A DNA stretch of 63,992 bases, filler included, from Streblomastix strix (Eukaryota): assembly GCA_008636045.1 (NCBI GenBank). It is 4 parts of 4 records of this genome, joined end to end, with 100 filler letters (N's around TTAATTAATTAA, not from the genome) between each part and the next. Parts side by side here need not be neighbours in the genome. Positions count along the whole stretch, not along the records: positions 16,305 to 32,504 come from SNRW01000860.1; 3 more parts are not named here. One strand, given 5' to 3'. Position numbers and translations under genes: made by a program. The notes beneath the pieces are model-generated. The model saw nothing but the letters and a program-made list of their open reading frames with translations, searched no databases and was not told the origin of the DNA. This document shows, one piece after another, positions 1 to 63,992 of the stretch. Each line of letters begins with the position of its first letter. Positions within the stretch are counted from its first letter, which is position 1.

Positions 1-13237: not shown

Positions 13238-14034
13238 TGCTCAAAATTGATGAAAAATATTCTGAAAAAATTAAGAAACTGTTGATCTATTATCAAATGA
13301 TGAGGAAACTATAAAAAATTACAAATTTCCAGAATCCCTAATTTGTGCAGAATCTATCATAAGAATATCTAAACCAAAATAAATGGATAATGATTATGAT
13401 TCAAGTAATTCTAATGAAATTAATGAAATATAATTCAATAATAATAAATCTAAAAAAATTCATCAATCAAAATATAAATAAAATTAACAATTGATTAAAA
13501 GTAAAGACATTTATATGAAACTAATCAATTAACTAAAAAATTAATTTATTAAACATTTATCAATTTTAGGAAAATTTGAAAAGGAATGCATTTATTTTAT
13601 AACCTTGACCAATTTATTCGCTTTGACAAAACATCTACTAAATGCGTAGACGAATTTCATACCTTCTTAAAGTCAATTTTTAAATAGTCGGAATAAATAA
13701 TTACAAATAGATTGTATCAAATAAATTTTGAAAAATTGAAAAAATATATATTAAATATATTCAAAATTTACAATAAATATAATTTCCTGTATCCAAATTA
13801 ATACATTTTTATTTAATAATTTTGAAATTATTTCAAAAAAATTATTTATGAAATTAATCAATAAAGCATTTAAAATAATTATTTTATAAAATTAATTTAT
13901 AAATTTAAATAATCATATAATTAAGAAATTTAATAATAAATTATAATTGAAAATTTTCAAACTTTTTAAAAAACTAAAAAAAAATTTTAATTAAATTTGA
14001 ATTAATTATTGAAATAGTGAATTAGAAAAATTTC

Positions 14035-15153
14035 AACGGAATTGAAAGAATTTATGCACTTGCTGCTCAAAACAACATCAATATTATTATCTTTCCTGCA
14101 CATACTACGTCTGTACTGCAACCTTGTGATAATGAAACATTTGGTATGTTAAAAACGAATATATAAACCTGTTCAATATCTGCATTATTTGAGAAATAAA
14201 CAGCTGCTGCTGAAGAAAGAAACAACTTCGCTATTAACTTAAGATTAGCTCTACATAAAGCGCTTTCTCCCTAAAATATTATTCATGCATTTGCAATTAC
14301 GGCCTGGTTTCCTTATAATCCAAACATTATTTTGGGCAGAATACCACAACACGCACCTGCGTATGCTATGGAAGGATTTGATATATTTAATTTTTTTAAT
14401 ACTGAACAATAGTTATAAATAATTTTTGTAGTGATATAAATGAAAATTACGCCAAATTTTTAAAGTTTTTCAATTTCAAATTTTCCTGATGGCCATTGAA
14501 CGTAGAATGTTGTCCATCGAACCGATAAAAGATTAGATCACATACATTTACAATTTTCACGTCGCAATTAGAATTAGTGAGAAACTAGGATTGCATCCTT
14601 TCTTTTCGTATAAATAGCAATTATTGGCTGTCTAGGATGAACTAAACGCAAGCAACTATTCTATGGTTTCAACGAGGATGTTCGAGCTTAATTTTGGATT
14701 TAAAGGAAACTTAATCAATGAAATCATTCATAAGAGATATAAAATTCAAAGGGTCGTTGCAGCTACTGAAGAACCAACAACTCCGTTAAGAAATCATTCG
14801 GCTTTCAAGTGAATTGGTTTGGTGTCCTGGCATGTTGATGGACTCTTAGTTGCAGCTCTTGAAGAAGTGGAGTGGAATAAGTGGATGAGCAAGCTATTTC
14901 TAACTGAAGAAGGTGAGAATTGAAAAAAATAATTGAAATTTAGTAGAACAGTAAATATATGTATGTATAATAAAATATACTAAATATTTCTAAATTATCC
15001 CAAATCGTCTGATATTTCGAAAAATCGTTTTCCATTAACAATTGACGCTATCATCATTTTTATTATTATAAAATATATTATTTACTAATAATCAAAATTA
15101 AAAAATTAAATATATTAGAAAAAGTCACAATTATCCTGGCCAAATGTACTGTA
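14035..15153 (+). mobile_element. pogo/Fot1-like DDE_1 transposase relic (3' part) with probable right terminus
   Basis: IIIFPAHTTSVLQPCDNETFGMLK (from ~14083) matches the DDE_1 PxHTSxxLQPxD motif. It is followed by NIIHAFAITAWFPYNP. The element ends ..GGCCAAATGTACTG at 15151 followed by TA, consistent with a CAGT terminus and a TA target site. Confidence 0.8.
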
Positions 15154-15459
15154 CGGGCTTAAAAGTCACATTTGTATTTAATTTTTTAAAAAAAATTTTC
15201 ATTATCATATTTGTGGTATGTTTCTATTAGTTAGATAATGTATGAGATGTAAATAAAATTATAATAAATTTTATTTGAATAATAATTGACTTATTGTTCT
15301 TGGTTTCAGCCAATTTTGAAAAATTTGGCAGTGAAAGTTATTTCACCAAACTTCTGATGAATCATTTCACTGTTTCCAAGATATTGCAATATATTAAAAT
15401 AAAATAATAAATTTTTAGAGTTATGAAGATCTACTTATTAAATTAATAAAAAAAATATT

Positions 15460-16204
15460 GAATGTGGAATTACTCGTCTTAGAATAATGGAAGATTAGAT
15501 AAATTCAGGCGAATGTTCATAAATTGATCCAACAGTTGAAAATGAATAGCCCTTGATAATTAATGTTCAAGATTCGCCTACTGAAGAGGTATAATTAAAA
15601 AAAATATATTTTTTTAAAAATTTAAAATTTGCATTTGATTTATTGAAATTTTTATTAATTTATTTAATTTTTAATTAATATATTCAACATTTATTATTTT
15701 TTTACTATTTTATACAATTTTGATGTTAAATTACCTTAAAATTTCCTCCATGAATTTTTTTTTAAATTTATTCTGGTTTTTTTATTCACCAATCAACTAT
15801 TATAAAATTAATGATTATTTTAATTTTATATTGTAAGTAGACTTAACATGAAAACACCAAAAATAATGATCTTGCTACATTACTTAAGTTGCCTGAAATT
15901 TCTGAAATTGAATAAATAAAATCAACTTCCGAATCTTTAGAAAGTCCTGCTATGCATTTGCCCATTAGAGTAAATTCACCCTAATTACTTAGTGCATTAA
16001 AGAAACCTGTGGAAAACGTATGAAAAATTAGTAATTATTATTATTTTATATTATAAGTAGACTTAACAGGAAAACAACAAAAATAATGATCTTGCTGAAT
16101 TACTGAAGTTGCCTGAAATTTCTGAAATTGAATAAATTAAATCGAATTCAGAATCTTTAGAAAGTCCTGCTGTGCATTAACCAATCAGAGCAAGATCACC
16201 ATAA
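15460..16204 (+). CDS. Partial hypothetical gene with a tandemly duplicated intron-exon unit (~220 bp)
   Basis: Exons TQHENTKNNDLATLLKLPEISEIEQIKSTSESLESPA (15841-) and TQQENNKNNDLAELLKLPEISEIEQIKSNSESLESPA (16061-), each preceded by a TAAGTAG acceptor. Truncated by the contig end. Confidence 0.6.
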
Positions 16205-16304
16205 NNNNNNNNNNNNNNNNNNNNNNNNNNNNNNNNNNNNNNNNNNNNTTAATTAATTAANNNNNNNNNNNNNNNNNNNNNNNNNNNNNNNNNNNNNNNN
16301 NNNN
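16205..16304. other. Artificial contig linker
   Basis: 44 N + TTAATTAATTAA (stops in all six frames) + 44 N. Confidence 0.98.
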
Positions 16305-17473
16305 TAATTATATATTATTAATTTGTTTTACTTACAAAATATATTTATTAGCATAAACATGTTGAGAAAACTTGGCTGCAACTTAAAATTAACACGCTGA
16401 CTCTCGCAATTTCATTTATTTATTAAATATAGCATTTTTTCTACAATCACTTCATTTAATATTTAACTAGCATGTATAATACAATATTTTAACTATATTT
16501 ATAATCGAACGCTTTTTTCATAAATTCTACGATAAGCCTGCTCCTAAAATAACTTAAACATATTTGATAATATTTATTACTTTTTCCCCTGATATATATC
16601 AGTTTTCTAAGATATTGTAAATATTTAAACAATTAAATATGCCAAAATACCCGCATTTTTTTAACCTGGTCATGAGCATATTGAATTGTATATTGCATTT
16701 AATTTACTTTTGTTGTGGGGCGGACCCCAAATTATCATATTAACTTTTGAAATTTCGCTCTGGAAATGTATTTCACATTTTCTGAAATTGACAAACCGGA
16801 CGGTTTTGGAAATGCTAATATTTTAATAATTTATTCTCCCATTTTAATTTATTAAGCACAAGGAAAATTTTTATTTTTGCCAAATCATATACATTTCATT
16901 ACCCACGGAACTCTAACCAACCCACACAACCAAATCTCTCTAGGTCAATTTGGCATCCGAAAATTAAAAGTTCCTACGCGCTATAAATGAAAATTCAATA
17001 TAGAATTTGAATTCCAATAAAATTTATATTTCAAATATCAATTTTTTAATTTTTTTAAAATAATTAATTAATAAAATTTTCTATTATCTTTTTTATTTTA
17101 TATTCTGACAAAAAACATTTTATATATTATTATATTCTTTCTTCTATTCAAATATATGGCTGACAATCAAATGAGTTAGATGTTTATTGAAGATAAAATT
17201 GAATTACATAAAAAAACTGATTAATAAAAATCGTAATAAATGCATGATGATCTTTTGACTCAACTTCAATCAATTTCTCAAATTGAATCACAACATTTAA
17301 AATTTGAGGAAGTGAAATAAATTCATGAACATATCAAATAACTTGGAGACGGAAATGAGTTCTCTAAAATTAACATTGAATTATGTAATGAATTTCTATT
17401 TCAGATTGGAGAAGGAAAATCTGAAGAGATTGGAAAGATCAAGTCTTATTCTATCAAAAGTTAAGATTGAATC

Positions 17474-20400
17474 TCAACAAGCTCCCAAATCATCTTCTGG
17501 TAAGGGAGGAATACTAATTGTATAGCAATCATCTCTCGGGTCATGCAGAACACATGGACATTGCAACTTTGGAATACCAACAAGTGTTGTTTGATTTCCA
17601 TAAGGGCAGGTACAGCCTTATGGGTGAAATGATCCATTACATATACAAGAGTCGGGTTCAACTTGCATATTTGATGGAGTTTTGCACTATGTAGTGCATC
17701 CTTTTGGCTTAAATGTATCTGTGCACAAGCAACCATAACTCTAGGAATTTGATGTGCAATCAATTTTATGACATCCAAATGGTTCTGGGTTCGACATATT
17801 TCCGCCAATGCAATTTTTACTTTTTCTGCATTCATTCAACGCATAATACCCATATAGTCCATTAATACTGCAAATACATTCCTGTGGATGGCACTAAAAA
17901 TAGCAGAATTGCCGATATTTTGGATCTGGGTTTTAATCATTAACTCTCTGATCATTTACTATATAAGGACACTATCCAGGTGGGATTCCAGCTGTGCTTG
18001 ATGGATTTGATGGGCATGTGCAATCCTGAGGATGATTTGATCCTGTACAAATACAACCAAAGCCAACATCATCAGAAGTACAAGCTGCTGTTATTAAGCA
18101 ACCAGCAGGCGTAGGAGATCCAAGTGAGCCCCCAGAACAAGGTTAAGGTCCACTTTCACAAGTTGTATCACCAGTTGAACAGATACATGGATGTGTCTAT
18201 GGGAATTATCCTGGTGAGCATTCTTAAAGTGTGCAACCTGCTGGTGTTGGAGCAGTGAAAGTTCCTCCAGTACATGGTTTGTATGCAAGACATGTTGTTG
18301 GATCATATGTTGTTGACAATAAATCACATACACATCCTGCTTATTTATATGTTTCAGTGCATGTGCATCCAACTCCAGAAAAGTCTGATGAACATAAGCA
18401 AGGAGTTGTTAAATCATCATCTACTTAGCATATTCGTGTAATTGGACATTGCGCTCCTATTGTTTATGATCCAGCTCGAGGATCTTCAATTGATTGACAT
18501 TCACATCTATCTGTTTGAATATCAACTAAGTCTTATGGATCATCTGGACACACACATCCATCTGGATCTAAGCCAGGTTTGCAGTTGCATTTATATGTTT
18601 GATCTGCTTATAAACAATCTATTGGAGTGCATCCATTTGGAGAATCGTATTAAGAACATAAACAATTAATTGGCTAATAATTATTTGGTAAACAAAGAGG
18701 AGGGCCTCCACATTCTTCTCTCCAATCATTCTATACACAATTGCATGTTGCTTTTGATGCTACTGTTAATAATATTTCTGGATCTTAAGAGCATATGCAC
18801 CCCAAAGGATTAAACGCATCTGTACAGAAGCAAGAATCAATTGGAACTGATCCTGAATCAGCAGATGTACATAATGGTGTGCATCCTTCTGGGATATTAT
18901 CTTCAATGCACATTTTATTCTTCTAACATTATTCTAAAGACATATCAGCTTGTGGGTGGATGCCGCATGTGCATTATTAGTCTGAATAGACTGATGAGCA
19001 TTGACATCCTATTGGATGAAAGTATGGGTTGCACTTACAAGCATTTGAAGAAGAATTAAAATCACAATAATCAGCAACACAATTTGTAGGGGGTTCTGAG
19101 GAAGAATCATCAGTACAATATGGAGTACACCCAGGTGGAACTGGATTAAGTTCTCCATCAACTCCTACACATGTTTTGGTTGTTCTACAAGATGATAAAT
19201 CATATGATGCTTATTTGTGTTAATCACAAATGCAGTTTGATTGATGAACTATAGATGTGCATGTGCAACCACTTGGTTAATAACTAGCAGTGCAGAAACA
19301 TCCTCTATCTTATGGATTAAGCGTTCCACTTATACAATCTTCAGTAACAGGGCACTCTTATCCAGCTCTCGGATCGTTAGCTACACACGGACAGTCAGCT
19401 TCAGACTAATGCACTAAATCATACTTGCATAATTTATCTTATAGACATACTTCTGGTGGATAAGATACTGATTTAGTATTGCATTAACAGTCTAAAGTTA
19501 GTGATCCTTACACACAATAAGCAGGGCAAAACACATTTGCTCTTGGATCTCCAGAAGGTAAACATGCACATTAACCATTTGGTATTCCATCTAATTCAGC
19601 AGCTGTAGTTGAACAAATACAATCAGATGGGTGATCAGTAGTTGTGCACATGCATGGAATTAATGATGGATTTGATCCAGTTGTACAATTGGGTGTACAT
19701 CCTGATGGGGAATTGGATGAAGTGCAGATGCATGCAAAAGTCTGCGTTGAAGATTCGCATGCAACAGGTGTACAACCAGTTGGTGTTGGATCAGTGAAAT
19801 TTCCTCCAGTGCAAGGTTTTGAAGCTAAACATTCTTAATATGGATATGGGTTATCAGCTCTTGGATCGCAAATGCAATTTGGTGGATAATCAGCGAATTA
19901 ACAATATGCTGGACATTGCGCTCCAATTGTCTATGATCCTGCTCTTGGATCTCCACTTGGAAGACATGGGCATCTATCAGTGGGTGTTTATTAATCCAAC
20001 AAATCGTATGATGGGCACAAACAGCCAGTAGGTGAATGATCGAAACCATTACAGAAACATGAATCTTTAAGAACGGTCAAATCTGAATCAACAGTGCAAT
20101 AATATGTACATCCTTGAGGCCAATCAAATGAAGTGCAGACTTTTAATGCATAACATTACTGAGTTGATAAGTCAACATTTTAGAGATTCCCACATGAACA
20201 AGATTGTGGGTAAGATTCTTTAGAACAGGAACATCCACTTTGATCAGAACCAGGAACGCAAATACAATTCTATTGTTATGAAGGTGAACAATCAACTTCA
20301 TAGCATCCTAATGGTAATAGGTTAGGGTAAGAATAACCTGTACATGGTTGACGACCTTATTAACATATTAAATCACTACCAGCACAGACACAATTATGCG

Positions 20401-22909
20401 TTTCTGGGAATTATCCAGCTTAACAGGTTTGTGTACATCCTTCAGGGATGTTCTATGAAGTACATATCTTAGCTTTTCTGCATACTTCCAAGTCATACGA
20501 TTAATCTTCACTATTACAAAGACAGTCATTGGTTTAATAGTTTGATAATGTGCAGTTGGCAGGGCAGAGATTTCTTTTATCTTTCTCTACACATGGGCAC
20601 ACTGCAATATCAAATACTTACAATTCTTCCAATACTGTTGGACATGTACAACCAGGTGGATGGAATGTAGATGTACAGATGCATCCATAATTCTGATCAA
20701 CAGCTGTGCATTATCCGAGCGAACATTCAAGCGGCCTATAATTCTAAGGGCTATTTCCACTAGTACATGTCTTAGTAGCTCTGCATTATTCTAAAGTAAA
20801 CTATTCATCATCAATTGGACATGTACAATCTTGTGGATGCTATTATATTGTACACAGAGTTGGGCATACTCCAGTTCCAGCTCTGACATCTCCTTCAACA
20901 CATGGACATGTTGTGTTTGGAAGACCAGCAAGATATTCTCCTTACGCACATCTGCATCCAGATGGACTATAATTTTCATTGCATATGCATGTTTCTGGAT
21001 AACTTAATGGATTACTACTAGATGCATTGCATAATGGCTAACAATTTTTCGGTTCATTGTTAATATCACATACTTTTGAAAAGTTGCAATTTGTGGGTGA
21101 AAATTAATTAAACCTGTATTCGTTACAGATACATTCAGGTGGATGAACCTCTTCAGTGCAATATCTCGGACAGAGAGTACCTTATCTTGGATCGTTCATT
21201 GACCTACACGGACACTATGCAGCAGGAATATTGACCAATTATTCAACAGAATCTGGGCATCTACAGCCAACTGGGTGATTGGAAGTTGTGCAAATGCATG
21301 AATCTTCTGTTACTGATGTATCTGAAGGTGCTGTGCATGTCGTGATACAACCATCTGGATGAATTTAATCGTTGCATATACAAGCATACTCCTGATTCGT
21401 GACTTTACAATCTGTAATTTAACATCCATATGGAGTTGGGTCGGTGAAAGTCCCTCCGGTGCATAATTTTGTCTCTCTACAATCTTATATCCCTAAATCA
21501 GTACTATTGTCCAAACTGCATATGCAATCTTGATAATGGTATTACTATGTACAGTAACTTGGGCATAGAAGTCCACCTGATGATGTCGATCGAATGTCTC
21601 CTTCTACACATTGACACCTAGAAGTAGGAATTCTAATTAACTGCGACCAATCTGGTGGGCATTTGCATCCAGTTGGTGAGTGATCATTTGAGCTGCACAT
21701 ACACGAATCGGTTAATACGGTCTATTCAGTTGAAGCTTCACAATCAGATGTGCAACCTTCAGGAATTGGATCGCCTATGCACTTCTTACTTGCTTTGCAT
21801 TATTCGAAATCAAATTCAGCACCACTAATATCATCACATATGCAGTTTTATGGATGATAATCTAATGAACATATACATCCATCACCAGAATAAGATCCAG
21901 AACAAAGGCAGTTAGTTTCAATTGTTCCAAGTTTACATTTGCGAGTAATTGGGCATGTTGAACCTTATCTAGGATCTTCAATTTCATTACAAGCACATGC
22001 TTATGGTGATATTCCAGTCAAATCTAATCCACTACTTGGACAGGTACAACCAACAGGATCAAAACCATTCTTGCAGTTGCATTTGAATGTTTGAAGTGAA
22101 GATTAACAATCTACTGGAGTACAACCACTAGGAGTTGGAGCAGTGAATGTTCCTCCAGTACATAGTTTGGCTGCAAGACATGTTGTTGGATCATAAGAAG
22201 CTGCTGAATTTGTATCGCATATACATCCATCTGGTTTATAATCTTAGGTACATGTACAACCATCTTCAGAAAATTTGTATGAACATAAACAATTTGTATT
22301 TAGTTTGTCTTTATATCCACATTACCGAGTCACAGGGCAGATATTACCTCCTCTTATATCATCACCTGAAATAAATATATGAAGAATAAAAAAGAAAATA
22401 TAATAAATTTGAAATTTATATCAATTAATGCTTAAATTTAAATAGATGATATTTTAAATTACATTATTATAATAATAACAATTAAATTGACCTTATTCAA
22501 TGCACGGGCAAATCTCTTTTGAAATGCCACTCAAAAAATCAGGTATATTGGAACAATTGCAACCTTCTGGCGAATGAACATCAATGCATTTGCAAGTGTT
22601 TAATGGAACTGAAGTCCCAGAACTTTCATTGCAGAAGGGTATTTTTTGTAGTGTTTGATCTGAAAGGCATTGTGCTTTAGTATACTTACCAATTTTGTCT
22701 TCAGGACATTTGCAACCAGTTGGATGCCTGAACCTGGTACAGTAGCAAGACCCATCAACTACAGAAGTGGAAGATAACGCTCCACATGTAGGAAAGCAGG
22801 TCCCCGTGTTGGGCTTGCGCAATGTCTCGGGGCAATTAACGATTGAAATGAAAATGAGTAGCGTTATTAAAATTTAAAACAGATGAAAGTGGTCCAGTCT
22901 TGCCATCAT
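17474..22909 (-). CDS. Large secreted/surface Cys-rich repeat protein (~1770 aa)
   Basis: Signal-like MMARLDHFHLFQILITLLIFISIVNC, then many CxC..HPxGCxC, CPCxxxDPR and CTGGxFTxPTPxGC repeats. One GT-AG intron at 22366-22491. TGA at 17474-17476. Frame continuity was only spot-checked. Confidence 0.85.
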
Positions 22910-23108
22910 TAATATTCTAAATATTCAAAAAATGGAATCAAAATTATAATGAATTAAATGCTATAATTCAATATATGATTGGAAAATGTTCAATTATTTT
23001 TTATGATAGATTTTTAAGCTTCTGCTGCATAAAAATTAAATGAAAGACATGTAAAGATATTAAATTTTGTAATTATATAATAATAAATAATAATATAAGT
23101 AGTATACT

Positions 23109-23468
23109 ATGAAGAAGTTTGGGGGAAGTTCAAAAAGCCATTCATTTTCAAATAAATTCCCAAGAGCAAATGCACAGGCATAGCCCTCAGGTTTGAAAAT
23201 ACGTGATTTTGAACTGCCTCCATACAATCTTCCTCCAAACTATCGAATAGACATAACGGAAAGCAATAATTGTTCACACTAATATAAGGAAAGAATAAAT
23301 ATCATTAATCTGAACGATTTTAAACAATTTGCACACATTAATCCACATGATTATCGAATAAATATATCAGAAAGCATTAATTGTCCACGCCAATCCATAT
23401 AATTAATGGTGTTCATTAATAGACTGTTTTAGGCGCGGCTACGGAGGATTATTCAATTTCGTTTATGA
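23109..23468 (+). CDS. Hypothetical ORF with an internal YRI(D/N)I(T/S)ES(N/I)NC duplication
   Basis: ATG to TGA open under TAA/TAG=Q; no recognisable family. Confidence 0.3.
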
Positions 23469-24099
23469 TTTGGACAAACTGTTATAGTAAATGTGGACAA
23501 GTAATTATACCGTTAATCCTTATTATTTTCCTGTGTTACTATTTAATTAATAAAAATATATTTAAGAGGGGGCATCTCAATCATTAGCGTTTAGTTAATT
23601 TGTATTTTTAAAATATGCTTCAGATATACGTATTATGTCATGTACATGATCTAACATAAAATATAGATTTGAAGCATATTTTTTCTTTGCTTCAGTATCT
23701 TTAATTTCATTATTAAGTTGTTTGTATTCTTATTGCAATTTTGGTTCTAGCTATTTAAAAAACTCATACATTTATTTGTCCATTTTAAATTGGAAACAAA
23801 AATAATATATAATCAAACAGTAAAATTAATTAATTTAGCTAACTTTATTATTATACCTAGGTTTATTATCATTTCAAATATTATGTCTAATTCATTTTTA
23901 CATTGCTTCTGTAATAAAACTGTCAGTTTAATCATAAATTAGCGATTGTCCAATTATTCTTTCAATAATAAAAACTTATTTACAATTATATTATATATTC
24001 CTTCAATATTTTTGAGATTATATTGATTCATTTTTAATATAGGAACAAAAAATAATCGTGTCAATTTAAATCAAAATTAATATCTTTGTACTATTCTTC

Positions 24100-24711
24100 A
24101 TACTATACAGGTTCTTCTTAACATTCATGCGGATCTTAAATTTATTCAATTATTTATTCGTTTTCAATAGTCTATTTAGGTTACTTATATCGTTTAACTT
24201 TTTATTTATATTTTTCTATTCATTTAACAGCATCTTAATGTTATTATTTAATAAATGAATTTTCTGTTCGCAACCTGATTAGTTCTTTTAAATCAAGTTG
24301 AGTATTAGCATAATTAATTTACGGAAATTTAGATATTTTTACTACTTTTTTTCTAACTTATTTCTTTAATGGGTTTTCCCTAACTTCACTTATGGAATCG
24401 TCATCACTTTCATTTTATTATTCTTAAAATTCATAAGATATAAAATCTTCATCTTCATCAATTTATTTTTAAGGTTGTATTTAAACTTTTTTCTTTGGTT
24501 TTACAAAGCTCAAACCTTAGGTTTCCAACCTTCCTCCACGAGGCTATAACAATAACTTATTCTATTATATTTATGTTAATTTTTTAAGTATCTTCTTTCC
24601 TTCTTCGAACACTTTATTACCTCTATTAATTTGGATTACATATCCATTGTCAAAGTATTCAATATTTGTTCCATTTTCTTTCAAATTTTTTTATGCGTAT
24701 TGTAAGTCCAT
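24100..24711 (-). pseudogene. Hypothetical charged/coiled protein of the element
   Basis: MDLQYAQKNLKENGTNIEYFDNGYVIQINRGNKVFEEGKK..EDEDFISYEF..; internal TGA; 3' end approximate. Confidence 0.5.
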
Positions 24712-24734
24712 TTGAGTATTTTTAAGTAAAGAAA

Positions 24735-25950
24735 ATGATAAAGGGCATAGAAAGAAACTCAATTCGAATGTCAAAAACCAAAAAATAAATGTCTGAGATT
24801 AAGCATAAATAACTTACAGATGAAGAAAAAATAAGATTGCAACTGATTAATTATGCAATTAGTCGCATAAATTCAATGTCAAAGATAGGTCTAGAAAAAA
24901 GTGAAACCATAGATGATACTTCTCAGCCTAAAGAAAATATAATTTAAACTGAAAATGAAATTATTCAAGTAACACCAGAATAATTGGTCCTTACCAAATA
25001 AAAATTACTATGTACACGCGCAAATATAATAAAAATAAATATAAATAAATTGATAGAACAACTGCATAAGTTGACCCAGAGGAAGTAGTTAAAAATACTT
25101 ATCTTTTTCATCCAAATCTTGAAGTAATGAAATTCATTATTGATAAATTATGGGCAACAATTACAACAAGAAAAAAGGTGATGATTTTATACTTTCATCA
25201 GACAGTTTTATTAAACTTTGGTCATTAATCACTTAAGAGAATGAAGATGATATTGAAATTGTATTAGAAGAACCATTAATGAGATCCTATTCATGTATAG
25301 GTTAATCATATAAAAAGAAGGATCTAATAATAGTAATAGATGTGTTAATTAAAATGTTAGCATATCAGTTATTAATAATGTTCTTTTTAATTCTATTAAG
25401 AAACTGTATCGAATTAATAAAGATTTTGTTAAGTTGTCTGATGAACCTACATCAGAGATTTCCAAAGATGGTTTTTGAAATAATTATTTTTGCTGTCATT
25501 TTTATTTTACTTTTAATTATTTTTACTGGCAACAAAAATTCTTACACAGTCTGAAATTGCTAGAGGAAAATTGCTCAAGAAATCTTTAAATATTGCAAAG
25601 AAAATATGTGTTCAACCTATATATTAATGTGGTGATGATTTCTATTAACGAACAGTAAATAAATTCGTTAAATCATATTATATATTATTAAAACAATATG
25701 GGAATAGACCTGCTGAATATCCATAAACAGTTTATATTATGATCGAGAAAAGAAATAATGGACATATTGATGACACAATTACATCATATACTCGTTAGAT
25801 GAAGAAACTTATAGATAATACATCTAATTATCCAATGCGAAACTTAAGTGAAGATGATGCAGTCAAATATAGGAAACTAAAAGAAGCAATTAGTTAAATG
25901 TAAGAATAAACAAAATATAATTAGTACGATTAATGTGGAGTAAAAAAAGA
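24735..25950 (+). pseudogene. Hypothetical protein(s) of the element, frameshifted
   Basis: MIKGIERNSIRMSKTKKQ..; segments AQVDPEEVVKNTYLFHPNL and EEPLMRSYSCIG lie in shifting frames. Confidence 0.45.
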
Positions 25951-26199
25951 AGCTAATTGTATATAATACTATATTAATGAAACCTGATGTTTAAGCTAAG
26001 CTATATGATTACTCCTTATTTTTGCAATAAAAATGGAATAATAATTAAGCGATTTAGATATGATTGATGATGATGAATAAATTATTTAGTAATAATAGGT
26101 AAATTAACTAATAAAATAATAAGAAGAGAAATATAAAAAAATTAAAGAACGTTACATATAATTATAAGTTACTGTTAATGAGATAATAAAGTACTTTAA

Positions 26200-26791
26200 T
26201 TATTTAAGTTAATTCTTTAGAAATTATATTGATTTTGTTAATTTACGTTCTAACTAGATTAATCGTGGAGAAAAGACATTTTGATAACCTATAATAGCTA
26301 GTAAAATTATTTAATAAGGTGGAACAATTAACTAAATTCTATTAGCTAATGGATATACTATTGATAAGGATTAATTAGATTATGAACCTATTGAAAATGC
26401 ACGTTATTCATCAATTGCTTAAGGAATGTATGAGTAACGAATATGGGGTACAGTAACAACATAAAATAGTAGAGTATATATTTCTCTGTTAATAACTTAT
26501 TCTGATTTTAATACAATATGGTAATCAGGATATATTTTATTTTAAATCGTTGAAAATGCTATAAACCCAAAATTCACTGCAACACTTAGTATCATACCAT
26601 TAACTGCAGTTATGTTTGCGTAAATAGTTTAAGGTTATCCAATATGCTAGAATGGTGCTGATCCTATAGATTGTTACATTTACTCTAATGGAAATATTAT
26701 AATAAATACAATGTGTTAGCTAAGTTTTGCTGATGATTTTTGTGTATAGGTATGTGATTCATATGCTATTCATAATTAGTCAGCTAATTGA
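26200..26791 (+). pseudogene. Short tail-fibre-like protein
   Basis: NQINRGEKTF, then GGTINQILLANG (26318-26353), then a beta-rich C-terminal domain ending in TGA at 26789-26791. Both motifs have counterparts in the fibre gene at 29295. Confidence 0.55.
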
Positions 26792-26957
26792 CAAATTTAA
26801 AAATAATCAAATGAATCCAATAAACGAAACCATCATCTATTCTCTTGAATAATTGAACGTTAATTTGCATGCAATCTTTAAGACTACTTGGGAAGCAGCA
26901 ATCAAACATACATGAGAATCAAAGATATGCCACTGAAAAATAAATTCATTTTTGCTA

Positions 26958-28944
26958 TCATTGTGGTTAAATAAATGCTTTTGCAAGCTCTTCAACAACA
27001 TCAATATTTAGTACTTATGGCTTTGAACTATCATCAAATATAATTCTAACAAACGCATCACACACTTAATGCATCATTGGAGTAATAGATGCATTATTTG
27101 GATCAGAATATGCTCTTGTTCCAATGAATTATTTGAAATCATTTTAGATCTATGATGGACTTATATTAGTTGTATCAATAATTCCTTTAGTCAAACTTCC
27201 TTACAAAATCATTAATACATTAGTTCTAGAACCTATCTTTGAAGAGTTACATCCTCGCATAAATGAATCATCTGTAGCCAATTTCCATGCAAGCATATAT
27301 TTATTTGGATAAAGTGTTCTAATAGCTTAACTTCCACGATACAAAGTTGTTAAATAGAATAGATCAGATGTTTTATATAAATTGTCATTATCTACCCTTA
27401 TAGAAATGGCTTTTATCATAAAAATTCAAATTTTCAAATATAAGTGAATGATACAGATCTGATCGTGCACTAACAACATCTTAATCAACGAAGCAGTCAA
27501 ACATTTATCCATTAGTTGCTTAATTCAATGATTTATATAGTTATGGGATAATATTATTCTAATCAATGACCAGATTAAGTCCTGGGAATAATCCTGGGAA
27601 AAACCATGTTGGATATTAGGGCATAGCAAATGTCATAAATAATGCATTTATGTTAGAGAATGGCATAATGCTTTACATAGATCCACTATTTTTATCAAAT
27701 CAACTAAATTGAAAGTTTGATGATTATGTTACAAATACTTATGTAGGAAAGTTAATTATTTTTTGTTATTGAATCACATTAATTACTGTATCTTCATTTT
27801 AATTATTGAAACATACGTTCTATATCTCCAAAACATCGAATTTAGCTTTCTAAATTTAACTAATTGAATTTTGTAGTATCTTATCACCAATAGTCGCATT
27901 TTACATATTTACAATTCTTATATTATATCTCTGATATTCAAGAGTCATATTTACTTCTCCTCTTTCAGTTAAAAGATAAACAATATCAGGTTTCTCAGGA
28001 GAAATCATATGATAAGCTAAATGATTATTTTATACTGTATCATTTTTATTAAGCCAAACAACCTTCAAATCTTATAGCAAATGTTATATCCATAATTATA
28101 GATGTAATGTTGCATAATTACGAATAAGAACAGGAAATGAATTAAATATAGGATTTAATTAGTTAAGTTCAAGTACTCCACCAAATGTAATATCGTTAGG
28201 AATTTTATAATAGAATGGTGTTGCTGTAGTTTAAACAGTTGCTTATATATCAATTTCACAAAGTGATATATCAATAAATACTCCACAATGAAATTTTCCT
28301 TCAATTATACTTTCAAAAGGTGTAACTCAAACGCTATTTTTAGTGTAAAAATCATTAAAAGAACTTCCACCAGTTACCGCTTATTTTCATGCATACACTG
28401 CAGATACACATAGCGCTGTTGCATCTTTTATTAGTTAGAAGTAATATGATGGTCAGCACGCGGTTTAGAAACCAATCCAAAATTATAGATGTTCTGATGA
28501 TTTAATCCCTACAACTGATTTACTATAATATTTTTATATAGCTTATGACATATTTGTAGTCCAATCAGCTGTTGGATCTTCTTTGCCATTGAAATTAGTT
28601 CGTGTGTTTTGTTTTGCTGTAGTATCCCATCCTGTAGCTGTTTCATTTAATTATATCGCTAAAATGTTTGCAGATATTGTGAATGTCCAATTTACTTAAC
28701 AAGTTTATATCAATAAACATGCAAATTTACCTCTTGCTCCTAATGGTGCTCTAGTATATTTAACTCCACTGGACGTAAGTTCAGTAATAGGAGAATCGAA
28801 GAAATTTTGCTTTGATAGTTCAAATGATAGTGGATGAATAGATATTGTTTCTAGAACTTCTCCAAGTTATATATATATACTAACTTAATCGGAATGTGCT
28901 ATTTTCGATAATTGTCCAAGATAATCACTAGATATGAATGACAT
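26958..28944 (-). pseudogene. Putative major capsid protein (double jelly-roll?), ~660 codons
   Basis: MSFISSDYLGQLSKIAHSDQV..NWTFTISANIL..FWIGFQTA..HCGVFIDI..FMTFAMPQYPTWF..YMLAWKLATDDSFMRG..TPMMHQVCDAFVRIIFDD. The capsid call is inferred from size, beta-strand patterning and context. Internal TGA (e.g. 27700-27702) and a frameshift near 27380. Confidence 0.5.
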
Positions 28945-28963
28945 TTCAATAAAACAAAAATTA

Positions 28964-29238
28964 ATGAACTAAAATCCAAGACTAAGCTTCGTTAAGAGAT
29001 GGTTATGTTAAAAGTTTTTATAATAAATCAAATGGGTTTGTTCACTGGAATTGTAAATTTTGGGTCAAAAATATTAGATGATGTTAAGAAAGCAGCTTAA
29101 TGGGTTGCACCAGCATTGCATAAAGTTTTGTTAACAATATCAGGTCCTGTTGGAATGATTCATCTATGAATTGGAGGAGCATTAGGTGCAGGAGCTAACC
29201 TTACAGGTGCTGTTGATAGATTAGTTAATAAACACTGA
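28964..29238 (+). pseudogene. Small Gly/Ala-rich amphipathic-helix protein
   Basis: From 29032: MGLFTGIVNFGSKILDDVKKAAQWVAPALHKVLLTISGPVGMIHL*IGGALGAGANLTGAVDRLVNKH*. An upstream ATG at 28964 is in another frame. Confidence 0.6.
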
Positions 29239-29294
29239 GCATTTATGCCCGCCAACAAAATTGGTAATAATAATCAATTTATTTTTATTGAAAC

Positions 29295-31432
29295 ATGAAT
29301 AATACATTATCCCAACAATTAATCTGTTAAGTTAGATAGTTAATCACTAATAATATAGCATATTATATTCAATATTAGAAACGAGGTAACTCTAGTGGTG
29401 AAATGATGTCAAATGAAGAGTATTAAATATTCATCGATAATAACAAATCATTAGTTTACGTCACTAATATTTAAATCGTTGATGGAATGGGATCAGATTT
29501 TGCACTATAAATAGAACCTAATGAATTGCTAGCGATAAAGAATTTGAAAGTGATTAATTTTGAGTTTGTTGCATAGATTAATTAGTTGATTAATTAAGTG
29601 AATTTACTACAACAATCAATTGGGACAACTGAATAGGATATTACTGATATAAAGAATGATTTTGATACCATTAATCAATAATTATCACGATAAACACATT
29701 TCCGAGGATATTATTTATTGAATAGAGATCTATAAAATTTACCTAATTCCGCTAATGGTGATTTTTCATTTAGTACTGAAAGCGGAACAGTAAGGATGTA
29801 TGAATAAAATTGGTATAATGGTGGAGATATAGTTCCAGATCAAGTAACGCCTGCAAGTGATGCCACTCCATTAGCTGATGGTACTGCAACTGCAGGAATT
29901 AGCACAGAATATTCACGTGGAGATCATGTTCATCCACTAAACGTAACAACTACCATACCGATTAGCGATTCTGCTAGTGGTTCAGTTGGTACAACTAACT
30001 ATTATGCAAGAAACGATCACTCTCATCCACTCAATATAACAAATTCAATACCTCCACAAGATAGTGCCAGTGGATCAGTTGGTACAACTAACTATTATGC
30101 CAGAAACGACCATTCTCATCCAATTAATGATGAAATTAATGCTTCAAATATCCCAATCGTTAATGGTGTTGGTGCTAATGGAACTTCAGCTTTTTACGCT
30201 AGACACGATCATGTTCATCCATATCAATTAACTAATGATGAAAGTGTAACTGTGACTAAATTTATTAAAACTGGTGGAACAAATAATGATTTATAATTAG
30301 CGGAAGGAACAACTAAATAAATAACAGATTTCAACTCAAGTATTGCATCAGTCATTTAATAAATCAATCCTCATGATGGTATACATTGGTAATGCCTTGC
30401 TGTATTAACAATACCTGATTATAAATCTGTTTGGTCATTCGGATGTACAATTGATATTAATAATTTTTTTATCATGATTTATTTTATCAGCTTAAGTAGA
30501 ATCTTAGAATATAGCTCGGATTTTCTAAGTAATTTATTGCTACACAATTTGGTTCAATAAAAATAGATTTTATGGTATGAGCTGATTTTCCTGAAACATC
30601 ACTTATTTTGAGATTCTACATGAAATCAAATCACATATCCTATTATAAGATTTGGACCATTAATTTATCATAATTTGCTGATGCTGCTGTTCGTGACAAT
30701 TTTGTACTATAAGATAATATAAATTAATATAATATAACTACTTATACATTACCATCTGGTTCATAATTTGCAGGTACCACTATATAAAATAAATTCACTA
30801 ACAATGGTGGTACAATTAATGGTAGTATTTAAATAAATCCTACAGCAACTAGTTATGATGATGGTTTGAGAATATCCAGATCTGAAACAGATACAGATAA
30901 TTCATCGATTTAGTTAAGATGGAGTTGATCATATAACACAGAACTTACTGAAGGATAATGAGCAATATTTACACCATCAAATACGGCAATAATTAATTTT
31001 TATGGTTTATTAATTGCAGTGGCATCTTAAGCTGGCGATAATACAGGAGGATTATAAATATGCACAGATGTAAAAAAATTAACATTTAATGGTAATGGAT
31101 TCGTTGATTTACCAATTGATTAAACAATAAAAGGAATGAAATCATTCGAAAAATTAATATAAGTAATTCCAACATCAGATGGAGCATATAACGAAGCGAT
31201 ACGAATAAGTAGGCCAACAAAAAACTAATGGAGTAATATATAATTTGGTTGTGATCCATATTCAAATTCTGGGTCTTTTGATAATAAATGGTCTATAGGA
31301 ACTTCTGGAAATGATGCTGCAAATCGTCTCGGTTTTGTCATCGTAAAGGCAGGATAAGTAGGTTCATCTAATAGAGGATTATAAATAACCGCTGATGGAA
31401 ACACATTATCTTTCAATGGACGGGTTCTTTGA
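29295..31432 (+). pseudogene. Phage-tail-fibre-like protein with RxDHxHP repeats
   Basis: N-terminal coiled coil; four Y(S/A)RxDH(V/S)HP repeats at 29910, 30003, 30096 and 30195; FIKTGGT; DQTIKGMKSF; two tandem C-terminal modules (xxRISR..GLQIxxD..L(T/S)FNG). Stops and a frameshift in the 3' half. Confidence 0.7.
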
Positions 31433-31879
31433 TTATACTTTATTTTTGAAATAAATGGAAAAGCTGTAACATAATCGATAAAACAATTGTTCAATGAATT
31501 AATTAAATAGCATTTTTAAGATAATAATACAATTAAATATACAATAGAAGCATTATAAAATTTGTTAAAGAATGATGCAAAAGCATCAATCCATCCATTA
31601 CTCTAAGAATTAATGAGAATCAATAAAATGTTCACTAATTATTAACAATAATTACAAAATATAAAGAAAATAGTAGATGAGAAAGATTATTAAAATAAAT
31701 TATTTAATGAATAGGATAAATACTTCAAAAATATATATCTATTAATTAAAAAGTTAATAAATCTAAACTATTAACTATAATAAATAAACAAATACATTAT
31801 TTCTGATGCTATTGAAGAAGAGAAATAGATTTACAAATAATTTCTGAATGATGAGTAATGCAGTAACTGTGTCAGATAC

Positions 31880-32504
31880 TATTCTCTTCAGAAGATACCT
31901 CTTAATGGGGAAAAATTTAATCTAAAATAATTTGATTATTTACATATTAGATATTTTCGATTATATATTTATTTTTATCTTACATTGGATTGTGAGAACA
32001 AAAGCTAAAATGTTATAACATCATATTATATCTACTTTTATCATTTTAATCTAATTCAATCATAAATTTCCATGGAATTACAGTATTCGTGTTAAGTGCT
32101 TAAAATATTTTGAATATCTCATAATCAGACGCATCATATTTATCTCCAATTGTTTTTGCTAAACTATATATATCATCCACTTAATTTATTTCAAATAATT
32201 TATTTTATGAGTTATTTAACATTATAAGAGACAAGATATATCTCCAATGAGTTGCCAATTCCAAATCTTCATTTGATATTGCTTCGTTCAGAAACGTTTC
32301 GATTTATTCTACAGATAATTATGGCCAATGTATTCTTGGTTAATTTTTATCCATATTTCTTTTGTAAAAGAATTGTATAATACAAATTGTTATATTTAAT
32401 GGAACCAATTCTATATCAAAATAACTCCTTAATGTTTTTACTACATTAACTGTATCCATTAATTTATCAGGAATTGATACAGATATAATTGATGTTACAA
32501 AAAT
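31880..32504 (-). pseudogene. Hypothetical protein of the element (5'-truncated)
   Basis: Long open frame ..IPDKLMDTVNVVKTLRSYFDIELVPL..PRIHWPQLSVEQIETFLNEAI..; no family recognised. Confidence 0.45.
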
Positions 32505-32604
32505 NNNNNNNNNNNNNNNNNNNNNNNNNNNNNNNNNNNNNNNNNNNNTTAATTAATTAANNNNNNNNNNNNNNNNNNNNNNNNNNNNNNNNNNNNNNNN
32601 NNNN
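32505..32604. other. Artificial contig linker
   Basis: 44 N + TTAATTAATTAA + 44 N. Confidence 0.98.
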
Positions 32605-33690
32605 GACCATAATCAACTTTGAATAGTGAGGCAATATGTTTTAATAATGCAATTAACGAGTATGTATAAAAATTATAGAATAATATGTTCTCATTAAACT
32701 ATAATTATGGATAAAATTTTGTGTTTATGCCAAACATATTAAATTAATATATTAACTTTTGAATTGATGCATTTCTCTATCACTACTGGATTTTAGATAC
32801 TACAGTTAATGAGCTATATCGAATGATTAGATTAATACGATTATATTGCCCAACATCAAATAACTTCATAACATCAATCGAACCTAAATATTTTACATAA
32901 GGGAATGGATTATCAATAAGGTGCCTATTTGTTAAGTAAATTGACATAAATCCTAATGTAACATTTACAACAACTGATCTATAAACAGTGAATGTACAAT
33001 AATAATCAATGTAATAAATCATTAATAATATTAACACGTTTCCAGTTAGAATTATCAAATAACTATTTGCATTATTTATAGGTGAACGGCAAAATATTTA
33101 TACAGCAGTTGGACGAACTAACTGTTATGGATAATTCATTCCACAATTTGTGATTGATTACTGTTAATAAAACAAAACTTATTGATTTTCTATTCGTATG
33201 TTATTATCTCCAAAACTATACGAATATTTAGTTGATGCATAAGATCTATATGTGGATAGAACGAGTATGGAGCCAATTAATTGGTTATTTTATTATAAGC
33301 TATTAAGTAAATTGATCTTGTAGTATGCTTTTATTAAATTAAACATGATGGTCAAAGTTACGAAGTTGATCTTCCAATATTCTGCCCATATATCGGGAAT
33401 TTTCTGGAATATTCAAAAATGTTGATAATTTGTGTGTCTAATAAATTATAAGGAATAACTCTTAAATAAACAGTTGGTTACGGATTCTTTAACTTATGCT
33501 TTAAATAGAATTTAGTTGATGCACCAGTATTATTGGGATAGAATATGATGAGTCAGTAATGTCTTGTAGGATAGAACAAATCGATGGTTTTAAATTATAT
33601 GATAACTTTGGAAGAAAAGTACCAATGTAATACATGGATATGAGTAATAATTTATTTCTCGAGATATAATTTTAAAGATCAGTCTAAATT
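32605..33690 (+). pseudogene. Putative minor capsid (penton-like) protein, 5'-truncated and frameshifted
   Basis: C-terminal EQIDGFKLYDNFGRKVPMQYMDMSNNLFLEIQF (~33574-33672) resembles the hxhxDxxGxxh...hxhxh tail of Polinton/PLV pentons. It lies directly upstream of a pPolB. Confidence 0.45.
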
Positions 33691-33809
33691 AGTTATATCT
33701 ATTTTGATCTAAACGTCCTATCTGAAGAAAACCTAGCAAATCAAACTATTCAAAATCAATAACAAAAACATTGAAAAAACATTAAAAATAAATTAACTTA
33801 AAGACTAAC

Positions 33810-36650
33810 TCAATGAATATATAGACAAAATTAATTGAAAAAAGAGAGGAAGAAATAATTTTAGTGAATTAAAATACATATAAAATAAATTCATAATTAT
33901 AAGACGTATGTTGTTAAAGCAAAATAAGTGATTAATTATTTTTAAATTGAATCAACATGATTAAGATTTTAAAGAATATCGTAGAAAATAAATAGTAACA
34001 ATAAGCTGATATATATTGGGATGATATATAAATTGAATCGATAATTACATTAAGATTTAACTGATTATCATTCAAATTAATATGAATAAGATTTATAAGA
34101 ATATCGTAGAGAATAATCGTAATAATAAGCTAATGAATTCTGGACTGATTATGTCATTAAAGAACAGGATCCAGTCTATAGAATAATGAATATTGAATAT
34201 GAAGTGAATATTCAATACTAAATAATTGCTAATCAAAATATAGAGATTAATGATTAAATTTTATTGTACGATGGACAGAATGTTTAATGAAATATAAATT
34301 GATGCAGGTATTTTATTATATTTTCTTCTTAAGAGTATGGAACAGTTTATTGCTACAGTTAGAACAGCAAGAAAAGGTTTTGATCTTAAACGTACAATCG
34401 ATTAAATTGAAGCTGAAAGAATATTTAGCAAATTACATTACGATAATGATATTTAGTCATTGACAGAGATTGCAGAGTTTGTTAATGAAGTTTATAAAGA
34501 ATTACACCAATAAGCATTCAAGATTCAATTCAATTTTTGAGTCATTTACGAAGAAAATAAGTACGATTAATATGATTTCGTTTACGTTGATTATGAATAT
34601 ATGTTACCTACAGATACTTGTATACAAGAATATACTCCTAAAGTTATATAATTAGAAGATGATAATGATGAATATGATCAATACATTAAATCTGAGACAA
34701 TAAATATATAGAACTATACATTAGATAGTACATTGTAACGATATATAGCTATCTATTCAATGATGATTAATACAATTAATCTTTACCCATAAATTGTTGG
34801 CGCTAGTATGAAAGAATTAATCGATTTTCATTGTATTGGTCGCAAAAAAGTTATATATAAAAATACAGTAAATAATAATAATTGTTATATTGAAGCAATA
34901 ATAAAAGCATTACATCCTTACACGAAAGAGAAACATTATAAAAGGGAATCAATTATAAACATTAATAGAGAGTATTTAGTTTAAGTATTAGAACAACCAT
35001 TCAATTCAAAGAGTAGAAAAATGACAGATTTATTGAAGACTTTTGATGGATTAGATATAATTAAATACGTTAATATAGTATCATAAAAGTTAAAAGGTAA
35101 CTAAGAAATTTAATATTACGATAATGAACATAAGAGTTATTATAGAGGACTAAAGATAAGGTATTAATGTGAAAACAAAAATGAAAAATAAAAGAGTATT
35201 AAGACTATCGATATATTAGTTGTTGAATCGATTTAGGAAGGAAATAAGATATCACATGCATTTGCAATAGCTAATAAATATGCATTAACTGGATTGAAAT
35301 TTATCCATATTGTAACTCAAAAGCATTCGATCCTAAAGATAATAATTACTTAAGAGACTATGAGAAACACATTATAAAATGTGAAAATAAAGAAGAAAAA
35401 ATTGTTAAGAAAGTTAAATTAGATTATATATAATAACCTTTTGTTCTACATATTATGTAGAATAAAACTTACCAATATCTATTAACAAATGGAAGATAAC
35501 ATGAATTTAAACCTACGCAATACTTTATCATATACGATCTTGAAATAGTTCCTAAAATCGTTAATAAAAAGTTCAATAACCAAGCTATTAAATGTATGAA
35601 CTTTTTCCTTTATCAATTGCAACAACTATTCGTAACAAATAAGGAATTAAGAAAATCTTCTTTAGCTACTAAAATGGAAATGATTTTATAATTTAATGGT
35701 TAAATTAGTTATTTTAGGAAGCTGAGTAAGTTAATGCTGATAGTCAATACATTACTGACTCACACTATTGATGAAACAATTCCTTATTCAATCGAAGTAC
35801 CAATAGTAAGATTCAATAGCTCAAGATTTGATATATCATTAATCATATCATAAATGTAATGTAAAGATTGGACAATCAGTAATTATATTGGTAGCCCTAC
35901 AATAGCAAAACAAGTAATTGTACATCATAAGAAATTGAATTTGAAAGTGAAATTTGTTGATATGTTAACATATCTTTAACCGATGGAATTAAAGTAAGCA
36001 GCAAAAGATTTTAGAGATGGATACGATGATAAGAAAGGAATATTTCCTTATGAAACTTTCAACACTGATAACGTTAATGAAGTACTTAGTAAATCAGAGC
36101 CATTTTCAATGGAAGATTTCAATTCATCATTAAAGAAGACAAAAATTAGTTAGTAGGATTACTAAATTTATCTTGAAGATGCAAAACGATTTAAAAATAG
36201 ATGGGACTATTTACAGTACTATAACGAATAAGATACTTACATAATGATCAAACCATTAATGACTCTAATTAGCTTACAATTTAAATATAAGATTGATATG
36301 TTTAGCTTCATGAGTATGGCTGCATGCTCTAATGCTATCAAATATGCTAAAGCCTATGAGGATTTTGATATTAATGGTGTATATCCTAATTTTGAAGATT
36401 TATCATAGAAATTTTACTTAACAGAGAACTATTGGTAGAGTAAAGTGCGTGGATATCAAGTCTAAGATAAACATTAAAGATGAGATACAACAAATAACGT
36501 TTAAGATAAGGATTTCGATTATTTCAATCAATTATTCAAAGTTTCTAATTGCAGCATTTGTGGACGCAAAATAAAGATTTGGAAATCATTAATTATGCTG
36601 ATAGCTCTTCAATAGCTAAGTTAGTAATTATATATCATAAAAAATTAAAT
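33810..36650 (+). pseudogene. Second protein-primed PolB: N-terminal and exonuclease part only, truncated
   Basis: AFKIQFNF, NNNCYIEAIIKALHP (~34873), PYC..EKHIIKC zinc finger, ExoI YFIIYDLE (35521), ExoII FNSSRFD (~35812), KKGIFPYE (36031), ExoIII YYNEQD (~36217). It breaks at CSICG (~36550-36565). The start is uncertain. Confidence 0.85.
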
Positions 36651-37139
36651 TTTTTCTGCAATTTTCTTAATAATGCTTCTCAATAAATCAAATATTTCTG
36701 GTTTGCAATCAAATTTAAATAATATTTAATCATATGATCTTTATATTCATTTATATAATAACATGTTGTAATCAATTCTAATGTCAAAACTGAAATTTTT
36801 TTTGAAGTTAGAAGAACTTATTAGTATTATGATGAAATGGATAATAAAGCTTTTCAAATTGGTCGTTTTCAAGAACCAGCTGTTATTTTATTGATCAAGA
36901 ATTTCGTAATACAACAAAATATATGAGCATATTAAAATAAAAATTCTTAAAAATAAATTACGTTTCAAGATTAGTGAATTCATTTGTCTTTAAAGAATTA
37001 TAGTATGTTATCTTGAATGATGATAGTATAATATTTAACTAATTAATTTATCTTTCACTGAATGCCTATGTACTACTATAGCTAAAAAAATATAAAATAA
37101 ATAATAAATATTAATTATTATTAAATAAATAAAATAAAT

Positions 37140-38422
37140 ATTAATACATCAACTATCTTTATCAGTTATTCAATCACTGGTAAGCATTATTCCTCTTTCT
37201 GATTAACAATGAAGAATGACAAGGTCAGAGTTATAATCATTTAATAAGAAATATAAATTAAAAATAAATTAAATAAATAACAATAAAAATAATTAATCAA
37301 ATTAAATATTTAATTTAGTTAAAAATTAATATCAATAAATAATTGAAATATAAATAAAAAATTAATAATAAAAATAATTGATCAAAATATATATTTAATT
37401 GAATTAAAAATTAATATTCAATTTATATTAGAATATATATTTATACTTCACTTATCTTCTCTCTCAATGGTTTGATGGCATTAAGTACTTTCTTCTTCTT
37501 TCCAATCCCTTTAATCAAAACTGATCCCGCTTTAATTCCAATTAATTTCATCTCAATATATAAGTTATATAAATAATTAATTTCATATTAATAAAATACA
37601 TTTATTCTTAAAAAGGATTAAATAATAACTATATAATTTTTATTAATATTTATCATTATTAAATTTATAGAAATATTTTATCGGATTCTTCACCACTCAA
37701 TGCTTTAACAATCGTTTATAATACTCCATTAATATATTCATCATTTAATAGTTTTGAATGAATCCCCAATAGTTCAGTCATTATCATCATACTTCCTTCT
37801 TTGACTCTTTGTGTTGATTGTAAATTAACACATCCATTGTACAGAAATAGTCTCAATTCTTTCCATTTCGATCGATCTACAATTTAAAAATGAATAAATG
37901 AATAAAATAGTGAAAATAAATATTAATAATAAATATTTAGAAAATATATATAATAACTATTATAATATTATTTATATATATATGTGAAAAATAAAATGAA
38001 ATATATATAAAACCTAATTCAATCATCATTTCCATCAATTCAGCCAAACAATCAACAATTCTTTAATCGACTAAATCACTCCTAACTTCTTAACTGGATC
38101 CAAATAGTTCTAATAATTATGATTATAATTGTTGTACTGTTGTCGCATTTATTCATGTGTTGAGTGATGCAATCTTAACTGTGTTGATTAACTTTGGTCG
38201 AAGCACAACAAGAGATGTTATTTTATATAATTAATTGTTTGACTGAAGAACCATTGCAAGAATCATTTAAACAAGAAAATATGCCGCATCACGTTCTAAT
38301 CTTAATATTTTTTAATCGGCCTCTTTAATTATATTTCTGTCAGGGTCACAAATAGACAAAATAATTTATTCAAATTCTGCTAGTTCTTCTGGCTCAATTT
38401 GTTGTTATTATGGAACAGTCAT
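37140..38422 (-). pseudogene. Importin-5/karyopherin-beta-like HEAT-repeat N-terminal fragment
   Basis: EFEQIILSICDPDRNIIKEAD..VVLR..QLLELF..RIVDCLAEL/..KWKELRLFL with GT-AG introns. In-frame TGA at 38153-38155, a likely Trp position. It decays downstream. Confidence 0.6.
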
Positions 38423-38954
38423 ATCTAAATGTAAGTAAAACATAAGTATAATACAAATAAAAAATATTTATAAAACATATATAAAATACAACACGATAAA
38501 AAAAATGTTTTTTAAAAATGATTTAAAAATTTCATCGTTGGTGAATATGAAATGGATTTATAATAGTTTAATTGCGATATGTGTATTTTTTCTAGTTATA
38601 ATCAACGAAAATAAATTAAGATGAATACTTTGATACTGTTAAATTTTACGATTCTTTTATCAGCTTATTGTTAATTTCGAATAATGTTCAAATATATTAA
38701 TTTTTACATATTTAATTATTTTATTTTAATTTTGGTTTATTTGTGTCGTTTAACATTGAAATGAAGCAATTGTGATTGATTGATACGATTGTAATGTTCT
38801 AAGGTATATATCAGTGCACTCAAAGAGAATAAATAAATAAAATGATGTGAAACTGAACTTTGATCGAATAGAATTCTTATTGTTATTATTTTTTCTATAT
38901 CTTATTTCAATTAATTTCATTATTTATTTAACTTTTTCAAAATTCTTCTTTATT

Positions 38955-41177
38955 TCACCATTACACAACTTTCTCGTTCGGAAGAGTCTTTGCTGCTGGA
39001 ACTGCAAGCCTTTTTACTGATACAATTGAGAAGAAGGAATCTTTTTATAAGATGAAGAACTATATTAAAATAAATAATAAATAAATTTTTACAATTAAAA
39101 AGATATATTCAATATATTTAATTAAATTAAAATATATAATCAAACATAGAATTTCACAGCTTCTTTGATTCCTCTCACAAATATTGGCTGTTGAATTCCA
39201 TCTACAAAGAAATGTAGAGTTCCAACATCTGCATTGAGTTCCATTGCAATCAGTTGACCATCTGAGAAGCGGACATTTCCTGATGTTTCTGTTCCTTTGA
39301 ACCATGTATTTCCAGTACTTATTGAATGTTAATAATTAGAAAAAAAGATAAATAATTTATTATTTGATTGCAATTCATAAAATCATTTTTTAATCAAACT
39401 ATCCAGAAAAGAAAAGCATGTTCTTTTTATCTGAATAAATAATATATATGATAACAAATTAACAAAAATAATTAAAATATCAAATAAATAAGAATATTTC
39501 TTAAATATATAAAATTTAGATAAATATCATACGTGGTTCTAATCCAGGATTACATGGATAAGGAATCTTATGATCTGCTTTCACGATTCCAACAACTCCA
39601 TCTGAATATCTTCCATAATTGCATTTCTCAAACATGACTTCAATTCGATGGATTCCATCTTTTATTACTTTATTCAATGAAATTGAAAGAGGATCCTCTT
39701 TAAGAGCAACAGCTTTTCTAATCAGATTTTAAATTTTCTCTAATCTTACTCCTTATCCAGTTGGATCTGGATTCTCTAATTGTGATTTGATGTCTGAATA
39801 ATATATATATAATTTTAATAAAAAACAAATTTATAAACTAATTTATTAATAAATAAAATGATTAATACCTTCTATAATATCATTTAGATCAATAACTGGT
39901 TGATTCACTGATGTTGAATGAGATACAGATGAAGGAGCTTGAATTTGAATAAGTTGATTTATTTCTGTCAGAAGACGTTGAATATCAGCATCTTTAGTTT
40001 TAAGTTATTCTTATGCAATTGTTGCTCTTTCATCTGATGCACGAGTTTGTTCTTATTAAGCTTTCAATTGTTCTTCTGCTTATATCTTTTATTATTCATT
40101 AACATGAGCTCGTTCTTCAATAATCCTTATATATTCATCTTTTTATCTTAATTATTCATCTTTGAGTCTGTTTGATTCTTCCATTTATTGAATCTTTGAT
40201 TAATTTTCTTTTGATGGTTCGGATGAAGGAGAATTGATTCCATTTGTAATCAAAATACTCAAAATATTCACTGATTTCTTTTTAATGTTTTTCTCTCCAC
40301 TGGTTTTCATTTCATTCAACAAAGGAATAAGAATTGCAATAGGTTAAAGATCATCTGCTGTAGCTAAAAGTTTCAATATAATATCAAGAAGTCCAGAAAT
40401 CAAATAATTTGGAGTTGGATTTGATGTTTATGAGGAAGATGAAGACGATGATGGTTTACTTGTGAATGAGTGTTGAACTTTTAAGAGGAATCCATTTGTT
40501 AGAAGAGCATTTCGGATGATTTCATTTTCTTCAATCAATCCTTCCAAACAATTACTTGCTGCTTTCGATTGTTTTTCATCTGATGTCTGAATTGAAATAA
40601 AACAAAAAATATAAATTGAAATAAATTAAGAAAGAAAATTAATATACAAATATGTTCAGAATCATTGATTCGGTTACAGCTTCAGCAAGAATGGTTTTAT
40701 CATCTGTTGAATTTCGAACTCCAATAACATGAAGAATTGTTGTACTAAGAACCTGAATAATTAAAATTAAAAATTAAATTTAAAATAATAAATATTATTA
40801 AACAAACATATTCTTCATTTTTGACAATGTTTCCTGCAAATTTATTCAGTGTTGGATATAATTTGTATTTCAATGCTAAATCTTTGTTCTAATGATCTTA
40901 AAAAAAAAGAAAATTGAATAGGAATTAAAAAAATTAGTAAAATGAATTATATTAATATACTATCAAGTACAATCTCTAACAGTTGTCGGAGAGCAGGAAC
41001 AAATGCATTTGCAGTATCTGATTCTAAATCTTGAATCAAATGAGGAATAGCAATCTATAAAAAATAAATAGATTAAAAAATAAAATAAAAAAATAAAAAA
41101 AATCAAACAGCAACATCTGCAACAGATGATTGACCAAATATCGATGTTTAATCAGGGCGAAATGTTGTTTCATGCAT
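38955..41177 (-). CDS. ARM-like + coiled-coil + C-terminal SPRY/B30.2-like domain protein; multi-exon
   Basis: IAIPHLIQDLESD..ALRQLLEIV; E/Q/K-rich coil; DGIHRIEVMF..VVGIVKA..GNVRFSDGQLIAMELNADVGTLHFFVDGIQQPIFVRGI; ends VVQW-TGA. Confidence 0.75.
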
Positions 41178-41615
41178 CTGAGTATGATATAGAAAAAAAT
41201 TGTAAATTTCAAATAATAACAATTAGAGAGAAAATTGAGATGCAAAATTAAATATCATAAAAAATATTTGGATCTGAATAGATACACAAATAAATTTTGA
41301 TTAATTATTTTATATTTGTAGATAATAATAAATTAAAAATATTTAATTTAGATAAAACAAAAATAAAATAATATAGCGCAGATAAAATAAGTTTATTGAA
41401 GAATTATCGCAAAGTATCAGAAGTCAAATAAAAATTAATTATATTCTAGAATTAGTGACTCAACTTAAGATTATTTAAAATTATTAACTATATTTGCAAC
41501 TTGGTAGGATGTAAGTGTCAGAATAGATTGAAATTTTTCAAGGATAATCTTTAAACAATCAATGATTTTTGAATGTTAATAACATAAAAAATGTTAAATG
41601 TTTATAATATAAAAT

Positions 41616-42900
41616 TAGGGATGTCAACCCAACCACTCAGAGCCCGACCTACCCACCCAACTATGGAATGTTTTTTACGCCCAGCCTCCTAGGGCACTGC
41701 CAAATAATTTTAGGGTTATTAGGGCATTGACTTAAACTAACCATAATTTAAAAACTAAACATACAATTTATATAATTTTTTGTATATATATAGTATTATA
41801 TTGGTCTGACATTGAACATATTATAATATAAATGATGTGGCAGTGTGATATGAGATACAGACTATTTTTTAAATGTATGCACATTGAGCGTAATAGGAAA
41901 GGGGATTAAGCTTTGAATATGAGGAGATATTCTTCGCAATATAGCTAACATATATCGTTCAGCCATACACTTATTCTTAATAGAAAGTCGATACTGGAAT
42001 CTGAGTTTTTTTTTTGGATGATTGTATAGCATTTTTCTTCGGTATTAGTGTGAATCGAACATTCGTTATTACTCAATTTTCATTTCATTAAAAAATTAAA
42101 ATACAAAATGAGTTTAGAATTTAAATTTAAATTTATATACCTTAAGAATTTTTAGCATTTTCAATATCCAAGTAATAAAGTCACTCCAAATTTCATGTTA
42201 TTATTATAAATAAAAATTATATTAAGTTAAATAAAATCAAAGTAAATAAATAATTCATATTTGCATTATGTTCAAACAATCATTCAGCGCGAGAATTGCT
42301 TGATTTAAATATTGTTCAATTTAAGATACCATTTATCTAAGCCCATCTTTAATAACGTTCATAAGTTTATTATTTTAAAGAAATCAAACTACAAAGTGAA
42401 TATAAACCTAATTTATGCTGGTTAAAGTTGGTATATTGGAACAAGATCATGTTCCGTAAATCTTTAAAAATATCTATCAAATAAAACCAAATTATTACGT
42501 TTTAGTGTTTAATAGTTCAAAAATAAATAAACTTATAAAATAAATCCTTTTAAAAATGCTTAGCATATTGTATAAACGATGAAATCGCTGTTAGAACGAG
42601 AAACTTTGCTAACTCGTAATATCTCTAAATATTTGAGTATTTAATAATATAATTCACTATCATGATGAAAAAGTCACGTATATATGAAAACAAATTGATT
42701 GATTCATTCCAGATGTGAGTTTAGAGTCGAAAAAGAAAAGATATGTATTAATATTGGTTTGTTATGAATGTTTCAAGTGTTAAATTACAGGAAATATATA
42801 TTATGCAACGTAATTATTAAGATAAATCTTATATTGGATATGAAAATGATTTTATTGGCGAATGAAGCGTATTTATTGAATAACACTATAATATTTAACT
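41616..42900 (-). mobile_element. Possible hAT-family transposon relic
   Basis: TAGGGATG (Ac-like terminus) at 41616 with GC-rich CCC(A/G)ACC subterminal motifs. A degenerate minus-strand peptide near 42290-42360 (..QRWAQINGILN..) resembles the hAT TRWNS region. Confidence 0.3.
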
Positions 42901-43252
42901 TATTATCTTAAATTATATAAAATGTGCACTGAATTTTATTATTATAATATTTAGATTCCGAATAAGTGACAGTTTGTTTGGCTAAACTACTTATAAATTT
43001 TTATTGCGAAAAATTCCAGTTTTCAAACAGGACCTTTTCAATAATCTTTGAATCGTTAATATTTGTAGAAATAAATATTTCAAACCAATTTGATCTAAAC
43101 TCCCAATGCCGCGTTCGGAAATAGGCAAGTGTGCGTATTTGACTTTGTATACATCCAATCAAAAAAAACGACACAAAATAAAAAAAATAAAATAAAATAT
43201 CAAATTTTTTTTGTTGATTCAAATATGAATAATAATAAATTAGATTCTTTTT

Positions 43253-43286
<34 letters not shown>

Positions 43287-43639
43287 ATTTAAATAATAAA
43301 TATTTTTTTTTCAAAAAAAATATTTTTCCTTAAAATTTGAAAGGGTCATTATGGGTAAACTGTTTTTCAAGCCCAGTTAATTGTATTTTAGACAATATTT
43401 AATATAATTTTTGTAGTAGTATCATTTTCATATTTCTAACTTAATCAATTTATGTATTATTTTCTTACAAGCGGGTAATTCCTGTTACAATCCAAATTTG
43501 GCTTAAAAATAACAACCCCAACTGACCCTACCCAGTCTGGGTCATTCTAAAAAAGAGTATTAGCCACTGTTCTTCTACAAAATTAATTTTAATCAATTTT
43601 ATAAATACATATTTTTGTAAAATATGGATTCAAATAAGT

Positions 43640-46030
43640 CTTTATTTTCACTTTGGGTAAAAGAAAGCACTTAGCTGGAATGCTCTCGTCAAAGAAGCTG
43701 TTTTATTAATGTTGCTCTTTTTTTTATTATTCCGGCTTTCACCATTTTTTCACGAATTTTCTTATTCCATTACTCTGCTTGAAAGTTTTATCAGGTTCCA
43801 TTTTTTTCATTCTTATCCTTTTTTATTTTATGTCACCTCTTTCATCAATGTCTTAAATCATCATGCGGGATACAAATCTTCCTTAGGCATCATATTCAAT
43901 GCAAGTTTCACACTCTCAACTAGTTTCTTCTTTATAAAGGTTTCTATGATAATTGTTTGATGAATTTTATTTTATAACATAATTTTTGATCTTAATGTTT
44001 CTACCAACCGCAGGTTGGTGTAAGTAATCACGAGAATTATTGAAATAGACTTGTATTCAACAATATTTGTTTCACTTCTTTCGATGAATCTTTTTTTAAT
44101 TATATTTCAAATAGATTTTCAAATCTCATACTTATTTTTCTTCTTTTACACATCCAGTTTTTTCACCGATTGTTTTTATGAATTATATATAACTCTTTAT
44201 TCATTCTCTACAATCAATAATTTTGCGTTTTAATTCTTCCAGTATATATATGATAAAACAATGGCTAAATGATTGAATTTTATAGCCCTATTTTTATTCT
44301 ATTATTTCGGTCTACAGCTCCTCATGAATGATTTTACCGAATTTATATTTCTCATGAGATGTTCTATTAAATATTATTTTTATTTTCTTACATTATAATA
44401 GTTTTTGACTCGTGTCACATATCCGTTTTGCTGATATTCTTTTCGTATCAACATTTTCAGCCTAAATATTTCTCCATTCTTTTCGATAATGAATCAGACA
44501 TCCTCCAATTTTCTACTTGTTTGCCATTCCTTACAGAATTAAAGAAAGACTACATGAATCTGGCTTTTAGACCAGTTCCAGATTATATATTCTTTTTTAT
44601 TTCTAAGAATTCGTTAAGAATATGTTGTTCTTATAACTTTCTGGGTCTCTTTTTTATCATGAACTTTTGATATAGAAACCTGATTCTAGTTCTGAATCTA
44701 ATACCAACTTATTCTTGTTATTTTTAAATAAGGTTCTCCTTTCGAACTTCCATTCTATCTATTAGTTAAGATTCTTATATTATCTTTGATTATGGAGTTG
44801 CTGACCTGATTCTCGTTTTTGGAACAATTCCTGGTTATTTTCCACTTTTTATATAGCTTAATTCTATTATAAATTTTATATTAATTTACTTTCAGGATAC
44901 TTAGGTTATTATTAAAATTTTTGAGGAAGATATATTCTTTGCTTTATTGTGAATGTTTGATTTATCTATAGTAGTTGCAGTATTTTTCGCTTTTACAGTA
45001 TATTTTCTATATTATTATTATTAATTTGCAGGTTTTATTCTTTCAAGACGGTTTGATTTTCGGTTTGTTGAGCTAATATTAAAGTTTATTTTTCCATATT
45101 CAATTATTACGTGAATTAATTTTAAATTAGATTATGATTCCAATTCTTATTTTTAGATATTGAGTTTATTTATCACTCCAACTAATCCTCTTTATCATTT
45201 GACATGGTTTCAGATTCTGTATATTATACATTATCTTAATTTTCATTGTTAGATTCTTTTCTGATGTATCTCAATTGTCATAACTCTTATAATATTTCTT
45301 ATTCTAAAAGTTCTTTTTGAGTGGTGGAATTGCAGATTCAACCTGTTCAGCTTTGGATGCTGGCTTTTCGAAGTGTATAGTTCTTGCTTCTTTCATTGTC
45401 TTTAGAACGTCCTTAGAAACGACTTCATTGGGTCCAACTTTGCCAGCTGCGATTGCTTTCCCGCGTTCAAATGAGTTCAAGATGTTCCGTAATGTCTGAT
45501 TCGATGTTGCGGTAATTGTTGCATCAACATAGGATTGTTAGGCAAGCTTGAAAGCAGACTTATTGGCAGAAATAGTAAACAATACGTTCAAAGCAACTCC
45601 TTGAGGTGCAATAGAAGCATTCGTCGCAGTCAAAATTTCATCTTTTGTTTCTCTGAAACTCATCTTTTTGATTGAATCTCATATGTTCTATAATTCTTTC
45701 ATTTTCCATTAAGATTTTGCAGACACTATATCATTATCATAAGCGTTCCATCTTAACTGGTTGAACTACTTCTTTTTGGATTCATCAGATCTTACATAGA
45801 TTCATTAAATATTTCTCCAATCTATTTTTCACCCTCCTTTTATTCCAATATTTATAAAAAATTTTTTTTGATATCTTAGAAAAATAGGTCCAGACGTCTT
45901 TCTTTCTTATCTTGTGTTTTTTTTTTATTTTATATTCCAATGTATTTCCGACCTAATACCTCCACTATCTTCAGTTGTGCTTGAGTTAGATGTTTCATCA
46001 GATGAATCTTATTCTTTTGCAAAAAGTGAA
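43640..46030 (-). mobile_element. Highly decayed DIRS-like retrotransposon (gag-like ORF + RT remnants)
   Basis: Gag-like ORF at ~45960-45300, then KIGGCLIHYRKEWRNI (~44465-44512, the DIRS IGGRL..W motif) and RKIIDCRE (~44205-44230). Internally deleted. Confidence 0.6.
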
Positions 46031-47982
46031 GTTCTTGATGAATATGGAAGTTTAAAGTTAATATATTAATTTAAATAATTCAAATTTCTATAAAATTTTT
46101 GATATTAATTAATGAAAAAGAAAAAAAAAATAAACATAAATTAATTTTAGTAGTTTGAATAAAAATTGCACGATTGATATTTATTTTTCCTCAAAATTTA
46201 ATTAGTTCAGATAAAATAATTAATATAAAAAGTAAATTATAATTGAAAAAGGGTAAAACTTATTTATTGAAATGAATCATTTTAATTTTTCTACTTTTGT
46301 TAATTTATTTAATTAAATTATTTTATTTCTTTAATTAAAAATCAAAAAGAACATATTTTCAAACTTTTACCAAAAAAATTATTAAATTTACATTTTGACT
46401 AAATAACTTTAAAATTATATTAATATACTAAATACAAATTTTTCTTAATGTTTCAGACTAAATCCTAGCTAGATATCGCCCTGGAAAATCAACATCTTTA
46501 ATGTATTTTTCCAATTTATAACTAAACCGAAGATGTATATTATTTCATCAAGTAAAAAAAGTTCACGAAGCCAACGAAATTAGAATATTGAAAAGAGAAA
46601 AATCTACAAAAATGATGAGACAAGCGAGAAAATCTAACAATTTATCTCCTAAACTCCAACAAGTGGTGATTCATCAAGTGATAGAAAGATCTTAATCAAA
46701 AACAAGACAATCCCAAAAGAAAAGATAATCCCAACAGAGTTTTTTTATCTGAAACATAACGTACTGATGCATTGTTCTTTTCAGATGATATACTTACAAA
46801 ACCTCTCTTAATGTTATTTTTAAATCAAACTTCTTTAATTAACTTCTTAATGACATTATTTTAAACCTTTTCAATTATCAATAATGAATCTTAGATAGAC
46901 TTATTCTGAATAAACTTCTAAAATTCCCAAGTGTTGACGAACTCAAATATAAAATTAGAAAATAGGAATTAGTATATATATAAGAATCAAGATCAAAAAT
47001 TTGAATGACTTTTTCAAACGGTTCTAATACTAATTATGATGATGAAGAGTCTTCAAATTAAAAGACAATATATATACCAGAAAAGCTATAATAATCATAA
47101 AATCCATCCTGATCTTCAAAATAATAAATATTGCAATCAAAATAAAGATAAAGATATAAAACCAAAATGAAAATTAAACAATAAAACAATAAGCATGAGA
47201 AAATATAAAATTTAACAAAGATTTTTTTTAATATTTATAATATATTTTTCTAAACTCTCGTTGTTTATCGTTTTAGAGTTTTGAAAATAGTTATTTTTAA
47301 TTAATTCATTTAAATAATTATTATCTTCAGAATTTTAACTATTATATTATATTTTAAATTCTAATTGTATAGTTATACAAAAATGAAAATAATTCTAATA
47401 AAACTCATAAATACTCGAAATTCTAATTAAAATATTCATAATTTTGTATCTTTAATTTAACTTACTATTTTTTATCTATGTGTTTGAATTATTTTTTAAG
47501 CTATTTTTTATCAAATACTATAATTTATTAAAATCTAAAAATAATTAATTAAAATCGTGTTTTTCAAAGAATTTTGATTTGTATTTCATTAAAATTTGTA
47601 CTTCAATTACATTTTAACACTATATTAAAATATTTATTACTTAAACTACTATCGATTTTCACTTTTTAAACTATGCAATTATTTTTTTCTCAAAAATTAG
47701 TTTATTTTCAACTTTTATCACTATATTTTTGAAATAAATTTTCATATTCAATAGTAGTATTGATATGTTTTATTGTTTTATTACTAAATTAATTTCCAAT
47801 TATAAATTAAATTAGTTTATATATCATTTCATTTAGATTTTTTTAAATTTTATCTATATAATCTGTCTTCTAAAATTATTTATGTTATGCACATATATTT
47901 ATATACATACAAACATCTTATTAATTTTATAATGTTAAATTTTATTTTTATTATTAGATTTATTTATATACTCTGAAAAATA

Positions 47983-48801
47983 ATGGCACAACGAAGATTA
48001 CGTAAAAGCAAATCTACTTCTGAATAAGATGAGCAGGAAGAACAAGAACCTGTTTGTTTATAAATATTTAATTATTAATATAGTTATAAAATTATTGAAT
48101 TTTAAAATTTATTTGATATAAATATACATAATTTGAATTATTATACAGATATATGAAGAATAAGAAGAATCAAGATATGTGAATGGAGTTGTAAAATTCA
48201 GCAACATTTCTGTTCGCAATCTTAAGAAGATGGATGCATTTGGAAAATCTGATCCATTTGTTGTTTTTCGAGCTGGTGATGAAGAGTAGAAAACTACAAC
48301 TGCCAAAAACACACTTGATTACGATTATACGAATGAAGAATATGATCTGATTTATAATCCACTGAAGATGCAAGGTAAGAAAGAAGTTGAAGTTGAAGTT
48401 TGGGATTATGATAGTGTAGGAAGCAATGATTTGATTGGAACAGTCAGTGTAGATGTTTGTCTTAACCTGTTTATTTTATTGATTTGTTATCATTATAATA
48501 TATAAATTTAATAATAACAATTTTAATTTATATTTTAATATATATTAGATTTTTCCAGCAATGAATAATCAAGTATAATATGAACTTTTTTTGTAACCAA
48601 AGAGTGAAGATTAATCAAATATATCCTAATAGAATATTGATTAAAAACTTGGAAAAATAATATTCAAAATGAAGTATATTCCTGAAGATGATTATTTGAA
48701 GAAAATTAAAGATGAAGAAATGAAAAAGAAGAAAATATAAGATGATCTTCTTAAATAGATTGAAGATCAATAAAAAAGATAAATAGAAAACTTGAAATAA
48801 A
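47983..48801 (+). CDS. C2-domain protein, partial (3'-truncated)
   Basis: RNLKKMDAFGKSDPFVVF..VEVWDYDSVGSNDLIG with the five Ca2+-binding Asp residues; two GT-AG introns; a coiled-coil region follows. Confidence 0.92.
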
Positions 48802-48901
48802 NNNNNNNNNNNNNNNNNNNNNNNNNNNNNNNNNNNNNNNNNNNNTTAATTAATTAANNNNNNNNNNNNNNNNNNNNNNNNNNNNNNNNNNNNNNNNNNN
48901 N
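48802..48901. other. Artificial contig linker
   Basis: 44 N + TTAATTAATTAA + 44 N. Confidence 0.98.
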
Positions 48902-49791
48902 TTCACATTAATATTGGAACAGTTAGCATTTAAGTTTTAATTTGTGTTAAATTCTCGATTTTAGTGATTCTGTGAAGTCTCCATATTTCTATATGTAAAA
49001 TGAGGGAATAAATCATTTATATAGTTATTTATATATTTTGTTATACTATATATTGTAAGTCTTGAAGCAATCAATGATGCACAGAGAGAAGAATCGTGCG
49101 TTTTGTAAGAATTAATTTTTATCTCGATAGAACTATTGTTAACCTTTTAATTGTGAATCATAAGTCCTGTATTTTTGTGAGTAATTACAAATTCAAGCAA
49201 AATTAGTATCAAAATGCTGATGTGTAAAAGATGTGGCGAGATACGCGGCTTGTAAATTTGTGCAAGCAATTTATCTGTAGAATAAAAATAAAGAATAGTG
49301 AATTGAGAAACAAAACAATGAAATTATTGATTACTAACTAATGAGTAGGTTCATTTCTAAATTAAGCAATTAGTTATCGAGTAAATTTAGAAGCATATTT
49401 AATTCTGATATCTATCTTTACAGGAATAGCTTATCTTTACACAAAATTAGGTTAATTCTTCTAAATTGATTTGATTGAAGTGCTTTACGTGTTTAATATA
49501 AATCGTTGTTGGAAAGAAATAAAGAACCATATATATTTAACTTTTTTCAATAATCCATTCTAAAATTTTATTCTTAACTTTAAAGTGCAAATGATTAAAG
49601 ATTTGTTAGGAAATAGAAAGACAGAATGGCAGAATAGACTGGGAAAGAGTGGGACGGTGATGTGATAAGGCAAAATAGAATGGGGAAAATTGGAAAGAGA
49701 CTATAAATAAAATTAAAAATGAACTAATAAAATAAAAATCATCTCAAAAAATTTGTTCATCAGAGAAAATATCTTCAAATTTCTTGCGCCG

Positions 49792-51429
49792 TCACCATAA
49801 CATCAGTAATGGAAGAATTACTGTTGCAGTGATTAAGATCAGTGAAATACGTATTGTTCCTGCTGCTTCACATGGATCATCAATATCACATGCATCTCGT
49901 GGATCTCCGCTAGCTAAGCATGGACAATCTGACGTTAATGTCGTAGAAGTTGGTCTTGCACAGTCGGGTTTTGGCTCACAACCAACACGAGGATCATCTT
50001 CAGCAAGACATGGGCAGACATCTTTTGATATACCAGTTGTAGGATGAGCGCAATCTGGTTTTGTCTCACATTCACTTCGAGGATCACTGTCGCGACATGT
50101 GCATTGACCAATTGGAATTCCTACTAACTATTCCGTCTCTTCTGGACAGGTACAATCATCTGGATGGTATTATGATGCGCAAATGCATCCCTATGTTGGT
50201 AATGTACCACTTGTACATGATGCAAAAGGGCACAATTCTCTCTAATCACCCAAAATGCATTTGCACTAACCTCTGTCTATACCAACAAGATCTTCTGCAT
50301 ATTCTGAGCACCAGCATCCATTAGGATGGAATGCCTATGAGCATATACATCCCTAAGCAGGGATGGAATCACTTGTGCATGCAACTGGTGCGCATTCACC
50401 TCTCAGATCGTTTGCTATGCAACCACATCTACTCTTTGGAATATAGCGTAAACCTTATGCAGAATTTGGGCATATGCACTTCTCTGGACTGTATGACTAT
50501 GTGCATTAGCATCCAAACCGATAACTTTCAGTGCTTGTGCAAGATGCTGGTGGCTCAACATAAACTCTTATACCATAAATCATTGGCCATGTTGAATAAA
50601 CTTCAGAAAGCATTTGCAAATTATTCGCTCCTTCCCGATACAAAGATTTGTATGAAACTAATCCTGAGTCTGGATCGGTTTCCCACCCATAATAAATCTT
50701 AAATAAGTTTTCCTATAAGTTCGATGCCCAAACAGTTCCAAATCTTACAATCATCTTCCTAAGTTAAGTCTCAGTAAACCCTGATTCTTTTTCAGCAGTG
50801 TACATCTTTAACTTTGATCCATATGAGTACATAGCATCACTATTTGCGCATGTAGCTTTGCATGAATCGCCGTAATTACCAGTTCCATAGCAACTTAATG
50901 GTGTAACTCCTACTATTCTCTACTATCCATTGTAGATCTAATAACATCCTCTATCCATTTGACGTGTTTCACCATTTGGATTCAATGCAGAGTAAATCTT
51001 TTCATATGTAGGAAGACAGTTAAAGTAATGAAGAGCGCTTGGTTAAATGTCTTCTCCGTAATATACAAGAGTATTTGCAGCTTCCATCTCCCAATATCTT
51101 TTATTATAGTAATCATAAACATTACGGCACGAACTCTGGTATTAATTATAATTGTAAGATTCGTATACTGCGAAGTTGGAAGCTTGTGTAAATGTGTCAG
51201 GAATGACAGAAAAGTTTTCTGTTTGCCAACTTCCACCCCATGGATTCACTCCATCATCCGTATCAACATCAATAAATCCTTCATTTATTCTTAAATCTCT
51301 GGTTACATAAGTACCTTCCATATACCAATTTGGAAAGCGATACATATCAGCATTTAGCATTATCAGAAGAGAAACAATAATAAAAAACCTGTTTAATATA
51401 AAATAGAGAAAGTGAAGAATTATGATCAT
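49792..51429 (-). CDS. Surface protein: signal peptide, degenerate papain-like domain, Cys-rich repeats, GPI-like tail (545 aa)
   Basis: Single-exon reading: IPDTF, QYQSSCRNVY, PSALHYFNC, RGC, CKATCANSD, MIVRFGTVW, KIYYGWE; then HP..CxC and CPC..DPR repeats; ends AGTIRISLILITATVILPLLMLW-TGA. Confidence 0.85.
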
Positions 51430-52049
51430 GGTATAAGGAAAATAAAAACATTGATAAGATTAGTTTTTAATAAAAATTAAGAGTTTGCTCAATTTCTCCT
51501 CAATCAAAAGCTATTGTGAGCAATTTAATTTGATATTTCCTTTTTCATAGTTTTTTCATCTAAATTATTTATGTTAATCATACATTAGTCCCTGTATAAG
51601 CGAGTTGCAAGCTTTCTGATCAGGCCCACAGATGGGTAAAATTTTTGATCCCCTATCATTAGTTTCTTTAATTTAAAACCTATATATTTCATTACCTACA
51701 GTATCTTAGCAATTTGTGCAGTACTTATACGTTATTTACCAATTTGTCTTATTTTCCACTTTTTCATATGAGCTTCCCATTAAAATTCACTTTCATGCTC
51801 TGATTTGTTTCGTTACTTATTTGATTATACTAACCTATTTATTAATATATCTGAAACCGAATATTCTTCACTCTTAATTACAAATTTTATGTTTAGATTT
51901 TAAAAATTTTTTACTAAATTATCATTATTTTTCAACTCTGATTTTATTAAGCTGTTTTTCATTTTATAGTCGGAATTCTATTAGAATTAAAATTTGTGAT
52001 ATTCAGCGTCTTATTCTGGAATAGTTGTTTATCCTTCATTTCTTTGTGG

Positions 52050-55000
52050 ATTATGTCATCCAACTTGCATAAAGCGAGCTGATCTCGTTTGTTGCACATA
52101 AGCGTACTCAATGCGGCCCTGATCGCTCAATAATGAACGAGACAGAAGATACTGACACGTGAGCGAGATTGCAGACTGAATTACAGACAAGAAAAGGCAT
52201 AAAATTTACGAATATCATTATGGCGATGAATCGAGCTCGAGTGATTCGGCTGTTCGACACCGAAATTTTAATTATGCTTGCTGAATCAATTTATTATATC
52301 CAAGTATAGCATATACGATAAGGATTACGAGGACTAGATAAAGTAATTTTGTAGACGACTGCTGGACAATGAAATGAAAGAGGCGAGACTCTATGACCAG
52401 GAGCATTTAATTATAAAAAATGTGAAAAAGAACCAAAACACAGAGGATATAAAGCTGTCACAATCGTATAAATTTGCGATAGGCGAGATAGGGGGAACAT
52501 ATCTAGAAGAAGGTGACCTATTTGGTACAGGGGGACGGTGATGAAGGCTGAGACGAGCCCTTCTAGAAACTTCTAGAAAGGTTGAACGAGCCGCTCAGGC
52601 AATAAGGAGCAAAGACTGGAAGGAAGAATAACAATAAACAAGGATAGTAGACGCATGAAAGATCGCGTTAGAGCCCTAGAATGCAAATGGCCGAAATTTT
52701 GAGCAGAAAAAATGATAGTGCAAGCATCAACATTTAAGCTGCTGGGTTATTTGAACAGATTGTTCAAATTTTGAGACTTGAGTAAATTTTGATATGCAGG
52801 ATCGTACTGGAAAGTTGTTACGCCAAAAGGCAGGACAAGGCTGGAACAAGGCGATTAAAAAGTAGATATGAAGATTGGGCTTACTGATGCATAAGAGGCT
52901 TTACTGGTTGCAACGAAGAATGGACTAGGCGGTCTGGATAACATTGAGCAAATACCGCAAGCATACTCAATGCAGTTTAATGGTACAAACGCAGTGACGC
53001 AGCTGAAAGAACTTGTCAGTGCTCCAAGAGAGCTGAGAGGAGTAGTAAGGAATTGTATTCTGCCGGTGGACGTATTCTCTAATGATAGTATTGATAGTAT
53101 CAAGAGGTATCTGGACCTTAAGAAGGTTGATTAGTTGCATTTCCCATATCAACAAGGGCAGTACACGTACCTGCAGTCTTTAATCCAGTAACCTTATATG
53201 ATATTGTATTCGTACCAGCAATTCTAGCCATTCCAATTATTCCAGCAATTTAGGATGTAGCAGACGCTGTATGCGATGAGTTGATTCAATTACGGAAGGG
53301 GAGCTGCAATGGGAAGAAGATTCCAGATAAGAGGACGTGGATGACGAGACAGGGGAGCCTTCAATTCTAATTTCGCACCATTAGGAAGGTAGTGAGAGAG
53401 TGCTTGGGTGGATATTTAGAGTGGAGAAAGTGAGAGGTGAATGATAGTGGGGAATAAGGAGTGTAAATGAGTGAGAGAACAAGTGTTAAGGATGAAGAAT
53501 CGTTAGTGTGACGGTTTTAACAGTACAATAAACCGTACCTCAAAGCAAATATGATTGGAGCCTGCTTATTACTTTATCTTAGAGCTTACGAAAAAATAAA
53601 TATGGACAAATCTATTAAGATAGGATGCTACGCAAAATGAAAAAGCCAGGAGAGCAGGATAATACTTGCGCCGTAGCGAAGAGTAATTTATTTCAATGGA
53701 AACAAGGAATAAGCGGAATAGCTGGATCAATTAATAAGAAAAGAATTTAATTAAAAAATAATTAGAGTGATTAATAATTAGGAAGTCCTATTGTGGAACG
53801 GAACATTTGTAATTAAGAAGTCGGGAGGAGGACTGAGGAGAATAATGGATTGTCGACCACTGAACACGTAATTGAAAGCTCAATATTTTACAATAAACGA
53901 TCTAAATAATATATTGGAAATATGGAAGAAGGACGATTGGGCATGTTCTATGGACAACAAATCGGTGTTTTATCATTTGACAGTGATTGGGGAGTTGGAT
54001 AAGTACTAAACATTTATACGCAGGGGGATTCGTAATACGTAAGTGGGAATACTGTTCAGAATTTTAATAACATCAAGGACCTTTGCGAGGATAATCTAAA
54101 TTAAATCAGATGGAGTGAGAAGTCGGAGTCCAGTGTGAATTGCAAATTATGCAGACGACATTCTGTTCCGGACACAAGATCGACAATAGTTGAAGAAAGA
54201 AGTAAAGTAGATAGTGGAGGAGTTTCGGAAGTATGGACAGGTGATCAATGAGAGTAAGAATAGTCTGAAGCCAGAGTAACAATTTATGTTCCTGGGATGG
54301 ATATTTAACTCTACAAGAATGAAAATTTAATTGACAGGCGATAATAGGAAGCAATTGAAAGCAATAGTTCAAAGATAAATAAAGTTAATAATGGACTAAA
54401 GACTTTAAAGGATTAAAAGCGTGACAAGTTTGGTTGGTTAGCTTCGATTTTTCATTCCGTAATTTAGACGAGGAGGACTACATCTATAACAAATAAATAA
54501 ATATATGAGCAAAGCTGCGAGAGTAATGGGTTTGACAAGCGAAATGATAGTAACGAAGAAGTGTTTGACAGAGTCATATTGATGGATGAGCCAATTGGAG
54601 AACAATAAACCAAAGATGATAGATAAAATATAGAAGCAAATAATAATTTAGACGGATGCATCAAATTCAGGATGAGGAACAAGTGAGATTAAGGATAAAG
54701 TGCGAATCGAAAAGACATACGGATAATGGGAAGCGGAGATGGAGAATTCAAACTTGCGAGAGATCTTGGCGATATACAGAGCAGAACAACTGCTGAAAGA
54801 ATAAATTGCAAAACAATAATATTGTTGAATAATGATAGAAACAGATGAAACAACAGCATGTTTCTCAATAGTAAAAGCAAAGTCAAAATGTTATTTGAAG
54901 AAAGCGATAGATTCGTTTTTTAAAAGTAGATGAGGAAAATGGATGGATATTAACAATATGAAATATCGCTGCGAAATTAAATAAAGATGTGGACGCATTA

Positions 55001-56460
55001 TTAAGGTTATCGATGGCAGGGGATTACTCAATAAGGAAGGAAGTATTAGAGGTTGTTTTGAAGCATTGGAAAGTAGAGATAGCAGTGGATTTATTCGCAA
55101 CAAGAAATAATTCTAAACATAAGAGATATTATACATTGGAAAAGGACAAAAAAGCAGAAGGATGAAACTAAATGAGAGTCTCTTGAGAGGAGCAGTTTGC
55201 ATTGATACACCCACTAATACCAATAATTAGTAGGGTAGTAAGGAAATTAATAGAGGAGAGAGCTTAAGGAATAATGATAGTACCGCGTTGGCCAGGATAA
55301 GTCTGGTGGACATCGTTAAATGAAATAACAGTGAGAGAGAAGAAATTGGGAGAGAGTGAGAGGGTGTTGGAGTGCGGACTGATGATGAGAAATCTGAAAG
55401 TTCGTCCGGGGAGGATATTGGCTTTAGAGGCAAACGGGGATAAGATGGAGCAAGATTATTTCAAAATGCATTGATAACATCCGTTTTATCAAGAAATGCA
55501 ATTAGAACAATAATAGATAACTGGAATAGAATTTGAAGAAGGCATGCCTGCGCGCTATCAGCCTTTTGGAAGAATAAGAGGAGGAGAGAAATGAGTGTGG
55601 AGTAGTCAAAAATGGTAAAATAACCATATATTGTAATAGTATAATATATTATAGAGAAAAATAAGGATTAGTCGGACGCAATAGTATTATAAACATGGAC
55701 TTTAGTATCATCAATGCTTGAATTAGTAAGAAGTGATGAGAAGGACTTAAAAAATAAAGTAATAGAATAAATATCTTTAAAACTAGTTGTAAATACAAGG
55801 AAAGTTATTAGAGAAATTACAATCAGGAAAATGGAGCAGCTGCTTGAATATAAAGTGAGACATAGTATATAAAGATATGAGGAAAATTTAACAGTTAATA
55901 AGTTAATAAGAGTGGTCTTTATTATATTTATGGTTTATTTAATTTTTATGATAATAAGAAATATTAAGAGATATGCTAATTATAACACAAATAGAATAAG
56001 AAATAATATTAATAAGTACCAATTTGCTTAAAGACAAGAGGGAAAAAGTAGTAGTAACTTTGAAAAGTATAAACAATAAAGCAGTTTGCCTAGTTACAAG
56101 ATTTTTAGCCTGGAATAGGAACTGAAGTGTCAGAATTATTGATAAAAATTCCTTTTGGAGAAATTGAAAAAAAAAATGATCATTATCACTAGAACAGTGA
56201 AAAAAAATAGGTTCATACAGTAAATAATTGAACAGGAATTGATAAGAAATATTCAATAACAACTATAAGAAAGGTGGCAATATCGACAATTCAAAACAAT
56301 TATAAAAAAAAGATAGAGATAGATTGATGGAGTAGGCATAGAAAATCTGTGGATACAGTAAGAGAGAATTACGAAATGATTAACAATAATAGCATAAGGA
56401 AAGCGCTATCCGAATGAGTCTCGGCTAGAGAAGAGGGTAAGGCGAGTGAGTAAATAGAGT
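52050..56460 (+). mobile_element. DIRS1-like tyrosine-recombinase retrotransposon (gag, RT, RNase H, methyltransferase-like, YR), decayed
   Basis: FVIKKSGGGLRRIMDCRPLN; YADD at 54148-54159; TDASNSG*G at 54652-54678; SNLREILAI; DLFAT at 55088, IHPLIP, PRWPGQVWW; YR-like AVCLV and TTIRKVA (56259). Many stops and frameshifts. Confidence 0.88.
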
Positions 56461-56479
56461 GAGGTTTATTTTTTATACA

Positions 56480-58760
56480 ATATAATATTAAACTATTCTC
56501 CTCCACTTCTCAATATTCCAATATAAATTCCACCAATAATTTCTTATAGATATTTAGATTCTCTTTCTGAATTATATTGATGTTTAGATTATTCACCTTT
56601 AAATTTGGAATTAATAAGGGAATGCGAAGAATATCTGTAAGATATTGATTTATTTTCTAAGTATATATACACCTATTAATTATTAATAAGCTTGAAATTA
56701 GAAGATGATTATGATGATTGAACAAATTGAATATATGTCTTACACTCTATAAATCGAACAAATGTCAGATTATTATGTAAGTTTTGTCCAATGAACGCAA
56801 ATGCACCTTCAATGCCAATTTGTTCAGCATCAGTTGGATGAACATTGATTATGCATTTACAATTCTAGAATATTAGATCTGTAATATAGATTGGGAGAAG
56901 AAAAGCATTGTCTCAATTAATATATATGACTGATGAAATTACTATATTATTTTATATTGATTCTTCCTCTAATTCGAATGAAAGTGACGAAGACGAGAAA
57001 ATATTTATATGCTTGAAATTAAATAACAATCCATAATTATGGTATTTTCCAATGAAATAATTTCTGATACACATTCCATCTAAATCAAAGCAGTGCTAGT
57101 AATTTTAATTTAATCATCTGATACTTCAATTAGTTATATATAATTTAATTCTGTTATAAATTGAAATGTTTATTTAAATCCCCATGAAACATCCGAAACA
57201 GGATCATATTAACTCATAATACAATGTTCTATCTTAAAATTAATTACTATTTCATATTTTTTGCATAATTTATTACTCATTAATTTTATAATGCTTTTCT
57301 GTTCATATTCAGAAGGAAGAACATAATATATTTTTTTGATATAAATATTTTGTTCTACTCCTTTAAATTTTATATTTCTTATCTTTTTCCATTATGTTAG
57401 ATCAGTTAAAATTATTTGCCCTTAATTCTTGAATTTCAGTTATTCATAACAACAAACATTCAACCATTGTTCTTCATATACGTCGAATTATTAAATTACC
57501 TGCTTTATATTCGAATAGATTTGCTATATCAGTTCCAACTTATACAACAAATGTGTGATTGATTCTTTATCTATCTTCAATATTAGCAGGAATAGAATCT
57601 GCAGTTCATTTAAGAGTAAATACTATTGTTCTTCCAAAATTAAATGTCGAACATCGTAATTATATTTTCCGATATTTAACAGAATCAACAGTAAAATATG
57701 AATTTGCTGATAAATATATAGAATCATTGAAATATGGTTCCATAAATTTCAGCAAATCCAGATCATTAAGTATTTCAGGATGAGTGGAGGAAATTTATTC
57801 ATATTTAGTTCCATATAAAGCATTACTCTTATTACATTATTTATTGATTATGCCAAATAAAAATATTCTGTCCGGCTTTAAATATACAAGATTCTTATAG
57901 TATACAAATATATCCCTTCCGAACTAACCAGCATCATTAAGTTAGAATTGTGCTCTTGGTCCAATTTCAAACTAAAATTGAACTTTTTCAAGTTTTAAAT
58001 ATATTCTTCATCCTCTTTCATTTACATTTCCAGTTCCAATTGCGACACATTCTTACATCAATACGTCATTTTCAATCAGAAACTATTCAAAGAAAAATAT
58101 CTATACTTAAATATCACCTCCATTTGGAGCACTAAATTACTTCAATGTTGATTATTAAATGGAAGAATTATCTCCTTGAATTTAAGCAATTATTTCGCCA
58201 TCTTTCTAAGCTGTGCATTTCTGCAATATAATAGAGTAAGATAATTCAAATTTACTATACTCTTCAATAACTATAAACATTCCTCCACCAGATTAATCTA
58301 TATTTTTGCAATTTTCAAATATAAATTATTCTTTAACTAATATTTCTCTATCTTCAATTAAAGTGAGAAATAGTCTTTCTCATTCAAAAATACTTGTGTA
58401 ATTTCTTAAATTCACTTAATTACCTTCATTTAATCCAGAACATCTAATCAATGTTATTTAATTTATTTCTATTTCTCCTGAATTAAAAATGAAATGTAAT
58501 CCTCCACCATTTCTATCTGCTTAATAGTTTGTAAGTTTAGTTCCAGTTAATGTTTATTTCAATACACTTTGACAATTGATTAGAATTTTACCTTCGTTTA
58601 TTCGTTTGCAATCATTGAAAAATAATTCATTAGTTTCAATATTTCCATCATTTGATATATCAATATATGCTCCTCTTCCCTATCCAAATTATGCTTGTTT
58701 AGTTCCGTCTTAATTTTTTATTCATAGTTGGTAAATATCATAAATTCATCAGGAATAAAT
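56480..58760 (-). pseudogene. Pectin-lyase-like beta-helix (GGG-hydrophobic repeat) surface-protein pseudogene
   Basis: Repeats GRGAYI, NGGGLHF, SGGGMFIVI and NDAGQFGRDIFVY, with frameshifts and stops. Confidence 0.65.
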
Positions 58761-59099
58761 ACTAACAAAAATATATTCCTTTTATTTAAATAGATAATCA
58801 ACTCTTTTTAGTTTCTACAAATTTTTAAAGGTCAGACAATACTACAGTATATATCTGTTCAAATAAATTTAATACATCAAATATATTTGAAACATTTACT
58901 ATGGAATAGGAGAGCAATAAGATTAGTTTCAAGAATTGATCCATAATGATATATACTTATTAGAAATCAATCCATAACTTAAAAAGAAGAAACATAATGG
59001 GAGAAAGCACTAATGATGATAGAAAAAGTCATGAATTTACCAGGAATATGTACAAAATATAATTATAGTTATGTATTAGACAGCCATCTTGGGCTATTA

Positions 59100-60925
59100 T
59101 TTGGTTTGATGAGCTATCCGGGACCGCCAGGGATGGCCCTAGACCATTAGTACACAAAATTAAGATCGAGATATCTCTTCGGATGTAAATAATGGATAGT
59201 CCCTCCAACATAAACAAACCCACAGAGCTAGATTACACCTTACCCGAACTAGAATTGAAGCTGAATTTTGAATGTTGATTTCATGAGAATGTTTACAAAC
59301 CCATTTTCAGTTCCGAAAGGAATGTAACATCAATAGGTTGCAAGAGAAGCAGCATAGGTTCATCATAAACCGAGAGAGACTTTTCCAATAAATGGAAATG
59401 CAAGAAAGATAGCGTTTTCTAGGGACTGCATAGTTCGGGGTTAAGTAGCGATTACTGGAATTAAACAAATATATATCCTGAAAAAACATTCTACTTAACT
59501 CCTGCGAACTCCAATTCGTGAACCAAAAGTTGAAAAAGGAGGATGAATGATTCCTGTATGAAGTAAATCCACAAGCACTAATACTTCTGCTGTCGCAAAC
59601 TAGAACTTGAGAGAAGACAAATAGCACTGTCAGCCAAGAGAGAAGCTCAGTCATCATTGGACTAATGGAAATTCAGAACTGAATAAAGTAGGAGATTCCT
59701 ATACGAGAAATCATTCTAAGGATAATAATAGAGAAAATGTTGCAACTTCAACCGTAATTGAGAATGTGGGAAGAGACAATTCGTTATCTTGAGATGTTGA
59801 AACTGGTTAAATAAGTGAAATTTATACTAAAAGAGCTTTTCTACTATTCAAAAACGAGGACTGAGAAAAGAGATTGTAAGAGAAACTAAGAATTTGTCCG
59901 TTCTCAGGCTCAAGAGAAGAGGAAATAGCATATATGGAGAAAATAGAGGTAGAATTGCGAGAAAACATAAAAATAAATATAATTAAAATACGCTGAAATG
60001 CAAAACCAAATAATAATTCTGAAATATCGGAGGAAATGGAAGAAAATTCAGTATATGAGTTCATTGAAAAGAAGAGATTTAATCGATTCATTCTAAGATG
60101 CAGGGAACAGATCAAGTGAGAGATTTGATAAGGAAAGGAGACTGGACAACAATTCAAGATCTAAAGTTGACTTTTCACCGCCAAATAGTATATCCACCGA
60201 GCAAACCTTACCAAGCATTAGAAGTAATAAGGAAAGTTTACTAATATAGAGAAATTCCGTTTGGGACACAGAATTCACTATTCTTTTTCGCGCAGGCATT
60301 AGCAATAGTCCTATTTAGAACATGGAGAGTGTCGGATTATAGAATCCTTAACTATGTAGACGATCTGCTCATCCTACATTAGAACAAAGAAAGATTGCGA
60401 GAATAAACTTTGACAATAATAAGAATTTTGGAAGCATTTGGGTGGATAATAGCTCAAGAAAAATGCGAAACAGAACCAAAACTACATCTTAACTTCTAAA
60501 GATGTGCTTGGGACTTGAAAAGGATGTACATAAAGATGACAGTCCTAAGAAAACAGGAACTACGCTATTAATTAAGGAGATTTATCAGCCTAACATAGAG
60601 ACAAATTCCGATTAAGATAAAATATATAGCATAGATAATACGCAAGTTGAATTTTCTAAGAATCCAAGTAAGAGAAACTTCCTTTTACTTAAAACTAATT
60701 GACTCAGCAAAAACGAGGGCTCTGAAGAATAAAGAGTGGAAAGAGAATATGATTCAGCCTAAGGAAATCCTTCAAGAGCTTTTTTAGTAGTGGGGAGCAA
60801 TCTCGAGAAATTAGGAGGTGACTTTAGATGTTAGAATTCCAGAAGCAGTAATGGTATCAAACTCATCTCCGAAGGGTTGGGGAGTGACTCTGGAGCTACA
60901 AACAAGGGATATTTTAGTCCAATAT
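59100..60925 (+). mobile_element. DIRS-like retrotransposon fragment (RT and start of RNase H)
   Basis: GKWKKI, YQYREIPFGTQNS, RILNYVDDLLI (YVDD at 60353-60364), VMVSNSSPKGWG; truncated at ~60925. Confidence 0.85.
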
Positions 60926-61413
60926 AAATAAATGATATAATAAATTAGTTAATTTAATGTTCTGTAAATCGTTTTTATTAATTATTTATGAAAAAAATTA
61001 AAATATTTTTCATTAAATATGATATTACTGATATTGTATAAAATATACAATCAAATCACAAAGTATTTTAATAAAAATAAATGCAAAATATACTTAAGAT
61101 CAAGAAAAATATATCTAATTTAGTTGAAGGAAAATAAAAAATATAAATATAATATAAATAAGTTGTTAAATATAATATAAATAAGTTGTTATATTTAAAG
61201 TTTTTCCTGAAAATTAATTATAAAATACAAATTTAAATAAAAATTAAAAATAAAATTATATTTGAACAAGAGATAAAAAATTACAAAATAAAAACTTATT
61301 AAAACAATTTCTATTATCAAAAAAAAGTAAAATAAAAAATAAATATATCATTGAAAATCATATTTAACAGATATTTCAACGAATTTAAATTAAAAAATAA
61401 ATATTTTGATAAA

Positions 61414-61989
61414 TCAATGTTCAATTTTAATTGATAGAACATTCAGAATATCTTCAAACAGACGAGAAAACGTTTCCTGCTATACCCAAAGCTAATTTTC
61501 AATTATTCTTAGAAAGGTAAGTTCTGATTCATTTATGACTCTTATTGGTATAGAAAATATTCGAGCGAAGCAGCTGTTCTTGAATGCGTAATCTCGATGA
61601 ATTTTTATCGTATCAATGAAAAGAACAATGAGAAAAGTTCCAATGTTGTTAGCTTTCAGAAGTTGAACACCTTTCAAAGACTACTTCTGTATGAATCTTT
61701 GGAGTAGAGCTATCGCAATGATGCATTCTTCAACACTCAAACAAATATTCACCCTCAAGAAATTGAGGAATTGTACCAAATTCGGAACAGTGAGATTCAA
61801 GCTAGTACCCAGAATCTAGTCCTTCAGAGTCTTCAAGAGCTCTTGGGCTACCAATTCAAAGTAGATCTCGGCTACATTGGCATAAAGTAAGTTGTCCAGA
61901 GTGCAACCGTTACCAGCAATATCGGATTTTTCAAGTTTAACTATATTTTCTTTGATTGGACTATAGTTCATTACTTGTGTAATGCTCAT
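61414..61989 (-). CDS. Cyclin, Pho80/Pcl (P/U-type)-like, 191 aa
   Basis: Intact intronless ORF: ECIIAIALLQRF..NIGTFLIV..KIHRDYAFKNSCFARIFSIPIRVINESELTFLRIIENQLWV. Confidence 0.82.
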
Positions 61990-62422
61990 ATTTGAATTTA
62001 TCTGTAAAATAAATAATAAAACAAAAATAATAAATTTGTATTAATATTTAAATAACATTTAATTAGAAAATCAGTTTTTAATTTTATTTCGTCGTGTGAT
62101 GAAAAATTAACATTTAGAATAGTTACAAATAAATAGGATAATGCTAAAATTCAATAAATTGTTCATAAATCTGTACAACAACCTTTTGAAGAGCAGAATA
62201 AGATAAGAGTTTTAATTAATGGAAAAATGGATCAACGTAACTTCATGAATTATTAGTATAACTTTTATTTTAATAGTTTGGCAATTAGTTAGAAATTTTG
62301 ACGATATCACATGATATTTATTTGCTTATTTTATATTACTATTTATTATAACATGAAATGACTAATATTGTTACAAATACTATCCAGCGAGAAAATTTCT
62401 AGAAGGTTTATTATTTTCATAT

Positions 62423-63586
62423 TCAAAATGTTAAAATAGGCATTAAAACTACCAATGTTACTAATCCCCATAATATCCTAATATTACTTCCTGCATCTGA
62501 TTAATCATCTTCTTTATCTACAGTTTCCTCTTCCTTTTCATCATCTTTCTCTTCATCTTTATCTTAATCTTCATCATCATCATCTTCTTCAGTCTATTTC
62601 TTCTCTTCCAACTCTTCAACTTCACTCGCTTCTTTACTGAGAATAATCTCCCCATATACATTCAACAGTTCTCTATCAGGCTAATTGAATGGAAGCACAT
62701 CCAATAAGAATCTGTGGTCCCAATATGTCTCTGTTCCATTCTCCACTATCTGGTCTTCTCCAACTATAACAATCCAGTCTTCTTCATCTTGATATTTCTC
62801 CCATCCAATAATCAGCGCTGTCGATTGTTACGGATTTGGATTGTTTTTGATCTTGTGCTGAAATGTAGCAAATATTGGGCCTGTCCGGACTATGTATTTT
62901 TTAAGCAGTGTTTAATTTGTTGTGTAGAAATGACCGAACTTCAGACCTTCAAATTATTTATCAATTTCGGTTGTGCCATCATCGCATAGAGTAGGTTTAG
63001 CTGGTGTTGTAGCCGTGCTGTCATCTAAATATCCTTTCATTTTGGCTTCATTCGAAATACAATCTCTCGAAACAACACCTTCGAGTTGAAAAGATAATCG
63101 TGTGTGATTCATTGTCATGTTGCATCCTTCAAGTTATGTGTTGAATTAAAGATCTTCTGCTCCATATCGATAGTACAATGGCAGACTCTCAATTGCATAG
63201 ACAACAGATGGCGCAATATCAATTTATGCATAAGCATACAGTGCATAACCTAGAAGCGCATAGTCTGCAGATTTAATTCCGCGAAAAACTCCAATGCATT
63301 TTGAAGAGTCGAATTTATGATATTTGCTCATTTCTAGTGTTTTAAAATCTTCTCTAGGTATGCAAGTGTAATTACGTGTTTTTTCATCCTTCTCGCCAAG
63401 CCACTTGATGTTGTTGATATGAACAAACTTTTCCGTTTTACTCTCGGCTTCAACTTTCCTAATAATATCTAAACTCAAATAATCATCTACAGTAATTTCA
63501 TAATCCTCAAAAAATATCTGTGTGTCCTGTCTAACTTGTCCTCGCACAAACAAAATGAAAAATATGATCAGAAGCGAATATCTCAT
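62423..63586 (-). CDS. Surface protein: signal peptide, catalytically dead cathepsin-B-like domain, acidic stalk, GPI-like tail (387 aa)
   Basis: MRYSLLIIFFILFVRG; EGCN, EGVVSRDC, PTLCDDGT, LKKYIVRTGPIFATF, STALIIGWE..DWIV; D/E-rich linker; ends AGSNIRILWGLVTLVVLMPILTF-TGA. Confidence 0.88.
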
Positions 63587-63992
63587 TGAATGTACAGGTA
63601 CGATATTCTAATTTTTTAAAAAAATAATATAAAATTAATTAAAACAAAATTATTATAATTTAAGTTATCAATTTGATTTATTGAAATCGTACAAATATGA
63701 ATTTTATAAAATTTATTAAAACAAAAGAATATTATTGTAATAAATGATTTAAATTTTAAAATGAAAAAGACATTATATCAATATATATTCAATTCAATAT
63801 TATATACTGTAAGTTAGCAGAGGAATACACTTATTTGTAAATCAGCAAAATTTGTGAAACCGAGAAAGATAGAAAAATTGATAAAAACATTAATTTTATA
63901 ATTATTTTAGAATACTGAAAATGATACTATGAAAATAAAATATATTTCGAAAATATAGACATTCCTGGTATTGAGCGTTGACGCTCCAATTT

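Follow-up and report, generated by a model that had tools for sequence, protein, structure and literature searches.

A probable broken copy of a multi-copy Streblomastix strix virus with a predicted double jelly-roll capsid and a phage-like fibre

In this study, we analysed a stretch of 63,992 nucleotides (hereafter the window), which joins four parts of four records of the Streblomastix strix assembly GCA_008636045.1. The region of about 23.1-32.5 kb is a decayed, intronless viral module that uses genetic code table 6 and reaches the end of its contig. We consider it probable that this module is a broken copy of a many-copy S. strix virus, with a predicted double jelly-roll capsid, likely a pPolB, and a fibre that would come in part from a Bacteroides phage. 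Capsid, small amphipathic ORF and fibre stand together in many copies, in the host code and without introns. The host is likely S. strix, and the source organism is most likely a termite-gut protist. The features are as follows (the last three lie on other contigs of the window).

22785..23324, no strand: left-edge bin of high-copy sequence and junction with host DNA (bin resolution; summed depth)
23577..24711, minus: three short ORFs (23577-23783, 23813-24031, 24220-24711; reading frames, high depth)
24735..25987, plus: broken ORF or ORFs with several frameshifts (reading frames)
26033..26791, plus: short fibre-like gene with a coiled-coil-like start, one shaft motif, a beta-rich end and one nonsense codon
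26958..28944, minus: major capsid protein gene, predicted double jelly-roll family, about 660 aa (homologue identity and P0038 model)
29032..29238, plus: conserved ORF of 68 codons with an N-terminal amphipathic helix and one nonsense codon (hydrophobic moment, homologues)
29295..31432, plus: long modular fibre gene, about 710 aa, with one frameshift near 30470 and nonsense codons (profiles, homologues)
31433..32113, plus: coiled-coil-like ORF (reading frame, high depth)
31872..32504, minus: open frame continuing past the contig end (reading frame)
1067..4920, plus: near-complete, frameshifted pPolB of a second subfamily (homologue comparison)
32607..33770, plus: ORF of no assigned function and a broken penton-like ORF, upstream of the next gene
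34286..36671, plus: truncated, frameshifted pPolB (P0403 is 75% identical)

An earlier reading from the sequence only had placed the start of a multi-copy cluster at 23550. The cluster itself was confirmed, but high-copy DNA begins further left, in the bin 22785-23324, where the summed depth rises from 85 in the preceding bin to 1,928, and then to 5,292 and 20,385 in the next two bins. In run X1, the summed contig depth (which is not a copy number) was 23-151 over 17385-22784 vs 1,247-47,018 over 23865-32504. Only about 9.4 kb of the element and one flank are present, and the second end is missing; on this contig, which ends inside the element, the left edge has no partner for a terminal inverted repeat. 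A host-type Cys-rich gene adjoins the viral module.

The proposed reading of TAA and TAG as Gln held when table 6 was applied: 34 of the 42 Gln codons in the capsid frame are TAA or TAG, and frame analysis showed that table 6 is required by all ORFs of the module. The lack of introns was likewise borne out by the capsid homologue P0012, which can be aligned across 515 aa with 2 gap positions before the match passes into a different frame. Decay is seen as nonsense codons and frameshifts in the capsid, the long fibre and other ORFs. Published work cautions that apparent stops in elements of this kind may arise from assembly errors (PMC10120064).

The beta-rich ORF of about 660 aa was located on the minus strand, from 28944 to 26958, and was identified as a capsid gene through a modelled homologue. 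It is disrupted by four in-frame TGA codons and one frameshift near 27400, and it is 70% identical to P0012 and 50% identical to P0038. Reading TGA as Trp or as another residue was ruled out. None of the four TGAs lies on a Trp column, the residues aligned with them being Gly, Arg, Ser/Thr and Gly/Asn; where conserved Trp columns are covered, TGG is used in 5 of 6. Thus, the capsid stops are true nonsense codons. Sequence searches against Pfam, PHROG and PDB gave no useful match for the capsid. An earlier model of the closer homologue P0012, built with S. strix copies only, reached pLDDT 49 and Z < 4 and had no fold match, and a confident model was obtained once distant homologues joined the S. 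strix copies in the alignment. The P0038 model (pLDDT 85.1, pTM 0.88) had the mavirus capsid as its top Foldseek match (E 3e-12), and VIA-align gave Z 15.4 and rmsd 3.6 with 339 aligned, its best 16 rows being double jelly-roll capsid or scaffold proteins throughout. As the sequence-only reading expected, the capsid family is predicted to be double jelly-roll, and the double jelly-roll MCP, which defines Polinton-like viruses together with a penton and an A32 ATPase, is represented here by P0038, whose confident model stands for a window gene 50% identical to it. A tailed phage (Caudoviricetes) was rejected, as the capsid models as double jelly-roll and the code is table 6; a PHROG scan of 15 window proteins gave no portal or head matches.

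Mavirus, Sputnik and other virophage capsids stood at or near the top of the Foldseek lists, which would suit an element that, like a virophage, depends on a giant virus as its helper, with pPolB coming from a different element. However, capsids of iridovirus, phycodnavirus, adintovirus and adomavirus ranked level with them, all at 7-10% identity, virophages came sixth and seventh in VIA-align, sequence searches of Pfam and PDB did not link the capsid to those of virophages, and pPolB adjoins a fibre gene once. We regard such an element as very unlikely.

For the many-copy virus, the collection of copies gave 232 capsid and 395 fibre homologues, and the best 120 of each were all from S. strix. 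Together with the high summed depth, these numbers substantiate a multi-copy family. Distant capsid relatives, 27-30% identical to P0153, occur on metagenomic contigs up to 21.8 kb, vs about 9.4 kb of the element present here and a genome size of 15-45 kb for Polinton-like viruses. Scans of IMG/VR found no free relatives of the capsid or pPolB and, with the fibre, two weak shaft-motif matches; scans of JGI contigs found no relatives.

These null scans, the broken state of the window copy and the many database copies of capsid and fibre that are short or partial could also be explained by a particle-less, self-copying transposon in which capsid and fibre are hitch-hiking relics. Nevertheless, several subfamilies retain full-length capsid ORFs of about 650 aa, which are 50-70% identical and share conserved motifs, the metagenomic relatives are full-length and standard-looking on contigs of about 20 kb, and the exchange of fibre cassettes (see below) fits selection on binding. 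The transposon explanation is therefore one we hold to be unlikely.

It is somewhat less unlikely that the window holds just another copy of the catalogued S. strix Metamonada Maverick/PLV cluster MMPC_40 (820 capsid genes), with only the fibre detail being new. Host, code and a capsid that can be confirmed by modelling only are shared, the clustering was loose (25% identity over 30% length, PMC10120064), and a few motifs near the N-terminus of the printed representative can be matched by eye to the window family. However, this representative has 562 aa vs about 650 aa in the window family and differs at its start, and three of its short motifs were in none of the homologue proteins collected. 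In addition, six locus tags and four motifs of the window family are absent from the portion of the PMC10120064 supplement covered. That study gathered S. strix capsids from Trichomonas seeds only. The window-family profile found 213 proteins at E <= 0.001 (best 150 of 213 listed).

Two fibre-like ORFs had been reported, but the region of about 2.1 kb at 29295-31432 does not hold two separate long fibres; it is a single gene with the frameshift near 30470. Its product, likely an attachment fibre, consists of a coiled coil, a module of about 80 aa, four His-x-His repeats, a shaft motif, a middle cassette and repeated C-terminal modules. The shaft motif of the short fibre-like gene matched the long-fibre profile weakly (hhalign probability 44% over 42 columns; E 2e-4 with a custom HMM), and a homologue of this gene is fused to the capsid in the gene model P0248. 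Among fibre copies there are three alternative middle cassettes (A, B and C) that cannot be aligned with each other: the median blastp E was 1e-24 to 1e-44 within a type, and 6e-4 to 3.9 over 17-37 aa between types. In the best 120 of 395 fibres, 27 carried only B, 14 only A, 6 only C, 1 two cassettes and 72 none, a variation possibly inflated by automated gene models. Curated families said little: for each of one PHROG and one Pfam family, 1 of 31 members matched weakly. The window fibre pieces gave no useful match in Pfam, PHROG and PDB sequence searches and no phage tblastn match (P0297 gave two weak ones), the PDB matches of the fibre profile were coiled-coil matches, and no S74 chaperone, collagen or phage-tail-repeat Pfam domain was matched in the fibre.

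The suggestion of a phage-type fibre gained support from the module of about 80 aa, which is up to 51% identical (E 1e-34) to parts of long, prophage-like genes in two Bacteroides MAGs; the fibre profile reached E 6.9e-34 in G001 and 1.9e-31 in G002. Identity to 14 bacterial modules was 47% on average and 59% at most, and it was 37-95% among the bacterial modules. The neighbours of the carrier genes match head protease, portal, tape measure, holin and amidase families; to judge from these matches, the carriers sit in tailed-prophage-like clusters. As in the S. strix fibre, the module follows a coiled coil, and the carriers are long genes flanked by head/tail genes on one side and by portal or lysis genes on the other. 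The bacterial clusters differ in using table 11, in their GC content of 43-45% and in having the module up to several times per gene. Besides G002, the module was not found in Bacteroidota genomes drawn at the levels of family (400), phylum (400) and 'relative' (40), about 840 samples that may overlap. The tree of the module places the viral rows on one side of a branch (99/99) and the bacterial rows on the other; it is unrooted, and thus it does not identify the donor. As the fibre shares the 80-residue piece with Bacteroides prophage-like genes, it would point to a bacterial-virus origin, and we infer that it moved from a bacterial phage to the S. strix virus and not in reverse.

The fibre's likeness to bacterial prophage genes, in a data set of the termite-gut metagenome type, might instead suggest that the module belongs to a bacterial phage, or that misassembly has produced a chimera on a protist contig. 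This explanation is already largely refuted, and we give it hardly any credence: all ORFs need table 6, the host-type gene stands next to the module, the capsid-fibre order recurs on 14 other contigs, and the S. strix capsid family was not found in G001-G003 (a search run without a positive control). A bolder version of the viral reading is possible but doubtful, namely an unclassified gut-protist virus lineage apart from the Metamonada cluster, which would have recoded a Bacteroides-type phage fibre module and would swap receptor-binding cassettes as tailed phages do. On this version, the donor phage plausibly infected bacteria coating the host cell, and the protist was possibly reached through or via its bacterial coat.

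The divergent pPolB genes noticed on two other contigs of the window are 39% identical to each other over 198 aa, and 2 of 8 pPolB homologues scanned passed Pfam DNA_pol_B_2. Gene linkage was read from locus tags and contig sizes, not from DNA. Co-occurrence on single contigs is indicated for capsid and fibre by 14 pairs with equal contig size and close locus tags (14 of the 43 listed fibres on contigs of at least 6 kb), and for fibre and pPolB by one pair; none of 14 S. strix pPolB models shared a contig with a capsid of the window family. The single pair joins P0403, of the 34286-36671 subfamily, to the fibre P0323 by adjacent locus tags on the same 15,922-bp contig, and represents 1 of 4 pPolB models on contigs of at least 7 kb (about 4% by chance). 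There is also an indirect chain from capsid to penton-like ORF to pPolB: the pPolB gene models P0406 and P0408 also cover 32607-33770, and the capsid gene model P0249 matches 33421-33546 weakly on the opposite strand (43% over 42 aa). The penton-like candidate itself (33186-33770) had no match in any library searched, including Pfam and PHROGs. On balance, we lean towards pPolB belonging to the same element as the capsid and fibre.

The amphipathic character of the small ORF was confirmed: the hydrophobic moment is 0.54 over residues 2-23, a value reached by 7 of 10,000 shuffles. Twenty-four database gene models open with a stretch 66-89% identical to it, and it had no match among Pfam, PHROGs and PDB sequences. 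Its product is likely a membrane-active virion protein and may resemble adenovirus protein VI. Among the other ORFs, those in 23577-24711, read through in six frames, matched no Pfam family at E <= 0.01; 24735-25987 had no Pfam match or Walker A motif, and its scanned pieces no PHROG match; 31433-32113 had one weak match (E 0.005) to a PHROG family of unknown function; and the 31872-32504 frame had no Pfam or PHROG match. The packaging ATPase, protease and integrase, which had escaped the sequence-only reading, were again not found in the pieces present of an element cut by the contig end: there was no Walker A motif or Pfam match for an A32-like ATPase, no match for a retroviral-type integrase, and no Pfam match for an adenain-like maturation protease (one loose motif match, on a probable non-coding strand).

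Intact members of the family would likely copy their DNA by the protein-primed polymerase and pack it in the predicted double jelly-roll capsid. The fibres may form trimers at the capsid vertices, where the constant N-terminal half would anchor and space them and the exchangeable middle and C-terminal modules would decide which surface is bound. At entry, the amphipathic protein might breach the membrane, and a putative integrase would then insert the viral genome into host DNA.

Compared with known systems, the proposal of a Polinton-like virus with phage-like fibres stands as regards capsid, family, fibre and some pPolB linkage, but not in the novelty it implied. Polinton-like viruses that use the host code have been published from S. 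strix (PMC10120064), and viruses of this kind often have phage-like fibres (PMC12220804, PMC8502044). The Metamonada Maverick-Polintons/PLVs of S. strix and Trichomonas vaginalis (Bellas et al. 2023, PMC10120064) share with our family the S. strix host and its code, hundreds of endogenous copies and a divergent double jelly-roll capsid seen by modelling only; they differ in the shorter MMPC_40 representative, and 'fiber' does not occur in the main text of that paper. The PLVs with bacteriophage-like fibres (PMC12220804; MELD viruses, PMC8502044) likewise have long modular fibres with phage-type repeats beside capsid genes; in T. vaginalis elements, phage tail repeats are fused to collagen. The S. 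strix fibre, which lacks S74 chaperone, collagen and phage-tail-repeat matches in Pfam, differs in its rare module, whose bacterial relatives are close and named, and in its choice of three middle cassettes. Adintoviruses and MELD viruses also have a short amphipathic ORF within the virion module (cupiennin-like, protein VI-like; PMC8502044), a likeness by analogy only, with no sequence match to the S. strix ORF. Rumen virophages, in the part of PMC4409740 covered, resemble our family in gut setting, double jelly-roll capsid and pPolB, but their capsid is of the typical virophage kind, and they possess an ATPase and a protease.

Possibly new are a second S. strix capsid lineage with metagenomic relatives on contigs of about 20 kb and a traceable bacterial relative of the fibre. 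According to the part of bioRxiv 10.64898/2026.06.19.733378 covered, virus classification still has no place for metamonad Polinton-like viruses, and the full-length metagenomic relatives on genome-sized contigs could anchor the S. strix family there. Our results also suggest that the viral part of the S. strix genome exceeds the published share. Furthermore, the phage-like fibres of PLVs are known from domain likeness, whereas the bacterial relatives of the S. strix fibre piece are specific, rare and about 50% identical to it, and therefore transfer from a phage to a eukaryotic virus becomes testable by phylogeny and binding assays.

The element occupies the right-hand part of contig 2 (16305-32504), one of four spacer-joined contigs in the window, and carries a capsid gene, a small ORF and a second fibre-like ORF at the following positions.

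28944-26958, minus strand: capsid gene, with four in-frame TGA codons and one frameshift
29032-29238: small ORF, 68 codons long; its N-terminus is strongly amphipathic
26033-26791: second fibre-like ORF; a shaft motif is all that it shares with the long fibre

The sequence-only reading had noted a ~660-aa beta-rich ORF, and by its predicted fold this is the capsid gene. Searches against Pfam, PHROG and PDB sequences gave no match, and a structure model built from 51 S. strix sequences alone reached pLDDT 49. A capsid profile matched 213 proteins among 1.84 billion representatives, and the best 150 of these included ten longer, distant proteins, whose contigs, 2.5-21.8 kb in length, come from Logan, ENA, JGI and NCBI. 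With distant relatives added (93 sequences), the model of P0038, a homologue 50% identical to the window capsid gene, was confident (pLDDT 85.1, pTM 0.88). Foldseek matched this homologue's predicted double jelly-roll to mavirus, iridovirus, EhV, PBCV-1 and Sputnik capsids (best E 3e-12), and further to virophage, adintovirus and adomavirus capsids. In VIA-align (Z 15.4, rmsd 3.6, 339 aligned), all of the top 16 rows were double jelly-roll proteins. Since the fold-match identities were only 7-10%, no single closest virus group was picked out. A quick tree separated 8 metagenomic capsids, at support 100, from a single long-branch side made up of 18 S. strix capsids.

The viral ORFs require table 6, the host code, as had been proposed. 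In an alignment of 50 homologues, the four TGA stops of the capsid gene sit at Gly, Arg, Ser/Thr and Gly/Asn columns; TGA recoding was thus ruled out, and the stops are nonsense changes.

The small ORF had been described as amphipathic. Its N-terminus has a hydrophobic moment of 0.54, equalled in 7 of 10,000 shuffles, and a conserved copy (66-89%) is kept in 24 gene models. Annotated libraries gave no named match. By analogy with adenovirus protein VI, its product would breach a membrane. Small membrane-active ORFs are reported for adintovirus and MELD virion modules in PMC8502044.

Two fibre ORFs had been claimed. The homologues P0297 and P0298 first follow one frame (29295-30485) and then the next one (30464-31093); thus, the long region is a single gene with one frameshift, two separate ORFs are ruled out there, and the second, short fibre-like ORF is that at 26033-26791. 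A low-depth contig of sequencing run X1 bridges 30144-30558 with 4 differing letters and zero gaps, so the sequencing data carry the shift as well as the assembly. In the fibre family, which curated libraries barely detect, the N-terminal half is constant and the remainder variable, although the gene models are automated and false splicing may explain part of the variation. By short motifs, 27 of 120 models had middle type B alone, 14 type A alone, 6 type C alone, one had two types, and 72 had none (truncated or other). These types are alignable inside each type and hardly across types; the window copy is type C.

Two conserved fibre patterns were searched against 185,579 prokaryotic genomes, giving 56 pattern matches in 18 loci; three loci, in two Bacteroides MAGs (G001 and G002), stood out. 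In whole-genome profile searches, G001 had 6 matches (best E 6.9e-34) and G002 had 11 (best E 1.9e-31), and three other genomes gave His-repeat matches only (E 8e-10 or weaker). The virus and Bacteroides genes have in common a module of ~80 aa that aligns almost without gaps. Identity to 14 bacterial modules was at most 51% for the window module and 47% on average (maximum 59%) for 58 viral modules; the 14 bacterial modules were 37-95% identical among themselves. The bacterial modules belong to genes of table-11 clusters in which head protease, portal, tape-measure, holin and amidase families were also matched, and the phage-type fibre claim is upheld by this sharing with prophage-like head-tail clusters. 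The two MAGs hold several related clusters with module-repeat fibre genes, G002 at least three.

G002:C3, G002:C10, G001:C240 and G001:C367 (loci L003-L005 and L033-L036): Bacteroides prophage-like clusters

Locus L004 also carries an array of repeat-rich genes, which we presume to resemble BspA-type leucine-rich proteins. The module was not found in draws of 400 family, 400 phylum and 40 relative genomes, G002 excepted, and the capsid family of the element was not found in G001-G003. In an unrooted module tree, 12 viral representatives split from the 14 bacterial rows (support 99/99). Because bacterial diversity is larger and the bacterial genes have a tail-gene context, we infer that the module may have passed from a bacterial phage to the virus. 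Bacteroidales surface symbionts live on Streblomastix, according to PMC2717939.

Capsid and fibre occurred on the same contig in 14 pairs, read from locus tags and contig sizes among 120 capsid, 120 fibre (including the model matching the window) and 14 pPolB S. strix models. The contig-3 pPolB, searched against proteins >733 aa only, gave 24 matches, 14 from S. strix and 10 others. One, P0403 (75% identical), is tag-adjacent to the fibre model P0323, whose start is the small ORF, on the same 15,922-bp contig; such adjacency was seen for one of four pPolB models on contigs of at least 7 kb, with ~4% expected by chance. No capsid-pPolB pair was found by tags among the 120 capsid and 14 pPolB models. 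The proposed co-occurrence with pPolB was seen once for the fibre and was not found for the capsid, and the element is likely linked to pPolB. In addition, one capsid gene model has a match (43% across 42 aa) on the strand opposite to the contig-3 penton-like ORF, and two pPolB gene models cover the ORFs upstream of the contig-3 pPolB. As the sequence-only reading had noted for the hallmark genes, neither the 18 read-through frames searched nor motif scans revealed an ATPase, protease or integrase, and no terminal repeat was found on the element contig, which ends inside the element.

S. strix was the named source of all of the best 120 of 232 capsid homologues and of the best 120 of 395 fibre homologues. 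Together with the use of table 6, this makes S. strix, an oxymonad of termite guts, the most likely host. X1 contigs were placed on the window at 85% likeness and summed per bin; the sum is no copy number, and X1 may itself be the source of the assembly. Summed depth was 23-151 across 17385-22784 vs 1,247-47,018 across 23865-32504, climbing within bin 22785-23324. This step identifies the region as part of a repeat family and shows the family's left boundary, and homologue numbers and depth bear out the multi-copy claim. A host-type ORF adjoins the viral junction.

17474-22420: Cys-rich repeat ORF, 1,648 aa, intronless, 38% GC, surface-protein-like

The left end of contig 2 (16305-16844) is non-coding with a depth of 20,187, and an X1 joint runs from 23096 to 17056 (depth 989). 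Self-blast found no strong match between the 16305-16844 and 23096 regions. This left end may represent a repeat of its own or the end of a further element.

Elsewhere in the window, two further features were seen.

1-1077: coiled-coil ORF directly upstream of the contig-1 pPolB, candidate viral or host, with what we take to be IQ-like motifs
53641-55320 and 60068-60988: broken reverse-transcriptase-like frames with YxDD motifs, presumably resembling DIRS-type retroelements

The contig-1 pPolB (P0009) has an internal HNH/endonuclease VII-like stretch (residues 217-293; window 3025-3255; PHROG 1035, E 1.5e-5), a motif also visible in S. strix and metagenomic pPolB homologues. Metagenomic pPolB relatives (P0411, P0413-P0416, P0418, P0421-P0424) are 33-38% identical to the query on contigs of up to 18.3 kb, and P0424 (1,978 aa) has a long additional C-terminal part. 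These relatives and the metagenomic capsids may come from one lineage.

The element would work like a Polinton-like virus, and its capsid, by predicted fold, is of the double jelly-roll type of such viruses. The finding is real, and its general kind is already published. PMC10120064 gives 820 S. strix capsid genes, all within the Trichomonas-seeded cluster MMPC_40 (representative 562 aa), with the host code used; the portion of its supplement searched lacks six locus tags and four sequence motifs belonging to this capsid family, which the rest may list. It was the only work found on Streblomastix, oxymonad or termite-gut Polintons, and no paper describing the present fibre or a second capsid lineage was found. 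In the parts consulted, PMC12220804 reports phage-like fibres widespread across Polinton-like viruses, T. vaginalis included, with S. strix unmentioned, and a 2026 preprint (10.64898/2026.06.19.733378) leaves metamonad elements ungrouped. What is added to these systems is a fibre piece that can be traced to prophage-like genes of Bacteroides and a capsid lineage, probably separate from the published one, with genome-sized metagenomic relatives.

Follow-up and report, generated by a model that had tools for sequence, protein, structure and literature searches.

Streblomastix strix is a termite-gut protist in which both TAA and TAG are read as glutamine. One locus in its DNA raises the question of how a gene built like a bacteriophage tail fibre, with His-x-His (HxH) repeats, came to lie in a eukaryotic genome, to which element it belonged, and what it did. 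We investigated a window of 63,992 nucleotides (the whole stretch of DNA analysed), which consists of four contigs joined with N spacers at 16205, 32505, and 48802; the fibre gene lies on the 16.2-kb contig at 16305–32504. We consider it likely that this gene, now broken, once encoded the fibre by which virions of an endogenous Polinton-like virus (PLV) of S. strix attached, a protein predicted to be three-chained and probably made up of a virus-native anchor and shaft pieces shared with phages.

The Fibre Gene and Its Decay

The sequence features listed in the initial annotation were all found again (table 1). The four RxDHxHP repeats start at 29916, 30009, 30102, and 30201, with spacings of 93, 93, and 99 nt, and these are the sole occurrences of the motif in the six frames of the 64-kb window. 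FIKTGGT lies at 30261, and the QTIxGxKxF motif at 31121 reads QTIKGMKSF. The duplicated C-terminal module of about 90 aa shows 37% identity between its two copies across 90 aligned aa (pairwise E = 3e-11), and a helix of about 49 residues was modelled at the position expected for the coiled coil.

Table 1. Features of the viral element and its flank, in positions of the window
Feature	Position	Strand	Basis or remark
Flanking host gene, long Cys-rich protein, code 6, several pieces	17474..22909	-	Left of the element
Endogenous viral element, approximate extent	22968..32504	.	Contig spacers and depth rise; right end cut by contig end
Gene of the major capsid protein (likely double jelly roll), now split over several frames	26958..28944	-	Relatives and match to L031 capsid
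Small gene with amphipathic N-terminal helix, TGA at 29167; likely membrane-penetration peptide (putative)	29032..29238	+	68 codons
Fibre gene, code 6	29295..31432	+	Broken: one frameshift (~30465-30476) and three TGA (30578, 30926, 30959)
N-terminal domain, common to fibres of the related PLV group; likely capsid-vertex anchor (putative)	29295..29545	+	Profile-profile match
Coiled coil	29544..29690	+	Helix 76-124 in model of relative P0005; heptad-spaced contacts in three-copy model
Gut phage/prophage-type cassette: coiled-coil end, HFRGY domain, first HxH unit	29628..29948	+	Sequence identity
Tandem array of four 31-33-aa units, each closed by RxDHxHP; candidate metal sites on the axis	29850..30221	+	Motif, His conservation, predicted contacts
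FIKTGG..LAxGxT spacer, conserved border ahead of the variable domain	30261..30325	+	Relatives compared
Variable central domain, type A of 8; contains the frameshift and one TGA	30330..30790	+	Relatives compared
C-terminal module 1, two TGA inside	30818..31093	+	Module alignment
QTIxGxKxF spacer	31121..31147	+	Motif
C-terminal module 2; also in a Bacteroidales protein and, via that protein, viral contigs	31154..31429	+	Pairwise match

Under code 6 the gene occupies more than one frame. Comparison with relatives placed the shift within a T-run, and the TGA codons lie in the 3′ frame; the NCBI model of this very gene (P0024) bypasses the breaks by predicted introns. The frameshift, as well as the border between the core and the type A central domain, is crossed without a gap by another contig, assembled separately though probably from the same sample, and therefore an assembly slip is unlikely. 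This copy is a pseudogene from which no full protein is possible, likely a decaying fossil.

The glutamine codons had been described as TAA and TAG, which holds for 38 of the 49 in the fibre, while the other 11 are CAA or CAG. The TAA/TAG share of Gln codons was 0.75 in two capsid pieces and 0.56–0.74 in three host genes. Code 6 is thus common to the whole element and the host, and its use by the endogenous viruses of S. strix is already published (Bellas et al. 2023, PMC10120064), so we see no sign of gene-specific recoding. The suggestion that the fibre gene was recoded into the host code as an event of its own was rejected, because the fibre, capsid, and host genes all use code 6.

The Element and Its Surroundings

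The likely capsid gene that adjoins the fibre locus has 133 relatives, and the automatic UniRef name "Major capsid protein" stands on 9 of the 120 among the matches listed. Three capsid pieces of the window match the capsid of L031 (E down to 8e-14), a metagenome contig that uses the standard code and carries a capsid, a small peptide, a P-loop ATPase after the capsid, and a fibre-like gene. A model of this L031 capsid, a full-length homologue with 26% identity, matched Sputnik/virophage and NCLDV capsid clusters of the Atlas with TM-scores of 0.50–0.59, and by features it matched Atlas clusters from Parabasalia and Preaxostyla. The direct model of the S. strix capsid family was poor (pLDDT 48) and had no fold match, and a viral-contig scan with the capsid gave 0 of 92 candidates. 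The virus-like element of L031, L032, and L033, which has the standard code, a capsid 26% identical to the S. strix family, and an ATPase, also contains three tandem paralogous genes of about 210 aa and a fibre with QTISGxKTF-type repeats and without the HxH cassette.

The small gene lies upstream of the fibre on the same strand, with the capsid gene divergent from it, and gene callers fuse the small peptide to many fibre relatives. Its hydrophobic moment of 0.60 was reached by 6 of 10000 shuffles, and a homologue follows the capsid gene in L031 (3824–4054) and L032. We take this amphipathic peptide to resemble membrane-lytic virion peptides such as adenovirus protein VI.

The fibre had been assigned to a eukaryotic element, and two observations agree with a mobile viral one: the adjoining capsid gene and the linkage of the two genes across S. 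strix contigs. Among the 39 listed fibre models on contigs of at least 7 kb, 9 share their contig with a listed capsid model, against under 1 of 39 expected by chance on a rough estimate. At the left edge of the element (~22968), summed contig depth steps from 25–75 to about 2000 or more, which is a hint only. As the gene beyond this edge is a eukaryotic Cys-rich gene, the element sits in eukaryotic DNA. It is integrated, multi-copy (at least 395 relatives of the fibre), and written in the host code. In this decayed and cut element, no penton was found by Pfam among 21 open frames or by PHROG among 17; a packaging ATPase, which relative L031 has, was not found on the contig, nor were terminal inverted repeats, the right end of the contig cutting the element. 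Taken together, the element is most likely a decayed endogenous PLV.

Several other features of the window were recorded. The host encodes long proteins with Cys-rich repeats, which probably lie on its surface, at 17474–22909 (-) and at 49792–51429 (-). A degenerate 30-nt tandem array of about 30 units occupies 6905–7974, and a reverse-transcriptase fragment (Pfam RVT_1, E = 1.2e-10), probably of a decayed retrotransposon, lies at 60098–60991 (+). Polymerase-like motifs occur on other contigs of the window only: two of them carry broken genes without a Pfam match (1067–4524 and 34601–36483, both on the plus strand) that contain DLYFNSLYP and KQILNS, presumably family-B DNA polymerase-like motifs with a possible endonuclease VII-like insert. 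These genes are probably other decayed copies of Polinton-type elements.

The N-Terminal Domain

A search with the L031 fibre gave 77 proteins, five of which have the same N-terminus, and a profile was built from six fibres. Compared with the S. strix N-terminus (41 sequences), this profile gave a profile-profile probability of 91% (E = 1.1e-6), and among 362 proteins its top 40 rows were all S. strix fibres. Earlier single-sequence tests against the L031 fibre were weak: one gave E = 0.019, and another failed to reach significance among 169 ORFs and ranked 2 of 2001 when shuffles were used for comparison. Among 120 phage-type proteins, the best match to the domain had an E-value of 0.012. We infer from its position and from its homology with PLV fibres that the domain of about 85 aa is a virus-native capsid-vertex anchor.

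One of the six fibres, the 1055-aa P0409 from outside S. strix, has the PLV-type N-terminus as well as the HFRGY and HxH cassette, and its C-terminus, in which further HxH pairs occur, is T4 gp10-like (Pfam Gp10_C, E = 1.8e-12). P0409 and P0399 rule out that the HxH cassette is restricted to S. strix among PLV-type fibres.

Parts Shared with Phages

The initial annotation had suggested acquisition from bacteriophage and a profile search against phage fibres. Neither the fibre nor the neighbouring genes had a match above cut-off in Pfam or PHROG, a PDB sequence search with the fibre returned coiled-coil matches only, tblastn found no match for it among GenBank phages, and a viral-contig scan with P0001 was blank; 59 relatives searched against Pfam, PHROG, and PDB gave weak and scattered matches. 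Against these blank profile scans stands the cassette: fibre residues ~112–218 were 46% identical over 110 aa to a fibre gene adjoining tail-collar and tape-measure genes, a prophage fibre whose cluster is named Alistipes finegoldii (WP_349095476.1 cluster). In the best rows, the cassette of about 105 aa was 39–52% identical to gut phage and prophage fibres. When the Alistipes-type fibre was used as the query, the best 120 of 121 proteins all matched P0001 and none matched the 3′ half. HxH was single in 107 of the 120 phage-type proteins listed, and pairs were never closer than 75 aa. On viral contig L015 two HxH units are about 37 aa apart, and thus tandem units are not unique to the S. strix fibre family.

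Phage gene context was seen at L001, L017, and L020, and the remaining cassette proteins presumably share it. In the phage-like contigs L018, L020, and L021, labelled Bacteroides, very long fibre genes lie just downstream of the head genes and contain two to four copies of the coiled coil, HFRGY, and HxH cassette. The full cassette was present in 5 of 9 genome loci, three labelled Bacteroides and two Clostridia, and many named homologues are Bacteroidales (Alistipes, Bacteroides, Tannerellaceae). Matches were scarce: counting the centre genomes, 3 of 401 genomes of Bacteroidales had one and 1 of 400 of Clostridia, and no enrichment in Bacteroidales is shown by these counts. Atlas leads for the phage cassette were all under 0.9, PF22337 (Phage_fiber_rpt) having 0.88.

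The C-terminal module was 35% identical, across 75 aa, to a protein of Bacteroidales (pairwise E = 1e-9), and via that protein it matched 5 viral loci or contigs; a direct viral-contig scan with the S. strix modules gave 0 of 91 candidates. The gene of the Bacteroidales protein lies among housekeeping genes, with no evident prophage within 20 kb.

In a tree of the cassette (96 columns), 15 S. strix rows fell on one side of a branch with support of 93–96, and a single clade of P0409 and S. strix was not rejected (p-AU 0.72). Since the tree is unrooted, the direction from phage to PLV and the date of the transfer are our inference. The capture of the cassette may be older than S. strix, as P0409 already has it. 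An origin from phages fits pieces of the shaft, which match phage fibres, but the N-terminal domain matches the fibres of related PLVs, and the gene as a whole was not taken from a phage.

The Fibre Family and Its Central Domains

A search with the 5′ half of the gene (7993 candidates) gave a family of at least 395 proteins; all 120 among the matches listed, which include the model of this locus, are from S. strix. The initial annotation had proposed to compare repeat number and C-terminal modules across copies for signs of cassette shuffling. The HxH array turned out to be mostly constant in length: 67 of 73 complete arrays have four units, five are one unit shorter, and one is longer, which rules out a strongly variable repeat number for most copies. 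P0026 and P0028 have at least 10 and 8 units, respectively. The modules did vary in some copies, and contig joints revealed copies that omit or duplicate a C-terminal module. In 410 repeats, found with a His-free anchor, the two histidines were retained in 399 and 397 (about 97%).

Downstream of the FIKTGG spacer, the relatives carry unrelated-looking domains. By motifs chosen by eye, 54 of the 75 extractable cores were assigned to eight central types (of which C1 and C2 are related); the other 21, truncated or spliced models, were left out. Mapped on a quick tree of the 54 cores, the eight types require 33 changes, whereas the minimum is 7 and the mean of shuffled assignments is 36.1; 33 or fewer changes occurred in 12 of 200 shuffles. 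Type A, that of the window, changed at least 4 times across starred branches. The central types are thus scattered over the core tree, as expected if domains are shuffled across copies. Summed contig depth was about 17,000–42,000 over the core versus 98 over the central domain, which is not a copy number and a hint only. The main caveat is that chimeric joins may have formed at the conserved border; the gene models used for the mosaic test are those of NCBI, from an assembly rich in repeats. The mosaic itself is observed; recombination between copies at the conserved FIKTGG border probably accounts for the swapped central domains.

Predicted Structure and Candidate Metal Sites

A trimer model had been proposed as a check on the three-chain fibre. 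Such a model was made from residues 5–330 of the close relative P0005, in three copies only, with zinc and without use of an alignment. It scored 0.59, compared with 0.00 for the best of three controls; as a prediction, this agrees with a three-chain fibre. In calibration, 21 of 30 solved self-pairs but 0 of 23 single chains attained the mark, and for eukaryotes this calibration is weak (1 of 7 without an older solved relative). The runs had 87% or more of their contacts in common, pLDDT was 69 or higher, and the contacts extend along the whole length; isolated contacts inside the motifs include, in copy 2, His203, 205, 236, 267, and 300. The fibre is accordingly predicted to self-associate as three chains, and the score may reflect memory of, or likeness to, solved fibres.

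The monomer model of P0005 had a pLDDT of 59, with the HxH part under 50. Its five top rows among PDB folds were all T4 gp34, not significant (best E = 0.021), and 13 BFVD matches had E ≤ 0.001, the two best named being phage tail proteins, with TM-scores of 0.15 or less. A wide structural search with the fibre model returned coiled coils only.

The HxH repeats had been likened to the axial metal sites of T4 gp12 and gp37. His-x-His pairs within a predicted three-chain fibre uphold this comparison at the level of the motif, but the 31-aa unit is different, and no sequence match to gp12 or gp37 was found by the Pfam, PHROG, and PDB searches. Paired histidines of gp37 bind iron on the axis (as cited in PMC11705849). 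By analogy with that protein, the HxH units would likely form a metal clamp.

Proposed Function and Alternatives

In the intact virus, the N-terminal domain would have docked on the capsid vertex, and the predicted coiled coil would have started trimer assembly. Each of the four HxH units would contribute two histidines per chain to a six-His axial metal site and so clamp the shaft, while the central domain and one to three C-terminal modules would set the binding target. That these last parts determine what the particle binds seems to us somewhat favoured on present data. Recombination at the FIKTGG border would swap central domains among copies, as phages swap fibre tips.

The family could instead have been domesticated by the protist as an adhesin, for example to anchor ectosymbionts, with diversification as in families of surface antigens. 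The variable domain, the existence of hundreds of variants, and the host-like Gln codon use would suit such a role. However, the fibre genes are tightly linked to those of the capsid and the peptide, both this copy and the genes around it are decayed, inspection by eye reveals neither a signal peptide nor a membrane anchor in the fibre sequence, and fibres of a virus-like element with the standard code have a homologous N-terminus; we regard domestication as highly improbable. It is also very unlikely that single-cell metagenomics created the mosaic, or even the gene, as an artefact, either by joining sequences into chimeras or by including DNA of a contaminating phage. Near-identical copies are very numerous in the assembly, which is a MAG, and the fibre gene has phage homologues; yet TAA and TAG are both read as Gln in 38 of its 49 Gln codons, the contig runs on into a eukaryotic gene, the adjoining capsid is of the jelly-roll type, and the separately assembled contig spans the border between core and central domain. 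As for the HxH units, they might be structural or pH-sensing repeats that hold no metal, given that the 31-aa unit has no sequence match to T4 gp37 or gp12 and that the three-copy model did not score zinc. Nevertheless, both histidines are kept in nearly all repeats and stand in predicted inter-chain contacts, and the gp37 pairs do bind iron (as cited in PMC11705849), so that repeats without metal appear unlikely.

A further proposal refines the reading as a viral attachment fibre rather than opposing it: phage-type parts would attach to the ectosymbiotic Bacteroidales on the surface of Streblomastix, this bacterial coat would be the virus's route to its host, and domain swapping would keep pace with changes in the symbionts' surfaces. 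Streblomastix does bear rows of filamentous Bacteroidales ectosymbionts (PMC2717939), named homologues are often Bacteroidales, the C-terminal module occurs in a Bacteroidales genome, and a precedent is known in the DSLV2 virophage, whose fibre binds Synechococcus LPS (PMC12724248). However, the common cassette is probably shaft rather than tip, two of the five full-cassette genome loci are labelled Clostridia, matches are rare in both groups of genomes, and none of them is named as a termite-gut symbiont. Moreover, with a clade of P0409 and S. strix not rejected, the capture may predate S. strix. We therefore find such hitch-hiking doubtful. Its fullest form is quite unlikely in our judgement: hundreds of endogenous virus copies in S. 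strix would be a recombining library of fibre tips, in which one metal-clamped shaft, derived from a phage HxH unit by tandem expansion, carries one of at least eight interchangeable domains that bind the changing Bacteroidales coat. If true, it would amount to a phage-style host-range switch in a eukaryotic virus.

Relation to Known Fibres

Phage-like modular fibres have been described across PLVs (Bulzu et al. 2025, PMC12220804), and Ltf of PgVV/Gezel-14T was found in particles (bioRxiv 10.1101/2022.07.28.501842). Like the S. strix fibre, these are products of long modular genes with phage-fibre-like parts, expected to form homotrimers on the capsid vertex. In contrast, the S. strix fibre has no match above cut-off to the S74 chaperone, laminin G, collagen, or PTR, and its tandem 31-aa HxH array and eight alternative central domains have no counterpart in the available descriptions of PLV fibres. 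The "Metamonada" capsid group of Bellas et al. (2023, PMC10120064) comes from the same host and uses code 6, and the capsid relatives found here fall in Parabasalia and Preaxostyla clusters; the words fiber, fibre, and tail have 0 occurrences in the main text of that paper, whose supplements may annotate these fibres.

Gut phage and prophage fibres share with the S. strix fibre the coiled-coil end, HFRGY, and one PxxDG..G.S..YxRxDHxHP unit (39–52%), whereas their N- and C-termini differ, their code is standard, and their HxH is mostly single. The HxH metal sites of T4 gp37, gp12, and gp10 resemble the His-x-His pairs of the predicted three-chain fibre, and T4 gp34 was the top, non-significant PDB fold match; the S. 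strix pairs lie in the proximal shaft and not at the tip, the repeat unit is different, and there is no sequence similarity. The gp37-like tail proteins of the DSLV2 virophage (Chu et al. 2025, PMC12724248) likewise unite a small eukaryotic DNA virus, a phage-related fibre, and a bacterial partner on or near the host, but they form a heterotrimer of three genes with reported LPS binding, while the S. strix fibre is one gene with different parts.

Our literature search found no oxymonad Polinton fibres and no HxH in virophage fibres, which the supplements of Bellas et al. (2023) and Bulzu et al. (2025) may annotate, and no tandem HxH array or central-domain swapping in PLV fibres. Phage-like PLV fibres and the use of code 6 in S. 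strix viruses were thus known already, and the tandem array and the swapping were not found described.

Host recognition by PLVs is little understood, and the S. strix family lets the parts of a fibre be traced: a virus-native N-terminal domain, a cassette about 45% identical to that of gut phages, and a central domain whose variation within one host genome is independent of that of the core. If long reads confirm the mosaic, it would represent phage-style fibre shuffling in an endogenous eukaryotic virus population and would provide, for binding tests on the protist and on its bacterial coat, a ready panel of domains.

Follow-up and report, generated by a model that had tools for sequence, protein, structure and literature searches.

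Dead papain-type proteins are common; as a rule they are soluble, number one or a few copies, and keep a near-intact cleft. Plasmodium SERA5 (PMC4671257, PMC5500368), Trichobilharzia TrCB1.6 (PMC7054455) and the Pachyrhizus seed protein 2b1n are, as far as their descriptions go, soluble products of single or few genes carrying one or a few substitutions. Scabies mites have five SMIPP-Cs, which share 31-93% identity and occur in the gut and faeces of the mite (PMC5956821). Expansion of cathepsin B itself is reported in Monocercomonoides exilis, which has 44 cathepsin B genes and, within that account, no cathepsin L (PMC6759080).

Here we compare with these systems a gene of Streblomastix strix and the family to which it belongs. 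S. strix is a flagellate living in the termite gut. The window is the whole stretch of DNA that was analysed, 63,992 nucleotides made up of four parts of four records of assembly GCA_008636045.1 joined with filler, of which positions 48,902 to 63,992 are from SNRW01001035.1.

The target gene and the layout of its protein

62423..63586, minus strand: target ORF, a single intact exon of 387 amino acids in genetic code 6
63539..63586, minus strand: likely signal peptide, residues 1-16, judged by eye
63383..63538, minus strand: N-terminal extension, residues 17-68, at the expected propeptide site
62633..63382, minus strand: predicted papain-fold (C1A) domain without catalytic residues, residues ~69-318
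62495..62635, minus strand: acidic low-complexity stalk, residues 318-364
62426..62500, minus strand: C-terminus resembling a GPI signal, judged by rule

The target frame is open only when TAA and TAG are read as Gln (10 such codons in the table 6 translation), and is interrupted at codon 121 under table 1. Its sole close database match is EZS28_018578 (P0001), an S. strix hypothetical protein of equal length that is 98% identical. One contig from each of two runs, X2 and X3, spans the gene mostly or wholly at ~97% identity with no joint listed, and these contigs end close to the ends of the gene. One loose end looks like a cDNA adapter; neither feature was taken as evidence of expression, as transcription cannot be shown by contigs. 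At window position 63614 the X2 contig has ~14 unexplained bases between the 5' flank of the gene and the adapter-like tail, which may be a library-preparation artefact or a strain difference.

The dN/dS comparison that the earlier note proposed gave pN/pS of 0.04-0.07. Over the domain there are 17.5 synonymous changes against 4.5 and 2.5 non-synonymous changes relative to the X2 and X3 alleles, with no stops, and the pN/pS values are 0.071 and 0.039 (binomial p<1e-8; the comparison skipped a 58-base repeat in the stalk). The target gene is under strong purifying selection. We note that two of the four domain amino-acid changes in the X2 allele, V100I and D108N (window positions 63289 and 63265), both fall inside the former active-site helix; the changes are too few to test.

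The N-end of the protein is basic, followed by a hydrophobic core of 12 residues with small residues at -3/-1, and most full-length family members have a comparable N-end. The 52-residue extension that follows sits in the place of a propeptide, with no Propeptide_C1 match in a Pfam search; it carries a conserved F/D/I/P pattern, has lower pLDDT than the domain, and ends where mature C1A chains begin to align by VIA, at about residue 69. In the stalk 29 of 47 residues are D or E, and this acidic character is specific to the target and without counterpart as a family trait, most members having Cys-rich stalks. The protein has five N-glycosylation sequons. Its last 19 residues are hydrophobic (KD 2.16) and the protein ends there, without a cytosolic tail; the small residues S363, D364, A365 and G366, 21-24 residues before the C-terminal end, are omega candidates.

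By rule, the target combines the features of a GPI-anchored protein, namely a signal peptide, a small omega residue, a short spacer, a hydrophobic C-end and no cytosolic tail. A hydrophobic tail after small residues is present in 20 of the 41 database members scanned, many of the others being partial models, and PIG-K, PIG-M and PIG-W are annotated in S. strix (PMC10703272 supplement). Judged from these sequence features, the target is likely to be GPI-anchored at the cell surface. The earlier note had described an intact ORF, a signal peptide, an acidic stalk and a hydrophobic C-tail; all four stand, the ORF under genetic code 6 and the signal peptide as judged by eye.

Several other segments of the window were noted. 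A cyclin-like gene (61414-62058, minus strand; PF08613, E 1e-4) lies directly downstream of the target and has its own contig in X2. A reverse transcriptase fragment at 60098-60991 on the plus strand (RVT_1, E 1e-10) is probably a degraded retroelement, and the region 52100-55700 looks similar in composition. Broken ORFs at 1067-4524 and 29295-36483 resemble by eye the genes of integrated DNA viruses or polinton-type elements (polymerase-like and repeat fibre-like), and have no significant Pfam match.

A diversified family in Streblomastix strix

49792..51429, minus strand: second family member in the window, 545 amino acids

This second protein has an N-terminal hydrophobic segment, a dead papain-type domain, a Cys-rich DPR-repeat stalk and a hydrophobic tail. 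Its Smith-Waterman score against the target is 84 over an alignment that covers the same domain, and none of 2000 shuffles reached this score (maximum 66). Searched against 1.84 billion representatives, a profile built from these two sequences recovered 39 proteins (E<=1e-3); word-based homologue searches gave 1, 1 and 4 proteins. S. strix is the source of 31 of the 32 proteins checked among the 39 (30 of them looked up individually, of which 29 are from S. strix), and two further S. strix members came from a separate word-based search. Every named member is annotated as hypothetical. P0025, a protein of 1382 residues with DUF11/SpaA repeats, was rejected as a chance match to an unrelated repeat protein.

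No member from outside S. strix was found among the named proteins of the two-sequence profile search and two metagenome scans, the first of which yielded no related sequence among 113 candidates. One of the 208 candidates in the second scan proved to be an unrelated bacterial-type gene read with table 11, with no tblastn match to the family proteins. Among publications other than the genome paper on S. strix and the supplement on M. exilis, a literature search gave no description of the family.

The earlier note, which had not recognised a large family, had asked how many paralogues exist. After discounting three close pairs that are possibly alleles there are at least about 30 distinct genes, a second one of which lies beside the target in the window, a count that rests on a fragmented assembly in which some gene models are partial, fused or allelic. 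The family alignment (A3) has 39 rows, 34 of which cover the GW column, and omits P0001, P0006, P0021, P0025 and the cluster members P0040 and P0044-46. The median pairwise identity is 22%, and the tree has long terminal branches and well-supported subfamilies, with the target in a group of 15 rows and the 49792-51429 paralogue in a group of 12. Compared with each other, the subfamily profiles give a match of 99% probability (E 5e-18). The 49792-51429 paralogue belongs to a subfamily that retains an extra Cys pair, both residues of which are present in 12 rows and neither in 21; this perfect co-occurrence counts as one event because it maps to a single subfamily split.

Stalks vary from absent to more than 400 residues long, usually with many Cys and with DPR repeats, and P0006 and P0046 have two dead papain domains in tandem. 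In P0040 and P0046 the dead papain domain is fused to GGAI-type repeat regions with a weak match to a Chlamydia PMP (E 0.28), a structure that may reflect either genuine adhesin-like fusions or the merging of gene models. The window also contains, at 17474-22909 on the minus strand, a very large Cys-rich repeat protein (an ORF of 1408 amino acids plus upstream exons) with a signal-like N-end. Its repeats are of the CxC/DPR type, like the stalks of the dead papain family, and it has no Pfam match and no papain-type domain by tblastn.

The predicted papain fold and its rebuilt cleft

The earlier note had proposed a papain fold, and because the single target protein matches neither Peptidase_C1 in Pfam nor any C1A chain in the PDB, this claim required independent proof. 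A 33-row family profile matched cathepsin K in the PDB (E 4e-5), followed by cathepsin B chains with weak E-values, and chains that are C1A by name make up 33 of the 36 PDB rows of that search. PF00112 was matched by three of 39 members at E<=10, one of them above the gathering score. An AlphaFold model made with the family alignment has a pLDDT of 87.8 and a pTM of 0.87; a single-sequence model with a pLDDT of 30 was discarded. The best Foldseek matches are the cathepsin B structures of Trypanosoma congolense (5fpw) and T. brucei (3hhi), at E 5.6e-7 and TM ~0.4; there are 141 chains at E<=1e-3 and, among the matches listed, all are C1A. By VIA, residues ~69-318 align to whole mature C1A chains with Z ~10-12, the best being Der f 1 (Z 11.8, rmsd 5.0, 193 aligned residues), with cathepsin B at 10.3-10.5. 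These structural matches are modest (TM 0.3-0.5, rmsd 4-6 A), at 11-16% identity to cathepsin B-type C1A peptidases. Because the family profile, the model, Foldseek and VIA concur, the predicted C1A fold of the target is well supported. The sequence landmarks listed in the earlier note are also present in order (GC154-155, GVV170, PTLCDDGT198, GPI236, IIGW259 and W271), a set that exceeds chance.

The description as cathepsin-B-like holds for C1A; the B type is likely only, as Foldseek ranks cathepsin B first, the HMM search cathepsin K, and VIA gives a tie among all C1A types. Derivation from cathepsin B is nevertheless the likely origin because of the Foldseek ranking and the cathepsin B genes of M. 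exilis. In the target a loop of 25 residues between Cys176 and Cys201 falls where the occluding loop, with the His-His pair of cathepsin B, would be expected. Position 186 of the alignment is His in 8 of 16 rows and Tyr in the target.

Three segments locate the former active site.

63287..63298, minus strand: Cys97 (putative Cys22-type, partner Cys155) to Val100 (putative nucleophile slot)
62822..62824, minus strand: Ser255 at the catalytic His slot, from the profile alignment to cathepsin K NHAVLVVG
62762..62776, minus strand: Trp271-Val275, where Asn-Ser-Trp is lost, followed by a long predicted beta-hairpin

Cys does not occur at the Val100 slot in any of the 33 rows that cover it, 26 of which have V, L or I. 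The Ser255 slot, six residues before the glycine of GW/GY, holds no His in any of the 34 rows that cover it; in one row a His stands at the adjacent position. Motifs of the CGSCW, HAV and NSW types are absent from all 43 sequences scanned, and the target has Ser94 at the putative oxyanion Gln slot. The earlier note's observations that QxxCGSCW and NSW are missing from the target, and that Ser replaces the catalytic His, are thus upheld, and the Cys/His dyad that it named as evidence to the contrary was looked for and is absent in the target and the aligned family members.

Assignment of the nucleophile slot depends on Cys97. By the numbering of papain, the nucleophile is Cys25 and a disulfide joins Cys22 to Cys63 (PMC9712828), and cathepsin K, as printed in the profile search, has Ser49, Cys56 and Cys63 downstream. 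Downstream of Cys97, the SPQ-like APS motif is 28 residues away and the Cys56-type position 37; the expected spacings are 27 and 34 for Cys22, and 24 and 31 for Cys25, so that Cys22 is the better match. Cys97 and Cys155 are jointly present or absent in 30 of 31 rows (both in 27, neither in three, mixed in one apparently chimeric model), and the joint loss represents one event because it is confined to a single clade of three members. On these sequence relationships, what most likely survives of the active-site motif is Cys97, as the Cys22-type half of a disulfide with Cys155, and the nucleophile slot would therefore be Val100. We infer this register because the fold tools gave ranges without residue pairs; against it, counting without gaps from where mature cathepsin B begins would place Cys97 itself near the nucleophile slot. 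Asp108, whose surrounding YALxG resembles WAFG, was considered as the slot and ranked below Val100 on spacing; neither residue is Cys, and the alternative register has no Cys in any aligned row.

The surroundings of the site are altered too. Cathepsin K, as printed, has 39 residues from GP to GW; the target has 25, and the family 5-26. The target also has an extra hairpin ahead of GC, and in most rows the length of the Cys176-Cys201 loop is between 13 and 27 residues. The putative disulfides are Cys97-Cys155 and Cys176-Cys201. Conservation across the family is found mainly at Cys, Gly, Pro and core positions and at no His, which argues against a new catalytic set. On the alignment and the model, the domain is without catalytic Cys, His and Asn, and appears to be non-enzymatic.

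A putative surface repertoire and its relation to known systems

We consider it probable that the target is a dead papain-fold protein from a diversified S. strix family, acting as a GPI-anchored surface binding or coat module on a stalk. The signal peptide would direct the protein to the ER, where GPI transamidase would cut near D364/A365 and exchange the hydrophobic tail for a lipid anchor. The acidic stalk would distance the domain from the membrane, a task that the Cys-rich repeats would perform in most paralogues. The fold would be retained as a scaffold braced by the two disulfides, with loops around the old cleft that differ between paralogues; we therefore propose that the family is a repertoire of varied binding faces, comparable to the variable surface families of other protists. 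Its most likely partners would be surface molecules of the bacteria that cover the cell, or proteins of the gut lumen. Streblomastix has vane-like cell extensions bearing numerous filamentous ectosymbionts (PMC2717939), and because of these bacterial docking is the most interesting candidate role. That expanded cathepsin B genes gave rise to a variable GPI-anchored receptor coat recognising and docking the ectosymbionts on the vanes is put forward tentatively, as possible and still doubtful. If true, it would point to proteins on the host side by which ectosymbionts may attach to a termite flagellate, and would mean that a mutualist has built a variant surface family on a dead protease fold.

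Location inside the cell is unlikely. In this reading the target, GPI- or tail-anchored on the lumenal side in endosomes or lysosomes, could be a cargo receptor or part of a membrane lining; C1A ancestors are lysosomal, and five sequons together with an acidic stalk would suit a lysosomal lining, but a sorting motif would need a cytosolic tail, which the target does not have, and long Cys-rich stalks and at least 30 variants are more typical of surface families. Cys-rich families with many variants typify surface proteins, the Cys-rich proteins of Giardia being an example.

A role as regulator or decoy in a protease system is quite unlikely. By binding inhibitors of the cystatin type, substrates or active cathepsin B paralogues, the anchored dead domain would protect or position the active enzymes of the cell. 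There is precedent in the Cys29Gly cathepsin B paralogue of Trichobilharzia, which binds cystatin (PMC7054455), and ordinary cathepsin B genes are annotated in S. strix (PMC10703272 supplement). However, the Trichobilharzia paralogue keeps a near-intact cleft, whereas in the target the Gln, Cys, Trp, His and Asn-Ser-Trp positions are changed and a segment of at least 14 residues is altered too. The loops also vary among paralogues of 22% identity, and would therefore be a poor fit to one conserved ligand.

That the protein is still an enzyme, with Cys97 as nucleophile or a new catalytic set in the rebuilt cleft, is very improbable. In 29 of 33 rows Cys97 is conserved, and it stands just ahead of the predicted central helix, but His is absent at or near its slot in 33 of 34 rows, the five His residues of the target are not conserved, the spacing of Cys97 fits a Cys22-type disulfide, and three members have lost Cys97 and Cys155 together. 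Finally, the notion that these genes are relics of a cathepsin expansion drifting to pseudogenes, to which the long terminal branches and many partial gene models might point, is largely refuted for the target gene by its intact 387-codon ORF, its low pN/pS, and structural Cys and Gly residues that are invariant across paralogues of 22% identity.

The family can be set beside several described groups. With cathepsin B-type C1A peptidases (5fpw, 3hhi) it shares the predicted papain fold over the whole mature domain, a signal peptide, the GC, GVV..C, GP and GW landmarks and the putative Cys22-Cys63-type disulfide, and like the cathepsin B genes of M. exilis it is an expansion in an oxymonad (PMC6759080). 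Unlike those peptidases it is without the catalytic Cys, His and Asn, the oxyanion Gln and a recognisable propeptide, and it has a shortened GP-to-His segment, inserted hairpins, a stalk and a GPI-like tail. The SMIPP-Cs provide a close parallel, as both groups are multicopy and lineage-specific with inactivated catalytic sites and oxyanion Gln, and with altered propeptide and disulfides (PMC5956821); the S. strix family differs in its at least 30 members, 22% median identity, stalks and membrane-anchor signals, and in belonging to a non-parasitic protist. Like SERA5 (PMC4671257, PMC5500368), TrCB1.6 (PMC7054455) and 2b1n, it would have a papain fold without catalysis; unlike them, it has the whole cleft remodelled and uses the domain as a module on variable stalks.

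The VSPs and HCMPs of the metamonad Giardia form large families too, with variable members, Cys-rich repeats and a membrane segment at the C-terminal end (bioRxiv 10.1101/2022.03.07.483299). This likeness is a works-like comparison with no homology claimed. Unlike the S. strix family, Giardia VSPs have a short cytosolic tail and are not known to have a papain-type head.

Inactive C1A proteins are thus already known, and the S. strix family stands apart in its size, in how far it has diverged and in the modular use of stalk and anchor: a fold eroded past Pfam detection, in at least 30 copies at ~22% identity, on interchangeable stalks with anchor signals. The family offers a concrete candidate surface repertoire for a flagellate that carries many attached bacteria (PMC2717939), and a route by which an expansion of digestive enzymes can be recycled into surface proteins.
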